A DNA stretch of 64,000 nt from Candidatus Micrarchaeota archaeon. GTDB lineage: Archaea; Micrarchaeota; Micrarchaeia; Norongarragalinales; Norongarragalinaceae. The stretch is from contig CAYOZI010000001.1 in the NCBI GenBank assembly GCA_964408425.1, positions 8,861 through 72,860 on the forward strand, read 5' to 3'. Below the pieces are notes generated by a model that did not search any database, was not told the DNA's origin, and worked only from the letters and a program-made list of their open reading frames with translations. Both the position numbers and the translations under genes were made by a program. Shown here in pieces: positions 1-64,000 of the stretch. Positions within the stretch are counted from its first letter, which is position 1. Every line of letters starts with the position of its first letter.

Positions 1-140
1 ATGACTATTTGATGAACATTCAAGTATATAAAGAATACGCATTGAAATCAGCTCTAGGAGGAATGAAGCAAAAGTGTGTTGGGTCCACAAAGTCACCTAA
101 CAGGTAAAAAGTAGGCATAATGTCCACAAGCAAGCTTGAG

Positions 141-214
141 CGGGCCTTAGGGGATTCGAACCCCTGTCTGCGGCTTCGGAAGCCACCATTCTATCCAGGC
201 TATACTAAAGGCCC
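141..214 (-). tRNA. tRNA-Arg (anticodon CCG)
   Basis: The reverse complement folds as a cloverleaf: acceptor GGGCCTT/AAGGCCC, anticodon stem GTGGC/GCCGC with loop TTCCGAA, T-arm AGGGG-TTCGAAT-CCCCT. No CCA is encoded. Confidence 0.8.
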
Positions 215-240
215 TCCAGATAGAAATGGGGCTGAAGAAG

Positions 241-250
241 AATAAAAAAG
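241..250 (-). promoter_or_regulatory. Candidate TATA box (CTTTTTTATT on the minus strand), about 27-36 nt upstream of the tRNA-Arg 5' end
   Basis: AT-rich element at the archaeal spacing for a TATA box; inference only. Confidence 0.3.
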
Positions 251-273
251 AAGGGTGTGCAAAGTTTTTGAAA

Positions 274-2172
274 TCACGTGTTAATGCAAAGCGACTTCAT
301 CACCGAATATTCATAGTTGTTGCCGGGAGTGCTGTACTGAAAACGGGTCACGCTGCAGCCGGCAAGCGTGAAACCCGAACTGCAAGAGGGCGTTTTGTCT
401 ATCCACTTTGCCACGCCGCCGCAAGCGTTGTGGCCGTTGCAGTAAGCCCAGCAGTGCGGAATTGTCCAGTCTATGTTCGGATAACCGCTAAAATCGAAAG
501 TCGGACCCCACTCCACGGCGTTGGTCCAACCAGTCACGATAGCCGCCATCGGAAGCACGTAAATCTTGTACTGCGTGTCAGGACCCCCGCCTCCGGCCGG
601 GCAGTTCGTCCCGTCTTCCAGGCAAACGTCCTTGCCGCCCACCTTAGCAGTCGTCCCCCTTACGGACAAAGAACCAACTGAAGCCGAACCGCTTGTTCCC
701 GACCCGACCGTCAAAGGACCGTTTAAAACGTTCAACCCGCTCGAACTGCCTACGCCCAAGCCGGTAGTTATATACACTGGAATATCCGCGCCGCTAGCCA
801 AATTCCTGCCCCGGATTTGAGACGAAGACAAGCCCGAGTGCAAAGTCAAACCGGCGAAAGACCCGCCGTCCGCAGGCAGCAACCCGCCTTCAACCTGAAT
901 GTATTTCGGAATGCTCCCGGCAGCTTGCGTAAGCTTCAGGAAAGGATAATTAGAATTGCCGGTCCTTCCGAGGGTAATATCCCCGCTGGAAGGCTGGACT
1001 GTCGTTGCGGTTACCGAATCTGAAATTATTCCTGAAGTGAATTCCAAAGGAATGATCACGCCGGAAGAAAGCCTCATCCCGCGGATTAAAACGGTGTTTC
1101 CAACGTAATTGCTGCCCAAAGTCAAGCCTCCAAACCCTGTGTCCGAGCCGTACAACGGCCCCCGCAATTCGGCATAACGCCTCGAGTAAAGCGAGTCTCC
1201 CGAGGGAACCAGGTTCAAAGACGGGTAAGTTGACAACGCCACTTCACCAATGCGGATGGACCCGCGGTTTTGGCTCGTGTCGGCAACGCGAACGTTCGGA
1301 GTATAAACGGTCGGAGTTTGCAAAGCGCCCTGCATCACTTCCGTTCCAGAAGGATTGTCCTTTCGCACGTAATTCCCTCCGGACGAGCCCGAACCGCAAT
1401 TCCCGTTCTTCATGCAAACTTCGTAAGTCGTAGTGCCGTTTTTAACGTACAACCTTCCCGCAGCAGCCACTTCAACAGTCACGCTGGTTCCTGCAGCTCC
1501 GGAAGCAGGCTGAATCACATTCGTTTTCACAGGACCTGGAGAAACGGTCAAAGCGCCTTGAACTGCAACGCCCGACTCGAACGTAACGGGGTCTTGAAAA
1601 GTGGCGTCAGACTGGAATATGGCGTTCGCGGAGAAATAACTCGGAACCCTGAACCAAGCCCAGGAGTACTGCGACTGCGGGTCGTTGGGAATGCCGAAAA
1701 TAGAGTTTCCCCTGAAAATCGACAAGAACGGGTAGGAACTGCCGGAATAATAATAAAATTTCAGGATACTGTCGCCGCCAAAACCGCCGACCAGCAAACG
1801 CCCGGAAGCATTTGCGTTTACAGCCTCAAAGTCGGTTGGAACGGCAACACCGCTTTGAATCTGCGTTGGGTAGAAAACCTGGCACTGGAAGTTAGTCGAG
1901 CTGAACGACAGTCTCAGCGAATAATCGGCGTTTGAAGAAAACAAACCCCCGTCGAAAGCCAGGTCGAAAACACCGTTCGAGCTTGTAGAGTCGGATTTGG
2001 TCATCAAAACGGAACCGGAACAATCGGCAGTGGAATAAACGTTTCCAACGACGTTTCCAGACTGCGGGCTTCCAGTGGCGTTAATAATCCTTCCTTGAAC
2101 GTTCAAAACCGGCAGGGCGAAAACGAAACCCATCGCGAAAAACAAGCCCAAAACGAAAAACAAGCCCTTCAT
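274..2172 (-). CDS. Large secreted surface protein (paralog 0); signal peptide MKGLFFVLGLFFAMGFVFALPVLNVQGRI; C-terminal DVCLEDGTNC region shared with the 5735..7615 protein
   Basis: 633-aa ORF. The ORF track starts at 2184 with 4 extra codons; start chosen at MKGLFF. The N-terminal 30 aa and the coding nucleotides are identical to those of the 5735..7615 gene. Confidence 0.7.
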   Translation of the reverse strand: MKGLFFVLGLFFAMGFVFALPVLNVQGRIINATGSPQSGNVVGNVYSTADCSGSVLMTKSDSTSSNGVFDLAFDGGLFSSNADYSLRLSFSSTNFQCQVFYPTQIQSGVAVPTDFEAVNANASGRLLVGGFGGDSILKFYYYSGSSYPFLSIFRGNSIFGIPNDPQSQYSWAWFRVPSYFSANAIFQSDATFQDPVTFESGVAVQGALTVSPGPVKTNVIQPASGAAGTSVTVEVAAAGRLYVKNGTTTYEVCMKNGNCGSGSSGGNYVRKDNPSGTEVMQGALQTPTVYTPNVRVADTSQNRGSIRIGEVALSTYPSLNLVPSGDSLYSRRYAELRGPLYGSDTGFGGLTLGSNYVGNTVLIRGMRLSSGVIIPLEFTSGIISDSVTATTVQPSSGDITLGRTGNSNYPFLKLTQAAGSIPKYIQVEGGLLPADGGSFAGLTLHSGLSSSQIRGRNLASGADIPVYITTGLGVGSSSGLNVLNGPLTVGSGTSGSASVGSLSVRGTTAKVGGKDVCLEDGTNCPAGGGGPDTQYKIYVLPMAAIVTGWTNAVEWGPTFDFSGYPNIDWTIPHCWAYCNGHNACGGVAKWIDKTPSCSSGFTLAGCSVTRFQYSTPGNNYEYSVMKSLCINT

Positions 2173-2178
2173 TTCAAC
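2087..2178 (-). repeat. ~92-nt exact repeat (signal-peptide coding region plus upstream), copy A; copy B at 7528..7619
   Basis: An identical nucleotide stretch encoding MKGLFFVLGLFFAMGFVFALPVLNVQGRI in two paralogous genes. Confidence 0.8.
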
Positions 2179-2201
2179 GCCCACCCCGCTTTAATGCAAA
2201 C

Positions 2202-3305
2202 TCAGCCCAAGGTTTTTTTCAATCCGAACAAAAACCCTAGCGCCAAAAGCTGAACGAAAAACCCTGCGAAACCCGCTATTACTGCCGCCATCGCTCCCGA
2301 AAACAACGCGAAGCGGTTGTACACCAACCGGAATTCGGGAATGGCGTAAAGCTGTTGTTTCAACAACCCCCCCTGGCTTCCGGCCGCGCTTATTATGGCA
2401 GTATTGACGCCTTGGGCTATCCGCCCGGAGTTTTCCTTGAAAGCGTCGTAAGTGTAATCCACGGCTTTAACGTGAAAAGCTGCGACCAACGAATCCTGCT
2501 CCGCTTGAGACAATGTAGTATAACCGGGATAGTTTTCCACGAGAAAATCCCTGGACAAATCCTGAGTCACGATGGAAGCAAAATCCTCTTTCGTGATCGA
2601 CGAGGAAATGGAATTCGAGTCTATGTTAATCCCTCCCGTCGCAGCCCTCGCCAAAAGCGAGTCCAAAAGCAAGTTCACGTGCGCATCCTTGTTTTCCGCG
2701 ACCTTGTAGAAAACCACGAAAAACGCCAACAGCGCGAAAAGCATCATTCCGGCGCTGAGAATGGCGAACGCGCGCGGCAGGGAAAAACGGGGCGATATGG
2801 AGGAGACTATCGCGCAGAATGAAATAACGGCTGCAAAAGTCAAGAACGGGGTTAAAAGCCAAGGGTAGAATGCAAAGCCCATTACCGCCGAAACCATGAA
2901 AGCCAGTATTGTCACTAGCACGCCCGACACTACGCCCAAGCCCAACGAGTAATACATTGCCAGCGCTATGCAAGCTGCAAACAACAGGACGAAAATGATG
3001 AACGAAACGCTGTACAGCTTCGTGATGGTGAACGAAGCCCTCTGGAGGTCGAACAAGTCCATCGTCTTGAAATTGCTCTTGTCGAACATTACGAGCGAGA
3101 AGGTGAAGAAGCAAAGAAGAGCTATGAGAAAAGGCAGTTTCGAGTAAAAATCCTTGCCGATTTTGATCGTGAGGGGAATGACTATCTGACGTTCGGCAGG
3201 AGGAACGTTCTGCTTTGGGCTCGGCTTGGGCTTGGAAGCCTTCAGCTCCTCGTCCGACTCCGGCATTATCAACGACAATGGGTCTTTGGAAGCTTTCACG
3301 GGCAT
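2202..3305 (-). CDS. Polytopic membrane protein (~7 TM helices plus a ~130-aa soluble insert), function unknown
   Basis: The ORF track extends to 3617 and overlaps the divergent pyrB start. Trimmed to MPVKASK (ATG at 3305), which leaves a 52-nt divergent intergenic region. Confidence 0.5.
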   Translation of the reverse strand: MPVKASKDPLSLIMPESDEELKASKPKPSPKQNVPPAERQIVIPLTIKIGKDFYSKLPFLIALLCFFTFSLVMFDKSNFKTMDLFDLQRASFTITKLYSVSFIIFVLLFAACIALAMYYSLGLGVVSGVLVTILAFMVSAVMGFAFYPWLLTPFLTFAAVISFCAIVSSISPRFSLPRAFAILSAGMMLFALLAFFVVFYKVAENKDAHVNLLLDSLLARAATGGINIDSNSISSSITKEDFASIVTQDLSRDFLVENYPGYTTLSQAEQDSLVAAFHVKAVDYTYDAFKENSGRIAQGVNTAIISAAGSQGGLLKQQLYAIPEFRLVYNRFALFSGAMAAVIAGFAGFFVQLLALGFLFGLKKTLG

Positions 3306-3357
3306 GACAATTACCAACGCAAAAGAAAATAAAAACCTAACAGGCTGAAGAATAAGG

Positions 3358-4287
3358 GTGGGAAACATGGGTTTGAAGGGAAGGGACTTCATTTCAGTAA
3401 ACGATTTCAGCAATTCGGAGATCCAAGCGGTTTTCGACACCGCTTCGGAAATGGAAAAATTCGTGAAAAAAGGAACCGACTCATGCAAGGGAAGGGTTTT
3501 AGCCACCCTCTTTTTCGAGCCTTCCACGCGCACGCAATTCTCTTTCCAAACCGCCATGCTCCGCCTGGGCGGAGGGGCTATAGGGTTTTCGGACACGAGC
3601 GGAACTTCAGTATCCAAGGGGGAAACGCTTCAAGACACGATTCGCATCATAGAAGGATACTCGGACGTAATCGCAATGCGCAGTTCCCAACCCAATTCGC
3701 TTTCTTTTGCTGCGGAATACGCGTCCATTCCGGTCATAAGCGGGGGGGAAGGGAAGGGAGAACATCCCACTCAAACGCTTCTCGATTTGTACACGATAAA
3801 AAAAGAGTTGGGAAGGCTGGACGTGAAGATAGGGTTTTACGGAGATTTGAAGTACGGAAGGACGAACCATTCCTTAATGCTCGGCGCCTCGAGATTCGGG
3901 GCTGATTTTCACTGCATTGCGCCTCAAGAACTGCAAATGCCCGAGGAATACGTGAAGAAAGCAGAGGAAAACGGGGCCAGGGTGGAGTTCGAGGATAGTA
4001 TTGAAAGCGTCCTGCCGGAACTCGACGTTCTGTACGTCTCGCGATTGCAAAAAGAACGTTTGCCTCCTGAAGCGGATTACGAAACGATGAAGAAAGCGTA
4101 TCACGTCGACAATTCCTTGATGGAAAAAATGAAGGAAAACTCGCTGTTGATGCACCCTCTGCCCAGGGTGGGGGAAATAGAAGATTCCGTTGATTCCGAC
4201 CCGAGGGCGGCGTATTTCCGCCAGGCTGCGAACGGAGTGCCGATAAGAATGGCGTTGATAGCTCTTTTGCTGGGAGCGGTGGAATAA
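3358..4287 (+). CDS. pyrB: Aspartate carbamoyltransferase catalytic subunit
   Basis: FFEPSTRT carbamoyl-phosphate motif, HPLPRVGEI motif (ATCase, not OTCase), ~309 aa. GTG at 3358 or ATG at 3367 (the latter has GGTGG 7 nt upstream). Confidence 0.85.
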   Translation: MGNMGLKGRDFISVNDFSNSEIQAVFDTASEMEKFVKKGTDSCKGRVLATLFFEPSTRTQFSFQTAMLRLGGGAIGFSDTSGTSVSKGETLQDTIRIIEGYSDVIAMRSSQPNSLSFAAEYASIPVISGGEGKGEHPTQTLLDLYTIKKELGRLDVKIGFYGDLKYGRTNHSLMLGASRFGADFHCIAPQELQMPEEYVKKAEENGARVEFEDSIESVLPELDVLYVSRLQKERLPPEADYETMKKAYHVDNSLMEKMKENSLLMHPLPRVGEIEDSVDSDPRAAYFRQAANGVPIRMALIALLLGAVE

Positions 4288-4305
4288 AATAAAAAAGAAA
4301 AAAAT

Positions 4306-5193
4306 TCAAACCAGTATTTTCACCGAATCCTTTTCCACGATCACGGTGGATTCCGCCTGCGAAACCAAGCCTTTGTCCTCGTCCAGCAAAACCGAATAAC
4401 CGTGCATTATTCCCTGCTTCTGCAAATCGCGAAGCGTGAATTCGATCATCTTCTCCTTCGCATACCACCGTTTTGCGAAAGGAAGCATCTGCCTTTCCGC
4501 AAAAACCTTTTCCAAAAACGCTCGGCTTGAAGGCATTCTCACGTTCTTAGGAAACAAAAACGAGAAAATCTCTGGCGGTTTGGGGGAATCCACGACGAAA
4601 CCCGCGCCTGTAGAGGCGAAGGGCTCTACTGCGAAAACCTCGCCTTCCTCGAAAACGTGTCCCTCCCCGCCTTTCCCGACATTAGGAACTTCTATCCCCG
4701 CGTGCAAGTCATACGGCTCGAGCAAGTGTCCGCACAGATTCTCGACGGGCTTGAATCCCTTGGAAACGATCGTTTTTTCGATCGTCTCGCCGATTTTCTT
4801 TGCTGAAACGCCGGCTTTCATCACGCTCAATGCATCTTGAAGAGCCTGTTTCGAAGCTTCGACTAGCTTTCCGTTCTCCCCGCTCAAATCAACCGTGAAA
4901 CCCGCGTCGATAATGCAACCCTCAATATGAACGCCGATATCGACTTTCACTACCTCTTTTCCGAAAACCCTTTCCTCGCCAAAGGCGGGAGTGTTGTGCG
5001 CGGCTTCGAAATCGAACGAAATGTTCACGGGAAAGGCGATTTTCCCGCCCGAATCAACGATTTCCTTTTCAATCTCCTCGGCAGCCTTCAAAACGCCTTC
5101 TCCGGTTTTCACCACGCTTGCCGCCGTTTCCTGCGCGGCAGCGTGCACCCTGGCAGCTTGCAGGTAATTCTTCGACTCCTCTTCCGAAACCAT
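4306..5193 (-). CDS. map: Methionine aminopeptidase, archaeal type 2
   Basis: 295 aa, pita-bread fold motifs (..NLCGHLLEPYDLHAG..), the length typical of archaeal MetAP. Confidence 0.8.
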   Translation of the reverse strand: MVSEEESKNYLQAARVHAAAQETAASVVKTGEGVLKAAEEIEKEIVDSGGKIAFPVNISFDFEAAHNTPAFGEERVFGKEVVKVDIGVHIEGCIIDAGFTVDLSGENGKLVEASKQALQDALSVMKAGVSAKKIGETIEKTIVSKGFKPVENLCGHLLEPYDLHAGIEVPNVGKGGEGHVFEEGEVFAVEPFASTGAGFVVDSPKPPEIFSFLFPKNVRMPSSRAFLEKVFAERQMLPFAKRWYAKEKMIEFTLRDLQKQGIMHGYSVLLDEDKGLVSQAESTVIVEKDSVKILV

Positions 5194-5271
5194 GCTTTAA
5201 GCCCACCTGAAACGAAACTAAAAAATAAACGGAAAATAATTGGGACGGGAAGGAATAAAAAACGCGGTTTT

Positions 5272-5718
5272 TCAGCCTATCGAAGAAAGGCATTGTTGCT
5301 TCAATTCTTCAGGCAGCCCGTCGCAAGGAACCGCTTCTGAGGGGGAAAAACCGTCTGAAGCCGCAGGCTGGTTTTCCATAGACTGAAGGCACGCGGTTTT
5401 CAATTCATCCGGCAAACCGTCGCAAGGCTGCGGTTCCGTGGAAGAAGCCGAAGCGGCTTCAACCGAATTCAAACACTCTTGCGTCAATTCTTCCGGCAAG
5501 CCCGAACACGGGGTTTCTTCGTCGGGGTTTAAAGAAGGCGAGGGACTCGCTCCTCCGACTACGTTCACCGCCACGACTCCCGTCGCAGGAGGCTGAGGCG
5601 CGACAGGCACGGGATTCTGGGACGGCAGCTGCAAAACCCAGGAAAAGAAAACCAGAGCCAAAGCCAAGACTCCCAACGCCACAAGCAAAACCGCGTTTTT
5701 ATCCAACTTGAAACCCAT
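5272..5718 (-). CDS. Small secreted/anchored protein with three Cys-bracketed repeats (PC[SD]GLP[ED]ELxxxCL)
   Basis: N-terminal hydrophobic anchor/signal (AVLLVALGVLALALVFFSWVLQL), a Pro-rich linker, and 3 repeats each with two Cys 11 residues apart. It is a paralog of 9088..9558. Confidence 0.65.
   Translation of the reverse strand: MGFKLDKNAVLLVALGVLALALVFFSWVLQLPSQNPVPVAPQPPATGVVAVNVVGGASPSPSLNPDEETPCSGLPEELTQECLNSVEAASASSTEPQPCDGLPDELKTACLQSMENQPAASDGFSPSEAVPCDGLPEELKQQCLSSIG
5286..5370 (-). repeat. ~85-nt identical segment shared with 9102..9187 (3' end of the Cys-repeat genes)
   Basis: Direct sequence comparison: gaaaggcattgttgcttcaattcttcaggcagcccgtcgcaaggaaccgcttctgagggggaaaaaccgtctgaagccgcaggctgg. 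Confidence 0.75.
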
Positions 5719-5734
5719 TTTTCACACCCCTAGT

Positions 5735-7615
5735 TTACACTTTCCCGCACAACGACGTTACGACCCTGCCCATAGTGTTCGGACAATTAATCAGGCCAAT
5801 CGAACCGCCGCACATTTCGTCGGTATAGCTGCATCCTTTCAACACAGGATAATCGCCAGGGCAAGCTGGGGTAACATCCACCAGAGGCCCCACTCCGATG
5901 ACAAAACCGAAGTCCGAACACGTATCGGAGCCAGAACCATCATTGCACCTCGCTATGCAAAGGGGAGGCTTGTCGTAAACATTTTGAAAGTCAAGCACGT
6001 AGAACTGGAGATCATTCCTGTCCACTCCGATGAACTCCCCAATCTGGAAATAATTGAAGGTAACAGGAGAACTGCTTCCGGACCTGGTCTCCAAGAATCT
6101 TGAAACGTACTTCACTGAATAATCCGTCTGGGCTTTGCAATTAGTCCCGTCTTCCAGGCAAACGTCCTTGCCGTTGACAGTCGCGGAAGAACTCCGTACT
6201 GCAAGAGAACCCACTGAAGCGGAACCGCCCGTTCCCGAACCCACGGTCAACGGACCGTTTAAAACGTTCAACCCGTTCGAACCGCCTACGGTCAAACGCC
6301 CGTCCACAGCAGCATCTCCGCTTACGTCCAAGCTATCATCAATATTGACTGCAGAAGCACCTTGAGCGGAAATCAAAGTGTTCAACAAGGTCAACTTCGA
6401 CGCAACGCCGGCAGCGCCGATGGTGATTTCCGGAACGTTTGTGCTAGCCTCTTGCACCTTAAACATCACGGTGGTTCCCGTTTGAACGGTGAAGGGAAGA
6501 TAGCTGTTGAGGAATACGGCCACGCCCTGCTGCCCCCACAGGCTGACGGCATTGGCTTTAGGAAAAGAAGAACCAGGAACGGCCACGTTCGGGTATTTGA
6601 TAGCGTTTGCAACCAATTCCGAACCGGTTCCGCTCAAAACCACGTCCCCGTTGAAAGTGGAAGTTCTCGGCGTTGAAGAAGAGCCGACAGCGAAATTGTT
6701 CAAAACCGCAACTGGATTGTTGACCGTCTGGGTCCCGTAACCGGAAGGCTTGACGACGTAATTCACGTTGTCAACACCCCCTCCGCTTGGACAGCCGGTC
6801 CCGTCTTTCAAGCAAACTTCCTGCGCAACGCCACTGCCTTTCTTCACCACCGCCTTTCCCGATTGCCCCACTTGCAAGGTCAAGTCGTTCGCTCCCGTAG
6901 TGGCCGTAGTGCTTACAGAATTGGTTTTAACGCCGCCGGCGCCCGAAACCGTAAGCCCGCCGCTTCCCGAAACGCTCAAATCATCCCCAATCCTCACAGG
7001 ATTCGCACCCGGACTGTAAATCGACCCGTAAACATTGAGCGCCCCGTAAGCGTTCAAACTAGGCTGGTTTGAATCACCCACAGGCAAATTCAAGTCCCAA
7101 ACGAAAACGTTGTTCCTAAACCAAGAGAACGTGCCATTATTGTAAGGATAGCCGAAAATCGAGTGTCCGTTCAAAACCGAAATCGGCGAGTACTGATTGT
7201 AATAATAATTCGCCCAGAAATCGCCCTTGAAATCGCCAACCACGAGTTTTGACGTGGCATTCGCATTAAGCGGAACCACCGTTCCACCCTGCACTTGAGT
7301 CGGGTAAAACGCCTGGCATGAAACCAGCGTTACGCTGCCGTAAACCAAGCGCAAGTAGTAAGGAGTGTTGGAAGCAAGCAATCCGGACGGGTAATTCAAA
7401 GTAACGTCGAAAATGCCGTTAGTCAGAGAAGTGTCCTGCCCGCTGAACAAAGCTGTTCCAGAACAAGTTGAAGACGCGAAAACCGACGCGGTGACGCTCC
7501 CGGAAGAAACCGGATTCCCCCCGTTCAAAATCCTTCCTTGAACGTTCAAAACCGGCAGGGCGAAAACGAAACCCATCGCGAAAAACAAGCCCAAAACGAA
7601 AAACAAGCCCTTCAT
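5735..7615 (-). CDS. Large secreted surface protein (paralog 1), same signal peptide as 274..2172
   Basis: 626 aa. The MKGLFFVLGLFFAMGFVFALPVLNVQGRI start is identical, the YYLRLVY motif and the C-terminal DVCLEDGTNC block are shared, and the middle is rich in G/S/T/N/V. Confidence 0.75.
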   Translation of the reverse strand: MKGLFFVLGLFFAMGFVFALPVLNVQGRILNGGNPVSSGSVTASVFASSTCSGTALFSGQDTSLTNGIFDVTLNYPSGLLASNTPYYLRLVYGSVTLVSCQAFYPTQVQGGTVVPLNANATSKLVVGDFKGDFWANYYYNQYSPISVLNGHSIFGYPYNNGTFSWFRNNVFVWDLNLPVGDSNQPSLNAYGALNVYGSIYSPGANPVRIGDDLSVSGSGGLTVSGAGGVKTNSVSTTATTGANDLTLQVGQSGKAVVKKGSGVAQEVCLKDGTGCPSGGGVDNVNYVVKPSGYGTQTVNNPVAVLNNFAVGSSSTPRTSTFNGDVVLSGTGSELVANAIKYPNVAVPGSSFPKANAVSLWGQQGVAVFLNSYLPFTVQTGTTVMFKVQEASTNVPEITIGAAGVASKLTLLNTLISAQGASAVNIDDSLDVSGDAAVDGRLTVGGSNGLNVLNGPLTVGSGTGGSASVGSLAVRSSSATVNGKDVCLEDGTNCKAQTDYSVKYVSRFLETRSGSSSPVTFNYFQIGEFIGVDRNDLQFYVLDFQNVYDKPPLCIARCNDGSGSDTCSDFGFVIGVGPLVDVTPACPGDYPVLKGCSYTDEMCGGSIGLINCPNTMGRVVTSLCGKV

Positions 7616-7619
7616 TTCA
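7528..7619 (-). repeat. ~92-nt exact repeat, copy B (see 2087..2178)
   Basis: Identical to copy A by direct comparison of the two stretches. Confidence 0.8.
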
Positions 7620-8984
7620 ACTTCGCCCCCTGCCCCTGACGCGCATGAACAACAACGACATCAAAACCAACGCCAAAACCGCAATCAAATCCGTTTCCGG
7701 CAAAGCCTTCCTTTCCGTAACCAAAATCAAAGCCGGGTTTTCCGCATCTTCATACTTAGTCCCGCCGAAAACCACCCACGCTTCGGCCCTCAAGTTTTTC
7801 CTGTCGAAAACCTCTCCCTCCGCCAAATCGATTTTCGCCTGGAAAACGCCGGGCTTGACAAACTCAATCGGAAGAGTAACGACCTGGTCTCCGCTGTCGG
7901 CGTCAAAAACGCTCAACGCTATGCCTGGATCCGAGACTACAGCCAAACCAGTTTCAGGGTCGTTCAGCAAAATCGTTATCACTGCCTTTTCCTCGAAATC
8001 CGGAATTCCCGTTCCAGAAACCACCTTCCCCCCTTCTATCCTCAAAATATTCCCTTCCCCGCCACCTCCTGTCGGAACGCACTGGCAGGCTTGGCAGGCG
8101 AACCCCTCGCTGCAAGTCAAACCCCTTTCCCCGCACTCTTCCCCGAAATCCGTAGCGTCATTCCCATCACAGAACGAACCTCCTTGTGAAATGACGAATT
8201 GCGTGGGGTTGGGAGTGCACGTTATGAGATTCCCTCCGACAGTTCCGTTAGCCCGGATTAATTTCGTTCCTACAGTCGTGTAAGAACAGGTTCTCGTGAA
8301 AACCAAGCCGTTTTGCGTGAAAGACTGCCTGTTGCCCGTATCGCAATAACCTTGGAAATTAGTCACAGGCCCTTGGGAAAACGTTACAGTAACGTCGGTC
8401 GTTTCAGGGGAAGGCGGAATTGCGCCTGAAGAAGGGTTGATGGAAATCGAGCACGTCGGAAGGCTGACGACTTCAATGGGCTTGAACGGGCAGTTGAACG
8501 CAGGGTTGGAGAAATTGGCGTAAATTGCTTTCGACCCGACGCTCGTTCCGGTGAACTGGGTCGGGTTGGCGTTGTTCGGGTTGAAAGAAACGCCGGTCGC
8601 ATTCGCGCTCCAGGATATAGTCATGACGCCCGTAGGGCAGGAGGATGGAGAGCCGTTGTTAGTGCATTGAGCGGTGAGGGCAACTGGAACGTTTACAGTC
8701 ACCGTATCCGGCCCTGAAACTCCCGTGCAATTCCAACCCGAAGGAACGGTGGTTGCGGCAGGGCATATTCCCCCGTAACACGGGCCCACTTCTGCAGCGT
8801 AACTCCCGCTTGAAAAACTTCCCACTGGAGGGGTTGTGATGACGTATTGCACTTCGTAAGAGCCGGAAGTTTGCTGCAAGCCGGAAGTTCCAATGTGGTA
8901 GTTGGCGGTGTAAGAGCCGGAAGAAGCTTCGAAAGCGAAAGCGAAAACCGAAAACAAAAGCAATGCCGCCAAGACTTTCCGCAA
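7617..8984 (-). CDS. Secreted Cys-rich protein with a C-terminal LPETD motif + TM helix + Arg-rich tail (sortase/archaeosortase-substrate-like tripartite signal)
   Basis: 455 aa; signal peptide; Cys-rich middle; GGGGEG linker; conserved ~150-aa C-terminal domain ending ..RKALPETDLIAVLALVLMSLLFMRVRGRGRS. The stop codon abuts the start of 5735..7615. Confidence 0.7.
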   Translation of the reverse strand: MRKVLAALLLFSVFAFAFEASSGSYTANYHIGTSGLQQTSGSYEVQYVITTPPVGSFSSGSYAAEVGPCYGGICPAATTVPSGWNCTGVSGPDTVTVNVPVALTAQCTNNGSPSSCPTGVMTISWSANATGVSFNPNNANPTQFTGTSVGSKAIYANFSNPAFNCPFKPIEVVSLPTCSISINPSSGAIPPSPETTDVTVTFSQGPVTNFQGYCDTGNRQSFTQNGLVFTRTCSYTTVGTKLIRANGTVGGNLITCTPNPTQFVISQGGSFCDGNDATDFGEECGERGLTCSEGFACQACQCVPTGGGGEGNILRIEGGKVVSGTGIPDFEEKAVITILLNDPETGLAVVSDPGIALSVFDADSGDQVVTLPIEFVKPGVFQAKIDLAEGEVFDRKNLRAEAWVVFGGTKYEDAENPALILVTERKALPETDLIAVLALVLMSLLFMRVRGRGRS

Positions 8985-9087
8985 CCCGACCCAGCCCCCT
9001 GTTCAAGAAACAAATTCTAAACGCAAGAACGATATTTAAACGTTCTAGAATTCACGAGTAAAAACGTCTTTCAAAAAAAGAAGGAAT

Positions 9088-9558
9088 TCAACCTAAGGAG
9101 GAAAGGCATTGTTGCTTCAATTCTTCAGGCAGCCCGTCGCAAGGAACCGCTTCTGAGGGGGAAAAACCGTCTGAAGCCGCAGGCTGGACGTCCTGCAAGC
9201 ACTGCGCTTTCAGCCCTTCTGGCACGCCTTCGCACGGGGAAGAAGGTTCCAAAAGCGAAGGCGGAACTTCGTTTGAAGAGAAAGGCTGAACCGATTGCAG
9301 ACAATCTTGCTTCAAACCACTACCGTCAGGCAAGCCCGAACACGGTTCAACGGAAGTCTCGTCCAAAACAGGCGCGGCTTCCTGGGTAGGCGGGGAAACC
9401 ACGTTTACGGCAACCACTCCCGTCGCAGGAGGCTGAGGCGCGACAGGCGCGGGATTCTGGGACGGCAGCTGCAAAACCCAGCTGAAAAAAACCAGCGCCA
9501 ACGCCAGAACCGCCCAAGCGGCAAGCATTACAATCCTTTGGTCCAAAATCCCTTTCAT
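9088..9558 (-). CDS. Small Cys-repeat secreted protein (paralog 2)
   Basis: Start taken at MKGILDQ (the ORF track begins 8 codons earlier and would overlap the upstream gene). The N-terminal anchor and the C-terminal PCDGLPEELKQQCLSSLG are nearly identical to 5272..5718, including ~85 nt of identical DNA. Confidence 0.65.
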   Translation of the reverse strand: MKGILDQRIVMLAAWAVLALALVFFSWVLQLPSQNPAPVAPQPPATGVVAVNVVSPPTQEAAPVLDETSVEPCSGLPDGSGLKQDCLQSVQPFSSNEVPPSLLEPSSPCEGVPEGLKAQCLQDVQPAASDGFSPSEAVPCDGLPEELKQQCLSSLG

Positions 9559-9560
9559 TT

Positions 9561-10676
9561 TCAACACGCTTCCTGAACGCACAATTGAATTCCGTTCACT
9601 TTCAAGCCTCTGGGAACGAACGGTAAAACACAGTTTCCGCTTGACAACTGCGCATCAACCAAAACGCATTTTCCGGTTAGCTTAGAGAAAATGTTTTTGT
9701 TCACCACGAGATTGTCGTCAACGATAACGTCGTTTCCTGAACTTGAAATCGGGCTGGTGCCTTCAAGCACGATGCTGCCGTAAACGAGCAAGTTCGAAGG
9801 CCTTTTTTCACCTCCGTAGTTTGAAGAGCCGAAGGCAACAGTCGGGCTGAGGAACCTTGCATAAAGGCTGTAGAAAGTCGGCAGGCTGTACTTTCCGAAA
9901 AGAAGGTGGGTGAAAGTCTGGATTTTTTGCTCGTAGAAATAATCCTGCTGGTAGCCGGTCAGCGCGCCTCCAATCACGAAATAATTCGGGGGAAAAGCAG
10001 AAAACAGGGTGTTCACAGGCAACCGAACGCTGTAAGCCTGGCTGAAATCCGCACTCTCTCCGGCGTAAACGTCTTTAGCCGACACTACGCCCTTGGTCAA
10101 AACATTATCAGCATAAACGTTGTTCAGCCAAGCGCTTCCGCCCACGGCTTGCGAATAGTAAAACCTCTTGCGTTCCTTAAGCAATTCCTTCTCACCGCTT
10201 GAATCCACGTAAACCAGGCGCAGGTAATAAGCCGTGTTTATCCTCAGCAAAGGAGGGGCTACCGGAGTGGGCGAAGGGCACGGATAGCCTGCAACGCAAG
10301 CGTAAACTCGGTTAACTTGGGTTTTGGAGAAAGTCAAGTCGAAAACCGAGTCTGCATTCAACTCGTCCGTCTGCGTGAGCAACGGAGTTCCGCCCGTTGA
10401 AGCAGTGTAAACCTCGCCCCTCACGCTTCCCGAAACCGCCTTTCCCAGCGAGTCTTTAATCTTTCCCTGCACGTTCAACACAGGGTATGAAGAGCCTACA
10501 ATTGCGGTAGGAGTCTCGTAAGTATTCAAGTCGAAATCCGTTCTAATGTCCACGGAAACCGAACCATCCGATGGAGCGGTAATGCCAGTAACGTCAATAG
10601 GATCGCTGATTTCCTGCGCGAAAACCAAGCTTGAAACAAACAAAACCGCTAAAACCGAAGCTAAAAATTTTTTCAT
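9561..10676 (-). CDS. Secreted surface protein (shorter paralog of the large surface proteins)
   Basis: Signal peptide MKKFLASVLAVLFVSSLVFA; it shares the PVLNVQGKI and YYLRLVY motifs with the 274.. and 5735.. proteins. Confidence 0.6.
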   Translation of the reverse strand: MKKFLASVLAVLFVSSLVFAQEISDPIDVTGITAPSDGSVSVDIRTDFDLNTYETPTAIVGSSYPVLNVQGKIKDSLGKAVSGSVRGEVYTASTGGTPLLTQTDELNADSVFDLTFSKTQVNRVYACVAGYPCPSPTPVAPPLLRINTAYYLRLVYVDSSGEKELLKERKRFYYSQAVGGSAWLNNVYADNVLTKGVVSAKDVYAGESADFSQAYSVRLPVNTLFSAFPPNYFVIGGALTGYQQDYFYEQKIQTFTHLLFGKYSLPTFYSLYARFLSPTVAFGSSNYGGEKRPSNLLVYGSIVLEGTSPISSSGNDVIVDDNLVVNKNIFSKLTGKCVLVDAQLSSGNCVLPFVPRGLKVNGIQLCVQEAC

Positions 10677-10706
10677 TTCCCAAACCACCCCGTTAATGCA
10701 AAAAAA

Positions 10707-11951
10707 TTATTTCCTTTTCCTCTCAGCTTTTGTTTTGCTTAAGCGAAGGTACAGCAACGCGGTGAAAACCAACGCCAAAACCGCAATCAAATCCGTTTCC
10801 GGCAAAGCCTTCCTTTCCGTAACCAAAAGCAACGCCTTGTCCTCGACATCAGCGTACTCGACGCCGTCAACTTCAACCCACGCTTCAACCCTCAACGTTT
10901 TCTTTTCAAACTCCGCATTGGATAACGAAAGCGTCGCTTCAAAAACACCCGGCTTGCCAGTGTAAGAAACGGACACGGGAATTTCCTCGTCGCTCCCGTC
11001 ATCGAAAACCTTCACGTTCAAGCCGGGGTCGCTAGTCAAAGCCAACCCGGTTTTCGGGTCGTTCAACAAAATAATTACTTTCGCGTTTTCCGAAAAGTCT
11101 TCAGCCGAAGAGCCGGAAAAAACCTTTCCCGCTTCAATCCTCAAAACGCTTCCCACTCTCGAAGAATCGACGCAAGCGCTGCAAGCCACGCAAACCTGGC
11201 TTAAAACGCAGCCGTCATTCAAATCGCAAGTTTCTCCGAACTCGCGAACTCCGTTCCCGCAAACCGCTCCGCCCCCGCCCCCATCGTCAGGAGGAAGGAT
11301 GTCTTCCCTGGCCCTGAAAACCGGGTAGGAATTGGGTTGCGCAGGCGGCGAACGGGCAAAACACTCCACGAACTCTCCGTTTACCACTCCGCTGGAAATT
11401 ACCGTTGAAGTGAAAGGCGGGCTTCCTTGATAAAAGCAAACTCCCTCGAACTCCAAGCCAGTAGGGTCCGGAGAAAACTGGGTGGTGATTTCGCCGTTGT
11501 ACCCGCAATCGGCTTCGACCGAATCCTCTTCAGGAACGCCGGAAAACGACAGGGTCACCGCAACGTAAGTGGAACTAGAACCCGAATCCGGTTCAAGGAA
11601 AGCAATGCAGGATTTGCCCCCGCCCGGAGGGGTTACGGTAGGAGACGGAATTGGGGTGGGAGTGGCGGAAGGCGTGGGCGACGGGGTTGCGGTCGCCGCC
11701 GCTGAAACGAAAGGACAGGTTTGCCCGTAACACGGGCCCAAGTCCGTGTTCAACTCGCCGTCGTTCGACCCTATCGGCGGCAGGACTATCGAATATTCGA
11801 CGGAATAACCGTCTATTGCAGAAGGTCCTTCGAAACCCGCTGGTCCGATGTGAAAGCTCGTGTAAAAATCGTTGAAATTCGAATCGTAAGAAAAAGCCAG
11901 AGATGAAAAAACAATCAGGAAAAAGAAAAATGCGCTTGGTTTTCCCTTCAA
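10707..11951 (-). CDS. Secreted protein with a C-terminal LPETD + TM + Lys/Arg tail (paralog of 7617..8984)
   Basis: 414 aa; signal peptide; Pro/Thr/Ser-rich linker; GPCYGQTCP and Cys-rich region. The C-terminal domain and the ..RKALPETDLIAVLALVFTALLYLRLSKTKAERKRK are conserved, with ~65 nt of DNA identical to the 7617.. copy. Confidence 0.7.
   Translation of the reverse strand: MKGKPSAFFFFLIVFSSLAFSYDSNFNDFYTSFHIGPAGFEGPSAIDGYSVEYSIVLPPIGSNDGELNTDLGPCYGQTCPFVSAAATATPSPTPSATPTPIPSPTVTPPGGGKSCIAFLEPDSGSSSTYVAVTLSFSGVPEEDSVEADCGYNGEITTQFSPDPTGLEFEGVCFYQGSPPFTSTVISSGVVNGEFVECFARSPPAQPNSYPVFRAREDILPPDDGGGGGAVCGNGVREFGETCDLNDGCVLSQVCVACSACVDSSRVGSVLRIEAGKVFSGSSAEDFSENAKVIILLNDPKTGLALTSDPGLNVKVFDDGSDEEIPVSVSYTGKPGVFEATLSLSNAEFEKKTLRVEAWVEVDGVEYADVEDKALLLVTERKALPETDLIAVLALVFTALLYLRLSKTKAERKRK
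10765..10829 (-). repeat. ~65-nt identical segment shared with 7663..7727 (coding for the ..ALPETDLIAVLALV.. anchor)
   Basis: Direct comparison: aaaaccaacgccaaaaccgcaatcaaatccgtttccggcaaagccttcctttccgtaaccaaaa in both LPETD genes. Confidence 0.75.
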
Positions 11952-12003
11952 AATAAAAACCCTGCCCGTTGTTTTTTCCTACGAACAACTTACGAAGAGA
12001 GTG

Positions 12004-12885
12004 TTATTTAAACGTTTTTTCCGAAAGCAACGGATTCGCTAAAGGCGAGACGACCGGCGACGGTTGAGCAAAAGGAGAAGGGGAAAGGGAGGGCAGGCTT
12101 GAAGACCGCATAGGAATTTCGGCAATTTTCATTACGCTCGGAACTTGAAAAGTTTGCTTTGATAAAGAAAAAGCGCCGATGTCGGTTGAAACTAGGGAGA
12201 AAGGCGACGAGGTATTCCCAGAAGGAGGCAAAACAGGCTGCACTGCAACCAAAACCTGCGAAAACTGCAAGCCGGGCAAGGAAAAAGGCCGAATCGAAGG
12301 AGTTTCAACTGCAGAACCGTACGGCGGCAAAAACCCCCCGCTTTCGAGCCTGCAACGCAATTTCACGTAGTTGTCCAACTGCCTTCGGTAGATTACCTTG
12401 TTTCTGGAGTCTTTCACAACCACCTCCCGCACGCCGCACGAGAAAGGAGCGAAAAGAACCGCGTTCGGAACGGTTACGCTTGATTCTCGTCCAACGCAGC
12501 CGCCACTGCCGCCGTCAAGAACTCCGCTCGCGCTTCCGAAACACTCGGGAGAGTCGGACAAAACCGTTTTGGTGAAAGAAAATTTGGCGGAAAAAACCGG
12601 TTGTTTCCTCGAATTCCTCAATTCCATCGTGAAATCCCCCGAACCCCCCTGTTTTTGCAAGAACGAGTCGTACAACACCACCCGGTCGACCGAAACCCGC
12701 CCTCCCTCGTTGGAAAACCTGAATGCGAAAACGGGCTTGAGGAAATCTTTCGCAACCGTGAAAAGCCGCTCGCCGCCAGCCTTGCTCAAATCACCTTCCG
12801 AACTTCCGCCGCCCGCCATAGAAAAGCCGCTTGCGCTTGCGCCCAGGATTACGGCGAAAAACAATGCAAACAGCAGTTTATTCAA
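12004..12885 (-). CDS. Secreted hypothetical protein
   Basis: Signal peptide MNKLLFALFFAVILGASASG, Ser/Pro-rich C-terminus; overlaps the upstream metalloprotease gene by 4 nt (operon-like). Confidence 0.5.
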   Translation of the reverse strand: MNKLLFALFFAVILGASASGFSMAGGGSSEGDLSKAGGERLFTVAKDFLKPVFAFRFSNEGGRVSVDRVVLYDSFLQKQGGSGDFTMELRNSRKQPVFSAKFSFTKTVLSDSPECFGSASGVLDGGSGGCVGRESSVTVPNAVLFAPFSCGVREVVVKDSRNKVIYRRQLDNYVKLRCRLESGGFLPPYGSAVETPSIRPFSLPGLQFSQVLVAVQPVLPPSGNTSSPFSLVSTDIGAFSLSKQTFQVPSVMKIAEIPMRSSSLPSLSPSPFAQPSPVVSPLANPLLSEKTFK

Positions 12886-15881
12886 GAAAATCCCTCCAAC
12901 GACTGGTTCAACGACCGTTGGTTCACTTTCCCGAAAGCATCACGCCAAGCGTAATCGCTATCCGTGACAAACCCGGGAGACCAAAACAATACAGGCGAAA
13001 AATCCAGGTAGTAATGGAACAAGACGAACGAAAACCAGTCCCCGCCGCTGCTCATCATCGACCTCACCGTCGGCCTCGCCCCGCTCTCCCCGTCCGTACA
13101 ACCCGGAGGAGTGTAAGACAAGATGCGCGTGTAGTTAACGCAACTCACGTCCCCGTAAATGCAATGCCAGTAATCATCATCAAGAGGCTGTTCGGAACTC
13201 TCGCTATGCAAATAATCCAATTCGGGCTCGCTCAGGATTTTCAACGCGCCCTTGCCCCCGCCAACCAAATCCCCCCACCATTCCATTGCTGTTGAAGAAT
13301 TCGGAGCGCAGCTCGGCATTCCCTCCGTGTTCCCAGGCCACTCGTCTTTCAACCAGCTTAAAGCATGCCCGAACTCGTGCACAACCGCGGCCGTTTCCCA
13401 CCGGTCGTACTCGAACCTAGTCGTAACCATGAAAAACATCGGATAAGCCATCCCCCCGTTTCCGCCAATGTTGTTTGTCGTCAAAACCCCGCGCAAGTCC
13501 GCAGGACAGGACAATACAGCCGCAGTCCAATCGCCCGAACCACCGCTGCAAAACCGCCAGTTCGCCTCGCAGTAATCACCCATGCGGCTGAAGCGCAAAA
13601 AGTTTATCTTCTGCTCTTGGGAGTGCAACGGTTCTATCAACGAAAGCCCTGTGAGAGAAAAGTTGCTGTCGTTGTCGAAACTCGCTTGCCGGTAGTGCCA
13701 CTCCTGCTCGTCGTAAGAATAATTCATCCCGTCCCCGAACAACGCCACGTCCAGCTTAGTCTCTGGGTTGCCGCTGTAATCCCACACGATGCAAGCGTCG
13801 GTATACAAAACAGGCGTGCCAGCCGCGGTGAGGTTGTTGTTCGAATAATCCGGCTCGAAACCCTGCTGGAACGGGTTTGCATTGGCGAAAACCGAGAAGT
13901 CGCTCTCGCCGAAAAACTCTTCAGGAGGAGTCCAGTTGAAAACAACCGTCGAGTTGCCCAAAGCGTTCCACGCCCCCTCGCCCGGCTGGATTTCAAAAGT
14001 GCCGAGCGTCACCGGCTCGGTCCAAAAACCGCTTTCGTTCGCAGGCGTGTAATACTCGAAATGCGTTTCGTTCAAAACCACGCTGATGACCGAAAAAGTC
14101 CCGTTCGGAAAAGGCGCGTTCCCCAAGTTTTTCACTACGACGACAACCTGCCCCGCGTGATTAATGTCAGGCTGCGTCGGGAAGCTTATTTCGTCTACCG
14201 CCAAGTCCGGAACGTTAACAAAAACATTTTGAGAGCGGTTGTTGTTTCCCTCGCTTTCCTCCAAACCGGCAATGTTCGGCTCGTCGGAAACGAACGCCTT
14301 GAGCGAATGGCTTCCGCCCACGCTCGGCGTCCAGTCGAACTGCACCAGGGCAGAAGCGCTTCCGTTCCATAACCCCTCGCTCTTGCTAACGTTCTTGATT
14401 CCTATGAAACGCGCGTCGCTCTGGTTGAGAGTGAAAATATCTCGCGTCAAAACCACGAAAATGTTCGTGGTGTTGGAAGGAAACGGCGCGTTGCGCAAGT
14501 TCGCTATCGTAATGTTGATCGTGGAAGGCTGCAATATTCGCAGAGTTGGGGTGGAAATGCTTTGAACCGCCAAATCCGGCCTATCCACGTTCACGCTCAA
14601 GTTCAAAACGTTGTTCGACTCGCTCTCCTCCACGCCGTTCGCATCCGGAACGTCGTCAACTTCCAAGGTCAAATTGCGCAGCCCCCCGCTTTGCGGAGTC
14701 CAGTCGAAAACAAAACTGTTTTTGCCCCAAGCGAGCCAAACGCCAGCGTTTTTGGAAACGTTCACTTCCTCTACCACGGTGTTCGCGTCTTTCAGCCTAA
14801 CGAAAACATTCCGAGTAGAAGCCGGAATGGAAGCGTTGTTGGCGTTAGAAACGTTGACTTCCACCCGGACTTTCTTCCAAATCGACGGGCTTTGCAAAAC
14901 CCGGATGCTCTGCGCGACCAAATCCGGCTTTGTGATTCCAACCGAAACGTTCATCGCTGCAATATTGTTGTTCTCGCTAACCTCCCTGCCGTAAGGCTCT
15001 CCGAATTCCGGATAATCATCCGCATAAACGTAAACCGGATAATTGCCGCTCTTCATTGGAATCCAGTCGAAAGAAACCCTGCTTTCCCCGTTCGCATTCC
15101 ACGCTCCAGAGTTTTTCGGAATCAAAACCATTCTAGCGCAGCCGTTCGTTTGCATGCACGATTGGAATTCAGCCTGGTCCTGCTCGTCCCAGAACACCCC
15201 GTCGCCGTCAAACCAAACGAAAATCTTTTCAGCAGGATTGCGGCTTGAATCGAAAACGCCGAACCCCACGTTTTTCGAATTACGCACGGTAACATTCACC
15301 CTCTCAAGCTGAAACGCCTCGAAAGGAAGATAGCCTACAGCAAGCCCGCTCAAAGTCAAATCCGGCCTTGCCCCGACGAAAGCCTTCCAATTCACCAAAA
15401 CCCCGTACTCATCCTCGACATTAACAATCCCGTCCTTGTTCCCATCCAACAAGGAACAGGAAACCGTTTCCCCACCAACAACGCAGTTTTCCGAAGAGTT
15501 TTTCCCCGCATTCCCTTCAACCGCAACCAAATCCGGATTGCTCACGTAAAAATCGTCGTTGTAATCGTAAAAAGAAACCGGGCTGCACGAAGAGCCGTAG
15601 TCATACCCCAACGCTGCGTTATCCCTCTCGTCCACAACCCCGTCGCGATTCGCGTCGAACGCTTTGCAAACGATTCCCGTATTCAAATTCCAAGAGCAAG
15701 AGTTTTGCGAAGAGCTTTTCCCGAAATTCTCCCTCAACGGACCCTGGTCCGCATCATTCACAATCCCGTCGTAATTGACGTCCGAATAGCAGGAAGAAGA
15801 ATAGGCGGACGCGAATAGGGAAAAGCCCGCAACTAGGAGCACGAACGCTATGGCAACAAAGGCAAAAATTCGGCGTTTCAT
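12882..15881 (-). CDS. Large secreted zinc metalloprotease (HEFGH) with 3 N-terminal dockerin/EF-hand-like Ca-binding repeats and ~4 CARDB-like repeats
   Basis: ~1000 aa; signal peptide MKRRIFAFVAIAFVLLVAG (ORF track starts 9 codons earlier); DVNYDGIVNDAD, DANRDGVVDERD and DGNKDGIVNVED repeats; four PDL(V/A/T)..S..-type repeats; HExxH at ~13365..13379. Confidence 0.7.
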   Translation of the reverse strand: MKRRIFAFVAIAFVLLVAGFSLFASAYSSSCYSDVNYDGIVNDADQGPLRENFGKSSSQNSCSWNLNTGIVCKAFDANRDGVVDERDNAALGYDYGSSCSPVSFYDYNDDFYVSNPDLVAVEGNAGKNSSENCVVGGETVSCSLLDGNKDGIVNVEDEYGVLVNWKAFVGARPDLTLSGLAVGYLPFEAFQLERVNVTVRNSKNVGFGVFDSSRNPAEKIFVWFDGDGVFWDEQDQAEFQSCMQTNGCARMVLIPKNSGAWNANGESRVSFDWIPMKSGNYPVYVYADDYPEFGEPYGREVSENNNIAAMNVSVGITKPDLVAQSIRVLQSPSIWKKVRVEVNVSNANNASIPASTRNVFVRLKDANTVVEEVNVSKNAGVWLAWGKNSFVFDWTPQSGGLRNLTLEVDDVPDANGVEESESNNVLNLSVNVDRPDLAVQSISTPTLRILQPSTINITIANLRNAPFPSNTTNIFVVLTRDIFTLNQSDARFIGIKNVSKSEGLWNGSASALVQFDWTPSVGGSHSLKAFVSDEPNIAGLEESEGNNNRSQNVFVNVPDLAVDEISFPTQPDINHAGQVVVVVKNLGNAPFPNGTFSVISVVLNETHFEYYTPANESGFWTEPVTLGTFEIQPGEGAWNALGNSTVVFNWTPPEEFFGESDFSVFANANPFQQGFEPDYSNNNLTAAGTPVLYTDACIVWDYSGNPETKLDVALFGDGMNYSYDEQEWHYRQASFDNDSNFSLTGLSLIEPLHSQEQKINFLRFSRMGDYCEANWRFCSGGSGDWTAAVLSCPADLRGVLTTNNIGGNGGMAYPMFFMVTTRFEYDRWETAAVVHEFGHALSWLKDEWPGNTEGMPSCAPNSSTAMEWWGDLVGGGKGALKILSEPELDYLHSESSEQPLDDDYWHCIYGDVSCVNYTRILSYTPPGCTDGESGARPTVRSMMSSGGDWFSFVLFHYYLDFSPVLFWSPGFVTDSDYAWRDAFGKVNQRSLNQSLEGFS

Positions 15882-15996
15882 TGCGTTAAAATATGACGAA
15901 AACAACATTAAAAACTATTATTTTAACCACTAAACAGTTTATAACAAAACGAGTTTTTGATTGCTCGAACGCTACAAGTGGCGTTTTGAAATAAGG

Positions 15997-18456
15997 CTAA
16001 CCCCACGAACCTAATCCCGTCTGCTTTCCCTTGTTTTTCAACGCGTCCTCGTCGAAACCCAGTGACCCCAGGATCCTCAAAACGGCAGGCAAAACCTGGT
16101 GGTTCACGTAATAATCCGCATCGTAATCCTTAGCCAGTTCAACAACCCTCGACTGCAAATAAATCTTCTGCTTGCTCTTCGAAGTTTCCTTCCCTTCCGT
16201 CGTAATGACGAATCCGATTACGGAATTCTCCGGAATGCGCATTCCCTGTTTTATAGCGTTTTGCACAGCCCCCAATTCCGGCGACTGCACTGCATAAGAA
16301 GAAGCGCTTTTCCTCAATTGCGTGTAAATAACGCAATCCTCGAGAGGGATTTTCCCGGCCTTCAAATCCTCGACCGTTTTCATCACCAACGCCGCGGCTT
16401 TTTCCACATCCCCTTCCTTCAACAGTATTTCCAGAACTTTTCTCTGCGTTTCCTTCGCGATCTTGCTCCAATCCCTTCTCACCAATTCAAAGCCCCTTAT
16501 CTTGATTTTTCCCTTCTCGTCTATCAAAGCATACTTCTTTTTCGCGCCCTGCTCCTCCGCTCCCTTGACTTTCCTGGAAACGAATATTCCCCGCGGATAA
16601 AACCCTTCCAACTCCAGCTGCATTGCCTCGGGAAGGCCGGCGTTAATCTTTTTTTGAAAAGCAACGACCTTTTCCTTGCTCGAGTAAAGCAAAAACGCGG
16701 AATCCGTATCCGCGTACAAAGGCTTCAACCCGAATTCCTCCGCCTTCTGGAGCGTTTGCTGTATATAGTGCCTCCCCCAAGCGGTAGTCGCCTCCCCTCC
16801 CTCTCGCGTATACCACCGTGAACGCGCGTAGAGAAGATATCCGTAAGTGGAATTCGCCAGGATTTTCAACGACCACTGCCTTGCATCGAGAATCTTGTAC
16901 TCCTCGGACTTTTCATCCACGCTTTTCATCTGTTTTTTTATCTTCGCCCTTTCCTTCAAAACCTCCTCCAGCATTTCCGGAATGATTCCCTTCCGTTTTT
17001 TGCAGAAGTGATGGCCTTGAGGAGAAACGAAACCGTCTCCCTTGCAACAATCGCAATTGAGCGTCGTAGAGTCGATGTTATGGGAAATGATTATGGACGG
17101 ATACAGGGACCGGAAATCGAGGACTGCGATATTTTCGTAAACCCCGGCATCCGGCGTTTTGACGAACGCCCCTTCCACCATCCCCTGCCTCGCGTCGATA
17201 TCTTCGGAAGAAGGCTTGTTGGGAGCCAATTCGTTTCTTTCAAACGCCTTGCTTAAAAGAAAAGTCTCGACCAATTGCGATGAAGTGGCGCGCGAAACTT
17301 CGATCAAAGGCATTTTGACGAGTTTTCCCAATTCCAGCTGCAGCGGAAGAAAGCGTTTAGCCAAGCCCAGGCAGGCGACCGCATCAACAAGGCAGTATTC
17401 CGCAAGGAAATCCCGCTCTTTTTGAGAGCCGGAATCCCAAATCTTGTGGATGTCCTGTTTTTTCACGCCCAGCTTCTTTCCCCCGAGAACCGTGGCGTAA
17501 ACCTCTTCGAGAGTCAAACGCGAAACCTTGATCGTTCCCGTGAAATTCAGGAACGAAGCGACGGGAAAAACATCGTAGTGGATCCTTCCGGAAATCTCGG
17601 AAATGTTCCTCAAGCCTATCCTTCTTGTTTTGACAGGGTTTTTGTCCCTGCCCAAGCGGAAGTCGGCACTAAGCTTTTTCGCCCTGGTTTGAAGATAAGG
17701 CAAATCGAACTGGTCCCCGTTGTAAGTGCATATAACGTCAACGTGTTTTTCCCTCAGCAAATCGCAATACGCTTCGATCATTTTCCTTTCCGAATCGAAG
17801 CTCTTAACGAATTTTTCCGAAAAGTGCTTGTCGTAAGAATAAACGCCCTTCGCCTCGCCGTCGAACCCGATCATCAAAGCAGGATCTTTCTCCGCGTTAG
17901 GGATGGTTTCCGGATTGTAAGTTTCAATATCCAGCGAAAGAAAACGCAGCTTTGGAATCTCGTCGGAATCCACAGTCTTTATTTTTCTGATTGAAAGCCC
18001 CGCGTGCTCCACTTCCTGCAAGGCGTTGGGCTTCAGGCTCTTATCCAGCAGATAACGCCGCGTGTAGGGAATGTCGAATTCGAAAGGCTCGCCGTATTTC
18101 TTCGCCCCTTCCCTCAGCGAAGGGACGTCCGACGCTTTAAAGCCAAATACTTTCAGCAAAACCACGTTTTTGTTTCGGAAGGAAAGCGAGGTTTCCTCAA
18201 CCCTCTTCACCCTGCAGTCTCCGAATTTCGACGAAACAACCATGCTCTCTAGCTTTCCCTTAGCCTCCTTCAGGCTCTCCTTGGGTTTCAGCAAAAAGTA
18301 GGGCTCGAAATTATCATACAGCCGGATGGTTTTTCCGGAAAGCGTTTTGAGCGTCAGGCGTATGGCGCTTTCCTTGTTTTTCAAAACGTGGTCTACATCC
18401 AGCAGAAACGCTTTCACCACGCCGTTCTTGTTCTTTGCCTTCACGATCAAACCCAC
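15997..18456 (-). CDS. polB: DNA polymerase, family B
   Basis: 819 aa; exonuclease and polymerase motifs including YGDTDS-like PLYADTDS and YNGDQFDLPYL; no intein. Confidence 0.9.
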   Translation of the reverse strand: MGLIVKAKNKNGVVKAFLLDVDHVLKNKESAIRLTLKTLSGKTIRLYDNFEPYFLLKPKESLKEAKGKLESMVVSSKFGDCRVKRVEETSLSFRNKNVVLLKVFGFKASDVPSLREGAKKYGEPFEFDIPYTRRYLLDKSLKPNALQEVEHAGLSIRKIKTVDSDEIPKLRFLSLDIETYNPETIPNAEKDPALMIGFDGEAKGVYSYDKHFSEKFVKSFDSERKMIEAYCDLLREKHVDVICTYNGDQFDLPYLQTRAKKLSADFRLGRDKNPVKTRRIGLRNISEISGRIHYDVFPVASFLNFTGTIKVSRLTLEEVYATVLGGKKLGVKKQDIHKIWDSGSQKERDFLAEYCLVDAVACLGLAKRFLPLQLELGKLVKMPLIEVSRATSSQLVETFLLSKAFERNELAPNKPSSEDIDARQGMVEGAFVKTPDAGVYENIAVLDFRSLYPSIIISHNIDSTTLNCDCCKGDGFVSPQGHHFCKKRKGIIPEMLEEVLKERAKIKKQMKSVDEKSEEYKILDARQWSLKILANSTYGYLLYARSRWYTREGGEATTAWGRHYIQQTLQKAEEFGLKPLYADTDSAFLLYSSKEKVVAFQKKINAGLPEAMQLELEGFYPRGIFVSRKVKGAEEQGAKKKYALIDEKGKIKIRGFELVRRDWSKIAKETQRKVLEILLKEGDVEKAAALVMKTVEDLKAGKIPLEDCVIYTQLRKSASSYAVQSPELGAVQNAIKQGMRIPENSVIGFVITTEGKETSKSKQKIYLQSRVVELAKDYDADYYVNHQVLPAVLRILGSLGFDEDALKNKGKQTGLGSWG

Positions 18457-18593
18457 CTTTCAAAATATAGAACAGGAGTATCAGGGAAAAAGCGTTTTTA
18501 TTGCTTGGCTGGAGGACAGGAAAAAAGGAAGGTTATTTAACGCCTTTTCGAGTAAACCGTTTTAATACACTAGAAAAAGGGGTGTTTTTCAGA

Positions 18594-18938
18594 ATGCCAA
18601 CTCCTCAGAGAGGCAGGGAAACCGCCGAAGGCATCATCTCCCAAATGCAAACGCTTGAATCCAAATTAAACCTCATCGCCCAGAGGATAAAAACGATGGA
18701 AAAGAACGAGGAAATCCTCGGAAGGACGTTAATAACCTTGAACGACAAGCTCGACAAGGTTTCCAAAGAAGGCTTTACCACTTCATCCAAGGGAGAGAAG
18801 GTTGACGAGGCGAAATACGCCACGAAGCAAGAAGTGCGCGAACTCAAAGCTTTGCTAGATGCGATTAATCCCCTCGAATTCGCGACCGTCGACCAGGTCA
18901 AGGAATTGATGGACGACGCTTTGAAAAAAAGAAAGTGA
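18594..18938 (+). CDS. Hypothetical coiled-coil protein
   Basis: ATG at 18594 preceded by AAAAGGGGTG; predicted charged helical protein; the ORF track begins at an earlier in-frame M at 18501. Confidence 0.4.
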   Translation: MPTPQRGRETAEGIISQMQTLESKLNLIAQRIKTMEKNEEILGRTLITLNDKLDKVSKEGFTTSSKGEKVDEAKYATKQEVRELKALLDAINPLEFATVDQVKELMDDALKKRK

Positions 18939-19279
18939 TTCTATTGCCAGGCGCGAAAAGCCATTCCCAACTCACGGCCAAAGTCCACGCCAGGCCCCAC
19001 GGCGGCATGAGCAGGGTAGTAGTGGCGTTGTGCGATTCGGAATTGCTTGGAAAAATATACACCCAGGGCGAGAGGGTTTTGGACCTGAAGAACTACAGGG
19101 GTTTTTACGAAGGTGCTGCGGTTACGGAAATCGAAGCCATAGAACTTTTGAGGATGGCGGACAACGCGAACATAGTGGGCGAAAAAAGCGTGGCAATAGC
19201 GAAAAAAGCGTTCGGCGTTTCCTCAACCGAAACGAAAACGATAAAGAAAATCCCGCACTTGCAATACTACAAAATCTAA
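18935..19279 (+). CDS. Hypothetical protein
   Basis: 114 aa, ATGA overlap with the upstream ORF; no recognisable motif. Confidence 0.4.
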   Translation: MILLPGAKSHSQLTAKVHARPHGGMSRVVVALCDSELLGKIYTQGERVLDLKNYRGFYEGAAVTEIEAIELLRMADNANIVGEKSVAIAKKAFGVSSTETKTIKKIPHLQYYKI

Positions 19280-19410
19280 GAAGATAAGACTGCAATAATT
19301 TTTTGTTTCTATAACAAAAACGCCAGTAGGCCCTATTACAACATGATCCAACTGACGCCCAGAAGGCAACTTAAAATCAGCTGCTAGATAAAATTCGTCG
19401 TTCAAATTTT

Positions 19411-19638
19411 TTAGACTATTATCAACTTCCACTTCTCCAGCCACATCAGATAATGAGTTCCTTTAGAAAAAAATCCAGCACTAATAATGAACGAAAGAAC
19501 GGAAAACCACACCAAAAAACTAGCATAAGAACTAATCCAGTATAAAATCAGAGAAGAAAAAAAGAGAACAAAACTATATTTAAAATAATGGCCAGAGGTA
19601 TCGGATAAGTAGGAACTACGTGGCTTGATTAGTTTCAC
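19411..19638 (-). CDS. Small hydrophobic ORF inside an AT-rich tract
   Basis: 75 aa, 2 predicted TM helices; the GC content is far below that of the surroundings. Confidence 0.2.
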   Translation of the reverse strand: MKLIKPRSSYLSDTSGHYFKYSFVLFFSSLILYWISSYASFLVWFSVLSFIISAGFFSKGTHYLMWLEKWKLIIV

Positions 19639-19683
19639 AACACATGAAAAACGAACTACATAAAAAACATTTTGAAAAAGAGA

Positions 19684-19797
19684 GTGCGGCGACCGGGAAT
19701 CGAACCCGGGCTACCAGCTTTCTGCTCTTTCTTTGGTCAAGCTTTCTTTCGCAAAGAAAGGTTGGAAGGCTGGAATCATACCATTAGACCATCGCCG
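19684..19797 (-). tRNA. tRNA-Gly (anticodon UCC) with a ~43-nt intron at the canonical 37/38 position
   Basis: Acceptor GCGGCGA/TCGCCGC, anticodon stem CCAGC/GCTGG, loop CTTCCA|intron|A, T-arm CCGGG-TTCGATT-CCCGG. The intron (~19719..19761) carries the hairpin TTTCTTTGCGAAAGAAA. Confidence 0.75.
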
Positions 19798-19815
19798 CGC
19801 GAATAATACTGGAGC

Positions 19816-19831
19816 ATAATTAAATTTAAAG
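19816..19831 (-). promoter_or_regulatory. Candidate TATA box (TTTAAATTTAA) ~25 nt upstream of tRNA-Gly
   Basis: AT-rich palindromic element at archaeal -26 spacing relative to the tRNA 5' end. Confidence 0.35.
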
Positions 19832-19977
19832 CAAATGCGCAGGTTTGAAGTCCTCGATTTGGCCCAGCGCTATGTCTTTAAGTGAAGCTCGAATTTGCTT
19901 CATCAAATTCGTGTCTTCCAAAACATCACGCGTTTCTTTGTCAAACAATTAGGCATCTCCTCCTCAAAAAAAGGTAG

Positions 19978-20081
19978 TGGGGTCGCTGAGATTCGGACTC
20001 AGGTCTCCAGCCCCCCAGGCTGGAAGGATGCGTCGCCGAACAAATACGAACGTATTTGCTCTCAGGCTACCCCACGACCCC
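19978..20081 (-). tRNA. tRNA-Pro (anticodon GGG) with a ~28-nt insertion (putative non-canonical intron) in the D-loop
   Basis: Acceptor GGGGTCG/CGACCCC, D-stem GGGT/ATCC separated by a 39-nt loop containing the hairpin CAAATACGTTCGTATTTG, anticodon stem CCAGC/GCTGG with loop CTGGGGG, T-arm CTGAG-TCCGAAT-CTCAG. Confidence 0.65.
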
Positions 20082-20083
20082 AG

Positions 20084-21247
20084 TTACAATTTATGGTTGG
20101 TTATGCTTAAAAACGCTTTAAGATTTTCAGGATCATCGCTTATCCAGGCTGGAATAGCATCGGTTGAATTTCTCGAAGGAAAACCGTTCGCTTTAAGCCA
20201 CCGTCCAACAGCCACGCAGGAAACAAAACATTGGTAACTCTTTAGACTCTTTTTCCTGGCGTAAGGAACGGGCAAATTGAATTTTAGCAACACTATTCGC
20301 GCAAAATCCAGGATCAATTCTGTCGAGGAGGAAATGATGTAAAACTGCTTCAGGTTTTTGGATAAGCCGCCATATCTAAGCAGATAAGCGAAAAGCTTTG
20401 CTAGATCGACATCAAGTGAGTTGGGAAGGACAGCCCTTCGCTTGTCGTACAGGAACTCGAGGGCGTTTTTGTCAATCCAAAACGCGTTATCCCAAGCCTG
20501 AACCTTCCGCTCAGCCACCAAAGCGGCTTTTTCCAAAACAAGGTTTTTTCTATTATCAAGCCCAAACCGTATTTCTTTTTGAAACAATGAATTCGAACGA
20601 GTACGTACACCGAATATCATAGATTTGGTCCGATGCCCGTCTTTCCTGAGGTTGGCGTTTTGAATAATGACGTTGGAAGTTTTAATCCCAAAATTCAACA
20701 GCATTTCCTTCAGATCGTTTATGAACGAAATCCCATCATCCAGAAGCAGTTCGTCCTTGTTTAGGTGGAAAGAAACAAGGTATGAATTGAAAGAAGTGGA
20801 TTTGCTAATCCAACCCTCGCACTGAAACGCAATTGAAAGGTAAGCCTTGGAAAAAACGCGGTTTGTTTTTATCCACGCTGGAACCCTAAAAGGCACGAGC
20901 ATCTTGTCGCCTTTCGGAACTCCGGCTTCAAAAAGAAGCTTAGCTACTTTTGAACTATAAAACCTGCACTTATAGCTAAAACCAAAACCAGTTCCCTGTT
21001 CATAGTGGGGTTTCAAACCGAATTTGCTTACAACGATTTTTTCAAAGTCTTTAAGAAAAACAAAGTTTGACGAAGACAGGTAAAAACGACTCAAATTCTT
21101 TCCAAGATGGCCGTCGAACGTCAGGTAACTAACGAGTTTAGCCAAATCCTCGTCTAAAACTAGAGTGTCGGCTGTCATGCGTTCTACCTGCGGGTTAATG
21201 CAAACACTCGCAAGTAAACAGAATTTAAAAACTTGGGCAGACACCAC
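20084..21247 (-). CDS. Double-motif LAGLIDADG-like homing-endonuclease-like protein, free-standing
   Basis: 387 aa with a clear internal duplication: DLAKLVSYLTFDGHLGKNLSRFYLSSS.. and DLAKLFAYLLRYGGLSKNLKQFYIISS... The first motif keeps the acidic residue; the second is degenerate. The stop codon lies 2 nt from the tRNA-Pro 5' end. The likely true start is MTADTL at 21178. Confidence 0.5.
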   Translation of the reverse strand: MVSAQVFKFCLLASVCINPQVERMTADTLVLDEDLAKLVSYLTFDGHLGKNLSRFYLSSSNFVFLKDFEKIVVSKFGLKPHYEQGTGFGFSYKCRFYSSKVAKLLFEAGVPKGDKMLVPFRVPAWIKTNRVFSKAYLSIAFQCEGWISKSTSFNSYLVSFHLNKDELLLDDGISFINDLKEMLLNFGIKTSNVIIQNANLRKDGHRTKSMIFGVRTRSNSLFQKEIRFGLDNRKNLVLEKAALVAERKVQAWDNAFWIDKNALEFLYDKRRAVLPNSLDVDLAKLFAYLLRYGGLSKNLKQFYIISSSTELILDFARIVLLKFNLPVPYARKKSLKSYQCFVSCVAVGRWLKANGFPSRNSTDAIPAWISDDPENLKAFLSITNHKL

Positions 21248-21277
21248 CTTGCCGGTGGCGCTATTTCTGCCGGTGGC

Positions 21278-21475
21278 TTAAAATCTTTGGTAGGGGATGA
21301 TTTCCTCGACCAAATCAACTTGTCCGAGAAACATTCTCCTGCAGCAGTATCTGTTAAAACCGAGTTCGTCCAAAACCTTTCCAGCATCCTCTCCCGAAGT
21401 GGTGCGCTGCTTGAACTCCTCCCAATTCTCGGCAATGGGCTTTCCGCACGTGAAACAACGGACTGGAACCAACAT
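21278..21475 (-). CDS. rpoN: DNA-directed RNA polymerase subunit N (Rpb10)
   Basis: 65 aa, MLVPVRCFTCGK...YCCRRM zinc-binding signature. Confidence 0.9.
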   Translation of the reverse strand: MLVPVRCFTCGKPIAENWEEFKQRTTSGEDAGKVLDELGFNRYCCRRMFLGQVDLVEEIIPYQRF

Positions 21476-21490
21476 TTTTCCTTCACCCTC

Positions 21491-21934
21491 TTAACGATAA
21501 GATTTCGTAAACCTTGCCCTTGCTTTGGGCCCCTTGAATTTTTTAGGTTCAACCCTTCGGGCGTCCTCGACGTACAAGCTCCTGTCGAACTCGAGAAACT
21601 GCTTCTTCAGCTCTTCGCCATCCTTCCTGAACTCGATCAAAGCGCGGGCGATTGCCGTTCTGGCCGCTTGCGCCTGGCCCATTATTCCACCGCCGTTGGT
21701 GGTTATGGAAATGTCGAAATCGTAAGGCTCCTGCAAGAACGATAACGGCTCTGCGATTATTTGCCGTGCAAAAGGGTTGGCGTAAGAATTCAACGAAAGC
21801 CCGTTAATGCGTATAATGCCTTTTCCGGCCTTGATGTAAGCCCGAGCTATTGCCTCTTTCCGCTTTCCGCGGGTTACTATCTGCTTTTTCTTTCGCGTTT
21901 TCTTCTTCTTTTCAACTTTAACTTCATCAGCCAT
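21491..21934 (-). CDS. rps9: 30S ribosomal protein S9 (uS9)
   Basis: GGGIMGQAQAARTAIARAL signature; 147 aa. Confidence 0.9.
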   Translation of the reverse strand: MADEVKVEKKKKTRKKKQIVTRGKRKEAIARAYIKAGKGIIRINGLSLNSYANPFARQIIAEPLSFLQEPYDFDISITTNGGGIMGQAQAARTAIARALIEFRKDGEELKKQFLEFDRSLYVEDARRVEPKKFKGPKARARFTKSYR

Positions 21935-21946
21935 TTTTTATCACTT

Positions 21947-22378
21947 TCAACCGTTTTTCCATCCCAAGCGAGAGCAAACCTCGCCCAGAGAAACGAACGC
22001 TATTTTCAAATCATCCGAAGTCTTGTAGAATTTTTGCGCCTTGCCCTCGAATTCCTTCGGCATTCCCAAAAATGCCTTGAATAATTCCCTCGCCTTTTTC
22101 CCGCTCGCTTTCTTCTTTGGAAGCATTCCCCTCAAAACGTACTTCAAAAACATATCCGGACGAACGGGATATTTAGGCGAGTGTTCGGGATTGCTCTTGT
22201 TCTGGATGTTGCGCTTGTCGCGATAACGCGATACGATGAAGTCGGAATTGCCGGAAAAAACTATTTTTTCCGCGTTTACGACTACTACCTGCTCGCCCTC
22301 CTGAAGCTTTTTTGAGGCGAAGGCCAAGACTCTCCCGAAAATCGCCTTGTCCCCGTTAATTACAAACATTTCAACCAC
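21947..22378 (-). CDS. rpl13: 50S ribosomal protein L13 (uL13)
   Basis: 143 aa, uL13-like sequence; conserved S9-L13 adjacency. Confidence 0.8.
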   Translation of the reverse strand: MVEMFVINGDKAIFGRVLAFASKKLQEGEQVVVVNAEKIVFSGNSDFIVSRYRDKRNIQNKSNPEHSPKYPVRPDMFLKYVLRGMLPKKKASGKKARELFKAFLGMPKEFEGKAQKFYKTSDDLKIAFVSLGEVCSRLGWKNG

Positions 22379-22379
22379 A

Positions 22380-22748
22380 TTATCCGAAAATCCTTATTTT
22401 CTTTCCTTCGGGGTTCTTTTCAGCCAATGCCCTCAAAGAGATGAGGCTCGAACCCAATTTTGCTTTCGCACTAGCGCTCGCCTTGAACGCTGCAACCGTG
22501 ATCTTTTTCTTCAATTCTCCCTGCCCCAGCAAAACGCCCGGAACTACGATTACGTCCCCGTCTTTCGCGAATTTCTCGAGCTTGAATAAATTGACAACCT
22601 TCCCCTTTTTCCTTCTAGCGGGCTTCAGCATAAACTCCGCAATAACCCGCCATGCGCCCGACTTGTTTTTCCGTGCGGTCTTCTCCAGAAAGCCCAGGAG
22701 CTTTATCGTTTCCAGGCTTTCCGGACCTCTGAACTTCGATTTCTTCAT
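22380..22748 (-). CDS. rpl18e: 50S ribosomal protein L18e (eL18)
   Basis: 122 aa basic protein; its position between L13 and rpoD matches the conserved archaeal cluster. Confidence 0.75.
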   Translation of the reverse strand: MKKSKFRGPESLETIKLLGFLEKTARKNKSGAWRVIAEFMLKPARRKKGKVVNLFKLEKFAKDGDVIVVPGVLLGQGELKKKITVAAFKASASAKAKLGSSLISLRALAEKNPEGKKIRIFG

Positions 22749-22777
22749 TTTTCTTCAACACCAATTAAGCGAAAACG

Positions 22778-22862
22778 TGCAGGGGCTGGGATTTGAACCC
22801 AGGCACTCCTAAGAGACTGACACCTCAAGCCAGCGCATTTGACCAGGCTCTGCCACCCCTGC
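22778..22862 (-). tRNA. tRNA-Leu (anticodon GAG)
   Basis: Acceptor GCAGGGG/CCCCTGC, anticodon stem CTGGC/GTCAG with loop TTGAGGT, long variable arm, T-arm CCTGG-GTTCAAAT-CCCAG. Confidence 0.8.
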
Positions 22863-22872
22863 TTGCGCGCAA

Positions 22873-23133
22873 TTAAACTCGGCTTGGCAGGGAATTAACC
22901 TTTTGCACGACCTCCGAATCACTCAAACCTTCAATCAAAATTTCCTTTTTCCTTGACTTGAATCCTTTCGTTATCTTCACTTTTTTTCCCAAAAACTTCG
23001 AGAGCGACTTTTCCAATTCCCCGTTCGCCCTGCCTCCCTCGGCAGGGGCGCGGACGCGTATTTTCAGAATCCCGTTTTCAAACGCAACCCCGAAATTCTT
23101 CGCGTTGGGAACCGCCCTCACATGCATTTTCAC
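22873..23133 (-). CDS. Small conserved protein (YggU/DUF167-like)
   Basis: 86 aa; sits between rpoD and tRNA-Leu; weak family resemblance only. Confidence 0.4.
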   Translation of the reverse strand: MKMHVRAVPNAKNFGVAFENGILKIRVRAPAEGGRANGELEKSLSKFLGKKVKITKGFKSRKKEILIEGLSDSEVVQKVNSLPSRV

Positions 23134-23844
23134 TCACTTGAATTCCTTGTCCAAAGCCTTTGCTTTCCCTTCCAAAACTTTCAACGCCCTTTCGTACTGC
23201 TCTTTTGCGGAAAGGTTGTTGAACGACTCTACTATAAACAGAAAATCCTTGCTTTGCTCGCCTTGCTTTTCGCAGTTTCCGCACAAGTACGAGTTTTCAT
23301 GAAGGTCTTTCTTTCCCTCCAACGGTGCGAAAGGCTTCATGGGGGAAGAGCATTTCTTGCATTTCGAAGAAGCTTTGAATTCGGAAGAATGGCCGTACGA
23401 AGCGACGGCGCTCTGGAAGCGCGCGTGGATTTTTGCAGTGCCTTTTTCCGCAAACGCTTCCAAACGCAGTTTTTGGCCCTTGTTCAAAACGGCAATCTGA
23501 ATGTTTTCCGAGAAAACGCGTATTTTTTCATCGGCTGAAACGAGATCCCGGCTGTAAACAGTCTTCGGCTCTTCCACCGCCTCGGCGTTCAGCGAAAACG
23601 ATATCTTTGCATCATCAGCAATCCCGCTCTCCCACGTCAACGGTATAAGCCCCATCCGGTTTGAAAGATATTCGTTGAAAAACGCCGAGTTGTTCTCGTA
23701 AAAATCAATGCTCGAGATAGCCATGCACGGGATTTCTGAAATCACAGCCCTCCTTATGGCGTTCAGCAGCGCGGGCGATTCCTTTTCGGAACGCAACACG
23801 AGAGTCTTTTCGTCTTCGCTTACAATTTTCATCAACACATGCAC
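23134..23844 (-). CDS. rpoD: DNA-directed RNA polymerase subunit D (Rpb3)
   Basis: 236 aa; LLNAIRRAVISEIP dimerisation-domain signature; Cys cluster (CKKCSSP..CGNC). Confidence 0.85.
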   Translation of the reverse strand: MHVLMKIVSEDEKTLVLRSEKESPALLNAIRRAVISEIPCMAISSIDFYENNSAFFNEYLSNRMGLIPLTWESGIADDAKISFSLNAEAVEEPKTVYSRDLVSADEKIRVFSENIQIAVLNKGQKLRLEAFAEKGTAKIHARFQSAVASYGHSSEFKASSKCKKCSSPMKPFAPLEGKKDLHENSYLCGNCEKQGEQSKDFLFIVESFNNLSAKEQYERALKVLEGKAKALDKEFK

Positions 23845-23876
23845 CCGAACGATTGTATTTCAATTTTTTGAAAAAC

Positions 23877-24407
23877 TTAAACTCTCCTACCCCTCTTTCC
23901 GCCGGGCCTCTTGGTTGTGTCGGTAGGCAAGGGGGTAACGTCTTCGATTTTACCAATGCGTAACCCGCTTCGAGCTAACGCACGAATTGCAGCCTGCGCG
24001 CCCGAACCCGGGGTTTTAGAATGATGTCCGCCCGGAGCGCGCACCCTGACGTGCACTCCGATTATGCCCCGTTCCTTCGCCTTTTCCGAAGCGCGGAAAG
24101 CCGCTTGCATAGCAGCGTAAGGCCCTCCCTCTTCCCTGTCGCTTTTGACCATCATTCCGCCGCTTCCGACGGAAATGGTTTCCGCTCCGCTCAAATCCGT
24201 AATCGTAATGATCGTGTCGTTCTTGGACGAGAAAATATGGGCGACACCCCATTTTCCTTCCAGGTTGAATATCCTGCGGTCGTCCCTCCTGAATCCGGAC
24301 GGGGCGTGGGCTGAAACGGGGGCTGAAACCGGCGCTTGGGCCACGGGCTTGGCAGTAGACTCAACCGGCTTTTCGTTTTCAACAATTTCTTCAGTAACCA
24401 TTTTCAA
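23877..24407 (-). CDS. rps11: 30S ribosomal protein S11 (uS11)
   Basis: uS11 C-terminal signature ..[11 protein letters not shown]...[30 protein letters not shown]..; N-terminal Ala/Pro-rich extension. Confidence 0.9.
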
Positions 24408-24410
24408 TCA

Positions 24411-24965
24411 TCAACCCGACGCGGCAACCGGCTCCGTTTTTTCGGTAATGACAACTGCCGGCTTTTCATCCATTTTTTCGAACGAACCCAACGGCTTTCC
24501 CGACCAGTTGACGTTCGCCTCTTCAGCAAAAGAAACCAGGTAAGAAGGAGAAGAAACGTGCATTCCGTTGATGCTCACGTGCCCGTGCGTAATGAACTGC
24601 CTAGCCTGATGCATTGTTTTTGCCAGGCGTTTTTTCACGACAATGCTTTGCAAACGCCTTTGCAACACGTCCTTCACGCTCAAAGAAAGCAAGTCGTCGA
24701 GAGTCAAATCCTCTTTCTGGACGAAAAACTTTTTCGACCTCGCCAGAAGCTGGGTTGAACGGATTTCGGCGTTAGCGCCCTTTCCGCTTAGCAAGCGTCT
24801 AGCCTCGCGCCTTATTCGCCTCAAAATCGTCTGCATTATCCACAATTCTCGGGAGTTCTTGAGTCCGAACTCGGTCTTCAAAGCCCCTTCCTCTTCTATC
24901 CTCTTCTTGTCCCAGAGCTTTTTCGGACGCTCGTACTTCTTTGATTTCCTAACAGGATCTCCCAC
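24411..24965 (-). CDS. rps4: 30S ribosomal protein S4 (uS4)
   Basis: 184 aa; S4 domain ..QARQFITHGHVSINGMHVSSPSYLV.. Confidence 0.85.
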   Translation of the reverse strand: MGDPVRKSKKYERPKKLWDKKRIEEEGALKTEFGLKNSRELWIMQTILRRIRREARRLLSGKGANAEIRSTQLLARSKKFFVQKEDLTLDDLLSLSVKDVLQRRLQSIVVKKRLAKTMHQARQFITHGHVSINGMHVSSPSYLVSFAEEANVNWSGKPLGSFEKMDEKPAVVITEKTEPVAASG

Positions 24966-24988
24966 TCAAAAACACCGTTATGCAATCA

Positions 24989-25672
24989 TTACTTCTTTTC
25001 CTTCTCGCCGCCCGATTTTTCCTGCGCTCCGGTTGCGGCTGCGGCCTTCGCTGCCTTTACTGCCTTCTTCAGCACTCCGACGGTCATTCCGGTCCTTCCG
25101 GTGGTGCGCGTGTGCTGTCCCCTGGTTTTCTGGCCTATCGAATGCCTCCAACCCCTGTACGAACGTGAATCCCTCTCGCGAGTAATATCTTGCCTTTTCG
25201 CGAAAGCCAATTCCGCCATGAGCAAGTGCTTCGCTTCTCCCGAATCGATATCCTGCTGCCGGTTTAGCATGAAATTCTTGACCCCGAATTTTTGCGGGAA
25301 TTTCACTATCCCCTCCAATTCCGTAGTCTGCTCTTCGCTCAAATTCCCTATCAACTCGCTCAAGCTGACGTTCAGTTTGGTTGTAACCGGAATAGCCAGG
25401 TTTGAAGCCAAATTATGCCCTATTCCCTTGACTTTCCTCAAAGCTTCAGCAACGGTAAAATGCCCGTCCACATCCTGGCCTACGATACGGAGTATTCCGC
25501 GAAACTCCTTGTTTTCCAAATGCTTTCTCTTGGCGAATTTCTGGGATTGCGTGGTGGAACCGACAGGCTGGGACTGTGGTTTTGCAGGCTCCTGGTTTTT
25601 CGCCTGCTTGCCGCTAAAGCCGCCAGAACCTTTCTTCGTTTCATCAGCCAATTTTCCGCACCTTAAACCCAA
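24989..25672 (-). CDS. rps13: 30S ribosomal protein S13 (uS13) with N- and C-terminal low-complexity extensions
   Basis: Core EFRGILRIVGQDVDGH..KGIGHNLA.. = uS13, but the ORF is 227 aa versus ~150. It has a ~50-aa K/Q/G-rich N-terminal extension and an A/K-rich C-terminal extension. Confidence 0.8.
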   Translation of the reverse strand: MGLRCGKLADETKKGSGGFSGKQAKNQEPAKPQSQPVGSTTQSQKFAKRKHLENKEFRGILRIVGQDVDGHFTVAEALRKVKGIGHNLASNLAIPVTTKLNVSLSELIGNLSEEQTTELEGIVKFPQKFGVKNFMLNRQQDIDSGEAKHLLMAELAFAKRQDITRERDSRSYRGWRHSIGQKTRGQHTRTTGRTGMTVGVLKKAVKAAKAAAATGAQEKSGGEKEKK

Positions 25673-25697
25673 AAACAGCTTTTATCGAAAAATAAAA

Positions 25698-25880
25698 GCG
25701 CCGGGACTGAGATTTCCGTTTTCCTTCCTTACCAAAATTTTTTTGGAAAGAAAAGCTTTTCGAACTCAGGAGGCCTTTCGGCCACACGCTTTGAAGGAAA
25801 GTTGCCGGTGCGCTCCGAACGGAGCAACCAGAAACAGTTTCTTTCCAGGCGTGCGCATTACCGCTCTGCCATCCCGGCGC
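25698..25880 (+). ncRNA. Candidate structured non-coding RNA (~183 nt) closed by a perfect 9-bp terminal helix GCGCCGGGA/TCCCGGCGC
   Basis: Nested complementary segments (CTGAG/CTCAG, CCAAAA/TTTTGG, GGCC-TTTC-GGCC, GTTGC..GCAAC, CTCCG-AA-CGGAG), followed by TTGCTTTTTCGCGG on the plus strand. It lies in a 340-nt gap with no credible ORF. The strand is uncertain. Confidence 0.35.
25703..25713 (-). promoter_or_regulatory. Candidate TATA box (CTTTTATTTTT) ~30 nt upstream of the rps13 start; possibly a leaderless transcript
   Basis: AT-rich element at archaeal spacing upstream of the first gene of the S13-S4-S11-rpoD cluster. Confidence 0.35.
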
Positions 25881-26012
25881 GAAAAACAATTTGCTTTTTC
25901 GCGGTTAAAAACACTTCGGGAAAAAAGCCGAGCGAAGCTCCAAAGAGCTTTAATCTCAACTCTACAATAATGCAAAAACGCGTTTAAAAAGCATTCCGTT
26001 GGCTTGCAAACG

Positions 26013-26432
26013 CTAACCACGATGCTCTTCTGACGCCGTAATCCCTTTTTCTTCCAAAAACGCCTTCAAGCCCTTCAAAAACCCGAGGTGGCTGGAGATA
26101 GCGCCCCTAACGGCTTCATCGCTTTTGAAACCGGCGTAGTGAGAAAGATTGTGCCAAACCCTCACTTGGATTTCCCTAGAGTCGGGATTGAAACCGAAAG
26201 CAACCCTCTGTTCGCTCGTGTAAAGCAGCGGGTTGTGCAGGTACTCCAGATCTTCAACGCGTTGCAGTGAATTCAAAAAAGCCTTAGCCTGCGACGGAGC
26301 TACATTATGCTTGGAATTTGCCAGAACCCAGTCGAAAAGCCCCGGAACCTGGTCGAAATGCTTTTCATGAAATGAAAAGACCACGGTCTTTTTGAACAAT
26401 TCCGAACCCTGAACGCGTTCAGCCATGCACAA
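26013..26432 (-). CDS. Hypothetical protein
   Basis: 139 aa, balanced composition, no motif recognised; 14-nt overlap with the cbf5 3' end. Confidence 0.45.
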   Translation of the reverse strand: MCMAERVQGSELFKKTVVFSFHEKHFDQVPGLFDWVLANSKHNVAPSQAKAFLNSLQRVEDLEYLHNPLLYTSEQRVAFGFNPDSREIQVRVWHNLSHYAGFKSDEAVRGAISSHLGFLKGLKAFLEEKGITASEEHRG

Positions 26433-27351
26433 CCCTCTCCACGTCGAAAGCCAAGCCGCCTTTCCCGGATTGCGCCCTCGAAACGATTTCCTTCGAATCT
26501 ATCAACGCTTTGGCAAAACAGATTATTTCCCCCATGCCGTTTAAAACCTGCACGCTCTCGTTTTTTTCAATAGATTCATCCAGCGAAACTATTCCCGGAA
26601 TAGCCAGATTCGCTCCGGTGGTGATGGGTTTTATCGCCCCGTCATCCACGACAACCTTTTTCAGCTTCCCTTCCAACGCTTCCTCGAGAGTCAGCACCAT
26701 TTTTTGCAGTTCTTTGTCTTCCCCTTTTTCCGTCCACAGCCAAAACGCGTCGCTCAAATCCTGAAGAGAATGGGCTTCTTTTTCAGTGAAACCGGCGGCG
26801 TAAACCCTCCTCAATTCCGCCATTTCCCCGCCGCACCCTAAAACTTCTCCAACATCGAAACAGATTTTTCTCACGTAAAACCCGCCTTCCACGTCGCACT
26901 CGAACAAAACGTATTTCCCCTCCGCTTCTAAAACCGCCAGTTCAAAAACCTCGCGAACGCGCATTTTCTTGACTACAGCGCTCTCGAGAGGCGGCTTCTG
27001 GAAGATTTTTCCCTTGAAATGCGAAAACGCATCTTCGATTTCTTTTTTGCTTTTGTTTTCCCCCAGACGCAGCACGCAAACGTACTTTTTCCTCGAGCCA
27101 AGCAAATACTTAGCCGCTTTCGTGCTTTCCTCCAGCAGAACGGGCAAAACGCCGGAAACGTTCGCGTCCAAAGTTCCCGAATGCCCGGCTTTCGACTGCC
27201 CCAAGATTTTTTTCACGAAAGCCGCAGCCTCGTGGCTTGAAGGCCCCGAAGGCTTGTCGAGAATGAAAACCCCCTTCCTTATTTTTTCTTCAAGCGAACG
27301 CTCGGAAGGAGGCTCCCCTACCTTGCACTCGATTTCTTGCAGGCGAATCAT
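26419..27351 (-). CDS. cbf5: H/ACA RNP pseudouridine synthase Cbf5 (TruB family) with PUA domain
   Basis: ILDKPSGPSSHE and GHSGTLD catalytic motifs; 310 aa. Confidence 0.85.
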   Translation of the reverse strand: MIRLQEIECKVGEPPSERSLEEKIRKGVFILDKPSGPSSHEAAAFVKKILGQSKAGHSGTLDANVSGVLPVLLEESTKAAKYLLGSRKKYVCVLRLGENKSKKEIEDAFSHFKGKIFQKPPLESAVVKKMRVREVFELAVLEAEGKYVLFECDVEGGFYVRKICFDVGEVLGCGGEMAELRRVYAAGFTEKEAHSLQDLSDAFWLWTEKGEDKELQKMVLTLEEALEGKLKKVVVDDGAIKPITTGANLAIPGIVSLDESIEKNESVQVLNGMGEIICFAKALIDSKEIVSRAQSGKGGLAFDVERVVHG

Positions 27352-27385
27352 GATTTAAAATAGAGTGGAACGATAGATTAAGCAT

Positions 27386-28504
27386 ATGGGAAAGACGCGA
27401 CGTGAAAAGCCGGAAAATTCGAGAGCAACACCGAAAGATACGGTCGAACAACAAAAGCCGCCAGCCCCTAAGCTCAGGTTGTTGTTTCACTACGGGCCCC
27501 ATGCCACGGCAGAAGATGCTAGACACATCCGAGCGGTATTGAAGGAATTCAAGCCGCACTTTTACGCGAAAGAGCAGATGATCTTTGACCCCGAGGATTT
27601 GGTGCCGTTCAATAGAGAACTGCAAAAAATCAGGAAGGATGCTGCAAGGAGAATAAGCTTTCTTCAAGGTTTTGAAAGGCGGCAGTATGGAGAATTCGAT
27701 CGTAAAGAAGTCGAGGAAATGCTCGACGCATACAAAGTTCGAATGTGCGGCCTAGAATCATTTGTGCCAAATGAAGCTCAATTGCTCGAAGAGTCTGCGA
27801 ACTATTCCAAGGATTCGAGGTTAGCGTTTGTAACAGGAGAGTTTGAAAAAGCACTAAAAAGCCGGCATGAACACGTCCTGCTTGAAAATAAACACCAACG
27901 AATCAGAGACGAAAATATCGTCCAGAATGCTGAAAAGCTTGTTCAGCAGTTTACAACAGCCTATCCGGAGTTACGTAACGAGAAGGAGATACGAGTTTAC
28001 GCTAGACTGGGGCACATGCACTCTCCGCCATATCATGAACTGGCTAGACGCGGAAGCACGGAGGTAGGACGGATTTTCGATAGTAGACCGGTAGTACATG
28101 GCTACACATCGGAAGCCAAGAGAATGAACCAAAAGGAAACGCATAATATTTCAGAGCCGCGGTATAGACAGGTACTAGCAAGATCTCTTCTCGAAAGTCC
28201 CCTGAGAAGGACACTGAGAGAAAAAGGCGTCAAATCGACTCTGGTTACGGAAATAGCGTCACGGGTTATCTCCGAAAAATTCCATGAGGACGAAATTAGA
28301 GGAATATCGGAAGAGATAGCCAAAGAACAGGAAGCGAAACCACTGGCCAAAACAGCCGAGATAGTAGAAATGGTTTTGGGAAAGCGCGTAAGGGAAAAGG
28401 GCTTGAAACTACCGCAGAACGAGGATGAAGCCGAAGCTTTAATCAAAAAAGCGTATCCCAAGATAGACTTTTCAAAACCTTGGTGGCTAGGAAGAAGAAA
28501 ATAG
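27386..28504 (+). CDS. Hypothetical charged protein (orphan ORF between cbf5 and rpl14e)
   Basis: 372 aa, K/E/R-rich, no recognisable domain; oriented opposite to its neighbours; only 34 nt from the divergent cbf5 start. Confidence 0.45.
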   Translation: MGKTRREKPENSRATPKDTVEQQKPPAPKLRLLFHYGPHATAEDARHIRAVLKEFKPHFYAKEQMIFDPEDLVPFNRELQKIRKDAARRISFLQGFERRQYGEFDRKEVEEMLDAYKVRMCGLESFVPNEAQLLEESANYSKDSRLAFVTGEFEKALKSRHEHVLLENKHQRIRDENIVQNAEKLVQQFTTAYPELRNEKEIRVYARLGHMHSPPYHELARRGSTEVGRIFDSRPVVHGYTSEAKRMNQKETHNISEPRYRQVLARSLLESPLRRTLREKGVKSTLVTEIASRVISEKFHEDEIRGISEEIAKEQEAKPLAKTAEIVEMVLGKRVREKGLKLPQNEDEAEALIKKAYPKIDFSKPWWLGRRK

Positions 28505-28506
28505 GC

Positions 28507-28671
28507 TTATGCGGGCATCAGGTGCTTGACGTTCATCTTCCTCTCTTTTCCCTTCGCAAGCTTGACTTTCACGAAAGCGTTGTCCACCACTTCCGTCACT
28601 TCGACAGGCTGCCCTTTTCTCCTTCCCTTGAGAACGATTGCTTTCACGCCCTTCTGAAAAACCCTGGTCAT
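28507..28671 (-). CDS. rpl14e: 50S ribosomal protein L14e (eL14), KOW domain
   Basis: 54-aa ORF found by hand (too short for the ORF track): MTRVFQKGVKAIVLKGRRKGQPVEVTEVVDNAFVKVKLAKGKERKMNVKHLMPA; lies immediately downstream of cmk, as in other archaea. Confidence 0.65.
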   Translation of the reverse strand: MTRVFQKGVKAIVLKGRRKGQPVEVTEVVDNAFVKVKLAKGKERKMNVKHLMPA

Positions 28672-28677
28672 AGAAAA

Positions 28678-29292
28678 TCACCGTTTCGCTCTTGTTCTCT
28701 TTGTTTTCCCGCCTTTTCTGCCTTTCGGTTTTTTCTTCCGCATTTTCCTCTTCAGTTTTTCAGCCGCGTCGGCAATCGCCTTCGCGGTTTGCAGCGCATC
28801 CAGCTTTTCGTTGTCTATAACCAAACATCCTTTCGGCGGGTCGTAATGCAATTTATACAACGCCCAATACCGTTTTTTGTTGGAATCGTCCCTATACACT
28901 ACCTCCCTAACCGCCTGTTCGAAACTCCTCGAATCCCTTTCGGCCAACCGCTTTGCACGCACATGCAAAGGCGCTTTCAGCCAAACTTTCAAATCAAAAC
29001 GAGGTTTTTTCAGTTTCAGCCTCGGCGCAATCTCGCCCAAAAAAACGGCAAGGCGCGTCCCCACAACACAATCCTTTTCCTTCAATGCGAACTCTATCTG
29101 CTTTTTGTCCAGCAAGTAATCGTACTTCGGGTTTTTTTCCGCAAACTCATGAAGCCTGTCGAAAGGCATCCCCAAATCCTCGGCGAGATTATGAAAGGTA
29201 TAATTGAATTTCTTCAGCTTCAAAGAATGCGAGACTAGCGTTGAGGCGGTGGAATTCCCGCATCCGGTCAAGCCCGAAATGGCGATTCTCAT
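28678..29292 (-). CDS. cmk: Cytidylate kinase, archaeal type, with a Lys/Arg-rich C-terminal tail
   Basis: N-terminal ISGLTGCGNST P-loop-like motif; ~180-aa kinase core plus a 25-aa tail KRKMRKKKPKGRKGGKTKRTRAKR. Confidence 0.7.
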   Translation of the reverse strand: MRIAISGLTGCGNSTASTLVSHSLKLKKFNYTFHNLAEDLGMPFDRLHEFAEKNPKYDYLLDKKQIEFALKEKDCVVGTRLAVFLGEIAPRLKLKKPRFDLKVWLKAPLHVRAKRLAERDSRSFEQAVREVVYRDDSNKKRYWALYKLHYDPPKGCLVIDNEKLDALQTAKAIADAAEKLKRKMRKKKPKGRKGGKTKRTRAKR

Positions 29293-29345
29293 ATTGGAAC
29301 GATTAACGGTTTTGCGCTTAAAAGAGCTTTGCGGGGTTTAAATGC

Positions 29346-29813
29346 CTATTCGAATTTTCCCATTGACTTGAGCTTTTGCAGGTAATTCTCGCAAGAGGAT
29401 TTTATCAAAACCCGGTCTTTCTCCGTCGTTGAACGCAGTATTTTCGCCGGAACGCCCGCAACCACGCTGTACGCCGGAACAATCATTCGCTCCGTAACTA
29501 CCGCCCCAGCTGCGATTATGCTCCACTCTCCGATCTCGCAGCCGCTCAACAGAGTGGAATTCATCCCGACGAGAACGTTGTCCCCCACCTTGCACCCGTG
29601 CACCACCGCAGCATGCCCGACCGTAACGTTATTCCCTATTGAAACGTTTTTTCCGTGCACAACGCAAGACTCCTGAATGCTCGTGTTGTTACCGATGCCA
29701 ATGCTGCCCTCGTCCGCGCGAATGCAGGCGAAAGCCGCAACGTAAACGTTCTTCCCGATCTCGGCTTTAGGATCGACTTCAGCCTTGGGATGAACGAAAC
29801 CCAATTCCACCAC
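29346..29813 (-). CDS. Hexapeptide-repeat protein (gamma-carbonic anhydrase / ferripyochelin-binding-like left-handed beta-helix)
   Basis: 155 aa with repeated [LIV]G.N..[IV] hexapeptides, conserved H residues, C-terminal helix. Confidence 0.7.
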   Translation of the reverse strand: MVELGFVHPKAEVDPKAEIGKNVYVAAFACIRADEGSIGIGNNTSIQESCVVHGKNVSIGNNVTVGHAAVVHGCKVGDNVLVGMNSTLLSGCEIGEWSIIAAGAVVTERMIVPAYSVVAGVPAKILRSTTEKDRVLIKSSCENYLQKLKSMGKFE

Positions 29814-29829
29814 TCACCGTAAATAGCAA

Positions 29830-30336
29830 TTATTGCTTTGCCGGCCATAGTCTCGAGCCTATGGGCTCGAGCAAAAGCCCGAAGACAATCGCGCAAACGA
29901 TGAAGAACCCCGTCGTCCCGTAAGCGGCCGTATGCAGGATGTTCGAATAGAAAGTCAGCGAGAGGATGGCGGAAGTATGGATGTCGAACGGAAGCAGGAT
30001 TACGAAACCCGGGTACAACGGCGGCAAAACCCAAGCGATCAGAATCCACGCTATCGGAAGGATGATGATGCTCGCCTTCCAAGGCATCAAAACCATCTGC
30101 ATCATCTTGTCGTTGAACTCCTTGTCGTGCTTCTTCAATTCCTCGAGCTTCTTCGAGTCGTTCGCCTTCAACGCCTTCTGCATTTCATTCTGGTATTCCT
30201 TCACTTCCTTCTGGAAAGCCTTCACCTTATCCCTCTGTCCCAGCGTCTTGTTCGCCGCATAGCTGACGAGCGAAAACACTAGCGAAATGAGAGCGATCTC
30301 CACCAGCGGATCAAAACCCAACACCATGCCGTTCAC
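29830..30336 (-). CDS. DUF106-type membrane protein (archaeal YidC/Oxa1/EMC3-like insertase candidate)
   Basis: 168 aa: TM1, a charged coiled-coil (KEVKEYQNEMQKALKANDSKKLEELKK), then two further TM helices. Confidence 0.5.
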   Translation of the reverse strand: MNGMVLGFDPLVEIALISLVFSLVSYAANKTLGQRDKVKAFQKEVKEYQNEMQKALKANDSKKLEELKKHDKEFNDKMMQMVLMPWKASIIILPIAWILIAWVLPPLYPGFVILLPFDIHTSAILSLTFYSNILHTAAYGTTGFFIVCAIVFGLLLEPIGSRLWPAKQ

Positions 30337-30378
30337 TGAAAAAATTTTTGGAAAACGGTTATAGGTAGAGCGTCTTTT

Positions 30379-31743
30379 TTAACGTTTTCCATCTTGTCCC
30401 CCCACGCCGTCGTCCTGCCTCTTGCAGTCGTCCAAAAACCTTTGCACGTGGTGCTTCCAACCCAAAGCGTACAGGGGTTGCACCAGCCCGCGGCAGGAAA
30501 CGAAGAGGTGCTTCAAGCCCCTTCGCGACGACGGGCGCGATTCCAGGAAAGCTACGAACAAAACCAGGAAATTAAAGACGAAGACGAAGAGGAAAACCGC
30601 CGAATCCAGGTACTCAAGGAAAACCCTTGAATTCAAGGAAGCGTACAGACGCGTGAGCGAAAGGTAGAACAGGAAAATCGTGATCGGAAGCTCGTACAGG
30701 ATAAGCATTAAAACGTTCGCCGCCAAGCCAATGGTCAACACGGCGTTGTAAAACAAAATATACCGTTTTTTAATCTCGGTCTTGAAAACAGAGTGGAACG
30801 GGCGCCCTCCGGACAGGTGCGAGGCGACGAAACGCAGGTTTCGCAGCGACTCGCCGTGCAAATCCTCAATCCCCCACAGGTTTTCCAAAACGTAGTACAA
30901 ATCCGTCCTCAGGAAAAGCATCGTCTGCCACACCAGCCCGAAAATTTCCATGAGAACCACGAACTTCAGAAATTTCACTAGCCACAGCGGAAGTGCCAAA
31001 ACGCCCGCACCGCCAGCCCACACCAAGCTCGCAGCTATGGAAAGCACCAGCCCGTCGAAAACCATTCCCGACAGGAAGACTGCATATCTCTTCCATCTTT
31101 CCAGCAGGTACAAGTCCGAAAGTTCGGTGAAGGCAATCACGTACTGCAGCCTCACAGTCAGCCCGAATTTCGGCTTCGCGCCGAAATGCAAACCAGCAGT
31201 GTAATGCGCCAGCTCGTGCAAAGCCACCAGAATCCACGACGACACTAGGGAGGAAAGCAAAAGCAACGCCAGCGAGTCGGTGAAAATAAAATTGCGGAAG
31301 TTTAAGAAATAAGAAAAGTCGCTTGCAACCACCGACGCCCCCGCTCCCAAAACCAGCAGGCAAGCGAAAAGCGCTCGTTTTGAAAACAAAAAGCCGATTT
31401 TTTCGCGCTTTAACGGAATGCGCGAGCTCAAGTCCGTGAAACTCTCTTTACTGACGGGCAAAGGCTTTCCGTCGACTTTTTCAACCATTCCGTTGGAAGC
31501 CAGTTTCGAAACAAACCCCTTTACGTCGTAATCCTCCCCGAACTTCCTTCGCACCGCGCGTTCCGCCTCTGCAATAGTCTTTCCTTTTTTCAGCAAAAGG
31601 ATTATTTCAAAACCCACCCTGGAAACGTCGAGGTAATCAGACGTTCCCCTCCGCCCCACGACAAACCAGCCGCCAGGCTCTTGGCGCTTGTGAGCCAAAG
31701 AAAACAACTTCACCCTGCTGTCGCCGCGGAGGGAAAAGCGCAT
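30379..31743 (-). CDS. Polytopic membrane protein with HELAH (HExxH) motif: putative intramembrane zinc metalloprotease
   Basis: 454 aa, ~8 TM helices, LVALHELAHYTAG in a TM segment; the family (M50-like?) is uncertain. Confidence 0.45.
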   Translation of the reverse strand: MRFSLRGDSRVKLFSLAHKRQEPGGWFVVGRRGTSDYLDVSRVGFEIILLLKKGKTIAEAERAVRRKFGEDYDVKGFVSKLASNGMVEKVDGKPLPVSKESFTDLSSRIPLKREKIGFLFSKRALFACLLVLGAGASVVASDFSYFLNFRNFIFTDSLALLLLSSLVSSWILVALHELAHYTAGLHFGAKPKFGLTVRLQYVIAFTELSDLYLLERWKRYAVFLSGMVFDGLVLSIAASLVWAGGAGVLALPLWLVKFLKFVVLMEIFGLVWQTMLFLRTDLYYVLENLWGIEDLHGESLRNLRFVASHLSGGRPFHSVFKTEIKKRYILFYNAVLTIGLAANVLMLILYELPITIFLFYLSLTRLYASLNSRVFLEYLDSAVFLFVFVFNFLVLFVAFLESRPSSRRGLKHLFVSCRGLVQPLYALGWKHHVQRFLDDCKRQDDGVGGQDGKR

Positions 31744-31819
31744 TAAAAGAAAAAACAGTCCGGATTAAAGAACTTGTTTGCTTTCCGTGAAAAAACGCGT
31801 GCAAACAGGCGTGAAGGGA

Positions 31820-33325
31820 TTACTCCCTGCGCTTTCCTCCCCGCGACTGGCGCTCGTGCTGGTACAGCCAAGGTGACAGCCCCAAATCCTTCCGATACTC
31901 GTTGAACTGCTGGTACTTGTAATTCAGCCAGCGTGACCGCGAGTCGTACTCCCGCTTGAACTCGTTATACTCCTTTTGGAAGTACGTCAAATCGTTTTTC
32001 AACTGTGACAGCCTGTTCCTGAAAATTTTCTTTTCATACGCCACCGTCTGGGTTTTTGAAAACCTGCCGTAACCCCTGAACGCCCGCAGGTAATCCCTTT
32101 TCGCCATTATTTTTTCCTCGTCGGACAAAAACGCCGCGTGGTCGTCCTCCAGCGTCTTAATCTGCCCGCGGATGGACTGGAGGTTGCCTGAAACGTCTTC
32201 CATCCTCGCCTGAATCCGCCCTACATATCTCCCCAGTATTTGCGGAAAATGGTCTACGAACCACCTTGCGGATTCGAACGCAAAATCCCCGTGCGAACCC
32301 GCCTTTCTGGCTACTTCAAGCAAGTAAGGCTTCGGGGTTCTAGAAGCGCGCTTGTACTCGCGTTTGGACGTCATCACGTCGAAAACGTCCACCAGTTTCC
32401 CGATCGTATCGCCGATAGTCAAGTCAGGCTCCATTTTTCCTAACGGATACCCCTTTCCGCTGGGCATTTCATGATGGCCTATAGCTATCCCTTCAGTCGG
32501 CTCCACCCCTTCAGCGAGCCCGATCCCGTGAACGACCAGCTTTCTTGTTTCCACCATGTGCCCCCTGGTCATCAGCCTCCACTCTTTCTGGGTGTAAGGC
32601 TTTTTCGTAGTGTCGCGAGTGAGAATATCGTCGGGAATCCCTATTTTCCCCAAATCGTGGACAAGGGCGTACAACTGCACCAAGCTCAACTGCCGGCGGT
32701 CCAAAAGCTTTACCATCTGCGGGTTGGTAACGTTCGGAAACCGGTGCCTGAAAGCATCAGCCAAGTTTCGCGCTTTCTCGTCTTCCCTGCCCAGCTGGTC
32801 GTGCAGTTCCGCGAAAGCGGCGACTCCCAAGTCAGCCTGCCTTTGAACGTGAGCTCCCGAAACCGCGTGCCTGCTTGCCAAGCTTCGCTGCAAACTGCGC
32901 AAAAAATCCTGCTGAATCTTCCCGGCCGTTTCAAAAGCGGTTTTTTCAACTTCAGTTGCCGGAATGGTGATAGAGGATAAAACGTGAAACGCGGGTTTTT
33001 TGCCGAGCCGATAGGTTTTTCCTACAGTGTGAATCAAATCGTATTTCTGTTGTTCCCCAGCCGCAAGCCGTCTGCCGATTTCGCTAAAAGGCGCGCCTTC
33101 TGCAAGCAGCTTCCTTATTTTTTTTGTTATCTCCCACTCTTCGTTAAGATCCGCGAGAATATGCTTTTTCCTAAGCGTTTCAAGCGTGTCTTCCGGATAT
33201 TGGCCGAGATAAGTGTCGTTCGCGTGGACAATTTTGCCGGTCTTGGGGTCGATTATGAGAATGCGCTCTGGCGAATCGTTAAAGGAAGACCTCAAGGTTT
33301 CTAACAGCTGCCTGGGCGAGGACAT
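31820..33325 (-). CDS. PAS-like sensor + HD-GYP domain phosphohydrolase + C-terminal coiled-coil
   Basis: HD at residues 223-224 (YALVHDLGKIG), HHE at 284-286, GKGYP at 290-294 (IAIGHHEMPSGKGYPLG). N-terminal ILIIDPKTGKIVHANDTYL is PAS-like. Confidence 0.65.
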   Translation of the reverse strand: MSSPRQLLETLRSSFNDSPERILIIDPKTGKIVHANDTYLGQYPEDTLETLRKKHILADLNEEWEITKKIRKLLAEGAPFSEIGRRLAAGEQQKYDLIHTVGKTYRLGKKPAFHVLSSITIPATEVEKTAFETAGKIQQDFLRSLQRSLASRHAVSGAHVQRQADLGVAAFAELHDQLGREDEKARNLADAFRHRFPNVTNPQMVKLLDRRQLSLVQLYALVHDLGKIGIPDDILTRDTTKKPYTQKEWRLMTRGHMVETRKLVVHGIGLAEGVEPTEGIAIGHHEMPSGKGYPLGKMEPDLTIGDTIGKLVDVFDVMTSKREYKRASRTPKPYLLEVARKAGSHGDFAFESARWFVDHFPQILGRYVGRIQARMEDVSGNLQSIRGQIKTLEDDHAAFLSDEEKIMAKRDYLRAFRGYGRFSKTQTVAYEKKIFRNRLSQLKNDLTYFQKEYNEFKREYDSRSRWLNYKYQQFNEYRKDLGLSPWLYQHERQSRGGKRRE

Positions 33326-33601
33326 GAGAAAAATATGCGGGAAAAGGGAAATAAAATAAACAGTTTATAGCCTTCCAGTGCTTTCTCCTGGAGCGCTCAT
33401 AATCCTGGACAAAACGCGGGTTGTCCTGACGCTCTCTTTTCTTCTCGCGCGGACTTTCTTTTTCTTGCTACCCTTTCTTTTCTTAGCCATCTTCCACACC
33501 ACCCTCTTGCCAAGTGAAGCAACCGCATTAGCCGCTCGGGGTTTTAAAGGCTATGCAACCCGAAACGCGTTTATAAAAAAAGAAGTGCGGAAAAAAAGCA
33601 A

Positions 33602-33645
33602 AGTGGGAAAAAAGAAAGAAAAAAAAGGAAGCCGGAAAAGCCGGC
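33602..33645 (-). terminator. Hairpin GCCGGCTTTTCCGGC followed by a long T-rich tract, immediately after the stop of the 33646..33837 ORF
   Basis: Perfect 6-bp GC stem, then ~28 nt of T/C-rich sequence on the minus strand; archaeal oligo-T terminator-like. Confidence 0.45.
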
Positions 33646-33837
33646 TTACATTTTCATGAATGCGGACAAGCCCCACAGGGCGAAGAACGCGCCGAAAATC
33701 GTGGTGAAGTTGAACCACGAAGCGGTGAAAAAGCCCAGCCCCTCTACGAGGAACAGGATTCCGAACAGCAAGATCAACGGGCTGCACTTTCCGCACAAGT
33801 GCATTCCGCACGCACACACCGATTCCATTTTCGCCAT
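33646..33837 (-). CDS. Small membrane protein with an N-terminal CxCGxHxCGKC cluster
   Basis: 63 aa; MAKMESVCACGMHLCGKC, then 2 TM helices; directly downstream of rpoA. Confidence 0.4.
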   Translation of the reverse strand: MAKMESVCACGMHLCGKCSPLILLFGILFLVEGLGFFTASWFNFTTIFGAFFALWGLSAFMKM

Positions 33838-33939
33838 TGTTTACCCCTCCTTCTCTTACAACGCTTTTTTGAAAAGCGCAGAGTTGAAACTGATTAACCG
33901 AATAGGGTATAAAAACAAGGCGTTTAAGTAAAGAGGGTT

Positions 33940-36900
33940 TTAATCGAACTTCATTTCCAAACGCACTTTGCCCGTTCCCGCCGGAATCGTCTGGCCGATG
34001 ATTATATTCTCGGCTACTCCCTGCAGCGTATCCTCTTCCCCGTAAATGCACGCGTTCAGCAAATGCTTCGCCGTCTCCTCGAAAGCCGCCCTCGCGAGAA
34101 CGCTCTTCTTCTGCCCCGCCAAACCGTGCCTTCCAACGCTCTTCACCGCGCCCAAAAACGTCATCGCATCTGCAATGAGCATTATATGACGCGGGTCGAC
34201 AGTCAAATCCTGCATTTCCAAAACCTTGTTGATCTCCTGGATTATGGCGTTTCTCGCAGCATCAACTCCCAGCACTTCGTTGATTTCCATGATGTCGTTC
34301 GTAATGGTCCTGGAACCGTCGACCGCCTCTATCTTGAAAACTTCCTTCAAGTTCGAACCGTCCGAAGCAATCGTATACTCGCTCCCCCGTTCTCCCTTCT
34401 TTTCGACGATAATCGCCTTTCGTATTCCCTTTATTCCGCCCAAGTGGATTTCGCGGAAGCGGTTCGTCATCCTGCGAATGCTCTTCAAAGAATCTTCCTT
34501 GGTTTTGATCGTCAGTTCATGCCCTTCCTGCTTGAATTGGGGGGAAACTTTCGCTATTTCCGCAATCGCGTCCTTCTCCTTCACGTTGGAATCCTTGAAT
34601 TTCTGCGGGTCGAAAACGATATGCACGATCTTCCGGTCGAAATTCTCCTTGATTTCCGCAACGTCGTCAAGCGAAACCTCTTCAATGCCCGCCGCGATTT
34701 GTTTTACTTTCTCGAAATCGCCCGAAACGCTTTTCTTCAGGAAGATTTCCATGACCGGCTTTTTGGGCGATTTCCGCGCGTCAACCAATTCCACTAGCCG
34801 CGTAAACCCGAATTGCGCGAGAGAAGCGACTCCCGCGTAGTGGAAAGTCCTGAGAGTCATTTGCGTGCCCGGTTCCCCGATGCTTTGCGCTGCGACTACG
34901 CCGACAGGCTCTCCGTAAGCAATCGGTTTTCCGGTGGAAGGATCCAAACCGTCCCCGCCGTACTTGAATTGAATCAATTTTCCTTCGCTGTCTCGGACGC
35001 TCTGGTCTTCCCAAACAACGAAATCCTGAAGCGCGTTGATCAGCCTGCGCTGCATATAACCGGTCTTGGCCGGGTTGACTCCCTTGTCCACGACACTGTC
35101 ACGCCCTCCGGCAGCGTGGAAGAAGTATTCAACGACGCTCAACCCGCTCTTGTAATTGGAGCTGACGAAACCGCGGGCGTAATCGCTCAAATCCCCTCTC
35201 TTGAAATGAGTCAACAGCCTTCCCCTGTAACCCGATGCGGGGCGTTTTCCGCGAACCGCCTGCTGTCCTACGAGAGCCGCCATCTGGACTACGTTTATGG
35301 GCTTGTTCTTCACTCCCGCGGCGGCCATCAGCAAAGACGAATTGTTTTCCAAAATCTTTCCGTTGATGTTAACGGGCGTTTTCGAGATTTTTTCCTTTAC
35401 GATGCTCCAGCAGTGGAAGCGGATCAATTCGACGATGTTCATTACCTGCTCTTCAAGCGTTTCCTTCAAAGTCTTGCCCGGCAATCTTTCGAGTTTTTTT
35501 GTCTTGTATTTCTTCACGAGCTCTTCCAGCTTCCTCTTGCCCTCTTCGTACAAGGCGTTTATCTGGTCCACCGCCTCTCGAGGCAGGTAATAATCCTTTA
35601 AACTTAGTGAAAACCCGTAATCGTAAACCACTTGCACCGAAAGCTTCGCCGCCTTGTCTATATATTCTCTCGCAGCATCGCTTCCCAATTTCATAAAGAT
35701 TTCCTTCACGACCTTCCTGCTCGCGCTTGCATCTATAAACCCTTCAACCAGCCTTCCGTCCTTTATTTTAACGGCATTGTGCTTGCTCTCGATCTTGAAG
35801 TCGAATTCCTTCGGCAATATCAAAGAGTAAATTTCCTTTCCCGAAACCGTGTTCTTGTCGAAATCCGTCACCACGCCCGCCGAATTCAGCAAGTCGCAAG
35901 CTTCCTTCTTCGAAATGACGAAATCGTCCATAGAAAGCAAATACAATCCCGTAATCTGGTCCAGATCCGGCGTAACGAGCGGAGAGCCGTTGCGCGGCGA
36001 GAGGATGTTTTCCTGAACGCTCATCAGCAATTTCGCTTCAGTCTGAGCTTCCTCGGTCTGGGGAACGTGAATGTTCATTTCGTCCCCGTCGAAATCGGCG
36101 TTGTAAGGGTTGCAAACGGCAACGTTAAACCTGAAAGTCCTTCCGGGCAATACTTTTACCTCATGGCACATCATCGACACGCGGTGCAACGAAGGCTGCC
36201 GGTTGAACACGACGACATCGCCGTTCAACAACTGCCTTTCGAGAGTATAGCCCGGCGTGATTTCCGCCAAAACCTCTTCGATGTTCGTATCGGTCAGTTT
36301 CTTCCTTCTTCCGTCGGGGCGGATTACGTAATTGATCTTGTCCGAATGGGTTTTGATCATTTCCTTTACAGCTTCGAGATTCCACAATGTCACGCTAACC
36401 GGAAGAGTCAGTTCTGCGGCGATTTCTTCCGGAACTCCCAACTCATTTATTCCCAGCGTTGGATCGGGCGAAATGACCGTTCTCGCGGAAAAATTAACCC
36501 TCTTTCCGCTCAGGTTATAACGGAATCTCCCTTCCTTTCCTTTGAGCCTTTGGAATAAGGTTTTCAACTGCCTTCCCGAACGGTGGCGTGCCGGAGGAAT
36601 TCCGGCGCTTTCGTTATCAAAATAGGTAGTAACGTGATACTGCAGCAACTCCCACAAATCCTCGATGATCAGCTGCGGCGCTCCCGCTTCGATGTTTTCC
36701 TCAAGGCGTTGGTTTATGCGGAGGATATCCACCAGCTTATGCGTAAGGTCGTCTTCGCTTCTCTCTCCTGTTTCAAGCGTGATGGAAGGGCGGACGGTAA
36801 CCGGAGGAACGATCAAAACAGTCATTACAACCCATTCCGGGCGGATTGTTATTCTCGCTACTTTCAAATCCTCGTCCGGAATGTGCTCTAATCTTTCGCG

Positions 36901-37344
36901 TATTTCGTTCGGCAAAAGCTTCCTGTCCTCCTCGTAATAGCTCGTCGGCTTGGTGAATTTTATTTTATACTGCTTCTCCCCGCAATGCGGGCATTCAGAC
37001 GACCTTTTCATCTCGTCAAGTTCGCTGGACAAATGCATTATCCTCCCGCACTTCCTGCAGGAAGCTTTCAAAAGCTGGTAAACCAACTTCGCAAACCCGA
37101 CGTGAACAACCGGCCTGACCAATTCTATATGCCCGCTGTGCCCCGGACAGTCTTTCATCCTCCCTGCGCAAGTGCGGCACTTCAAACCCGGATCCACGAC
37201 TCCCAGCTTCTGGTCGGCCAACCCGCCGCCTATGGGATAGCCGTCCTCGTCGTAAGTGTCGGGAACGGTTATCTTGACCGCGCTCATCTTCCTGATGTTG
37301 TCAGGGGAAAAAATCGAAAACCCGATGCTTCCAACTATTTTCAT
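33940..37344 (-). CDS. rpoA: DNA-directed RNA polymerase subunit A: A' and A'' regions encoded in one continuous 1134-aa ORF (unsplit)
   Basis: N-terminal zinc-binding region, NADFDGDEMNIHVP catalytic loop, then without a stop ..QFKYGGDGLDPSTGKPIAYGEPVGVVAAQSIGEPGTQMTLRTFHYAGVAS (trigger loop, normally in A'') and the A'' C-terminus ..GQTIPAGTGKVRLEMKFD. Confidence 0.85.
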   Translation of the reverse strand: MKIVGSIGFSIFSPDNIRKMSAVKITVPDTYDEDGYPIGGGLADQKLGVVDPGLKCRTCAGRMKDCPGHSGHIELVRPVVHVGFAKLVYQLLKASCRKCGRIMHLSSELDEMKRSSECPHCGEKQYKIKFTKPTSYYEEDRKLLPNEIRERLEHIPDEDLKVARITIRPEWVVMTVLIVPPVTVRPSITLETGERSEDDLTHKLVDILRINQRLEENIEAGAPQLIIEDLWELLQYHVTTYFDNESAGIPPARHRSGRQLKTLFQRLKGKEGRFRYNLSGKRVNFSARTVISPDPTLGINELGVPEEIAAELTLPVSVTLWNLEAVKEMIKTHSDKINYVIRPDGRRKKLTDTNIEEVLAEITPGYTLERQLLNGDVVVFNRQPSLHRVSMMCHEVKVLPGRTFRFNVAVCNPYNADFDGDEMNIHVPQTEEAQTEAKLLMSVQENILSPRNGSPLVTPDLDQITGLYLLSMDDFVISKKEACDLLNSAGVVTDFDKNTVSGKEIYSLILPKEFDFKIESKHNAVKIKDGRLVEGFIDASASRKVVKEIFMKLGSDAAREYIDKAAKLSVQVVYDYGFSLSLKDYYLPREAVDQINALYEEGKRKLEELVKKYKTKKLERLPGKTLKETLEEQVMNIVELIRFHCWSIVKEKISKTPVNINGKILENNSSLLMAAAGVKNKPINVVQMAALVGQQAVRGKRPASGYRGRLLTHFKRGDLSDYARGFVSSNYKSGLSVVEYFFHAAGGRDSVVDKGVNPAKTGYMQRRLINALQDFVVWEDQSVRDSEGKLIQFKYGGDGLDPSTGKPIAYGEPVGVVAAQSIGEPGTQMTLRTFHYAGVASLAQFGFTRLVELVDARKSPKKPVMEIFLKKSVSGDFEKVKQIAAGIEEVSLDDVAEIKENFDRKIVHIVFDPQKFKDSNVKEKDAIAEIAKVSPQFKQEGHELTIKTKEDSLKSIRRMTNRFREIHLGGIKGIRKAIIVEKKGERGSEYTIASDGSNLKEVFKIEAVDGSRTITNDIMEINEVLGVDAARNAIIQEINKVLEMQDLTVDPRHIMLIADAMTFLGAVKSVGRHGLAGQKKSVLARAAFEETAKHLLNACIYGEEDTLQGVAENIIIGQTIPAGTGKVRLEMKFD

Positions 37345-37368
37345 TCAACAAACACCTTTTCTATTTTC

Positions 37369-39189
37369 TCAAGCCCTGTCCGTAAGCTTCAGCTTCGGAA
37401 ATATCCCTATGCTCCGCATCTCGTCCAACAACAATTTGAAGGCGTAACTCATTTCCACAGGCTCGACGTCCGTGCTTTCGCACAACGCGCAGAAACTCTT
37501 GTTCTTCTGGCGGTCGGTGAAAGCGAGCGAACCGCAATTCGCGCAAACCAATTCCACCGTCTTATCGCTCGAGTCCATCATTCTTTCCTTCAACAAAAGC
37601 GCAGCCCCGAAGCCGATGAAACAATCCCTTTCCATCTCTCCCAGCCTCAATCCTCCTTCGCGAGCCCTTCCTTCGGTAGGCTGGTGCGTCAGCATCTGCA
37701 CCGGACCCCTCGAGCGGGCGTGAAGCTTTAATGAAACCAAGTGGTGCAAACGCTGATAGTAAATCACTCCGACGAAAATGGTGGCGTACAAGCGCAACCC
37801 CGTCCTCCCGTCGTACAAAACCTCTTGCCCTGCGGGCGAAAACCCGTTTTCAGCCAGCATTTTCTCGAAATCCTGCTGTTTATCGCCCGTAAACGCGGTC
37901 GCGTCTTTCAATTGCCCTTCAAGCGACGCCGCTTTCCCCCCGAGCATTTCAAGCAGATGCCCCGCGGTCATTCTTCCCGGAATGGCGTGCGGGTTGATGA
38001 TCAGATCGGGAACTACGCCATCCTTTGTGAAAGGCATGTCCTCCTGAGGCAAAAGCAAAGAAACGACTCCCTTCTGCCCGTGGCGCGAAGCGAATTTGTC
38101 GCCGACCTCGGGAACATTCGTTTTCCTAACGCGGATTTTAACGAACTTGTTGCCTGCCGGGGTTTCAGTCAAAATGACGGCATCAACAGTCCCTTCCTCA
38201 TTACCCCGGACTGCAACGCTCGACTCCCTCCTCCTCTCCCCTTCCACATCCAACGCCGAAATTTCCTTCAAAAACCTGGGAGGCGAAGATTTTCCAACGA
38301 GCACGGAGTTCCCTTTCACCAGAGTTTCGGGCGAAGCGAAACCGTCCTCGTCCAAATGGGCGTATTCCTCTTCCCCGCGGTATCCCTGGACGTATTCCTC
38401 GGGAATGCCGAACGAATCCCTCTGGCCGCCCGGATAACGCCTTTCAACTGCGGAGTAAGAGCGGAAGAAAGCGCTTCTGCCCATTCCCCTCTCGACGCTA
38501 GTCTTATTCAGAACGATAGCGTCGTTCATGTTGAAACCCTTGTAAGACAAAACCGCGACCACGAAATTCTGCCCTGCACTCCTGTTTTTCAAGTTCAGTT
38601 CCTTGTAAGCTCTAGTCTGAAGCAAAGGCTGTTGGGAATAGAACAAAAGATGCGAGCGCGTGTCGCTCCTCAAATTGAAGTTGGAAGCGTACAAGCCCAA
38701 ACTCTGTTTGGCGTGCTGCGCCGCCATCAAAACCCTGGGAGCCATGTTGTACTCGGGGTAAGGCAATTGCGAAGAGGCGAAACCTAGAATCATCAGAGGG
38801 TCGATTTCCAAGTGAGTATGCTCGGAAGTCAAGGTTTCGGTGTTCAAAGCTACGAACGCGTTTTCCTCTTCCTCCGCATCCAAAAATTCTACGATTCCTT
38901 TTTCCAAAAGGTCCTTCCAATGCATTTCCCCGTTCTTCAGCTTCTCCGACAGTTCCGCGGTAAGCAAAGGTTTTCCCTGCTTCACTACGAGCAAAGGCCT
39001 TCTCGCCCTGCCTTCGTCGCTGTTCACGAAAACCTCGTTCGTCTTGTGGAAGTACGCTGCGTTGACTCCGTTGTTCAACCCGCCGCCCCTGCGCATTTTG
39101 CGCAGTTCGTCAACGAGCTTATGCCCGTTGTCCACGAATCCCACGAACTTCCCGTCCAGAAAAACGCTAGCTTGCTTCATTTTTTTCAA
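37369..39189 (-). CDS. rpoB1: DNA-directed RNA polymerase subunit B' (C-terminal portion of split Rpb2)
   Basis: 606 aa, Rpb2 C-terminal motifs (..GQKGV.., Zn-binding CANCG..CALC); 4-nt overlap with rpoB''. Confidence 0.9.
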   Translation of the reverse strand: MKKMKQASVFLDGKFVGFVDNGHKLVDELRKMRRGGGLNNGVNAAYFHKTNEVFVNSDEGRARRPLLVVKQGKPLLTAELSEKLKNGEMHWKDLLEKGIVEFLDAEEEENAFVALNTETLTSEHTHLEIDPLMILGFASSQLPYPEYNMAPRVLMAAQHAKQSLGLYASNFNLRSDTRSHLLFYSQQPLLQTRAYKELNLKNRSAGQNFVVAVLSYKGFNMNDAIVLNKTSVERGMGRSAFFRSYSAVERRYPGGQRDSFGIPEEYVQGYRGEEEYAHLDEDGFASPETLVKGNSVLVGKSSPPRFLKEISALDVEGERRRESSVAVRGNEEGTVDAVILTETPAGNKFVKIRVRKTNVPEVGDKFASRHGQKGVVSLLLPQEDMPFTKDGVVPDLIINPHAIPGRMTAGHLLEMLGGKAASLEGQLKDATAFTGDKQQDFEKMLAENGFSPAGQEVLYDGRTGLRLYATIFVGVIYYQRLHHLVSLKLHARSRGPVQMLTHQPTEGRAREGGLRLGEMERDCFIGFGAALLLKERMMDSSDKTVELVCANCGSLAFTDRQKNKSFCALCESTDVEPVEMSYAFKLLLDEMRSIGIFPKLKLTDRA

Positions 39190-40655
39190 ACCCTCATCGT
39201 CACGCCCATTTTCTTGAGCGTCGATTCAACATCTTCCTTGCAGCCTACGGTAACCTGCGAGAACAAAGACAAATTGCGAACCAAACCACAATTAGGCCCT
39301 TCTGGAGTTTCGTTCGGATCCAGACGGCCCCAGTGGGTTCCGTGCAAATCCCTCGCCTTGTAGTGAGGATGCTTTTTCGCCAAAGGCGAAGTAACCCTCT
39401 TCAAGAACGAAGAGGCTGAAACGAAATTATAACGGTCGAGAGGCTGCGAAACGCCCGTATGCCCTCCAACCCAGTTGCCCGTAGCCATGGAATACTTTAT
39501 CCTGTCCGAAAGAGCATCCGGCCTTACGATGGCGAACATGCTCATTCGCCTTCCGCGAACGTTAGCCCTTTCCAGCTGGTAGGCGACGTCTTTCACGAGA
39601 AATTGGAATGCATAGCGGAAAACCTCTTCCATCAATTTTCCGGAAATCTTCAATCGTTTATTCGAGTAATGGTCCTTGTCGTCGACAGGCCTTTTCTTGT
39701 AGGAAACGAGAACCGCCCTTTCGGACATGCGGCATAAGAAATACGCTTTCGCCAAACGGTTTTTCTCCTCAATCCCAATGTGCGGCAATAAGTAACGGTC
39801 TACGAGCAATTCGGCCCTTTTTACTTGGTAGTCGACCGGCTGTCCGGGCGCCGCGCGTTTTCCTATCGCCTCAAGAGCATCCCGCTTGCTCTTGATTTCA
39901 GTCTCTCCCTCCAAGTTAAGAAGAATGTCGTTCCTCACTTCGGGGTCGCTGGAAAAGACTTCCAAAATCCTTTCCGAATCAACCAAACCCAAAGCTCTCA
40001 AAAGCAAAACCAATTCGAGGGATTTGTTGTAAGAAGGCATTGTCACGCTCAACAGCCCTTCCTTCGTCCTATCGACAGTACAACGCCCCCTGAAACCCGA
40101 GCGCGTCGAAAAGATTTTCGCCTGCACGGTTCCCGTTTCCTTTTCCTTTGAAACCAGAATCCGGTTGGGCGCCAAGTCCTCGAGAATCATGAGCGTTTTT
40201 TCCGTTCCATTTATCACGAAATACCCGCCGGGATCCTGCGAGTCCTCGCCCATCTGGCGTAACTCTTGCTTGTTTCGTCCGTGCAAATAGCATAACTTGG
40301 ATTTCAGCATAACCGGCAAGTCGCCGATGTAAACATCCTCGGTCCTCTTCTCCACGCCCTTGGAAACCTGCGTCATTTCCAAAAACAGCGGGGAAGAGTA
40401 ATTCAAATCGCGCAATCGCGCTTCCATCGGGTATAATCTTCGCCTTGACCCGTCCGGCTCGGTGATCATGGGCTTTTCCGCGCGTATTTTCCCCAGTTTG
40501 ACGCTCAACCCTTCTATCTGGGGTTCGATCACGCTTTGGGCATCAACGATTTCCTGCATCACGCTTTCAACGAAATTGTTGAACGATTCGAGATGCTGGT
40601 CTACGATAGTGTTGTCCCTCAAGAAAGACGCGGTCACTTCGAAAAACTTCGCCAT
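39186..40655 (-). CDS. rpoB2: DNA-directed RNA polymerase subunit B'' (N-terminal portion of split Rpb2)
   Basis: Start chosen at MAKFFEV (the ORF track extends to 40721 through a T-rich hairpin-containing leader). Conserved ..IVDQHLESFNNFV.. N-terminus. Confidence 0.85.
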   Translation of the reverse strand: MAKFFEVTASFLRDNTIVDQHLESFNNFVESVMQEIVDAQSVIEPQIEGLSVKLGKIRAEKPMITEPDGSRRRLYPMEARLRDLNYSSPLFLEMTQVSKGVEKRTEDVYIGDLPVMLKSKLCYLHGRNKQELRQMGEDSQDPGGYFVINGTEKTLMILEDLAPNRILVSKEKETGTVQAKIFSTRSGFRGRCTVDRTKEGLLSVTMPSYNKSLELVLLLRALGLVDSERILEVFSSDPEVRNDILLNLEGETEIKSKRDALEAIGKRAAPGQPVDYQVKRAELLVDRYLLPHIGIEEKNRLAKAYFLCRMSERAVLVSYKKRPVDDKDHYSNKRLKISGKLMEEVFRYAFQFLVKDVAYQLERANVRGRRMSMFAIVRPDALSDRIKYSMATGNWVGGHTGVSQPLDRYNFVSASSFLKRVTSPLAKKHPHYKARDLHGTHWGRLDPNETPEGPNCGLVRNLSLFSQVTVGCKEDVESTLKKMGVTMRV

Positions 40656-40755
40656 TTTCCAACCACACTCTTTTTGATTTTTTGCGTTTTCCGTTTTGAA
40701 ACGCAAAAACAACCCACGCACGCCCCCCGCTCCAAAGGGGCAGAAACAATACCGT

Positions 40756-40986
40756 TCAGTCTTCGGTTACTACCCGGTAGTAAACGTCCTTTATTCCGCC
40801 TATATCCCGATGGATCTTGATTACATCCCCAGGCGCCACTTCGGTTCCGACCAAACCCGGGTCTGAAAGCTCTATCAAAGGCAGCTCTTCCTTCACGCAA
40901 TGCATGCCTGACAGTAGAGCTGAAACATCGCTTTCGCTCATTTTCTCTATTTTTGGCACCAGATAATGGCTGAAGGCAGAATCCAT
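40756..40986 (-). CDS. rpoH: DNA-directed RNA polymerase subunit H (Rpb5)
   Basis: 76 aa, HYLVPKIEKMSESDV...GDVIKIHRD..YYRVV signature, upstream of rpoB. Confidence 0.85.
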   Translation of the reverse strand: MDSAFSHYLVPKIEKMSESDVSALLSGMHCVKEELPLIELSDPGLVGTEVAPGDVIKIHRDIGGIKDVYYRVVTED

Positions 40987-41066
40987 TCTCTAACCGAAAA
41001 TTCGTTAACCCCGACTTTTATATTTAGAAACCAATGGTTTAAAAACGTTATTAAAACGAAGGCGTG

Positions 41067-41504
41067 TCAGCGCTTTCTCCCTTTTCTACCCGTTTTCGGC
41101 TTTACCGAAGAATCGTTTTTCAGCACGTGCTTCATCCTGAAGTAAAAAGCGCCTATGAAAACCAGCATGGAAAGCATGTTTATCCCTATCGAAACCCGCT
41201 CTCCGAAAGGAGAATCGTAGAGCTTGCTCGAAGCTAGAATCAAGTTCCCAAGCACGAGCATGCCGATGCCTAAATAGAAAACCATGGACATCCACCAGTC
41301 TTTCCTAGCCACTCCACGCTTCAGCTGGTTCCAAAGCATCAGCGAGTATGAAAGCCAAAAAACGAGGACTACCGCGCTCAAAACCAGGGTAACCTCGTGC
41401 GCCAAAATGTCTAAGCTTACCAACCCCAACACCACCTTTCGCGAAAAATCTATTACGGAAAAGCCGCTTAAAAACGTTGGGAGAAAACGCAGGGGAAGAG
41501 GCAC
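41067..41504 (-). CDS. Hypothetical membrane protein with a basic C-terminal tail
   Basis: 145 aa, 4 predicted TM helices, ends KPKTGRKGRKR. Confidence 0.4.
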   Translation of the reverse strand: MPLPLRFLPTFLSGFSVIDFSRKVVLGLVSLDILAHEVTLVLSAVVLVFWLSYSLMLWNQLKRGVARKDWWMSMVFYLGIGMLVLGNLILASSKLYDSPFGERVSIGINMLSMLVFIGAFYFRMKHVLKNDSSVKPKTGRKGRKR

Positions 41505-41735
41505 GGTTAAAACAGGAGAATCAAAAATTCAAGTATCCTTCCGTGGCGAGAAACAGAAACACTCCCACCGCCGTAATCCAAAAGCCAGTTTCGAAATAGC
41601 CCAGCGCCAGCAAAACCAGGCCTAGCACTATGAGCAGCTCGTCCCACTCCATTATTTTCGTCCAGTCGAAATCCATTTTCCAAGCGCCCGTTAAACTCTT
41701 GAAGCCCGCGGAATAAAAGCGTAAAAAACGGCTTT

Positions 41736-42356
41736 TCACTTCAAAACTTTGCCCGTCTTCGAAAACCACAGGAACAAGTCCAGTTCCGCCTGGTTCAAGC
41801 CCGTTTTCCTGCACAGCGCTTCCAGCTTTTCTTCAATCTCCAGGTATTTTTTCGGAGAGAGCTTTAATTCAAGGATAACCCCGCGCTCTTTCAAAACGCC
41901 CAACACATGCCGGTCGAGAATCGCCAGGTTTTTGAAGCCCACGTTCCTCAAAAAGTGGCTCGATTCCTTCCACCCCAAGCCCTTCACGTTTTCAACAAGC
42001 CACGCCCTCGCCCGAAACCCGTTTTCAAAACCCTTCACGGTTTTCTCGAGCTTCTTCGAATCAAGCTTCCCCCTCGCTTCCGCGATAAACCGCGCCTTGT
42101 TGTTGTAAAAACGGCATCCGCTTTCCTTCAACCATTCTCCCAACTGCCTTTCGCTCGCATTCCGCAGTTTTCCCCTTGATTTTTCCTGAAAACGCAATCC
42201 GGCCTCGGAGGAAGCGTTTGCGGTCGAAATGCAAAAGCACAATTCCGAAAACCAGTCGGGATTTCTCCCAAACTCCTTCAAGCGCCGTTCCACCAGCCTG
42301 GCGACCGGAGATTTCTTCAACGCGACGACATCCCGTTCAAGACCGCCCGAACCCAC
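41736..42356 (-). CDS. ogg: 8-oxoguanine DNA glycosylase, archaeal Ogg2-type (HhH-GPD)
   Basis: 206 aa; ..GLGWKESSHFLRNVGFKNLAILDRHV.. helix-hairpin-helix plus catalytic Lys/Asp region. Confidence 0.7.
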   Translation of the reverse strand: MGSGGLERDVVALKKSPVARLVERRLKEFGRNPDWFSELCFCISTANASSEAGLRFQEKSRGKLRNASERQLGEWLKESGCRFYNNKARFIAEARGKLDSKKLEKTVKGFENGFRARAWLVENVKGLGWKESSHFLRNVGFKNLAILDRHVLGVLKERGVILELKLSPKKYLEIEEKLEALCRKTGLNQAELDLFLWFSKTGKVLK

Positions 42357-42459
42357 AAGCCCACCCCTTAGAAAACGGGTTTAAACCCTCGCCTAATTTA
42401 AAGCCTTTTACAGTTAAACACAATAAAGAAAACGATTTGCGCTGAAAATAAATTAGTGG

Positions 42460-43398
42460 TTGCCAATGGCGGAAAAACTCTACGACTTGATAATCATCGG
42501 GGGAGGTGTGACTGGGTTGGGCAGCGCCATGTACGCCGGTCGCCTCAACCTCAAGACTCTCGTCCTGGCGGGAACGAGATATGGAACGATTGCATTGACG
42601 GACGTTGTCGAAAATTACCCGGGCTTCAAAAGGCTTACGGGATTGGAACTGGCGGAAAAACTGGAAGAACACGCGCTCGATTACAAGAAATTCGTCGAAA
42701 TCGAGGATTTGAAAGCCGGGAAAATCGCGAAGAGCGGGAAAAACTGGAAAATAAAAACCGATGAAGGAAAGGAATTCGAAACGAGAACGGTCTTGATAGC
42801 GACCGGAACTGAAATCAAAAAACTCGGCATTCCGGGGGAAAAAGAATATTGGAACAGGGGCGTGCACAGCTGCGCCTTGTGCGACGGGCCCATCTACCAA
42901 GACAAGAGCATAGCCGTGGTAGGAGGGGGCGACAGCGCAGCTAAAGAAGCTCTGCTCTTGACGCAATTCGGAAGGAAAGTGTTCATTTTCGTCCGCGGCG
43001 GCGAACTCAAGCCCGAACCGATAAACGGCGAGAGGGTAAAGAAAAACAAGAAAATCTCCGTATTCACGAACGTCAGTATTGATGAAATCAAGGGAGACAG
43101 AAAGAAAATGACGGCGTTGGTTTTGGACAAGCCCGTCGAAGGGAAAAAAGAATTTCCAGCAGACGCTCTGTTTCTGGAAATAGGGCACATTCCGCTAAGC
43201 TCCATTGCAAAAGCAATCGGCGTGAAAACCAACGAGAAGGGCGAGATTGTGATAAACCGCAATTCCGAAACCAATGTGCCGGGCGTTTACGCGGCCGGCG
43301 ACGTGGGCGACACGAGATTCAAACAGGCGATTACCGGCGTTGCAGAAGGGGTTTTGGCGGTATACAGCGCTTTCAGGTACATCGGGGAAAACGAATAA
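42460..43398 (+). CDS. trxB: Thioredoxin-disulfide reductase
   Basis: FAD motif DLIIIGGGVTG, redox-active CALCDG, NADPH motif VVGGGDSAAKEA; 312 aa. Confidence 0.85.
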   Translation: MPMAEKLYDLIIIGGGVTGLGSAMYAGRLNLKTLVLAGTRYGTIALTDVVENYPGFKRLTGLELAEKLEEHALDYKKFVEIEDLKAGKIAKSGKNWKIKTDEGKEFETRTVLIATGTEIKKLGIPGEKEYWNRGVHSCALCDGPIYQDKSIAVVGGGDSAAKEALLLTQFGRKVFIFVRGGELKPEPINGERVKKNKKISVFTNVSIDEIKGDRKKMTALVLDKPVEGKKEFPADALFLEIGHIPLSSIAKAIGVKTNEKGEIVINRNSETNVPGVYAAGDVGDTRFKQAITGVAEGVLAVYSAFRYIGENE

Positions 43399-43408
43399 AG
43401 CCGTCAAA

Positions 43409-43990
43409 TCAGAGTTTAATCACGTTGAACTTCAAAGCCCCCAAAACCAACAGCGCTATTACGATTACCGCCTGCAAAAGCTGGTTGTTCAAAACCAGTA
43501 AGCCCACGTTGAACGAGTGGAGCAAAACGAGAACCAGAACAAGATAAACCAGCCGCTGCACGTTCTTCCAATTCCTGCTGCCCAAAGCCCTTATCGCAAA
43601 ATCGTTCGAAGTGGAGGATATTACGGCTAGGGTAAGGAACGCAAGAAGCCCGAAAACCAGGAAAACGCTGTTCGGAAGGGTGAAAATGATTCCGAAATTC
43701 CAGTTGAAGAAAAAGTTGTATACTAGCAAAACGTGCACTAACGCGAAGAAAAACACGTACAGCCCTATCCAACGCTGTTGCGTGAAAAGAAAGCGGGTTA
43801 GTGGAACGTTTTTCACCCTCACCAGAAGAGGCGTGAGCAAAACGAGAATCAACGTCGCCAAAGCCAGGATTCCGAAGGAACTGACTAAAAACATGATTTG
43901 CGCCGGTCCTGCATAAAAGAGCGACCCGAGCAGGTAAACCAAAAGCGCGATTGCTATCCCGAACGCATTAACCCAGTATTTCCCTTCCAA
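43409..43990 (-). CDS. Membrane protein, ferric-reductase-like/MsrQ-like transmembrane domain (paralog A)
   Basis: 193 aa, 6 TM helices with conserved His in TM helices; paralogous to 44046..44699. Confidence 0.4.
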   Translation of the reverse strand: MEGKYWVNAFGIAIALLVYLLGSLFYAGPAQIMFLVSSFGILALATLILVLLTPLLVRVKNVPLTRFLFTQQRWIGLYVFFFALVHVLLVYNFFFNWNFGIIFTLPNSVFLVFGLLAFLTLAVISSTSNDFAIRALGSRNWKNVQRLVYLVLVLVLLHSFNVGLLVLNNQLLQAVIVIALLVLGALKFNVIKL

Positions 43991-44045
43991 GAAAACATCA
44001 CCGTTTGAAAAGCTAAAAGCAGAATGAAGAATTTAATGTTTGAGT

Positions 44046-44699
44046 TTAAGGCTTTTGCTTTGCCTTAGGCGGAGGGAGGATATGCTCTTCGAAGGACTGT
44101 TTTTCAGGCATTCCCACGAAAATGACCGCAAACCTCGCTAAAAGCACTAGAACCGCGAAAACCAGTATCGCCCATCCGGCAGGCCTTACGTTGAAAACCC
44201 CTTGCTTGGTTTCGATCAAAACGAAATGCACGATCACCAAAAGCAAGGCGAAATAACCCGTCCTCAAGACCGAACGCCATTTTTCATATCCTAGCTTATC
44301 CACCCACTCTTTCGAAGAAATTGCGGTCATAACCCCGAAAACGAACAGGGCGACGGCACCGGTCAACAGGGCGAAAAGCTTGAACGAATCAAAGCCGAGA
44401 ATGGCCATGAAATCCCATTTGTAGTAAACGTGCAGGGAAATCGCTGTGTGGGCCACCGCAAAAACAAATCCCCACAAGCCGATGTTCTTCCTCCACGGCA
44501 GGTAAAAGCCGAACGTTTTCGGGAAAAAGCGCGTTAAAGGGCCGAGCAGGAAAGACAAGCCGATCAATACGACCGCTCCCAACGCCAGCATCTTGTTTAG
44601 CATTGAAACCGAAAAAGAAAGGTAGGCGTAGAAGACGAACAGCAAAAGCAGGACTAACGCAGGAACGAGATGGGATTTGTTCAACTCCCAGAACTTCAT
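44046..44699 (-). CDS. Membrane protein, ferric-reductase-like/MsrQ-like transmembrane domain (paralog B)
   Basis: 217 aa, same architecture (..VAHTAISLHVYY.. ..VIVHFVL..), tandem to paralog A. Confidence 0.4.
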   Translation of the reverse strand: MKFWELNKSHLVPALVLLLLFVFYAYLSFSVSMLNKMLALGAVVLIGLSFLLGPLTRFFPKTFGFYLPWRKNIGLWGFVFAVAHTAISLHVYYKWDFMAILGFDSFKLFALLTGAVALFVFGVMTAISSKEWVDKLGYEKWRSVLRTGYFALLLVIVHFVLIETKQGVFNVRPAGWAILVFAVLVLLARFAVIFVGMPEKQSFEEHILPPPKAKQKP

Positions 44700-44756
44700 T
44701 AAAACCTGAAAGAAAGGGCGGAATTAAAACTTTCGCTAGGGAAAAGGAAAGAAAGG

Positions 44757-44829
44757 CGCCTTGGCCGGGATTCGGACCCGGGTCTCCAGCGTGACAGGCT
44801 GGAATGCTAGGCCACTACACTACCAAGGC
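44757..44829 (-). tRNA. tRNA-Asp (anticodon GUC)
   Basis: Acceptor GCCTTGG/CCAAGGC, D-arm TAGTGTAGTGGCCTAGCAT, anticodon stem CCAGC/GCTGG with loop CTGTCAC, T-arm CCGGG-TCCGAAT-CCCGG. Confidence 0.85.
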
Positions 44830-44883
44830 ACGACTCTAAAATCTTTTTTTCGGACGCTTTTAATTCTTCTTAAAAAACTTAAA

Positions 44884-45022
44884 GTCCCGCCGGCCGGATT
44901 TGAACCGGCAACCCTCCGATTTCCGCGAACGTTCTCGCGCTTTTTCTTTAACGAACTTTTCTTTTGGAAAAAGAAAAGTTCCAGGCTACAGTCGGATGCT
45001 CAGCCAGGTTGAGCTACAGCGG
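44884..45022 (-). tRNA. tRNA-Tyr (anticodon GUA) with a 65-nt intron at the canonical 37/38 position
   Basis: Exon 1 is CCCGCTG-TA-GCTC..GAGC-A-TCCGA-CTGTAG, exon 2 is A-TCGGA-GGGTT-GCCGG-TTCAAAT-CCGGC-CGGCGGG-A. The intron (44920..44984) carries hairpins GGAACTTTTCTTTT/AAAAGAAAAGTTCC and CGCGAGAAC/GTTCGCG. Confidence 0.75.
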
Positions 45023-45041
45023 GACAAGCCTTTAAAATTTC

Positions 45042-46496
45042 ATGGTTCAACTCATTAAAAACAGTTTCTTACTCGCGCTCGCCGCAATCCTTTTTGCATC
45101 AACCGCTTTCGCCTTCACGGCGCAGGAACACGCGGAGTTTTTCGCCAGGGAAGGCGAAACCGCGAACGCCACTCAATTCGACTCTTACTACATGGTTTTG
45201 GTAAACGGGGTGGAACAGGCGGTTTTGAAGAAAAGCGGAAACGATTTCGTGGTAGTCGAATCTGAAAGTGAATTGGAAACCGCGGTGGTAAAATACTCGC
45301 AAGCTGTTTTCGAGGACGAGTTGAAACCCGCAATAGCCCAAATCGGAATTGCTTTCGACGCGTTGAACGCAACGGTCGACACGTGCATTTACGGCTCGAA
45401 AAGGTATTCGTCGAAAACCAGGGGCGGGATTTACGCTTATTACAACATCCGCAACGACGCAATCCACTTTCCGGCGCAATACTCTGCAATAAAGTACATC
45501 GACACGAACATCGCCCAGTACGAGGAAGACTGGGAGGCGGCAAAGGAAGGCGTTGGCGTGCTGAAAAACTCCGCTTCAAACGCCGACTCCGCTTTGGAAG
45601 CGGCTGCAAACGCGCGAAACGGCTTGACGCCCGTCAAAAACGGATATGCAAAGTTTTACGAAGCCTACAAGAATGCAACCGAACTGGACGAGTATGCATA
45701 CAACTGGCAGACGATAGAATACCCGTGCGAGCCGACTTCCGACTTCAACTTGAAAATGGACGCCGTGCTGGGCGCCATATCCTCAAGCAAATTCAATTCG
45801 AAAGACAGGCTGGTTTCCCAAATCAAAACCCAAATGGCGGAAAGGCTGGTGGAATACAACCAGAACAAACAGGAGGAAGGCGCGACGCTCGTTGCCGGAG
45901 AATTGAACGACGAGGCGCAGGCGGTGAAAAGCAAGTTTTCGGTGTTCGGGGTTGAATTGACCGGATTGAGCAACGAGATAACCAACGTGGCGAACAGCGT
46001 CGGCACCCCGGCGTTCGACAACGCTTCGAAAAACCTCGAACAGCACATCACCAAATACGAAGCGGTTTATGGGGATTACAACCTCACGAAATTCGCCATA
46101 ACTCAAGCGGAACAGTTTTTGAGGCAGGATACGGAGAAATACGGATCCACCGACGACAGGATCACCGACTTGAACAGGCAGCTGAACGACGTTAAAATCT
46201 CGTTGAGGGAAAACGAGAACACGCTCAAGGCGGGAAACGTCGACGCCGTCAACCTTTCTGCCCTAAGCCAGAACGCCACTAAAATCATGCTTTCCGCCCA
46301 AAACCTCCCGCCGAAAGAAGGGCAGCTTGATTTGGTCACGATAGGAGGAATACTCATGCTTATACTCGTAGGCGCTGGCGCCGTTTGGTATTTCAAGAGA
46401 AAACAATCGGGCGCAGGGCCTTTGATCCAACCGCCTTCGTTCAGCCTTCCGAAGAGGGAAAGCGTTTCTCTCGAAGACATCGAGAAAATGGATTGA
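45042..46496 (+). CDS. Secreted protein with N-terminal signal peptide and C-terminal TM anchor, function unknown
   Basis: 484 aa; signal LLALAAILFASTAFAF; long Asn/Ala/Glu-rich helical ectodomain; C-terminal LVTIGGILMLILVGAGAVWYFKRKQ. Confidence 0.55.
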   Translation: MVQLIKNSFLLALAAILFASTAFAFTAQEHAEFFAREGETANATQFDSYYMVLVNGVEQAVLKKSGNDFVVVESESELETAVVKYSQAVFEDELKPAIAQIGIAFDALNATVDTCIYGSKRYSSKTRGGIYAYYNIRNDAIHFPAQYSAIKYIDTNIAQYEEDWEAAKEGVGVLKNSASNADSALEAAANARNGLTPVKNGYAKFYEAYKNATELDEYAYNWQTIEYPCEPTSDFNLKMDAVLGAISSSKFNSKDRLVSQIKTQMAERLVEYNQNKQEEGATLVAGELNDEAQAVKSKFSVFGVELTGLSNEITNVANSVGTPAFDNASKNLEQHITKYEAVYGDYNLTKFAITQAEQFLRQDTEKYGSTDDRITDLNRQLNDVKISLRENENTLKAGNVDAVNLSALSQNATKIMLSAQNLPPKEGQLDLVTIGGILMLILVGAGAVWYFKRKQSGAGPLIQPPSFSLPKRESVSLEDIEKMD

Positions 46497-46725
46497 GCTG
46501 GAGAAACTAAAACACTATTTTTAACCAGCTGCGGCCAATAGTTTAAAAGAGGGGGATTGGGGTAGCCTGGCATCCTTCCAGCTTTGGGGCACTTTTTTGC
46601 CGCGGGCAAAAACCTGCACTAAAAAGGGCAAAACAGCTGGAGACCTGAGTTCGAAAGCTTTTCTTTCAAGGAAAGGAAAAACCGAATCTCTCAGATCCCC
46701 CACTCGCCAAAAAGGTTTTGGAAAA

Positions 46726-47352
46726 ATGGAGTTCAAGCCAGCCTCTTACGGAAAATGCCCCCTGCCCGACAAGGGAAAGCTTTTGGACAGGCTCAAGCCG
46801 GGCGTGCTCAACCGCGTCGCCATACGCCGCCATGCCATAGTGACCACCGCCCTTTCTTTCGGCATAGCGGGCGAGTTGGAAAAACGGGGCTTTAAGCTGA
46901 ACGGGAAAATGCTGGAAACCGCCCACATTGCAAGGGCGTTGTCCCTAAGGCTCCGCAAGGTCACGGGATTCGAAAGGGAGAAGGCAATCCTCGCCGCTGG
47001 AGAGCTTATGAAACGCCAAGGGCATCCCGAACTGGCTGAAATGGTTTCCAAATACTATTCGCTCCACGAGCCCGGAATAATCCGGAAACTCAAGCTGGAA
47101 GACGTGCCTTTCCTCATGGCGGGGTATATGACGAGAGAGGTTGAAACCGGGGCCGGAAAAACCCACAGGATAATGCACCCGGAAAGGGCGTTCGAAATAC
47201 TCTGCGAGCAACAGCCGGAAAGAAGGGAGTTTCTGGAAAAAGAGTACGAAAACGTGAAGATTCTCACGAAATGGCTTGAGAAAAACGGCGTAAACTTGAA
47301 AGTAATCGCGAGAAAAATAAACTTCGAACTCACTCGCGGGGACTACGGCTGA
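46726..47352 (+). CDS. Hypothetical protein
   Basis: Start chosen at MEFKPAS (the ORF track begins at 46597 with a low-complexity basic leader); no motif recognised. Confidence 0.4.
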   Translation: MEFKPASYGKCPLPDKGKLLDRLKPGVLNRVAIRRHAIVTTALSFGIAGELEKRGFKLNGKMLETAHIARALSLRLRKVTGFEREKAILAAGELMKRQGHPELAEMVSKYYSLHEPGIIRKLKLEDVPFLMAGYMTREVETGAGKTHRIMHPERAFEILCEQQPERREFLEKEYENVKILTKWLEKNGVNLKVIARKINFELTRGDYG

Positions 47353-47356
47353 AAAA

Positions 47357-48244
47357 TCACTTTTTTTTCTTTTTCCCGCCGAAATTGCCGCGGGGCTTCG
47401 GGATCTTCAAATCAGGATAGACGCCCGCAATCGATTCGAGCGTTACGAACGGGGGAAAACCGGCGTGTTCGAAACAGCGCAAATACAAAGCTTCCCTTAA
47501 AACCTCTTTTCCCTCGGAAGTCGATGAGAATTCCGCAATCCCAGGCTCTATTTTCGAAGCTTCGCCCAAAAGGGCCGGCAGTTTCGCAAAGCTCTTCCTC
47601 ACCTGAAAAGAATTCAATAGGGCGGAAACCGCGTTTTCGAAACCATCGTCGTTCGAGGAATACAAAGACGGGAGCTTTTGGTTGGTTGAAGAGAAGATTC
47701 CCGCCAAGCCTAGCAAAACCTCCTTCTTCTCGGTCTTTTCCAAATCCACTTTTTTCACAGCAACCCAATCCCCGTAATTGGCCGCCAGCCTCACTTCCCT
47801 TTTGGAAGGATTTCCCTTTTGCGAAAACGCAAGGCTCGATGGAAAGATTTTTTTCCACATGCAGAAAACGAAATAGGAAAAAGCGAAATCGACAGGGTCT
47901 CCCTTGGGTTTTTTGAAATTCACGTCGCTCGCGTCCAAAGGCTCCATTTGAAGTTTGAGCGTGACGCACTCCCTCAGCCTTCCCTCCAAAACCCCGGGCT
48001 TTATAGGGGATAAGATCGAGCAAACGTCTGAAATGGTTTTGGGGTTTCCGTAAGAAGAAGCGATAGCCTCGATTTTCTTTAATTCCAAGGGCGCGAAGTC
48101 GAACATTTTTATCCAAGCTATGCTTCGCGCGTTGAAAACAAGCTTGGCGACCGAACTCTTGTCGAAAGCGCCCTGCAACTTCTCGTCGCATTTAGCGCCT
48201 TCTAAAGCGGAAGAAAACCAGAGGAAATCCAATGCGCTTCTCAC
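47357..48244 (-). CDS. Hypothetical protein with a poly-Lys C-terminus
   Basis: 295 aa; ends ..PRGNFGGKKKKK. Confidence 0.4.
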   Translation of the reverse strand: MRSALDFLWFSSALEGAKCDEKLQGAFDKSSVAKLVFNARSIAWIKMFDFAPLELKKIEAIASSYGNPKTISDVCSILSPIKPGVLEGRLRECVTLKLQMEPLDASDVNFKKPKGDPVDFAFSYFVFCMWKKIFPSSLAFSQKGNPSKREVRLAANYGDWVAVKKVDLEKTEKKEVLLGLAGIFSSTNQKLPSLYSSNDDGFENAVSALLNSFQVRKSFAKLPALLGEASKIEPGIAEFSSTSEGKEVLREALYLRCFEHAGFPPFVTLESIAGVYPDLKIPKPRGNFGGKKKKK

Positions 48245-48247
48245 CGC

Positions 48248-48469
48248 TTAAAACGAAGAAATCAGTTTCTTCGCGGCTGCACCCACGCTGGTTTCCGGCT
48301 CGTAAGCCCCGCCCGCGAACAAAGCGCCGCAAGCCCTGCACTCCCAGCGCGCGAAACCCTTTCTCTTCACCTTCTTCTTTCCGCACTTGGGGCAAGCGTA
48401 CTTCAAAGACTGTTTTCTCTTGACTTCTTTGTACTTCTTGCGAAGCTTCACGCCATACCTGGAAACCAT
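48248..48469 (-). CDS. rpl37ae: 50S ribosomal protein L37Ae (eL43)
   Basis: 73 aa; zinc ribbon CPKCGKKKV..CRACG. Confidence 0.85.
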   Translation of the reverse strand: MVSRYGVKLRKKYKEVKRKQSLKYACPKCGKKKVKRKGFARWECRACGALFAGGAYEPETSVGAAAKKLISSF

Positions 48470-48503
48470 TTTTCAAAACACCCTTTTTTGGAATTAAACG
48501 GAA

Positions 48504-49280
48504 TCAAATCGCGTTGAACAACGCCTTCGATTTTTCGAAAGCCAAGTCCATCAAACCCATGATTTCCTGCTTTGAAAAACCCGCTGACCCGGACTTTTGC
48601 CCGCAGCACACCATACCGTCGTCCGTAACGCCGATAGTCAGCCTTCCGTTGCTCGCAACTTCCTCGCTGTCGCTCGCGTCGACGATCAGCTTCCCGCCGA
48701 TTTTTTCGAACGAGCACGTCAACGCACTTCGTTTCAAAGGCATTTCGCCGACGAATTCATCCCGAATGAGCTTTCCAGTTTCCTTGTCGATTTTCGGCAC
48801 TCTAGCGCTTTTCAAAGCGGCCATAGCCGCCAAAGCTGCGGTATCCGTCAGATTCCCGCAATGGTCGAGAACTTGCAAGTCGATGAAAACAGCCATTACC
48901 TTCTCTTCAGACCGGTCGAAAGCCGAAGAGTCGATGCAATCCGCACTGCGAATCGCCCTGTCCACAACCCTTGCGAGTTCGATCGAATTCGCGTCAGGCG
49001 GGCCCGGCTCGAAATCATCGTGCGCCATGGGCGAAAACTCGCAGCCCACCATCACGACAGCCTCGTCGGGCCTGTCGGGAAAAGGAGTCATCAAGTCGAA
49101 CTTCACTCCGCACAACACTTTGGTATTGCCAATCTGCGCCAACGCCGAACCCTCGGCATTCTGCACGAAGCCTTTCGCTACGGATGCGGTCCGGTATTCG
49201 TCGAAATTCCTTCCGTCCTCTCTCTTTCCGCTCTTCACCAAATCGGAAATGAAAGCGGCAGTAACTTCCTTAATCAACAT
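48504..49280 (-). CDS. rrp42: Exosome complex component Rrp42 (RNase PH-like, non-catalytic)
   Basis: 258 aa; RNase PH fold; follows rrp41 in the conserved operon. Confidence 0.8.
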   Translation of the reverse strand: MLIKEVTAAFISDLVKSGKREDGRNFDEYRTASVAKGFVQNAEGSALAQIGNTKVLCGVKFDLMTPFPDRPDEAVVMVGCEFSPMAHDDFEPGPPDANSIELARVVDRAIRSADCIDSSAFDRSEEKVMAVFIDLQVLDHCGNLTDTAALAAMAALKSARVPKIDKETGKLIRDEFVGEMPLKRSALTCSFEKIGGKLIVDASDSEEVASNGRLTIGVTDDGMVCCGQKSGSAGFSKQEIMGLMDLAFEKSKALFNAI

Positions 49281-49283
49281 TTT

Positions 49284-50054
49284 TCATTCACCCGTTTTTT
49301 CATCGTTTGGCGAGCTTTCGATTTCCTCGAAAACCGCCTGGTATTTTTCCTTCAACGCTTTTTCCTGAAGCTCACGAATTTTCTTTGACGCCTTCCAACC
49401 CATGTCGAAAGCCCGTTCCAATTCCTCTTTCGAAAGCAACCCGTCCATTTGATACAATAATATCTCGCCGTTCCTCGGGGCGAAAACCATGGGAATGTCG
49501 CTGCTTCCCAGATTGTCCTCGTACTTGTCTAGATCCAGCACCAATTCGCCTGCAACCTTCCCTACGCTCACTCCGGCGACCAGATCGCGCATGGGAATGC
49601 CGGCGTCCGCAAGAGCAACGCTCGCGGCGGTTAGGGAGGCTATCCTCGTCCCGCCGTCGCTTTGCACGACTTCCATGTGAACGTCAATCATTGTTTTAGG
49701 AAACAGGTTCGTGAGAACGACGTTTTCAAAAACGTGCTTCACGACCTTCGAAATCTCGATGCTCCGCCTGTTGGGCCCGCTTCTCCCGTGGTCTTCCAAA
49801 CCAGAGAACGGCGTCATGATGTAACGAGCATTTATCAGCGCCTTGTAATTGTTCGTCAAGTGCTTGGGAAAAACCTCGTGAGGCCCGTAAACCGCGGCAA
49901 AAACCTTGTTTTTGCCCCACTCGACAAAAGCGCTTCCGCGCGCTTGCTTGAAAACGCCCGCCTTGATTTTTATCTCGCGCAAATCCTCGAACCCGCGCCC
50001 GTCGTACCTCTTCCCGTTCTTAATCAAATCCTCTTCTTTCAAAACTACAGTCAT
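49284..50054 (-). CDS. rrp41: Exosome complex exonuclease Rrp41 (RNase PH)
   Basis: 256 aa; ..KRYDGRGFEDLREIKIKAGVFKQARGSAFVEWGKNKV.. and phosphate-binding GSSD region. Confidence 0.85.
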   Translation of the reverse strand: MTVVLKEEDLIKNGKRYDGRGFEDLREIKIKAGVFKQARGSAFVEWGKNKVFAAVYGPHEVFPKHLTNNYKALINARYIMTPFSGLEDHGRSGPNRRSIEISKVVKHVFENVVLTNLFPKTMIDVHMEVVQSDGGTRIASLTAASVALADAGIPMRDLVAGVSVGKVAGELVLDLDKYEDNLGSSDIPMVFAPRNGEILLYQMDGLLSKEELERAFDMGWKASKKIRELQEKALKEKYQAVFEEIESSPNDEKTGE

Positions 50055-50662
50055 TCTTTACCACCATGTTGCAAAAATGCAGTCATCCTGTCCGTCAGCC
50101 CCGAAACGTGGGCTTCCCTGCAAATTTTTAAAATCGCTATTACCGCCAACGCCGTATTCCCCCCCTTCAAATACAACCTTCCGTTCTGCCCTACGAAAAT
50201 CTCGGATTGCGCATGTTGTTTGATGAGGGAAATCATCGAAGCGTTCTTTCCTATCACTCTCGGGACTTTGACAGGCTCGATTTCCAAAACCTCGCCGTCC
50301 CAAAACCTTCTCGGTTCCGAAAGCAACGCCTCCCCTATTTCGTCAACGCTGAATACTTTAGAAGAAACCACGTCGCCGATCTTGAACTTTTCCCGCGTAT
50401 CTCTCGCAGAGATTTTCCCTTCGAACGGGGAGTTCAAGTCGACCATCCAGCCGTAAAAACCCTCTTCCTTTACCACTCCGATGATGTAATCCCCCCTTTT
50501 CGGGAAGTACTGCCCCTTCAGGGGAATCAAGCGTTCGCTGTCAACCATTCCCATTACGGCGGAATAGGTCTTTCCATCTTCCACGTAAACCCCTTCACCC
50601 CGATACGCTTTCTCGGAAACCAAAGCGCCGGGCACTACCAAATTCTTCAAATTCATTTTCAC
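50051..50662 (-). CDS. rrp4: Exosome RNA-binding subunit Rrp4 (S1 + KH)
   Basis: 203 aa; S1 fold followed by a KH GxxG (VIGKNASMI); 4-nt overlap with rrp41. Confidence 0.7.
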   Translation of the reverse strand: MKMNLKNLVVPGALVSEKAYRGEGVYVEDGKTYSAVMGMVDSERLIPLKGQYFPKRGDYIIGVVKEEGFYGWMVDLNSPFEGKISARDTREKFKIGDVVSSKVFSVDEIGEALLSEPRRFWDGEVLEIEPVKVPRVIGKNASMISLIKQHAQSEIFVGQNGRLYLKGGNTALAVIAILKICREAHVSGLTDRMTAFLQHGGKE

Positions 50663-50685
50663 CCGTTTTTCTCAAAAACAAAATT

Positions 50686-51378
50686 TCATTTCAACTGTTT
50701 CGTCTGCACGCTTCCGCCAGTCATTTTGTTCAGCTTGTCGAAAAACTCCCCTTGCATTCCAGCGGGAATTTCGCAAACGCAAACCAAATCCCCTTCCTTA
50801 GTCCATTCTTCTTTTTGCAATCCGTATTCCTTCAAAGTCCCGTAAGCCCTGCCTGAATGCTCGGCGGGAATCTTGATTGCAATCTTGATTTTCTCCAGCG
50901 AAATGGGGATTATTTCCCTTATCGACTCGATCGCTTCCAGCATCTGCTCTTCCGCGCTTTTGAAGGCGTCGAACGAAAACTTCGCCTGGTCCAAAGCGTT
51001 CTGGATTCGAATCACGGGAATGGGCGTTTTCGCCCTCGGGTCAATCGCGTTCTTCGCTATTAATGCGATGACCCTAGTTTTCTTTTCCTCCAGCAATTTC
51101 CGCCTCTGGTCGGTCGTTAACTGCAATTCCCCATCCTTGAAAATCATCTTGGCGACGTCGAGAACGTTTTCAGTCCCGAACGCCTTTTTCAAAGCGGCTC
51201 CGGTCTGCCTCTCGCCTTTGTTCGCGTCCTTGAAAACCTCTTCGGCCATCAAAACGTTCGCGATATCCTTTCTCACGCCCGTCTTGTAATCGAACCCGAG
51301 CTTCGGGTCGACGAGAATCTCGAACTTCTCACCGCCTTTCTCCAGGCGCGCTATGATTGTATTCTCTATTCCGCTCAT
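50686..51378 (-). CDS. sdo1: Ribosome maturation protein SBDS/Sdo1
   Basis: 230 aa; FYSH N-terminal domain (..KFEILVDPKLGFDYKTG..); its position between psmA and rrp4 matches the archaeal superoperon. Confidence 0.8.
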   Translation of the reverse strand: MSGIENTIIARLEKGGEKFEILVDPKLGFDYKTGVRKDIANVLMAEEVFKDANKGERQTGAALKKAFGTENVLDVAKMIFKDGELQLTTDQRRKLLEEKKTRVIALIAKNAIDPRAKTPIPVIRIQNALDQAKFSFDAFKSAEEQMLEAIESIREIIPISLEKIKIAIKIPAEHSGRAYGTLKEYGLQKEEWTKEGDLVCVCEIPAGMQGEFFDKLNKMTGGSVQTKQLK

Positions 51379-51384
51379 GAAACC

Positions 51385-52098
51385 TCAACTGGTTTTCAAT
51401 AACGAAGCGATTTTATCGGCGTTCAAAAACTCCACTTTCTTTACGCCCGTCCTTACGAGTGCCCCGTCGACGAGTTCAGGAGCGAGTTTTCCATCTGAAA
51501 CTTTCTTCAACGCCTTCATACACAACTTCAAGCCCTCTTCCAAAGAAAGGCCTTCCTTGTACTCCTTTTCGAACAATTCTTCAACCACTTTCTTTCCGCT
51601 GCCGATTGCGGTAGCACGGTATTCAAACAAAGCCCCGCTCGGGTCTGTTTCGAATAACCTCAACTCCCCGTCAGCCCCGGCTATCAATAACGATACGCCG
51701 TAAGGCCTGACGCCCCCGTATTGGGTGTAAGCCTGGATGTGGTCGCCCACTTTCTTGGAAAGCATTTCCACGCTTATCGCTTCATCGTAAGTCAACCTGT
51801 GTTTTTGCGCTTCCAAGCGGGACATGTCGACGAGTTTTCTGGCATCTGCAACCAAACCTGAAGAAGCGGCTACGATGTGCGAATCGATCTGGTAAATCTT
51901 CTCGTGGCTTCCGCCTACGAGCAGTGAAGAAGAAAGGCGTTTTTGGGCGAGAAGGATGACTCCGTCCTTGCAAACCATTCCTACGCTCGTGGCGCCGGTT
52001 TTCACGGCTTCCCGCGCGTATTCCACTTGGAACAGCCTTCCGTCTGGAGAGAAAACGGTAATGGCACGATCGTAAGCAGACTGGCTCGGGGGGTACAT
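51385..52098 (-). CDS. psmA: Proteasome subunit alpha
   Basis: N-terminal YDRAITVFSPDGRLFQVEYA signature; 237 aa. Confidence 0.9.
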   Translation of the reverse strand: MYPPSQSAYDRAITVFSPDGRLFQVEYAREAVKTGATSVGMVCKDGVILLAQKRLSSSLLVGGSHEKIYQIDSHIVAASSGLVADARKLVDMSRLEAQKHRLTYDEAISVEMLSKKVGDHIQAYTQYGGVRPYGVSLLIAGADGELRLFETDPSGALFEYRATAIGSGKKVVEELFEKEYKEGLSLEEGLKLCMKALKKVSDGKLAPELVDGALVRTGVKKVEFLNADKIASLLKTS

Positions 52099-52277
52099 AA
52101 TTCAATTCACCTCAATTTTTCTTTACAAATGCCTCGAAAAAAGGCTTTGCTGTCCTAAAACCACCTTAAAACCTGAAAAAGAGTGAAGCTCGCAGGCCTC
52201 AAAAACTCGTTTTTCTTTTTCCTTTTACAGAAAGCTAAGGCGGAAAACCATATTTATAAGTTTGTTTTCGGGAGGAA

Positions 52278-52700
52278 TCAAAGTTCCTTCAAAAGCGACA
52301 GCCTGTAGAGCTTGAAACCGCGTTTTTTGTACATTTTCAAGGCCGTCTTGTTTGCAGGATGGACAGTCAGGGAAACGCTCCCGATTCCCTTGCTCCTAAG
52401 AGCGGCAAGGCATTTCTCAAACAACGCCGTTCCAACCCCTTTCTTACGCCATTTTTCAGCCACGAAAAAGCTCGCAATGTAAGAAGTGCTGGAATCGGTG
52501 AAGCTGAGCCTCTTTTCGGCAACTATGGCGCCTATGAGCTTTCCCTCGCTCTCGGCTACAAAACAAGTGCCCTGAATGCGGTTTTTGAAAGCGGCTCTGA
52601 AAACTTTCAGGCCCTGAGAGAAAGCGGTTTTGGGAAAAACTTCGGAGTCGAGCTTTGCAATGCGCAATACGTCGCTGGTTTTAGCAAGCCGAATTTTCAT
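52278..52700 (-). CDS. GNAT family N-acetyltransferase (RimI-like)
   Basis: 140 aa; acetyl-CoA motif ..WRKKGVGTALFEKCLAAL.. Confidence 0.7.
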   Translation of the reverse strand: MKIRLAKTSDVLRIAKLDSEVFPKTAFSQGLKVFRAAFKNRIQGTCFVAESEGKLIGAIVAEKRLSFTDSSTSYIASFFVAEKWRKKGVGTALFEKCLAALRSKGIGSVSLTVHPANKTALKMYKKRGFKLYRLSLLKEL

Positions 52701-52704
52701 TTAC

Positions 52705-53127
52705 TCATCTCGTTCTTTTCGAAGGAGTGAAGGAGCCTTTGACTTCCTTAACCCTCAGCGCCACGTTTTTCCCTTCGAAAAACCGCTTTAATGCAAGAGC
52801 GGCTATCGTCCTCTCCAGGAGTTTAGTCGAGCATTTGATTACTGCCTCCTGCTTTTCCGAATCGAATTGCTTGAAGGCGAAAGCCGCTTCCCCTGCCCCG
52901 GCTTCCCCCAGTATTTCAAGAACCGCTTGGGACAACAACCTTTTCGCGGAAATCTCGTCAAGCTTCTCCTCGCTTTCGACGGCAACAGTCACGTAACGTT
53001 TTTTCTCTCTCAAAACAACCCAACCCCTTCGAGAAAACCTGTTTTGTTTATTAATCCGCCAAGGCAATTTAATAGCTATGGAGAAACCCCACGTTTTCGA
53101 AAGCCTCAACCCCCAGCTCGAGCGCAT
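52705..53127 (-). CDS. RNase P protein subunit Pop5/Rpp14-like
   Basis: ..REKKRYVTVAVESEE..LSQAVLEILGEAG..KQFDSEKQEAVIKC.. resembles Pop5. The ORF track extends to 53250; start trimmed to MRSSWG. The boundary is uncertain. Confidence 0.4.
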   Translation of the reverse strand: MRSSWGLRLSKTWGFSIAIKLPWRINKQNRFSRRGWVVLREKKRYVTVAVESEEKLDEISAKRLLSQAVLEILGEAGAGEAAFAFKQFDSEKQEAVIKCSTKLLERTIAALALKRFFEGKNVALRVKEVKGSFTPSKRTR

Positions 53128-53500
53128 AATGCTCACAAAACCTTGCGTGGTAATCGACTTGACTAAACCCGCAGGCTCTAAAACCCACTTTGAAACCGAA
53201 ATGGGAAGCAAGCTCGACAGGGCTTCAGACCTACTCGTAGTCAAGGGCATTCACGACATCGGAGTGGGCGTAATCGTGGGCAGGATCAAAAGGCGGGTGA
53301 ACAGGAATCCCGACTCGCACATATTCATTTACGGCTTTCACAAGGGAATCTACGCCCTGTCGAGAAGCTTGAGGAAATACAAGCTCAGCCACGGCGTGGT
53401 CGTATCCCAGCAGCAGCTCAAGGAATTCGGCAAGCTGAAAAACCTGGGCAGGGAAGTCACGGCTAAAGAGCTAGCCGACGTTCTTAAGGAAGACCTCTAG
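53078..53500 (+). CDS. Hypothetical ORF (start uncertain; later candidate M at 53201)
   Basis: 140-aa ORF between Pop5-like and Ham1 on the opposite strand; its 5' end conflicts with the Pop5-like start, so one of the two boundaries is wrong. Confidence 0.25.
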   Translation: MEKPHVFESLNPQLERIMLTKPCVVIDLTKPAGSKTHFETEMGSKLDRASDLLVVKGIHDIGVGVIVGRIKRRVNRNPDSHIFIYGFHKGIYALSRSLRKYKLSHGVVVSQQQLKEFGKLKNLGREVTAKELADVLKEDL

Positions 53501-54031
53501 TTTTTTGAAAGCCTTCGAACGGTGGTTTTGCTCGAACAAAAACTCATTCAAATCGCTTTTTGAAAAAGCGGCTACCGGAGTTTTGAAGCCCGAAGGAATG
53601 AAAACGCTCAAGTAAGGCAAGTGCGGTATTTTCCGTTTAGCCGGCTTTTCTGCAATCCTACCCCTGCACACGCCCTTGAACAAACGCACGTTCTTACCGT
53701 CGCAATAGCCCGCAATCGTCCGGAAAAAAGCTTTCCTTCCGCCGCATTTCCTTGAGAAACCGCCCAAACCAAGCCTGTTGAAGACACCCTTGCTGTTCAA
53801 GCCTGGATATCCCTTGAACCCTTCGACGAACAGCCCCGTATCCTCTACCACCACGGGCTTCCCGGTTTTTTCGAACGCGTCCCACGCTTTCCTCACGACG
53901 AGCTGCTCATGGGAAAGCGTCTTGTCCTCGTGCAGATCAAGCGGGATTATTTTCACGTTCAGTTTCTTCATAATCCGCTTGACTTCCTTGGCTTTCCCCC
54001 TGTTGGAAGTGGCGAAAAGGACTGTTTTCAA
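53471..54031 (-). CDS. Non-canonical purine NTP pyrophosphatase (Ham1/RdgB/ITPase family)
   Basis: N-terminal VLFATSNRGKAKE signature; 186 aa. Confidence 0.8.
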   Translation of the reverse strand: MKTVLFATSNRGKAKEVKRIMKKLNVKIIPLDLHEDKTLSHEQLVVRKAWDAFEKTGKPVVVEDTGLFVEGFKGYPGLNSKGVFNRLGLGGFSRKCGGRKAFFRTIAGYCDGKNVRLFKGVCRGRIAEKPAKRKIPHLPYLSVFIPSGFKTPVAAFSKSDLNEFLFEQNHRSKAFKKLEVFLKNVG

Positions 54032-54051
54032 TCATATCCCCAGAAAAAAGC

Positions 54052-54522
54052 TCAGTAAACGACCTTGCAGTTGGATTTCAGCAGGAACGAAAGCACCTGG
54101 CGCGTCGGGATAAAATCTGGAGAAATACCCAGTTCGTACTCCCCTTGCGCAGAGCGTTTCTTTTTGAATAACAGGGAAGGCTCGACGCCGAAAAAGAATT
54201 CCAGCCACTTTTCCCTGCTCACTTCCGCCGCTTTCACGAACTCCACGTCATTCCACTTCATCGATTGCGAACCGCGCTTGTCCGAAACGGTTATTTTTTC
54301 CGAATCGATTTTCACGAACCAGTCCTGGGAATCGGCAGCGCTTCCCCAAAGCTGGCCGAAAGTATCCAAAGCAAACAATCCCGACAACACCGCCAAAACG
54401 ACTATCCAAGGGTTCGAAAGGGTTATCGGGTATAGGTACAGAGACAGCAGGAATACCGCCAGGTAAAAGAAAAACTCGGCGTAAAACCGTCCTGCAATCC
54501 TCGCCTTGAATTCCACGCTCAT
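54052..54522 (-). CDS. Hypothetical membrane-anchored protein
   Basis: 156 aa; 2 N-terminal TM helices then a soluble domain. Confidence 0.4.
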   Translation of the reverse strand: MSVEFKARIAGRFYAEFFFYLAVFLLSLYLYPITLSNPWIVVLAVLSGLFALDTFGQLWGSAADSQDWFVKIDSEKITVSDKRGSQSMKWNDVEFVKAAEVSREKWLEFFFGVEPSLLFKKKRSAQGEYELGISPDFIPTRQVLSFLLKSNCKVVY

Positions 54523-55071
54523 TTAACTCCCCCTCTTCGAACGTTTTTCCGTTCCCGGCTTGACTCTGGGCTTGTCCAGTTTTGCAAAAAACCACACCAA
54601 TACGAGTAACCCCAGAGAAACCAGGACACCATCGCTAAGGACACGAATCAAGCTAGTTTGGTAATACTGCAGCGTACCTTGAAAAACCCAGGTAAACAAG
54701 TTTTGACAAGAACTGTTTAAGTAAGCCTGAATGTCGCCGGGCAGAAATCCAAATTGCGGATTCACGCACAAATCAACATAAGTTTGGTAAGAAAAATCGA
54801 GAACGTCGGCAACAGGGGCTTTAAACAACGCCATCAACATGCCGGCAAAGGAAACCATCGCCACTTGCAGCCGCAAGTTTGAACCCCACTCCTTCGAAAA
54901 AACCTTGTGAAAAGTCCAACCAACTGCCAAAGCGAAAAGCACAATGGACAGCAAGCTAATAAAACCGCCTACCGGAATTAAAACAGAGTCAAGTAGTTGG
55001 TAAGAAAACGCTACAGCTAAAGCAAACAAAACAACCGAAAGCCACTTGTTCATTAAAGCCCAACCTCTCAA
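54523..55071 (-). CDS. Hypothetical membrane protein
   Basis: 182 aa; 4 predicted TM helices; abuts the previous ORF. Confidence 0.4.
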   Translation of the reverse strand: MRGWALMNKWLSVVLFALAVAFSYQLLDSVLIPVGGFISLLSIVLFALAVGWTFHKVFSKEWGSNLRLQVAMVSFAGMLMALFKAPVADVLDFSYQTYVDLCVNPQFGFLPGDIQAYLNSSCQNLFTWVFQGTLQYYQTSLIRVLSDGVLVSLGLLVLVWFFAKLDKPRVKPGTEKRSKRGS

Positions 55072-55089
55072 CGGATTACCAGAACCTGG

Positions 55090-55524
55090 TTATTTAAACC
55101 CAAACTCGCTTTCAAACGCCTTTTTCGCCTGCAGCGGGGTTAAGGAAAATAAAGAACCTAACCCCTGCACTTCCCGCTTTCCCTTCAGGTCGAACCTGCT
55201 CTTCGCGTAAGCATTGGTAAACAGGAATTTCGCCTTTAGCCTGAAGCAAAGCCTGAAAAACAATTTCAACTCCCTCAACAATTTCGCCCGGCTAGCGCCC
55301 TTCGAGCTTACGAGCGCGGTCAATGGAATTGCGAACGACGCCCTCCCCTCGCCAACGCTCCTTATCAAAGCGTCATCCCTGAAAAACGCCTTCACGCCCA
55401 ACGGGTTTATCAAAACATCCTTCTCCGTCGATTTCCTCAACAGGTCGCTTTTCTCCGACTCGGCAATATCCCCTTTTTTCAGCAAAGCAACGTCCTTCTG
55501 GCTCTTCAAGACAACGATTTTCAT
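55090..55524 (-). CDS. Hypothetical protein
   Basis: Start trimmed to MKIVVLK to avoid an out-of-frame overlap with the prs 3' end; no motif recognised. Confidence 0.35.
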   Translation of the reverse strand: MKIVVLKSQKDVALLKKGDIAESEKSDLLRKSTEKDVLINPLGVKAFFRDDALIRSVGEGRASFAIPLTALVSSKGASRAKLLRELKLFFRLCFRLKAKFLFTNAYAKSRFDLKGKREVQGLGSLFSLTPLQAKKAFESEFGFK

Positions 55525-55535
55525 TCCAACCACGT

Positions 55536-56444
55536 TCAAACAAATTTTTTCAAAGCCTTCGCCAAAGCAGGCGAAGCGTCGATCTGCGAAAACGAATTGG
55601 GCAGGGTGTTCGAGCAGGCTATGGAATCCAGGCCGTTTTTCCTCACCTTCCTCCCGCCTTCCTCGTCCAGCAAATGCACCACTACGCAATCCACTTTCTT
55701 AGCGCCATGCCTCTTCAATATTCCCGCAACGGAAATCAAGGTATTTCCGGTCGAGGCTATGTCGTCTATCAGCAAAACGCTTTTTCCCTTGCAATCCAAG
55801 CCTGGGGTTTCGAAGCTCTTTATCCTCGTCCCGCTAAAGCGCTTCTTCAGGAAAACATAATGCCCCGCATTCAATTCTTCCGCTATTTCCCCCGCCAGAG
55901 GCGCAGACTCCCCGTCCGGCCCGACCACTAGGACGTTTTTCCCCGACAGTTTTTTCTTTTTAGCGTAATCGGCGATTTCTTTCGAAAGGAGGACGTTCAC
56001 TGCCGGAATGCGGAAGATCTGCTTCAAAGAGGAAATGCGGTGGAGATGAGTCGTAACAGTAACGAAACCGTCCGCCCCCGCCCATTCGATCATTTTAGCG
56101 ACAATCCTGTTGCTCACGACTTCCCCTTCGTTAAACCGGTTATCCTGCCTCGCGTAAGCGAAATAAGGAACCACGGCAAAAACCTTCTTCGCCCCTAGCT
56201 CCTTGGCGGTTTTCAGCGCGAAAACCAGTTCAATCAGGGAATCGTTCGGAAACGGGTGCAGCGACTGCACTACGAAAACGGTTTTCCCCTTCAACGGAGC
56301 CGTGAAACGTATTTTCATCTCGCCGTCCGGGAATTTTTCCGCATAAAGGTCGGAATAGCCTGCGTCCAGCCTCTTTGCCAAGGCTCGCCCTAAAAGTTTT
56401 CCTTGCGAACAGCCGACAACCAGCCCCCTAGCCATGAGAGGCAT
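55536..56444 (-). CDS. prs: Ribose-phosphate pyrophosphokinase (PRPP synthetase)
   Basis: PRPP-binding loop ..GKSVLLIDDIASTGNTL..; start taken at MPLMARG. Confidence 0.85.
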   Translation of the reverse strand: MPLMARGLVVGCSQGKLLGRALAKRLDAGYSDLYAEKFPDGEMKIRFTAPLKGKTVFVVQSLHPFPNDSLIELVFALKTAKELGAKKVFAVVPYFAYARQDNRFNEGEVVSNRIVAKMIEWAGADGFVTVTTHLHRISSLKQIFRIPAVNVLLSKEIADYAKKKKLSGKNVLVVGPDGESAPLAGEIAEELNAGHYVFLKKRFSGTRIKSFETPGLDCKGKSVLLIDDIASTGNTLISVAGILKRHGAKKVDCVVVHLLDEEGGRKVRKNGLDSIACSNTLPNSFSQIDASPALAKALKKFV

Positions 56445-56480
56445 TAAAGAAAAAGGGGAATAAAAAAGGAGACTTTGCAA

Positions 56481-57074
56481 TCAAACGGCCTTTGAGGGCT
56501 GCTTTCGGGAATGGATTAGCAGGTGATGGTAAAGATCCACAGCCACTTTTAGCGAGAGCATCAAAACCGGAGGGACTCCTGCAATCAAGCCGAGAATTGC
56601 AAGGCCAACGGCAAACAGCCGTTGTAATGCAGTGATAATGTCGATTATACCGTAACCCAAGGTTTTAGAAAGCTCCAGGTACTCGCTCTGCCTCACGACG
56701 TTCAAGAAGAAAGACAAACCGTGGCTTGCAAAAAAAGTCACCGCCATATAGAATGCTTCTTGGGAACTCGACCACATGAGGGCGAAAACAAAGCCCACCC
56801 AACACAGCCAGTAAAAAAATTTGGTCGGCGAAAGCCGAAGGTCCTTCATTCTGCCGTCCTTGAGACGGCTGGCCGCATAACCAATCTTGAGATAGCCGTA
56901 CAAGAAAATGAACAGCCCTTCCGCAACGTAACCAGCAAAAATATGGCGCGGATTCCAGTTCAGGAACAAAAGCCCGTACAAAGGAAGAAGGTTGGCTGCA
57001 ACAAGGACTAAGGCGGATGTTTTAGCCTCGTCAGACAACCCGGACGGAATCCACTGCATGAAGAGTTTATGCAC
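56481..57074 (-). CDS. Hypothetical membrane protein
   Basis: 197 aa; 5-6 TM helices. Confidence 0.4.
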   Translation of the reverse strand: MHKLFMQWIPSGLSDEAKTSALVLVAANLLPLYGLLFLNWNPRHIFAGYVAEGLFIFLYGYLKIGYAASRLKDGRMKDLRLSPTKFFYWLCWVGFVFALMWSSSQEAFYMAVTFFASHGLSFFLNVVRQSEYLELSKTLGYGIIDIITALQRLFAVGLAILGLIAGVPPVLMLSLKVAVDLYHHLLIHSRKQPSKAV

Positions 57075-57486
57075 TTCGGGATTTAAGTATGACTTCGAAA
57101 TACTGGTTCGAACCGTCCTCGCCTATCCAATAGGCGTTTATCGCCTTGAAATGAGGATAGCGGCGCTGCGCCTTTTGCGTGGCAAACCACGACCAGGGCT
57201 TTCCGGGGTTTTCCTTCAGCCTGTTTTTCGCGGGTTTCCTCCCCAAATCGGGTCTTTTTCTTTTTACTTTCCCGCGGGGAGTCTTCACCCTGATGACGAT
57301 GAAATCTTTTGAGGCTTTGTAACCCAATTCCCTCGCCCTGCCCGGGTTGAACGGATTCGCAACCCTCACTACTGACGAGGTTCTCCTCCAAGCCTGAAGC
57401 CGTTTCCTGTGAAACTCGGGCTTCGTCTTGAAAGTCTTGGCAAAGCTTTCTTTAATGTACTTGAACGCACCCATTTCTCGAATCAC
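57067..57486 (-). CDS. rpl15e: 50S ribosomal protein L15e (eL15), C-terminally short
   Basis: ..LGYKASKDFIVIRVKTPRGKVKRKRP..AINAYWIGEDGSNQYFEVIL.. The ORF ends right after the EVIL block (139 aa vs ~190). Confidence 0.75.
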   Translation of the reverse strand: MIREMGAFKYIKESFAKTFKTKPEFHRKRLQAWRRTSSVVRVANPFNPGRARELGYKASKDFIVIRVKTPRGKVKRKRPDLGRKPAKNRLKENPGKPWSWFATQKAQRRYPHFKAINAYWIGEDGSNQYFEVILKSRSA

Positions 57487-57612
57487 CTTCTTTTCTGGGC
57501 CTTTCTTTCGAAAGGCGGTCCAACATCAATCCGGATTTCCGAAAACGGAAAAACCAGAAAACAACTTTGCAAAACGCGGTATTTAAGACTATTGAAATCC
57601 AACAATAAAACC

Positions 57613-57822
57613 ATGAAAATACTCGTTTCAATACTCAACCCTTTGGAGAAAAAGAAGGCGGTCAGTGCAAAGGAAAACTCCAGCTTGAGGTTTTTGCAGA
57701 AGCAATTGAAGCTGAACGGGCAGACGTTCGTTTCCAGGATAAACGGCAAGATAGCGCATCCAGAAACGATTTTGAATGAAGGCGATAAAGTAGAATTCAT
57801 AGGAGTGATTTACGGAGGCTGA
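57613..57822 (+). CDS. Ubiquitin-like small modifier / sulfur carrier (SAMP/MoaD/ThiS family) ending in Gly-Gly
   Basis: 69 aa beta-grasp-like protein ending ..KVEFIGVIYGG just before the stop; ATG at 57613. Confidence 0.6.
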   Translation: MKILVSILNPLEKKKAVSAKENSSLRFLQKQLKLNGQTFVSRINGKIAHPETILNEGDKVEFIGVIYGG

Positions 57823-57827
57823 AGAAG

Positions 57828-58085
57828 GTGATTGCACGCGACAAGATTTTGCAGGTGTTTGCGGACTTAAAGCTCAAGGGAAAATGGGACGGAAACGAGT
57901 TCAGAGCCGACTTGCCCAGTGATTTCGACAAGCCGGGCTTGCTCAAGAAAATAGAAGCGGAATTGAAAATCAAGGGTATGCAATCAAAGCACGACGAGGA
58001 GAACAGCCGGCTTATAATAAAACACGCGGGCGAAACTCACGAGATTTCACACAAACCAGGGCGACTCAGCTACTTCAGGCGCTAA
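57828..58085 (+). CDS. Hypothetical small protein
   Basis: 85 aa, charged; immediately downstream of the SAMP-like gene. Confidence 0.35.
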   Translation: MIARDKILQVFADLKLKGKWDGNEFRADLPSDFDKPGLLKKIEAELKIKGMQSKHDEENSRLIIKHAGETHEISHKPGRLSYFRR

Positions 58086-58696
58086 CGCGGTTTTTTGCCG
58101 GTTTCAAGCTTTTTCTTTGCAAACCAACCTAGTATTCCCAAAACAGCCAGTACTCCCAACACAATCCAAAACTGCGGTTTATACTGCAAAATCGAGCTGC
58201 CTATCCAAGCGAGAATAAACGCCCTCGGAATCGTCCCTATGAAAGTCATTACGACGAAAGAAGGAAAGTTGAATCTTAGAATCCCGCTTGTAATCGAGAA
58301 AACCTTGAACGGAATGAACGGGATCAAGCGCGCAATCAATACCGCAGGCGCCCCCCACTCGTGAAACTTTTTCTCGGCCTTCAACACCCGTTCAGGGGTT
58401 ATGAAAAGATAGGGCCCGATCTTGTCGATTATCGGCCTTCCCCCGTAATACCCTATTCCGTACCCGAGCATCGCCCCGAGCGTCGAGCCTATCGTCCCCC
58501 ATATTGCCACAGTCACCGGGTCGAAAAACAAGCCAGCGGTAACGAGAATCAATTCAGAAGGGATGGGAATGAAGGAAGATTCCAGAAACATTCCCGCGGC
58601 TATTCCCAAACCGCCGTACGAAACGATTATGGGCTTCAGGACAGCGAAAAAATAAGCTTCGACGCCGGCTATCCACGCCAATAATTCCGAAAGCAT
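58082..58696 (-). CDS. DedA/SNARE-associated family membrane protein
   Basis: 204 aa; ..FLESSFIPIPSELILV.. signature and G-rich re-entrant loop. Confidence 0.7.
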   Translation of the reverse strand: MLSELLAWIAGVEAYFFAVLKPIIVSYGGLGIAAGMFLESSFIPIPSELILVTAGLFFDPVTVAIWGTIGSTLGAMLGYGIGYYGGRPIIDKIGPYLFITPERVLKAEKKFHEWGAPAVLIARLIPFIPFKVFSITSGILRFNFPSFVVMTFIGTIPRAFILAWIGSSILQYKPQFWIVLGVLAVLGILGWFAKKKLETGKKPR

Positions 58697-58752
58697 TAAA
58701 GAAGAAACTACCCAGAGTTTTAAATAACAAACTGGTTCTGGGCAAGAAAAAA

Positions 58753-59703
58753 ATGGTTAAGGCTAAAATTCCTTCTTGCGGACACTGCGGAAAGAACGCG
58801 GAAATAGAGCTAGAGTACACCCGGCAAAATTTGTGCTCCTCCTGTTTTTCGAAAGTGTTCGAAAAACGCGTGCGGAAGGCGAACCACAAGTTCCAAATGT
58901 TCAAGCGAGGCGATCTGGTGGTCGTGGGCGTAAGCGGGGGGAAGGATTCGGGGGCGTTGCTATACATTTTAAGCAAAATGGCCGGGGAAATAGGCTTTGA
59001 AGTAAAGCCCGTTCTAGTGGACGAAGGCATTCACGGTTACAGGAACAAGGCTTTGAAAGAAGCGGAAAAGCTGTGCGAAAAACGGGGGTTGGAACTGGAA
59101 ATATTTTCGTACAAAAAGCTTTTCGGAAAGACGATGGATGAAGTGATGAAAGCGAGGGATGAAGGCAAAGTTAAGGGAAAGGCGTGTTCCTTCTGCGGCG
59201 TGTTCAGGAAGAAGGCGTTGAATCAAGCTGCATTGGAATTGAAGGCGACTAAAGTCGCCATAGGGCATAACGCCGACGACGTTGCGCAAACGTTCCTGAT
59301 GAACTTGCTTAGGGCGGAGGGAGAGAGGAACGAAAGATTCAGAATCGTGGACAAGCCGAAGAAAGGATTCGTCCCGCGAGTAAGGCCGCTGGTTTTCAAC
59401 ACGGAAAAGGAAACGGCGCTGTTTTGCCTTACAAACGATATCCCGTTCCACTTGGGCGAATGCCCTTACTCGAGCGAAGCCTTCCGCGCCGAAGTCAAAG
59501 GTTTTTTGAATGAAACCGAGGAAAAATACCCGGGAGTGAAATTCAACCTGTTGCATTCCTTCCTCCAAAACCAAGAGTGGCTGGACGAGAAAACCGGAAA
59601 AAGCGGAGAGGAAAAGGAAATGCGGTATTGCGAAGAATGCTCTTCCCCTTCTTCGGGAAGAAAATGCAAAGCCTGCGAGTTGAAGGAAAAGCTTGGCTCT
59701 TGA
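58753..59703 (+). CDS. PP-loop ATPase tRNA thiolation enzyme (Ncs6/NcsA/TtcA family) with N- and C-terminal zinc fingers
   Basis: SGGKDS PP-loop; CxxC..CxxC at the N-terminus and CEEC..CKAC at the C-terminus; 316 aa. Confidence 0.8.
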   Translation: MVKAKIPSCGHCGKNAEIELEYTRQNLCSSCFSKVFEKRVRKANHKFQMFKRGDLVVVGVSGGKDSGALLYILSKMAGEIGFEVKPVLVDEGIHGYRNKALKEAEKLCEKRGLELEIFSYKKLFGKTMDEVMKARDEGKVKGKACSFCGVFRKKALNQAALELKATKVAIGHNADDVAQTFLMNLLRAEGERNERFRIVDKPKKGFVPRVRPLVFNTEKETALFCLTNDIPFHLGECPYSSEAFRAEVKGFLNETEEKYPGVKFNLLHSFLQNQEWLDEKTGKSGEEKEMRYCEECSSPSSGRKCKACELKEKLGS

Positions 59704-59704
59704 A

Positions 59705-60382
59705 TTACAGGTTCAACGCGATTATCCCGCTCAAGACGAAATCCACGGCTATGCTCGCCAACAGCAACCCCATTATCCTCGAGAAAATCTCACTTCCAGT
59801 TTCGCCCATGATTTTCATCAGCCTGGGCGCCATAAGCAAAATCAAGAACGTGAGAGCAAGCGAAACGATTGCGGCAGTGGCGGTGGTTACAAACCCGACT
59901 GAGTTCACCAGGAGAATAGCGGCGGTCAAAACGCCCGGGCCGGTAATCAGCGGAACACCAATGACGACTATTCCAACATCCACCTTCTTTTGCTCTTTCG
60001 GAAAAGTTATTCCCAAAACGTATTCCAACGCTATCAAAAACAAGACTATTCCGCCTGCGATCTTGAAGTGCTCGATCTTGATTCCCAAAAACCCGAACAG
60101 CAAAGGCCCTACGACTATGAATACGAGCAACGCCCCCGCTGCGATGAAAACGGCCGTTTTCGCGGCTTGAAACTGTTTCCCGGAATCGAACCCTTTCGTA
60201 AGATGGTAGAATACGGGGGTGCTGGCGAAAGGATCCATGATCACGAAGATCGTCACGAAAGCCTGCAACAACTGCTGGAGGTTGAAGTCGAACACGCAGT
60301 TCATTAAGCAGGACGGGTTAAAAAAACGAGGGGGGAAAAAAGGCGCCAGAGAGCGTAGGAAAAGCTTTTTTAAACGCTCCAA
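59705..60382 (-). CDS. MarC family (UPF0056) integral membrane protein
   Basis: 6 TM helices; ..FVIMDPF.. and ..GVPLITGPG.. motifs. Confidence 0.65.
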   Translation of the reverse strand: MERLKKLFLRSLAPFFPPRFFNPSCLMNCVFDFNLQQLLQAFVTIFVIMDPFASTPVFYHLTKGFDSGKQFQAAKTAVFIAAGALLVFIVVGPLLFGFLGIKIEHFKIAGGIVLFLIALEYVLGITFPKEQKKVDVGIVVIGVPLITGPGVLTAAILLVNSVGFVTTATAAIVSLALTFLILLMAPRLMKIMGETGSEIFSRIMGLLLASIAVDFVLSGIIALNL

Positions 60383-60457
60383 GCATTATTTTCTTCTCGT
60401 TTTAAGGCGAGTTTTAGTCCATTCAGCAGATTTAGCGTTCGTTTTGAAAAAAGGTTT

Positions 60458-61147
60458 TTGAAAATGGGTATAAGGCCTGCAAGAGCATCTCGCGATATTC
60501 GCGGCCAGCCGTGGGCCCGCCTTTCAAAACGCAAGCCGCGCAAGAGCTACGTCAAAGGAGCCCCACAGCCGAAAGTAAGGCAGTATCAGATGGGAGTGGA
60601 CAAGCCCTACGAATTGGAAGTGGAAATGGTAGAGCAAATTCCCGTAAGAATTCGCGATAATTCGTTGGAAGCCGCACGCCAGGCTGCAAACAAGTATCTG
60701 GAAAAAAGCATTCCGGGAAATTACTTCTTCCAAATCGTTCCGTACCCCCACCTTGTTTTGAGAGAGCATAGCGCGTTGGGAGTGGCTGGAGCAGATCGTA
60801 TTTCAAAAGGAATGAAAAAAGCGTTCGGAAGGCCCAAGGGAAGGCTGGCGCAACTCGAAACCGGAAAGGCAGTAATGAGAGCCAGGATACTATCCAAGGA
60901 TTTGCCTTTGCTGAAAGAGGCATTGCATCGCGCAACCATCAAAATGCCCGGCAAAACCAAGATCGTTATTCGTGATATATCCAAAGACGCTGCAAACCTC
61001 GCCAAGAAGGCAGTCGTGTTCGCCAAGAAGGAAGAGGAAGTGGTTGCAGCCCCGACCGCCGCAGCCGAAGAAACCGCTGCCGCCGAAGGGGAGAAAGCAG
61101 CTGAAGGAAAAGGCGAAGCGAAAGAAGCCAAAGGCGGAAAGAAATAA
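60458..61147 (+). CDS. rpl10e: 50S ribosomal protein L10e (uL16) with an Ala/Glu/Lys-rich C-terminal extension
   Basis: uL16 core (..PYPHLVLREHSALGVAGADRISKGMKKAFGRPKG..) plus a ~50-aa tail ..AAPTAAAEETAAAEGEKAAEGKGEAKEAKGGKK. Confidence 0.85.
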   Translation: MKMGIRPARASRDIRGQPWARLSKRKPRKSYVKGAPQPKVRQYQMGVDKPYELEVEMVEQIPVRIRDNSLEAARQAANKYLEKSIPGNYFFQIVPYPHLVLREHSALGVAGADRISKGMKKAFGRPKGRLAQLETGKAVMRARILSKDLPLLKEALHRATIKMPGKTKIVIRDISKDAANLAKKAVVFAKKEEEVVAAPTAAAEETAAAEGEKAAEGKGEAKEAKGGKK

Positions 61148-61254
61148 CCGGCGTATCTTTTTCTCATACTTTCGCGTAATACACCAACTATTCTTATAAA
61201 CCGTTTTTCCCTCATTAACCTCACCTGCGCTTTCAGGGAAAGCGGTTTTGCAAA

Positions 61255-63651
61255 ATGAAAAACATCTATTGGCTCGACGAACTAGACAAAAACAGCTTAA
61301 GCATAGCCGGAGGGAAAGGCGCGAACCTCGCTGAAATGTACAACGCCGGCTTTAAAGTCCCTGAAGCGTTCATCGTCCCTGCCCAGTCTTACTTCGACTT
61401 CGTCAGGAAAAACGGGCTTGAAGAAATAATCGCCAGGGAAACGAAAAACCTCGACTACGAAAACACAGCCGCAGTCCAGAAAGCCTCGCAAACCATCAAA
61501 ACCGCCATCCTCAACGCCCGCATGCACCAGGAAGTCGCCGCGGACGTAACTCGTGCATATAACAAGATTTGCAATTCAAAAAGCATGATTCCATCCATGA
61601 ACGAAGAGGTTTTCGTAGCCATAAGGTCAAGCGCAACTGCCGAGGATTTGCCCACGTCGAGTTTTGCTGGAATACAGGCGACTTTCTTGAACGTCAAGGG
61701 AAGCGAAAACGTCGTGCACGCGGTAAAACAATGCTGGGCTTCGCTGTTCGAAGCGCGGGCTATTTACTACCGCCAACAGCAAGGCTTCGACCACTTGAAG
61801 GTAGGGATAGCCGACGTGGTGCAAAGAATGGTGCAAAGCGAAAAAAGCGGAATCGTCTTTACTGCAGACCCGGTTTTCCAGGATGAAAACAAGATCGTGA
61901 TCGAAGCTGGATTCGGGCTTGGAGAGGCGATAGTAAGCGGAAGCGTCACTCCAGACAAGTACGTCGTGGAAAAAGGGTCTTACCGCATTCTCGAAAAAAC
62001 GCCCGAAAAACAAGAGAGGATGATCACAAAAACAGCCAAGGGCGACGAGTGGGTGGAAGTAGAGCAGGAAATGCAGGAAGTGCAAAAGCTTTCGAACGAA
62101 GAAATACTCGCGCTGGCGAAAACCTGCTCGGAAATAGAAAGGCATTACGGCGGAAAACCGCAGGACATCGAATTCGCAATCGAAGGAAAGGACATTTACA
62201 TAGTTCAAACGCGTGCCATAACCACGCTCGGAAAGAAAGAAGAAAAAGGTGAAAGCAACTTGGGAAGCTTGTTCAACAAAACTTCAACAACACTGAAAGA
62301 AACGGAAGGCGAAGGAAAAGTTTTGCTTCAAGGACTGCCCGCATCTCCAGGAATAGCGAGCGGAACCGTGAAAATAGTTTTTGATTTGACTCAATTGAAC
62401 AAAGTGCAGAAGGGGAATATTCTCGTGACTAGAATGACCACGCCAGACTTCGTGCCTGCGATGAAACGGGCGGCGGGAATAGTCACCGACGAAGGCGGCA
62501 TGACTGCGCATGCTGCAATCGTATCGCGAGAACTCGGGATTCCGTGCATCGTCGGAAGCAGGACTGCGACGAAAGTATTGAAAGACGGGATGGAAATAAC
62601 GATCGACGCCAAAAGAGGCGTTGTTTACGAGGGGATCATCAAAATGGAACAACCCCGAACCGAAAGCCAGACGGCTTCAAACCAAGGGCACGCGGCGATA
62701 GTGACCGGAACCAAGGTGTACTGCAACATTGCCGACGCGGACGTAGCGGAAAAAGTGGCCGCCAGGGACGTGGACGGAGTCGGATTGTTGAGGGCGGAGT
62801 TCATGATCGCGGCGATAGGAGTCCACCCCCGCAAAATAATCAAGGAAGGGCGGCAGAAGGAATTCATCGGCAAGCTGTCGGGCGAATTAAGGCGCGTGTG
62901 CCAAGCTTTTTACCCTCGCCCCGTCGTGTACAGGGCTACCGACTTCAAAACGAACGAATACCGCAATCTCGAAGGGGGGGCGGAATACGAGCCCAAGGAA
63001 GAAAACCCCATGCTCGGATACCGCGGCTGTTTCCGTTACGTGAAAGAACCCGACGTTTTCAGGATGGAATTGCAGGCCATAAAGAAAGTGCGCGAGGAAT
63101 TCGGGCTGAAGAATTTGCATTTGATGATTCCGTTCGTGAGGAGAACCGGAGAGTTGAAGCACGTCAAGGATTTGATGCACCAGGAAGGCATATACCAGAC
63201 TCGAGACTTCAAGCTGTGGATAATGGTCGAAGTTCCTTCAACCGTCTTCATAATAGAAAAGTTTCTCGACTTGGGGGTTGACGGAATAAGCTTCGGGACG
63301 AACGACTTGACCCAGTTGATTCTGGGCGTCGACAGGGACAGCGGAATCGTGGCGGAAGAGTTTGATGAAAGGCACGAGGCGGTGATAAGGGCGCTGAAGC
63401 ACGTGATCAAAGAATGCAACAAGCGCGGGGTTACATCGTCATTCTGCGGGCAGGCGGTTTCGGTATATCCGGAAGTCGCCGAAGCCGTGATACGCTACGG
63501 GATAACGAGCGTGAGCGTAAACGTGGATTCGATCGAAACCGCGCGAAAACTCATCGCGGGCGTGGAAAGAAAAATAATCCTTGAAAAACTCGTCGGTTTG
63601 GACAACCCCAACTCAGAAGCTAAGCCCGACCACCATGACGATTACGGCTGA
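61255..63651 (+). CDS. ppsA: Phosphoenolpyruvate synthase (pyruvate, water dikinase)
   Basis: 798 aa; ATP-grasp N-domain, phosphohistidine domain GGMTAHAAIVSRELGIPCIVG, C-terminal PEP-utilising TIM barrel. Confidence 0.9.
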   Translation: MKNIYWLDELDKNSLSIAGGKGANLAEMYNAGFKVPEAFIVPAQSYFDFVRKNGLEEIIARETKNLDYENTAAVQKASQTIKTAILNARMHQEVAADVTRAYNKICNSKSMIPSMNEEVFVAIRSSATAEDLPTSSFAGIQATFLNVKGSENVVHAVKQCWASLFEARAIYYRQQQGFDHLKVGIADVVQRMVQSEKSGIVFTADPVFQDENKIVIEAGFGLGEAIVSGSVTPDKYVVEKGSYRILEKTPEKQERMITKTAKGDEWVEVEQEMQEVQKLSNEEILALAKTCSEIERHYGGKPQDIEFAIEGKDIYIVQTRAITTLGKKEEKGESNLGSLFNKTSTTLKETEGEGKVLLQGLPASPGIASGTVKIVFDLTQLNKVQKGNILVTRMTTPDFVPAMKRAAGIVTDEGGMTAHAAIVSRELGIPCIVGSRTATKVLKDGMEITIDAKRGVVYEGIIKMEQPRTESQTASNQGHAAIVTGTKVYCNIADADVAEKVAARDVDGVGLLRAEFMIAAIGVHPRKIIKEGRQKEFIGKLSGELRRVCQAFYPRPVVYRATDFKTNEYRNLEGGAEYEPKEENPMLGYRGCFRYVKEPDVFRMELQAIKKVREEFGLKNLHLMIPFVRRTGELKHVKDLMHQEGIYQTRDFKLWIMVEVPSTVFIIEKFLDLGVDGISFGTNDLTQLILGVDRDSGIVAEEFDERHEAVIRALKHVIKECNKRGVTSSFCGQAVSVYPEVAEAVIRYGITSVSVNVDSIETARKLIAGVERKIILEKLVGLDNPNSEAKPDHHDDYG

Positions 63652-64000
63652 TTATGCCACACCATAGTTCCGTTGGTTTTCAAGCCAGCCAAAGCTTTCT
63701 CTAAAGCGGCAGAGGCGCTTGAAACGAAAAACAACGGGATTCTGCTCCTGGCCGCCAGTTTTGAAGCCACCAAGTCGAAAACAAAATTCACTCTCGCTTT
63801 TCGCGAATCCGCCTTCGACGCCATCGCAACGAGCTTCTCGTGAGACAAACTGGAGAATTTTTTCGCGCTAGGGTTTTTGCGCGGGTCTGAATCGTATATG
63901 CCATCAACGTTCGAAACGTTCACCACTCTCTTCGCCCCGACCAATTCTGCAAACAAAACCGAAACCGAATCCGTCGTTATGCCCGGAATCATGCCTCCAG
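63642..64000 (-). CDS. pyrH: Uridylate kinase-like amino-acid-kinase family protein, 3' portion (gene continues beyond the window)
   Basis: C-terminal ..TTDSVSVLFAELVGAKRVVNVSNVDGIYDSDPRKNPSAKKF.. matches the UMP kinase C-terminus; the ORF is open to the window edge. Confidence 0.6.
   Translation of the reverse strand, partial: GGMIPGITTDSVSVLFAELVGAKRVVNVSNVDGIYDSDPRKNPSAKKFSSLSHEKLVAMASKADSRKARVNFVFDLVASKLAARSRIPLFFVSSASAALEKALAGLKTNGTMVWHNQP

What the first reader, a model, noticed from the sequence alone, without database searches (positions are those of the whole stretch)
19978..21247. Double-motif LAGLIDADG-like ORF wedged between rpoN and tRNA-Pro, with its stop codon 2 nt from the tRNA 5' end
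The 387-aa ORF has two clearly homologous halves, each starting DLAKL..YL...G.L.KNL..FY..SS. That is the pseudo-dimeric layout of single-chain LAGLIDADG homing endonucleases and maturases. It interrupts the conserved S9–rpoN block of the ribosomal-protein/RNAP cluster, and no rpoK, eno or rps2 follows in the window. It abuts an intron-containing tRNA-Pro. It therefore looks like a selfish element or homing-endonuclease gene that inserted into a housekeeping operon and is possibly co-transcribed with the tRNA.
Basis: partly seen in the sequence, partly recalled or inferred. Interest (0 to 1): 0.6.

Follow-up and report, generated by a model that had tools for sequence, protein, structure and literature searches.

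The report
Free-standing homing endonuclease beside tRNA-Pro
The ORF is a real LAGLIDADG nuclease gene, most likely a selfish "homing" element, wedged between rpoN and tRNA-Pro; it belongs to a family found in DPANN archaea almost always just in front of a tRNA-Pro gene, while close relatives have the same site empty.

Summary
A minus-strand ORF (20084-21247) ends 2 nt before a tRNA-Pro(GGG) gene (20081-19978) that carries a 31-nt D-loop intron. The likely start is ATG 21178, giving 364 aa.

An AlphaFold model (pLDDT 94) shows three LAGLIDADG half-domains, not two. Residues 1-~230 are a complete double-motif enzyme with both catalytic acids (D22, E121). It resembles I-Tsp061I, I-DmoI and intein endonucleases. 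The C-terminal ~110 aa are a copy of half-domain 1 with the catalytic Asp replaced (Y269).

In 25 of 28 relatives' loci with DNA in hand, from Micrarchaeota and from Woese-, Pace- and Nanoarchaeota, the gene sits immediately upstream of a tRNA-Pro. Two different neighbourhoods occur: rpoN-X-tRNAPro(GGG) and X-tRNAPro(TGG)-L37ae. Close relatives have clean empty sites in both. The gene is AT-richer than its neighbours and has a promoter-like box with a family-conserved upstream motif. Two relatives carry in-frame stop codons.

Best reading: a free-standing homing endonuclease gene that targets the 5' flank of tRNA-Pro and is probably co-transcribed with the tRNA. This is a new variant of a known kind. 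Cleavage activity and target site are untested.

The speculative extension is that it cooperates with small tRNA introns.

The parts
21268..21277 (-). Upstream repeat copy 1, GCCACCGGCA. It abuts the rpoN stop codon and is the left edge of the inserted cassette.
   Evidence: (D11). The only two exact copies in 64 kb are these two, 18 nt apart. The core CAC[CT]GG is found upstream of X in 12/26 loci against about 2% expected.
21250..21259 (-). Upstream repeat copy 2, GCCACCGGCA, followed by AGGTGGTG. Candidate operator.
   Evidence: The longer string CACYGGMAAGGTGGTGTC is shared with L016.
21223..21234 (-). TATA-like box AAGTTTTTAAAT, about 45 nt upstream of the ATG. Presumed promoter of the cassette.
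   Evidence: Identical CAAGTTTTTAAAT in L035. An ATATTTAAAC-type box occupies the same place in Woese-type loci. Function is inferred, not shown.
20084..21178 (-). X: 364-aa free-standing LAGLIDADG (intein-type, PF14528) endonuclease gene, stop codon included.
   Evidence: GC 0.418 and GC3 0.46, against 0.47-0.49 and 0.585-0.62 in neighbouring genes.
21104..21148 (-). LAGLIDADG motif 1 (DLAKLVSYLTFDGHL), with catalytic Asp22.
   Evidence: VSYLTFDGHL is conserved in at least 90% of 44 family members. It aligns to motif 1 of the T. litoralis VMA intein endonuclease.
20807..20851 (-). LAGLIDADG motif 2 (SKAYLSIAFQCEGWI), with catalytic Glu121.
   Evidence: (the Pfam hit covers this region).
20102..20416 (-). 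Third half-domain (aa 255-359). It copies half-domain 1 up to the start of a second-motif helix. The catalytic Asp is replaced (LLRYGG, Y269).
   Evidence: 39% identity, E 8e-17. In one search the same alpha-beta-beta-alpha-beta-beta-alpha pattern recurs at 257-360 with pLDDT about 95. It is present only in a Micrarchaeota subgroup.
19978..20081 (-). tRNA-Pro(GGG) gene. Its 5' end is 2 nt after the X stop codon.
20032..20062 (-). 31-nt intron between G18 and G19 of the D-loop, containing a hairpin. The helix-bulge-helix context is relaxed.
   Evidence: Alignment with the intron-less orthologues of L014 and L036. Fold.
19966..19972 (-). T7 run 5 nt after the tRNA 3' end. Likely archaeal terminator of an X-tRNA transcript.
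   Evidence: Read from the sequence. The role is inferred.
21278..21475 (-). rpoN, the left flank of the insertion site.
   Evidence: RNA_pol_N, 101 bits.

Best explanation
X is a free-standing homing endonuclease gene of the intein-type LAGLIDADG (DOD) family. It occupies the 5' flank of a tRNA-Pro gene.

The inserted cassette runs from the rpoN stop codon to the tRNA 5' end. It comprises two GCCACCGGCA repeats, a TATA-like box and the 364-aa ORF.

Residues 1-~230 form a complete single-chain, two-motif nuclease with both catalytic acids. The last ~110 residues are a duplicated, catalytically dead half-domain. I infer that this domain serves as an extra DNA-binding or dimerisation module.

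Inferred mechanism: the enzyme cuts X-less alleles at or next to the 5' end of tRNA-Pro genes. Repair from an X-bearing allele then copies the cassette in. In the occupied allele, X and the tRNA are transcribed together from the cassette's promoter, and the mRNA 3' end is made by tRNA 5' processing. This ties the element to an essential gene.

Shown: fold, motifs, family, tRNA-Pro linkage, empty sites, composition. Inferred: cleavage activity, target site, co-transcription and autoregulation through the upstream motif.
For: Fold and motifs:
- The AF2 model has pLDDT 94.3 and pTM 0.85, with three alpha-beta-beta-alpha-beta-beta-alpha units.
- Foldseek finds I-Tsp061I (E 1.6e-9), I-DmoI, TliVMA, PI-SceI and PI-PfuI.
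- The family profile aligns both LAGLIDADG motifs and block D to the TliVMA intein endonuclease (E 1e-6).
- D22 and E121 are nearly invariant in the family.

Linkage to tRNA-Pro:
- Counting the window, 25 of 28 X loci with DNA in hand have a tRNA-Pro immediately downstream.
- Two unrelated neighbourhoods occur: S9-rpoN-X-tRNAPro(GGG) in Micrarchaeota, and X-tRNAPro(TGG)-L37ae-PfdB in Woese-, Pace- and Nanoarchaeota, where the upstream neighbour varies (eRF1, L11, others).

Empty sites:
- rpoN is followed within 3-71 nt by tRNA-Pro in 27 of the 80 rpoN loci fetched (spacers).
- L036 is empty, yet it shares 92/94/89% aa identity in S9/L13/rpoN with X-bearing L035. Both are the window's closest relatives.
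- L116, L117, L119 and L120 have tRNAPro(TGG)-L37ae without X. L116 and L117 have eRF1 85% identical to X-bearing L008.

Foreign or selfish signature:
- GC3 is 0.46, against 0.585-0.62 in neighbouring genes.
- X is less conserved than host markers between close hosts and more conserved between distant ones.
- Two copies carry single in-frame stops, one replacing the catalytic Glu codon.
- Some relatives carry the 'homing endonuclease associated repeat' PF18780.

Own expression signals:
- The TATA-like box is conserved, and the CAC[CT]GG motif is enriched upstream of X (12/26 loci, P about 6e-14). It was not seen in the empty intergenic regions read, apart from a related string in L041.
Against: - No cleavage activity or target site has been shown.
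- The first 26 nt of the intron-less tRNA-Pro next to X in L014 are identical to those of the empty-site tRNA-Pro in L036. The target therefore cannot lie wholly inside the tRNA 5' half unless immunity comes from the insertion itself.
- In Micrarchaeota, X identity roughly tracks host identity: 62% for the closest pair and 40-58% for the others. This fits long vertical inheritance plus loss as well as it fits repeated homing.
- The motifs are conserved as strongly as in housekeeping proteins.
- No relatives were found in viral contigs that could act as vectors.
- DNA exchange between DPANN cells, which homing needs, is not documented here.
Confidence: 0.68

Rival explanations
1. Domesticated LAGLIDADG protein. 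X is a vertically inherited host factor, either a site-specific nuclease or a DNA-binding regulator in the manner of HO or WhiA. It would be functionally tied to tRNA-Pro, for instance by controlling the promoter that drives the tRNA. Absences would be secondary losses.
For: - X is single-copy per genome in the 21 GTDB genomes found.
- Its position next to translation and transcription genes is conserved across two phylum-level groups.
- The motifs are nearly invariant.
- X identity is comparable to that of ribosomal proteins.
- A conserved operator-like motif lies upstream.
- WhiA appears among the structural matches.
Against: - Very close relatives lack X, with clean ancestral-looking junctions (L036; L116, L117). 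Most archaea with rpoN-tRNA-Pro also lack it. It is therefore dispensable.
- Both catalytic acids are retained, unlike in WhiA or maturases.
- Composition is atypical.
- Some copies carry nonsense codons.
- X similarity is decoupled from host similarity in the Woese-type set.
Confidence: 0.2
2. Collaborative homing pair. X is the nuclease partner of small ORF-less tRNA introns. These are the acceptor-stem 3/4 bulge-helix-bulge intron in Woese-type loci and the D-loop 18/19 intron in this window. X would cut intron-less tRNA alleles at the intron insertion site. The intron would protect its own allele and be co-converted together with X.
For: - The window's X-linked tRNA-Pro has an intron in its 5' third.
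- 16 of 18 Woese-type X loci have a canonical 3-4-3 BHB intron at position 3/4, whose central helix covaries (AAUG:CAUU, GAUG:CAUC, CAUG:CAUG, UACG:CGUA, UAUG:CAUA). Only 1 of 4 X-less loci has it (Fisher P 0.024, no phylogenetic correction).
- L032 has X next to a tRNA-Trp that carries the same 3/4 intron architecture.
- L116 keeps the intron and the short post-X leader but lacks X, as expected if the two parts are separable.
Against: - X occurs with intron-less tRNA-Pro in L014, L015, L026 and L029.
- The window's second tRNA-Pro (TGG, about 46552-46705) has an uninterrupted 5' half.
- tRNA introns are common in these genomes anyway: 4 of 7 tRNAs in the window have one.
- The sample is small and phylogenetically non-independent.
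- The cleavage site is unknown.
Confidence: 0.15
3. Decaying or inert remnant. The ORF is kept open only because it lies between a promoter and an essential tRNA, and the protein has no activity.
For: Nonsense codons occur in L021 and L024. The third half-domain has lost its catalytic residue.
Against: - The 364-codon frame is intact.
- Motif residues and the fold are strongly conserved over 35-60% identity.
- Both catalytic acids are present.
- The same domain architecture is conserved in at least six long-form homologues.
Confidence: 0.05

Closest known systems
I-DmoI / I-Tsp061I (archaeal rRNA-intron-encoded single-chain LAGLIDADG endonucleases)
   Same: They are the best structural matches to aa 1-~215 (TM about 0.6-0.67 normalised to the target). 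They are also single-chain two-motif enzymes of about 190-200 aa from archaea, with one acidic residue per motif.
   Different: Sequence identity is 12-15%. Those enzymes are encoded inside BHB introns of rRNA, whereas X is free-standing, with its own start codon and promoter-like box, in front of a tRNA gene. X also has a third half-domain.
Intein (DOD) endonucleases: PI-TliVMA, PI-SceI, PI-PfuI, and those of RtcB and RFC inteins (Pfam LAGLIDADG_3)
   Same: They are the closest relatives by sequence: profile E 1e-6 to the TliVMA intein, aligned across motif 1, block D (GxPxxK..VP) and motif 2. NCBIfam hits fall on the intein parts of RtcB, RFC and RpoA''.
   Different: X has no Hint or splicing domain and is not inserted in a host protein.
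HO endonuclease of yeast (free-standing, derived from a VMA-type intein endonuclease). Comparison from general knowledge.
   Same: It is a free-standing protein of the intein-type LAGLIDADG lineage with extra DNA-binding parts.
   Different: HO is domesticated for mating-type switching and keeps relics of the Hint domain. X shows presence/absence polymorphism and no Hint relic.
Phage T4 SegB (free-standing homing endonuclease in the tRNA gene cluster). Comparison from general knowledge.
   Same: It is a free-standing HEG placed among tRNA genes that promotes inheritance of the adjacent tRNA region.
   Different: SegB is a GIY-YIG enzyme in a phage. X is a LAGLIDADG enzyme in cellular DPANN chromosomes, and no viral relatives were found.
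F-CphI / psbA intron 'collaborative homing' in cyanophages. Comparison from general knowledge.
   Same: A free-standing HEG lies next to a gene that carries an ORF-less intron.
   Different: There the intron is a group I intron, and cleavage at the intron insertion site was demonstrated. Here the introns are archaeal BHB introns in tRNA and nothing has been tested. X also occurs without an intron.
WhiA (LAGLIDADG-derived transcription factor)
   Same: It has a two-half-domain LAGLIDADG scaffold plus an extra C-terminal DNA-binding module. It appears among the structural hits.
   Different: WhiA lost its catalytic residues and has an HTH domain. X keeps D22 and E121, and its extra module is a third LAGLIDADG half-domain.

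Membership tests
LAGLIDADG homing endonuclease (single-chain, two-motif) | Two alpha-beta-beta-alpha-beta-beta-alpha half-domains packed through the two LAGLIDADG helices | tested here: met
   AF2 pLDDT 94.3 and pTM 0.85, with the matching secondary-structure pattern. Foldseek probability 1.00 to I-Tsp061I, I-DmoI, PI-SceI and I-OnuI.
LAGLIDADG homing endonuclease (single-chain, two-motif) | An acidic residue at the C-terminal end of each LAGLIDADG motif (metal-binding active site) | tested here: met
   D22 (TFDGH) and E121 (QCEG) are at least 90% conserved in 44 sequences. They align to the D and D of the TliVMA motifs.
LAGLIDADG homing endonuclease (single-chain, two-motif) | Score at or above the curated Pfam cut-off for a LAGLIDADG model | tested here: met
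   PF14528 scores 22.7 bits against a cut-off of 22.5, which is marginal. Family members score 23.5-46 bits.
LAGLIDADG homing endonuclease (single-chain, two-motif) | Site-specific double-strand cleavage of a long (14-40 bp) target | not testable with these tools
   No biochemical data exist and the target is unknown.
LAGLIDADG homing endonuclease (single-chain, two-motif) | Mobility: occupied and empty alleles of the same site among relatives | tested here: met
   L035 (X+) versus L036 (X-) at 89-94% aa identity of the flanking genes. L008 (X+) versus L116 and L117 (X-) at 85% eRF1 identity.
LAGLIDADG homing endonuclease (single-chain, two-motif) | Encoded within a self-splicing intron, archaeal intron or intein (the usual home of this family) | tested here: not met
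   X has its own ATG, promoter-like box and stop codon. The 5' exon of the neighbouring tRNA lies downstream of the stop codon. X is free-standing.
Intein | Hint splicing blocks (A, B, F, G) flanking the endonuclease, in frame with a host protein | tested here: not met
   No Intein_splicing, Hint or intein N/C-terminal hits in Pfam or NCBIfam for X. These hits are present in the control P0151.
WhiA-like / maturase-like domesticated LAGLIDADG proteins | Loss of the catalytic acidic residues, with function as an RNA or DNA binder | tested here: not met
   Both acids are retained in half-domains 1 and 2. Only the extra third half-domain has lost its acid (Y269).
Collaborative homing pair (free-standing HEG plus ORF-less intron) | HEG adjacent to an intron-containing gene, with the intron at the enzyme's cleavage site | tested here: inconclusive
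   Adjacency is met here and in 16/18 Woese-type loci. Exceptions exist (L014, L015, L026, L029). The cleavage site is unknown. Fisher P is 0.024, uncorrected.
Archaeal spliced tRNA intron (for the window's tRNA-Pro) | Removal restores a canonical cloverleaf, and the splice sites lie in a bulge-helix-bulge context | tested here: met
   Removal of 20062..20032 gives a 73-nt sequence that aligns base for base with the intron-less orthologous tRNA-Pro(GGG) genes. The BHB is only relaxed: a 3-nt bulge next to a 3-bp helix. The 3/4 introns in other loci are canonical 3-4-3 with covariation.
IS / transposon | Transposase, terminal inverted repeats, target-site duplication | tested here: not met
   No transposase domain. 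No flanking TIR or TSD was found, only one 12-nt inverted match, which is near chance expectation.

The most novel reading that the evidence does not exclude
The X family may be the nuclease half of a 'collaborative homing' system that mobilises ORF-less archaeal tRNA introns. The free-standing LAGLIDADG enzyme would cut intron-less tRNA genes near their 5' end. The small bulge-helix-bulge intron (position 3/4 in Woese-type loci, 18/19 in this window) would interrupt the site. Intron and nuclease gene would then spread together by gene conversion. This would be the first concrete DNA-level mechanism for the gain and spread of non-canonical tRNA introns in archaea.
Probability: 0.15. Interest if true: 0.85.

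Novelty: new variant of a known kind. Interest (0 to 1): 0.6.

Why it matters
LAGLIDADG endonucleases are nearly always found inside introns or inteins. This family is free-standing, chromosomal and tied to one kind of target neighbourhood, the 5' flank of tRNA-Pro, across two DPANN phylum-level groups. Natural occupied and empty alleles are available for direct testing.

- It offers a tractable case of how a selfish nuclease persists in tiny, gene-poor genomes. Sitting between a promoter and an essential tRNA may be the mechanism.
- It provides a natural three-half-domain LAGLIDADG scaffold of possible interest for meganuclease engineering.
- If the intron association holds, it gives a route to explain how archaeal tRNA introns move.
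- For annotation, such ORFs in ribosomal and RNA polymerase clusters of DPANN genomes are mobile-element cargo, not missing core subunits. The adjacent intron-bearing tRNAs are missed or miscalled by standard tools.

Tried and rejected
- A single-sequence search of PDB sequences found nothing. Only the family profile reached the VMA intein.
- Rfam (E-value mode) missed the window's tRNA-Pro. ARAGORN with introns called it tRNA-Ala. I identified it by alignment to orthologues and a home-made tRNA-Pro nhmmer profile.
- Idea: X lies inside a long tRNA intron, because several Woese-type tRNA-Pro genes start with a mismatched AAA/TAA instead of GGG. Rejected. The missing GGG exon lies a few nucleotides after the X stop codon, followed by a short 19-45 nt BHB intron at position 3/4.
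- Idea: X is an IS or part of an integrated element. Rejected. There is no transposase, TIR or TSD, and the insertion is only the about 1.2-kb cassette.
- Idea: the tRNA 5' half alone is the target. Weakened, because the 5' halves are identical in an occupied locus (L014) and an empty one (L036).
- The IMG/VR scan found no relatives.
- Three literature searches found nothing on this family.
- P0044, the most divergent homologue, had no DNA available.
- The 11-nt match between the tRNA anticodon arm and the codons for IPAWI, and the 12-nt inverted match TTTAAGCCACCG, are near chance expectation. I did not use them.
Full report
**What is at the coordinates**

On the minus strand the window carries S11, RpoD, tRNA-Leu(GAG), L18e, L13, S9 and rpoN (21278-21475), and then the ORF in question. 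The mechanical ORF is 20084..21247, 387 aa from GTG.

The probable start is ATG 21178, giving 364 aa. All homologues begin 5-10 residues before the DLAKL motif. A TATA-like box (AAGTTTTTAAAT, 21234..21223) lies downstream of the GTG, and the same box is present in a relative (L035).

The stop codon TAA (20086..20084) is followed after two bases by a tRNA-Pro(GGG) gene (20081..19978). Rfam missed this gene, and ARAGORN in intron mode miscalled it as tRNA-Ala. Alignment with the intron-less tRNA-Pro(GGG) of orthologous loci shows a 31-nt insertion (20062..20032) between G18 and G19 of the D-loop. Removing it gives a sequence that matches those intron-less tRNA-Pro genes from end to end. The insertion contains a hairpin, and its splice sites sit in a relaxed helix-bulge-helix context.

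A T7 run follows the tRNA. After it come a 40-codon ORF and a tRNA-Gly(TCC) with a 43-45-nt intron.

**The protein**

- Pfam LAGLIDADG_3 hits just above its curated cut-off (22.7 vs 22.5 bits).
- A profile of 44 family members aligns motif 1, block D and motif 2 to the homing endonuclease of the Thermococcus litoralis VMA intein (E 1e-6).
- NCBIfam hits fall on the intein parts of RtcB, RFC and RpoA''.
- The AlphaFold2 model built on that alignment is confident (pLDDT 94.3, pTM 0.85). It shows the alpha-beta-beta-alpha-beta-beta-alpha unit three times: about 10-85, 107-202 and 257-360.
- Foldseek against the PDB returns I-Tsp061I (E 1.6e-9), I-DmoI, VMA inteins, PI-SceI, PI-PfuI, I-OnuI, WhiA and a maturase.

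However, they are half-domains 1 and 3.

Residues 1-~230 already form a complete two-motif enzyme. Motif 1 (VSYLTFDGHL, with D22) and motif 2 (AFQCEG, with E121) are both nearly invariant in the family.

The C-terminal copy extends from the first motif to the beginning of a second-motif helix and stops there. The residue equivalent to D22 is Y269. The short forms (about 210-270 aa) that make up most of the family lack this third unit. It therefore arose by partial internal duplication in a Micrarchaeota subgroup. Other family members instead carry an N-terminal 'homing endonuclease associated repeat' or a C-terminal HTH. This suggests the family repeatedly acquires accessory DNA-binding modules. 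That role for the third half-domain is inferred.

**Size and spread of the family**

An exhaustive profile search finds 2190 cluster representatives at E<=1e-3 and 104 at E<=1e-30. In GTDB species genomes, the strict motif SY[LV]TFDGHL finds 21 loci, one per genome. They come from Micrarchaeota, Woesearchaeota, Pacearchaeota and Nanoarchaeota. None was found in IMG/VR.

**The key regularity**

Counting the window, 25 of the 28 loci for which I have DNA carry a tRNA-Pro gene immediately after X. The exceptions are L032 (a tRNA-Trp follows), L033 (tRNA-Pro 1.1 kb upstream) and L034 (none). This holds in two unrelated neighbourhoods.

- In Micrarchaeota the order is S9-rpoN-X-tRNAPro(GGG)-tRNAGly(TCC), as in the window.
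- In the Woese-, Pace- and Nanoarchaeota loci it is X-tRNAPro(TGG)-L37ae-(Pcc1)-prefoldin beta-UPF0147. The upstream neighbour varies: eRF1 on the other strand, L11 and others.

The X stop codon lies 2-35 nt from the tRNA 5' end in most loci. In L007 the ORF overlaps the first exon.

**Empty sites**

A metagenome scan with an rpoN alignment returned 80 loci. In 27 of them, with several different tRNA-Pro anticodons (GGG, CGG), rpoN is followed within 3-71 nt by tRNA-Pro (spacer lengths). This is the arrangement without X.

The two closest relatives of the window are L035 and L036 (L13 79-80%, S9 72%, rpoN 75-78% aa identity to the window). They share 92% (S9), 94% (L13) and 89% (rpoN) identity with each other. 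L035 has X. L036 has a 26-nt spacer and an intron-less tRNA-Pro(GGG). L037, L040 and L041, which are Micrarchaeota-like by S9/L13 similarity or by the tRNA-Pro/tRNA-Gly pair, are also empty.

For the second context I took L37ae homologues and looked up four genomes. All have tRNA-Pro(TGG) directly upstream of L37ae and no trace of X. L116 and L117 have eRF1 85% identical to that of X-bearing L008, which is closer than L008 is to other X-bearing genomes (67-71%).

X has therefore been inserted in front of two different, independently conserved tRNA-Pro genes. Occupied and empty alleles are interleaved among close relatives.

**Further signs of a selfish cassette**

- X is AT-richer than everything around it: GC 0.418 and GC3 0.46, against 0.47-0.49 and 0.585-0.62.
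- The inserted segment starts right at the rpoN stop codon with two exact GCCACCGGCA repeats. These are the only exact copies in 64 kb (D11). The TATA-like box follows.
- The core CAC[CT]GG occurs within 100 nt upstream of X in 12 of 26 loci from both phylum-level groups, against about 2% expected (binomial about 6e-14, not corrected for relatedness). It was not seen in the empty intergenic regions I read, with one exception: the L041 spacer contains the related GACCGGCAAGG.
- L021 and L024 have one in-frame stop codon each. In L024 it replaces the catalytic Glu codon. These are either early decay or assembly errors.
- In the Woese-type set, X is less similar than host markers between close hosts (71 vs 83%) and more similar between distant hosts (68 vs 44%), with Spearman 0.47. 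This fits some horizontal movement, although rate heterogeneity could mimic it.
- In Micrarchaeota, X identity roughly follows host identity. Long vertical residence therefore also occurs.

**Most likely mechanism**

X is a free-standing homing endonuclease gene of the intein-type LAGLIDADG lineage that targets the 5' flank of tRNA-Pro genes. The enzyme would cut an X-less allele at or near the tRNA 5' boundary. Repair from an occupied allele would copy the cassette.

In the occupied allele there is no room for a tRNA promoter between X and the tRNA in most loci. This includes the window (2 nt). The tRNA is therefore probably transcribed from the cassette's promoter together with X and released by tRNA processing.

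The upstream repeats are candidates for autoregulation. That idea is by analogy with I-TevI, which I cite from memory.

- Shown here: family membership by fold and motifs, the tRNA-Pro linkage, empty sites in both contexts, the composition bias, and the conserved upstream motif.
- Inferred: nuclease activity, the target, co-transcription, autoregulation, and the role of the third half-domain.

The 5' 26 nt of the tRNA next to X in L014 equal those of the empty L036. If the target includes the tRNA, immunity must therefore come from the insertion itself or from other changes.

**Rivals**

1. A domesticated, vertically inherited protein tied to tRNA-Pro expression. Support: single copy, strong motif conservation, conserved position. 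Against: clean absence in the nearest relatives, retained catalytic acids, atypical composition, nonsense alleles. I give it about 0.2.
2. Collaborative homing with small tRNA introns, described in the next section. About 0.15.
3. An inert remnant. About 0.05.

**A side result that feeds the most novel reading**

In 16 of 18 Woese-type X loci the tRNA-Pro begins with three bases that cannot pair with the 3' acceptor strand. The missing GGG lies 19-45 nt upstream, just after the X stop codon. The intervening piece sits in a canonical 3-4-3 bulge-helix-bulge:

5'-N-A-U-G1[G2 G3|A]...stem...C-A-U-N'[N N|G4]C-U-G

The central helix shows compensatory changes: AAUG:CAUU, GAUG:CAUC, CAUG:CAUG, UACG:CGUA, UAUG:CAUA, AGUG:CGCU. 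Splicing restores GGGGCUG:CAGCCCC. These are acceptor-stem (3/4) introns.

L032 has X next to a tRNA-Trp with the same intron architecture. Among the four X-less genomes, three have an intact 5' end and their own TATA box. One (L116) keeps the intron and the short leader that follows X in L008, but has no X. All four combinations of X and intron exist (L026, L029, L014 and L015 are X+ without such an intron). The association is only suggestive (Fisher P 0.024).

The window's own D-loop intron fits the same idea loosely. However, the window's other tRNA-Pro (TGG, about 46552-46705, with two introns further 3') has an uninterrupted 5' half.

**Comparison with known systems**

By fold, X is closest to I-Tsp061I and I-DmoI. 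By sequence, it is closest to intein endonucleases. It is not an intein (no Hint blocks), not intron-encoded, and not a WhiA- or maturase-type derivative (catalytic acids kept).

The following analogies are from general knowledge and were not tested here: HO (free-standing, intein-derived), T4 SegB (a free-standing HEG in a tRNA cluster), and F-CphI with the psbA intron (collaborative homing).

I found no paper describing this DPANN family or its tRNA-Pro linkage in the searchable library.

**Verdict**

The finding is real.

It is a new variant of a known kind: a free-standing, tRNA-Pro-flank-specific LAGLIDADG homing endonuclease family, here in a three-half-domain form.

Interest is moderate to good (0.6). 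It would be high only if the intron-mobilisation reading is borne out.

Noticed in passing
L020, L022, L031, L021, L030, L018, L017, L025, L028, L023, L024, L008, L009, L027, L115, L116 (between the X stop, or the promoter, and the tRNA body); L032 for tRNA-Trp: tRNA-Pro(TGG) genes, and one tRNA-Trp, carry a short intron at acceptor-stem position 3/4. It sits in a canonical 3-4-3 bulge-helix-bulge whose central helix covaries. ARAGORN reports these genes with a mismatched 5' end or misses them.
   Followed up: partly
window 46552-46705 (+): A second tRNA-Pro (anticodon TGG) has two introns: one 3' of the anticodon and one in the T-loop. No X is next to it. ARAGORN did not find it.
   Followed up: partly
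window 19684-19798 (-) and 44884-45023 (-): tRNA-Gly(TCC) has a 43-45-nt intron and tRNA-Tyr(GTA) has a 65-nt intron. Together with the two tRNA-Pro genes, 4 of the 7 tRNAs seen in the window are interrupted.
   Followed up: no
window 21250-21277 (-); upstream of X in L035, L015, L016, L019, L021, L023, L024, L025, L028, L007, L009: A repeated CAC[CT]GG(A/C)A motif lies 10-25 nt upstream of the TATA-like box of the X cassette and is conserved across two phylum-level groups. The empty-site spacer of L041 contains a related GACCGGCAAGG. This could be a scar of a lost cassette or a native promoter element.
   Followed up: partly
window 19826-19948 (-): A 40-codon ORF (MFDKETRDVLEDTNLMKQIRASLKDIALGQIEDFKPAHLL) with a strong GAGGAGG Shine-Dalgarno-like sequence lies between tRNA-Pro and tRNA-Gly. 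It has no Pfam hit.
   Followed up: no
L021 4481-4483; L024 826-828: Otherwise well-conserved X genes carry single in-frame stop codons. In L024 a TAA replaces the catalytic Glu codon of motif 2.
   Followed up: partly
L052 1762-2705: In another relative, about 950 nt with unrelated small ORFs (139 and 78 aa) sit between rpoN and tRNA-Pro(GGG). The junction may be a recurrent insertion spot.
   Followed up: no
L001 3463-4134 (-): An HNH endonuclease with the 'homing endonuclease associated repeat' (PF18780 + PF01844) lies 1.3 kb downstream of X in the CG1_02_55_22 Micrarchaeota contig. It may be a second homing-type nuclease nearby.
   Followed up: no
window 19223-19444 (-) and 15997-18456 (-): A 73-aa ORF carries a NERD-like motif (GPTGVFVIETKNY), judged by eye and not checked. 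A family-B DNA polymerase gene follows the tRNA pair. No rpoK, eno or rps2 is present here, in the window or in relatives.
   Followed up: no
L022 (OZ246410.1, 774-kb chromosome): The record is titled 'uncultured Methanosarcinales archaeon'. However, it carries the Woese-type X-tRNAPro-L37ae locus and has a DPANN-sized genome, so the taxonomic label looks doubtful.
   Followed up: no

What the first reader, a model, noticed from the sequence alone, without database searches (positions are those of the whole stretch)
19978..20081. tRNA-Pro(GGG) with a ~28-nt insertion in the D-loop: candidate non-canonical intron
The acceptor stem, D-stem (GGGT/ATCC), anticodon arm (CCAGC-CTGGGGG-GCTGG) and T-arm are all canonical. 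The D-loop, however, is 39 nt long and contains a stable hairpin (CAAATAC-GTTCG-GTATTTG). Non-canonical intron positions processed by the splicing endonuclease at bulge-helix-bulge motifs are known in some archaeal lineages. The element also sits right next to a homing-endonuclease-like gene. A second anomaly is that two nucleotides separate the D-stem from the anticodon stem.
Basis: seen in the sequence. Interest (0 to 1): 0.6.

Follow-up and report, generated by a model that had tools for sequence, protein, structure and literature searches.

The report
Split proline tRNA gene, D-loop intron
This is a real proline tRNA gene of a tiny groundwater archaeon, interrupted in its D-loop by a 31-base intron of a known, enzyme-spliced kind; the more unusual point is that the homing-endonuclease-like gene beside it belongs to a family always found next to proline tRNA genes.

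Summary
Window 20081..19978 (minus strand) is a tRNA-Pro(GGG) gene interrupted in its D-loop.

- **Intron:** comparison with relatives fixes the insert as a 31-nt intron (20062..20032) between G18 and G19. Removing it gives a tRNA identical at 72 of 73 positions to the uninterrupted ortholog of the closest relative found.
- **Structure:** the junction folds into a relaxed bulge-helix-bulge (BHB) motif with the canonical 3-4-3 spacing. The intron's inner helix is kept by compensatory changes across seven homologous introns.
- **Organism:** a groundwater Micrarchaeota (DPANN) archaeon. This phylum is already known for disrupted tRNA genes and a broad-specificity splicing endonuclease, so this is a new member of a known kind.
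- **Neighbouring gene:** the LAGLIDADG gene belongs to a small DPANN family. In all 16 contexts examined it lies immediately 5' of a tRNA-Pro gene. Eleven of those tRNA genes carry a BHB intron near their 5' end (18/19 or 3/4), against 2 of 57 genes without the endonuclease gene. Cooperative mobility of endonuclease gene and intron is possible but untested.

No RNA data exist, so splicing itself is inferred.

The parts
19978..20081 (-). tRNA-Pro(GGG) gene including the intron (104 nt). No CCA is encoded.
   Evidence: Rfam RF00005 40.1 bits; model R1 81.1 bits; sequence read.
20063..20081 (-). Exon 1, GGGGUCGUGGGGUAGCCUG (tRNA positions 1-18).
   Evidence: Alignment with uninterrupted orthologs; coordinates verified.
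20032..20062 (-). Intron, 31 nt, AGAGCAAAUACGUUCGUAUUUGUUCGGCGAC, between G18 and G19.
   Evidence: This is the only deletion that reproduces the ortholog sequence AGCCUG|GCAUCC. It occurs once in the window.
19978..20031 (-). Exon 2, tRNA positions 19-73 (GCAUCCU...CGACCCCA). Anticodon GGG at 20014..20016. T-loop UCCGAAU with C55.
20065..20068 (-). Central BHB helix H, exon strand A14-G15-C16-C17.
   Evidence: Pairs with GGCG at 20034..20037. Three Watson-Crick pairs are invariant in 7 of 7 homologs. The fourth position is A.G here and A-U in L096. It is also in the MFE and centroid folds.
20062..20064 (-). 5' splice-site bulge U17a-G18|A. The cut falls after the second bulge nucleotide.
   Evidence: Three unpaired nucleotides in the MFE fold. 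The junction is fixed by orthologs.
20038..20061 (-). Intron inner helix h' (GAGCAAAUAC / GUAUUUGUUC, 10 bp) with loop GUUC.
   Evidence: In seven homologous introns, 7 of 8 counted pairs show compensatory changes and 89% of cells are paired.
20034..20037 (-). Central BHB helix H, intron strand GGCG.
20031..20033 (-). 3' splice-site bulge A-C|G19. It is followed by unpaired C20 and A21 before the D-stem, which makes this side relaxed.
   Evidence: Read from the sequence. The pattern A-N|G-C-A is conserved in 7 of 7 homologs.
20107..20113 (-). TATA-like box TTTTTAA, 26-32 nt upstream of tRNA position 1, inside the 3' end of the LAGLIDADG ORF. Inferred promoter element.
   Evidence: Read from the sequence. 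L013, which lacks the ORF, has TTTTAA at -34..-29. Function not tested.
19966..19972 (-). Run of 7 T, 5 nt after the discriminator base. Inferred archaeal transcription stop.
   Evidence: Read from the sequence. Function not tested.
20084..21178 (-). Free-standing LAGLIDADG homing-endonuclease-like gene (364 aa). Its stop codon lies 2 nt before the tRNA.
   Evidence: Pfam LAGLIDADG_3, 23.4 bits against a cut-off of 22.5. NCBIfam matches to the endonuclease parts of intein-containing proteins. Both motifs are conserved across the family. The gene lies 5' of tRNA-Pro in all 16 contexts.

Best explanation
The locus is the single syntenic tRNA-Pro(GGG) gene of a Micrarchaeota archaeon (gene order rpoN, LAGLIDADG gene, tRNA-Pro, tRNA-Gly). 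It carries a 31-nt enzyme-spliced intron between G18 and G19 of the D-loop.

In the precursor, D-loop nucleotides A14-C17 pair with GGCG near the 3' end of the intron to form the central helix. The rest of the intron forms a 10-bp hairpin. The two splice sites sit in bulges on opposite strands (UG|A and AC|G), each 2 nt 3' of the central helix. This is the 3-4-3 geometry of a bulge-helix-bulge motif. The motif is relaxed on the 3' side: the fourth pair is A.G, and there is no directly stacked outer helix.

Inferred steps:
1. The archaeal splicing endonuclease cuts both bulges. In this phylum it is the broad-specificity epsilon2 type.
2. An RtcB-type ligase joins the exons.
3. The D-loop AGCCUGGCA is restored, with the G18-G19 pair needed for D-loop/T-loop docking.

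Shown: gene identity, exact junctions, conserved motif and covariation.
Inferred: transcription from its own TATA-like box, cleavage, ligation, and the enzyme type.
For: - The gene is a tRNA: Rfam 40.1 bits and a Pro-specific model 81.1 bits.
- The spliced product differs from the uninterrupted ortholog L013:6624-6696 only at position 55. It shares its D-arm with the same genome's tRNA-Pro(UGG) at 46551..46702.
- The organism is Micrarchaeota / Ca. Norongarragalinales, from Rifle groundwater assemblies.
- Homologous introns sit at the same site in L058, L017, L091, L093, L095, L096 and L098.
- On the seven-sequence alignment, h' has 7 of 8 pairs with compensatory changes, the covariation score is 0.455 against 0.186 in shuffles (0 of 500 reach it), and slid registers fall to 0.14 or less.
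- H plus the 3-nt bulge plus h' appear in the MFE and centroid folds, z = -4.1.
- Orthologous tRNA-Pro(GGG) genes of 61 relatives show the lineage's intron habit: 19 uninterrupted, 15 with an anticodon-loop intron, 24 with a T-loop intron, 1 with both an anticodon-loop and a T-loop intron, and 2 with a D-loop intron, one of which (L017) also has an anticodon-loop intron.
- The same cleavage rule fits seven independent 3/4 introns, each with 4 of 4 H pairs.
- Literature: ARMAN-2 has 56% disrupted tRNA genes and an epsilon2 endonuclease that cuts relaxed motifs (PMC3239211). A D-loop BHB intron of A. pernix tRNA-Thr is cut in vitro by its endonuclease alone (PMC3241643).
Against: - There are no RNA data, so splicing is not observed.
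- No splicing endonuclease gene was found in the 64-kb window. The rest of the genome could not be searched, so the enzyme type is inferred from the phylum.
- The motif is not a strict hBHBh'. The fourth H pair is A.G, and C20 and A21 separate the 3' bulge from the D-stem.
- The T-loop has C55 instead of U55, which could be read as decay. However, tRNA-Asp of the same window has it too, as do other tRNAs of relatives, mostly tRNA-Gly.
- The ten assemblies that carry the identical gene are one population and add no independent support.
Confidence: 0.88

Rival explanations
1. The insert is not removed, and the mature tRNA keeps an expanded 39-40 nt D-loop with an extra hairpin.
For: No RNA data exclude it. 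The hairpin is stable.
Against: The insert separates G18 from G19, which must contact the T-loop together. Its ends obey the BHB cleavage geometry, and the junction reproduces the ortholog sequence exactly. Insert length and sequence vary freely (31-39 nt) while only the pairing is kept. That pattern fits a spliced spacer, not a functional tRNA part.
Confidence: 0.03
2. The gene is a decaying pseudogene, and the insert and C55 are damage.
For: U55 is nearly universal but is C here. Standard tRNA finders reject or misread the gene.
Against: It occupies the conserved rpoN-tRNA-Pro-tRNA-Gly position as the only Pro(GGG) gene there. All stems are intact. Apart from C55 the exons equal those of L013. 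C55 also occurs in the window's tRNA-Asp and in other tRNAs of relatives, mostly tRNA-Gly. Homologous inserts at the same site keep their pairing by compensatory change, which implies selection.
Confidence: 0.04
3. It is an intron, but the junctions differ from 18/19, for example because a shifted register uses the GGGU/AUCC helix as the outer helix.
For: The 3' side is relaxed and alternative pairings exist. RNAfold pairs A-C of the 3' bulge with U13-G12. My permissive BHB scan lists neighbouring solutions.
Against: Only the 18/19 deletion gives the D-loop AGCCUGGCA shared by the closest orthologs and by the paralogous tRNA-Pro(UGG). It is also the solution with the longest inner helix.
Confidence: 0.04
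4. The insert is a self-splicing intron or a miniature transposable element, not an endonuclease-dependent intron.
For: None found.
Against: 31 nt is far too short for a group I or II ribozyme. No Rfam family matches it. No other copy exists in the window with up to 3 mismatches. It has no terminal inverted repeats or target duplication.
Confidence: 0.01

Closest known systems
Non-canonical BHB introns of archaeal tRNA genes (Thermoproteales and other Crenarchaeota; A. pernix tRNA-Thr(UGU) D-loop intron, PMC3241643; review PMC4090602)
   Same: A short protein-spliced intron outside the anticodon loop, here in the D-loop. The exon-intron junction forms a bulge-helix-bulge or relaxed variant. 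Intron sequence is free apart from the pairing.
   Different: The host phylum is Micrarchaeota rather than Crenarchaeota. The position is 18/19. The review text lists 20/21, 22/23 and others 'etc.', and I could not verify whether 18/19 has been reported. The 3' side is relaxed, whereas the A. pernix intron is described as a canonical BHB.
Disrupted tRNA genes of ARMAN-2 (Ca. Micrarchaeum acidiphilum) and its epsilon2 splicing endonuclease (PMC3239211, PMC3488258, PMC12397907)
   Same: Same phylum, with a high fraction of interrupted tRNA genes: 4 of the 8 tRNA genes in this window. Relaxed motifs are accepted. tRNA-Pro(GGG) is itself an intron host in ARMAN-2.
   Different: ARMAN-2 tRNA-Pro(GGG) carries its introns in the T-loop (53/54 and 59/60), as do 24 of the relatives examined here. 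This gene carries one in the D-loop. The endonuclease of this organism was not seen.
[quoted passage not shown]
   Same: A free-standing homing-endonuclease gene lies directly beside a gene whose intron sits close to the endonuclease gene. Gene and intron are partly co-distributed.
   Different: The known cases involve phage, a group I intron and a non-LAGLIDADG enzyme. Here it is an archaeal chromosome, a BHB intron and a LAGLIDADG enzyme. Neither cleavage of the intronless allele nor protection by the intron was tested, and both elements also occur without the other.
Intron-encoded LAGLIDADG endonucleases of archaeal rRNA BHB introns (for example I-DmoI and I-PorI; from established knowledge, see also PMC2602781)
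   Same: A LAGLIDADG enzyme with two motifs in one chain, associated with a BHB-intron-bearing stable-RNA gene in Archaea.
   Different: The reading frame is not inside the intron. It lies upstream of the tRNA gene, ending 2 nt before position 1, and the intron is only 31 nt.

Membership tests
Archaeal BHB tRNA intron (non-canonical position) | The exons, once joined, give a canonical archaeal tRNA. | tested here: met
   The joined exons align over 73 positions with 18 uninterrupted orthologs and match L013 at 72 of 73. R1 scores 81.1 bits.
Archaeal BHB tRNA intron (non-canonical position) | Strict hBHBh' motif: two 3-nt bulges, a 4-bp Watson-Crick central helix, and stacked outer helices on both sides. 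| tested here: not met
   The central helix has 3 Watson-Crick pairs plus A14.G. C20 and A21 lie between the 3' bulge and the D-stem. Only L096 has a fourth A-U pair.
Archaeal BHB tRNA intron (non-canonical position) | Relaxed motif (HBh' type) with both cuts 2 nt 3' of the central helix strands. | tested here: met
   The 5' side is AGCC-[UG|A]-10 bp helix. The 3' side is GGCG-[AC|G]. The junctions were derived independently from orthologs.
Archaeal BHB tRNA intron (non-canonical position) | Pairing is conserved by covariation while the sequence drifts. | tested here: met
   7 of 8 h' pairs have compensatory changes. No shuffle out of 500 reaches the observed score.
Archaeal BHB tRNA intron (non-canonical position) | Removal in vivo by the splicing endonuclease (EndA) and ligation by RtcB. 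| not testable with these tools
   No transcript data were available.
Archaeal BHB tRNA intron (non-canonical position) | The genome encodes a broad-specificity endonuclease (epsilon2 or (alpha-beta)2). | tested here: inconclusive
   None was found in the 64-kb window by motif search, Pfam scan of 10 unassigned ORFs, or tblastn with an M. jannaschii sequence recalled from memory.
LAGLIDADG homing endonuclease (free-standing) | Two LAGLIDADG motifs with conserved acidic residues. | tested here: met
   Pfam LAGLIDADG_3 scores above its cut-off in three homologs. ..VSYLTFDGHL and ..AF(Q/D)CEG.. are conserved in nearly all family members aligned.
LAGLIDADG homing endonuclease (free-standing) | Sporadic presence at one conserved genomic site. 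| tested here: met
   Present in 5 of 80 S9-sampled Micrarchaeota loci, always between rpoN and tRNA-Pro. One assembly of the same population has a 714-bp internal deletion.
LAGLIDADG homing endonuclease (free-standing) | Site-specific cleavage of alleles that lack the gene. | not testable with these tools
   This needs an enzyme assay.
Collaborative homing (endonuclease gene plus neighbouring intron) | The endonuclease gene and the intron are co-distributed beyond chance. | tested here: inconclusive
   A 5'-proximal intron is present in 11 of 16 tRNA-Pro genes beside the endonuclease gene, against 2 of 57 without it. One-sided Fisher p is 8e-8 overall, 1.4e-3 within Micrarchaeota excluding the window, and 0.19 in the unbiased S9 sample. 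Lineages are not independent.
Collaborative homing (endonuclease gene plus neighbouring intron) | The enzyme cuts the intronless gene near the intron insertion site, and the intron blocks cutting. | not testable with these tools
   This needs an enzyme assay.
Group I / group II self-splicing intron | A ribozyme core of 200 nt or more. | tested here: not met
   The intron is 31 nt and has no Rfam match.

The most novel reading that the evidence does not exclude
The LAGLIDADG gene and the intron may be a cooperating mobile pair. The free-standing endonuclease would recognise the uninterrupted 5' part of tRNA-Pro DNA. A BHB intron at 18/19 (or at 3/4 in the sister subfamily) would break that recognition site, protecting the carrier allele. 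Being only about 20 nt from the endonuclease gene, the intron would be copied along with it by gene conversion into naive alleles. This would be the first mechanism for the spread of archaeal BHB tRNA introns, whose mobility is acknowledged as unexplained (PMC4090602).
Probability: 0.13. Interest if true: 0.8.

Novelty: new member of a known kind. Interest (0 to 1): 0.4.

Why it matters
Taken alone, the intron matters mainly for annotation. ARAGORN and the filtered Rfam scans missed or misread this gene and a second, doubly interrupted tRNA-Pro(UGG) in the same window. A MAG annotated with such settings would therefore appear to lack proline tRNAs.

The comparative set is also a compact natural experiment in intron gain and loss. 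One orthologous tRNA-Pro(GGG) gene in about 60 Micrarchaeota species carries no intron or introns at up to four alternative sites: 3/4, 18/19, the anticodon loop and the T-loop.

The more interesting lead is the endonuclease gene. A small DPANN LAGLIDADG family with conserved catalytic residues lies immediately 5' of a tRNA-Pro gene in every context seen. Those tRNA genes are enriched for introns near the 5' end. If enzyme and intron cooperate, the open question of how BHB introns move becomes directly testable with one recombinant protein and two DNA substrates.

Tried and rejected
- **ARAGORN on every possible deletion:** it accepted 308 of 369 variants as tRNA-Pro, so it does not discriminate between junctions.
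- **My own BHB scanner:** too permissive to rank junctions. It does list 19|51 as the solution with the longest inner helix.
- **Whole-window Rfam at gathering and at E-value threshold:** both miss the gene, and only the local search finds it. Rfam also missed all multiply interrupted tRNA-Pro genes in the endonuclease-gene loci.
- **R1 with filters off:** it gave poor alignments for genes with several introns, so these were read by eye.
- **L001-L010:** all the same population with identical sequence, so useless for covariation.
- **Metagenome pattern scan:** two of the seven hits (L094, L097) were not tRNAs.
- **Splicing endonuclease in the window:** nothing found by motif regex, Pfam scan of 10 unassigned ORFs, or tblastn with an M. 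jannaschii EndA sequence recalled from memory.
- **PDB sequence search with the LAGLIDADG protein:** no hit.
- **C/D-box guide RNA in the intron:** rejected. No C or D boxes are present and 31 nt is too short.
- **LAGLIDADG ORF inside a large intron at 3/4:** rejected. In each locus a small, well-formed BHB intron lies downstream of the ORF stop. The exception is L101, where the ORF overlaps exon 1.
- **My first conclusion that the endonuclease gene is unrelated to the intron:** softened.

Full report
**1. What is at the coordinates**

Read on the minus strand, 20081..19978 is GGGGUCG-UG-GGGU-AGCCUG-[AGAGCAAAUACGUUCGUAUUUGUUCGGCGAC]-GCA-UCCU-U-CCAGC-CUGGGGG-GCUGG-AGAC-CUGAG-UCCGAAU-CUCAG-CGACCCC-A.

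- ARAGORN in default mode does not report it. With intron search it misreads it as tRNA-Ala(cgc).
- Rfam's tRNA model misses it in whole-window runs. It scores 40.1 bits (gathering score 29) when only 19600..20400 is searched, and places a 38-nt insertion in the D-loop.
- The Rfam alignment uses the D-stem GGGU/UCCU with a U13.U22 mismatch.

**2. Whose gene it is**

- Ribosomal protein S9, encoded 1.4 kb away, is found identically on 22 contigs from groundwater metagenomes (the Rifle aquifer project) and in the NCBI MAG GCA_035288665.1.
- These loci are all the same population. The tRNA and 2.7 kb around it are 99.7-100% identical.
- The 80 best S9 relatives among species-representative genomes are nearly all labelled Micrarchaeota or Ca. 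Norongarragalinales, with 47-77% identity.
- Gene order on the minus strand is rpoD, tRNA-Leu, L18e, L13, S9, rpoN, LAGLIDADG gene, tRNA-Pro, tRNA-Gly.

**3. Exact intron borders**

- In L013, the closest relative found by S9 identity (77%), the tRNA-Pro(GGG) after rpoN is uninterrupted: GGGGTCGTGGGGTAGCCTGGCATCCTTCCAGCC....
- Deleting the 31 nt at 20062..20032 from the window gene gives a sequence identical to L013 at 72 of 73 positions. The single difference is C55 for U55.
- No other deletion gives this sequence, because the base before GCAUCC in the precursor is C. The junction is therefore unambiguous: G18|G19.
- The same genome's second proline tRNA, at 46551..46702 (+), has the identical uninterrupted D-arm GGGGUAGCCUGGCAUCCUUCCAGC.

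**4. Structure of the junction**

- The MFE and centroid folds contain a helix GCC/GGC, a 3-nt bulge UGA and a 10-bp hairpin (z = -4.1 against shuffles).
- In BHB terms, the central helix H is A14-G15-C16-C17 paired with GGCG (three Watson-Crick pairs plus A.G). The 5' bulge is U-G|A. The inner helix h' is GAGCAAAUAC/GUAUUUGUUC. The 3' bulge is A-C|G19.
- Both cuts, as deduced from orthologs, lie after the second nucleotide 3' of each H strand. This matches the canonical 37/38 intron, where nucleotide 32 pairs with the third-last intron nucleotide. That rule comes from established knowledge, and PMC4090602 describes the 4-bp helix flanked by two 3-nt bulges.
- The outer helix is weak. C20 and A21 are unpaired before the D-stem, so the motif is relaxed rather than a strict hBHBh'.

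**5. Is the structure selected?**

- A covariance model built from 19 uninterrupted sequences found 61 tRNA-Pro genes in the 80 related loci: 19 uninterrupted, 15 with an anticodon-loop intron, 24 with a T-loop intron, 1 with both, and 2 with a D-loop intron (L058, and L017, which also has an anticodon-loop intron).
- A pattern scan of metagenome contigs added four more D-loop-intron genes, L091, L093, L095 and L096. L098 turned up later.
- All share AGCC-[UG|N]-helix-GGCN-[AN|G]CA. Intron lengths are 31-39 nt and the interior sequences are unrelated.
- On the seven-sequence alignment, 7 of the 8 counted h' pairs show changes on both sides and 89% of cells pair. The covariation score is 0.455 against 0.186 for shuffles (0 of 500 reach it) and at most 0.14 for slid registers.
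- The three Watson-Crick pairs of H are invariant. The fourth position is A.G, A.A, or A-U in L096.

**6. Is it a pseudogene?**

- C55 is unusual, but the window's only tRNA-Asp (44757..44829) has the same UCCGAAU loop.
- C55 also occurs in tRNA-Gly of L011, L013, L015, L036 and L046.
- All stems are intact. A TATA-like TTTTTAA lies 26-32 nt upstream and a run of seven T lies 5 nt downstream.
- I regard the gene as functional.

**7. Mechanism and known parallels**

- Micrarchaeota (ARMAN-2) have 56% disrupted tRNA genes and a three-unit epsilon2 endonuclease that cuts both strict and relaxed motifs. Their tRNA-Pro(GGG) carries T-loop introns (PMC3239211).
- A D-loop BHB intron in A. pernix tRNA-Thr is removed in vitro by the endonuclease alone, more slowly than an anticodon-loop intron (PMC3241643).
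- The present case is therefore a further example of a described phenomenon.
- I found no endonuclease gene in the window. The window does encode RNase P subunits Pop5 and Rpp30 and a TtuA-like PP-loop protein by Pfam. A Cbf5-like pseudouridine synthase at 26419..27354 was identified only by reading its sequence.

**8. The neighbouring endonuclease-like gene**

*Identity of the protein.* The 364-aa ORF (21178..20084, minus strand) ends 2 nt before the tRNA.
- It passes the Pfam LAGLIDADG_3 threshold narrowly, and its homologs pass more clearly.
- It matches the endonuclease parts of intein-containing proteins in NCBIfam.
- Its family is small: 44 clusters, all DPANN where named.
- Both motifs (..VSYLTFDGHL and ..AF(Q/D)CEG..) are conserved in nearly all members, which suggests an active single-chain enzyme.

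*Position of the gene.* In all 16 genomic contexts I could read, the gene lies immediately 5' of a tRNA-Pro gene on the same strand.
- In Micrarchaeota it sits between rpoN and tRNA-Pro(GGG): window, L016, L025, L044, L045, L093, L096 (the same as L100), L098 and L099.
- In other DPANN it sits upstream of tRNA-Pro(UGG) and L37ae, with varying upstream neighbours: L101, L102, L104, L106, L107, L108 and L109.
- It is absent from most relatives. One assembly of the window's own population has a 714-bp internal deletion in it.

*Link with introns.*
- Eleven of the 16 adjacent tRNA-Pro genes carry a BHB intron near the 5' end: four at 18/19 and seven at 3/4. The seven at 3/4 all have 4 of 4 H pairs and 4 of 4 inner-helix pairs in 3-4-3 geometry.
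- Among 57 Micrarchaeota tRNA-Pro genes without the endonuclease gene, only two carry such an intron.
- One-sided Fisher tests give 8e-8 overall, 1.4e-3 within Micrarchaeota excluding the window, and 0.19 in the small unbiased S9-sampled subset.
- The endonuclease proteins cluster by host group, so shared ancestry cannot be separated from co-mobility. I have no control set of tRNA-Pro(UGG) genes lacking the endonuclease gene from the other DPANN lineages.
- The D-loop intron also exists without the gene (L058, L017, L091, L095), and the gene exists without any 5'-proximal intron (L025, L045, L016, L099, L108).
- The pattern resembles collaborative homing in cyanophage S-PM2. There an intron protects the carrier from a neighbouring free-standing endonuclease and gains mobility from it (PMC6083498). 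This remains a hypothesis.

**9. Verdict**

The intron is a new member of a known kind. The association between the endonuclease gene and tRNA-Pro is the part worth following up.

Noticed in passing
window 46551..46702 (+): A second proline tRNA, tRNA-Pro(UGG), carries two introns: about 47 nt in the anticodon loop and about 34 nt in the T-loop near 59/60. ARAGORN and Rfam in whole-window mode both miss it. Only the custom model found it (66.2 bits).
   Followed up: partly
window 19685..19798 (-), 44885..45023 (-): tRNA-Gly(UCC) has a 43-45 nt anticodon-loop intron and tRNA-Tyr(GUA) has a 65-68 nt one. Counting the two proline tRNAs, 4 of the 8 tRNA genes in the window are interrupted.
   Followed up: partly
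window 19978..20031 (-) and 44757..44829 (-); L011, L013, L015, L036, L046 tRNA-Gly; L024 (T-loop TCCAAAT, probably tRNA-Leu): The T-loop reads U54-C55-C56 instead of U54-U55-C56 in tRNA-Pro(GGG) and tRNA-Asp of the window and in several tRNAs of relatives. About 8 of roughly 135 T-loops scanned show it. U55 is normally converted to pseudouridine and contacts G18.
   Followed up: partly
window 20084..21178 (-); L016, L025, L044, L045, L093, L096/L100, L098, L099, L101, L102, L104, L106-L109: A small DPANN LAGLIDADG family (44 clusters) with conserved catalytic motifs lies immediately 5' of a tRNA-Pro gene in all 16 contexts read. Micrarchaeota members are about 360 aa with a degenerate partial duplication. 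The others are 210-270 aa.
   Followed up: partly
L044:9140-9200, L101:3173-3200, L102, L104, L106, L107, L109 (region between the LAGLIDADG stop and tRNA-Pro): Acceptor-stem introns at position 3/4 of tRNA-Pro (19-43 nt) have perfect 4-bp central helices formed by the 5' leader plus G1. In L101 the LAGLIDADG ORF overlaps exon 1, and its stop codon lies inside this intron. L109 has three introns (3/4, D-loop, anticodon loop).
   Followed up: partly
L002 versus window 20815..21528 (approx.): One assembly of the same population has a 714-bp deletion inside the LAGLIDADG ORF, leaving a 121-aa ORF. This could be a degenerating allele or an assembly variant.
   Followed up: no
L067:1340-1356: A 17-nt copy of the tRNA-Pro 5' end (GGGGCCACGGGGTAGCC, one mismatch) lies 124 nt upstream of the intact gene. 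It may be a scar of an insertion or excision event.
   Followed up: no
L059:7632-7745, L062:7646-7806, L058:5939-6048, L017:7288-7392: Other Micrarchaeota tRNA genes also have non-canonical introns: tRNA-Asp and tRNA-Gly with large D-arm inserts, and tRNA-Gly with an insert in the 5' anticodon-stem region.
   Followed up: no
window 274..15914 (-): Two tandem sets of paralogous secreted or surface-protein genes lie here. The ORFs of 638 and 641 aa share the same N-terminus MKGLFFVLGLFFAMGFVFALPVLNVQGRI. They are followed by a 1010-aa CARDB-like protein.
   Followed up: no
window 26419..27354 (-), 58573..59703 (+), 52705..53250 (-), 55090..55698 (-): tRNA-maturation genes lie in the window: RNase P subunits Pop5 and Rpp30 and a TtuA-like 2-thiouridine synthetase, all by Pfam. 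A Cbf5-like pseudouridine synthase was identified by eye only. No splicing endonuclease was found.
   Followed up: partly
window 19223..19444 (-): A 73-aa ORF matches only the N-terminal part of the NERD nuclease-related domain. It is probably a fragment, lying between tRNA-Gly and a DUF424 gene.
   Followed up: no
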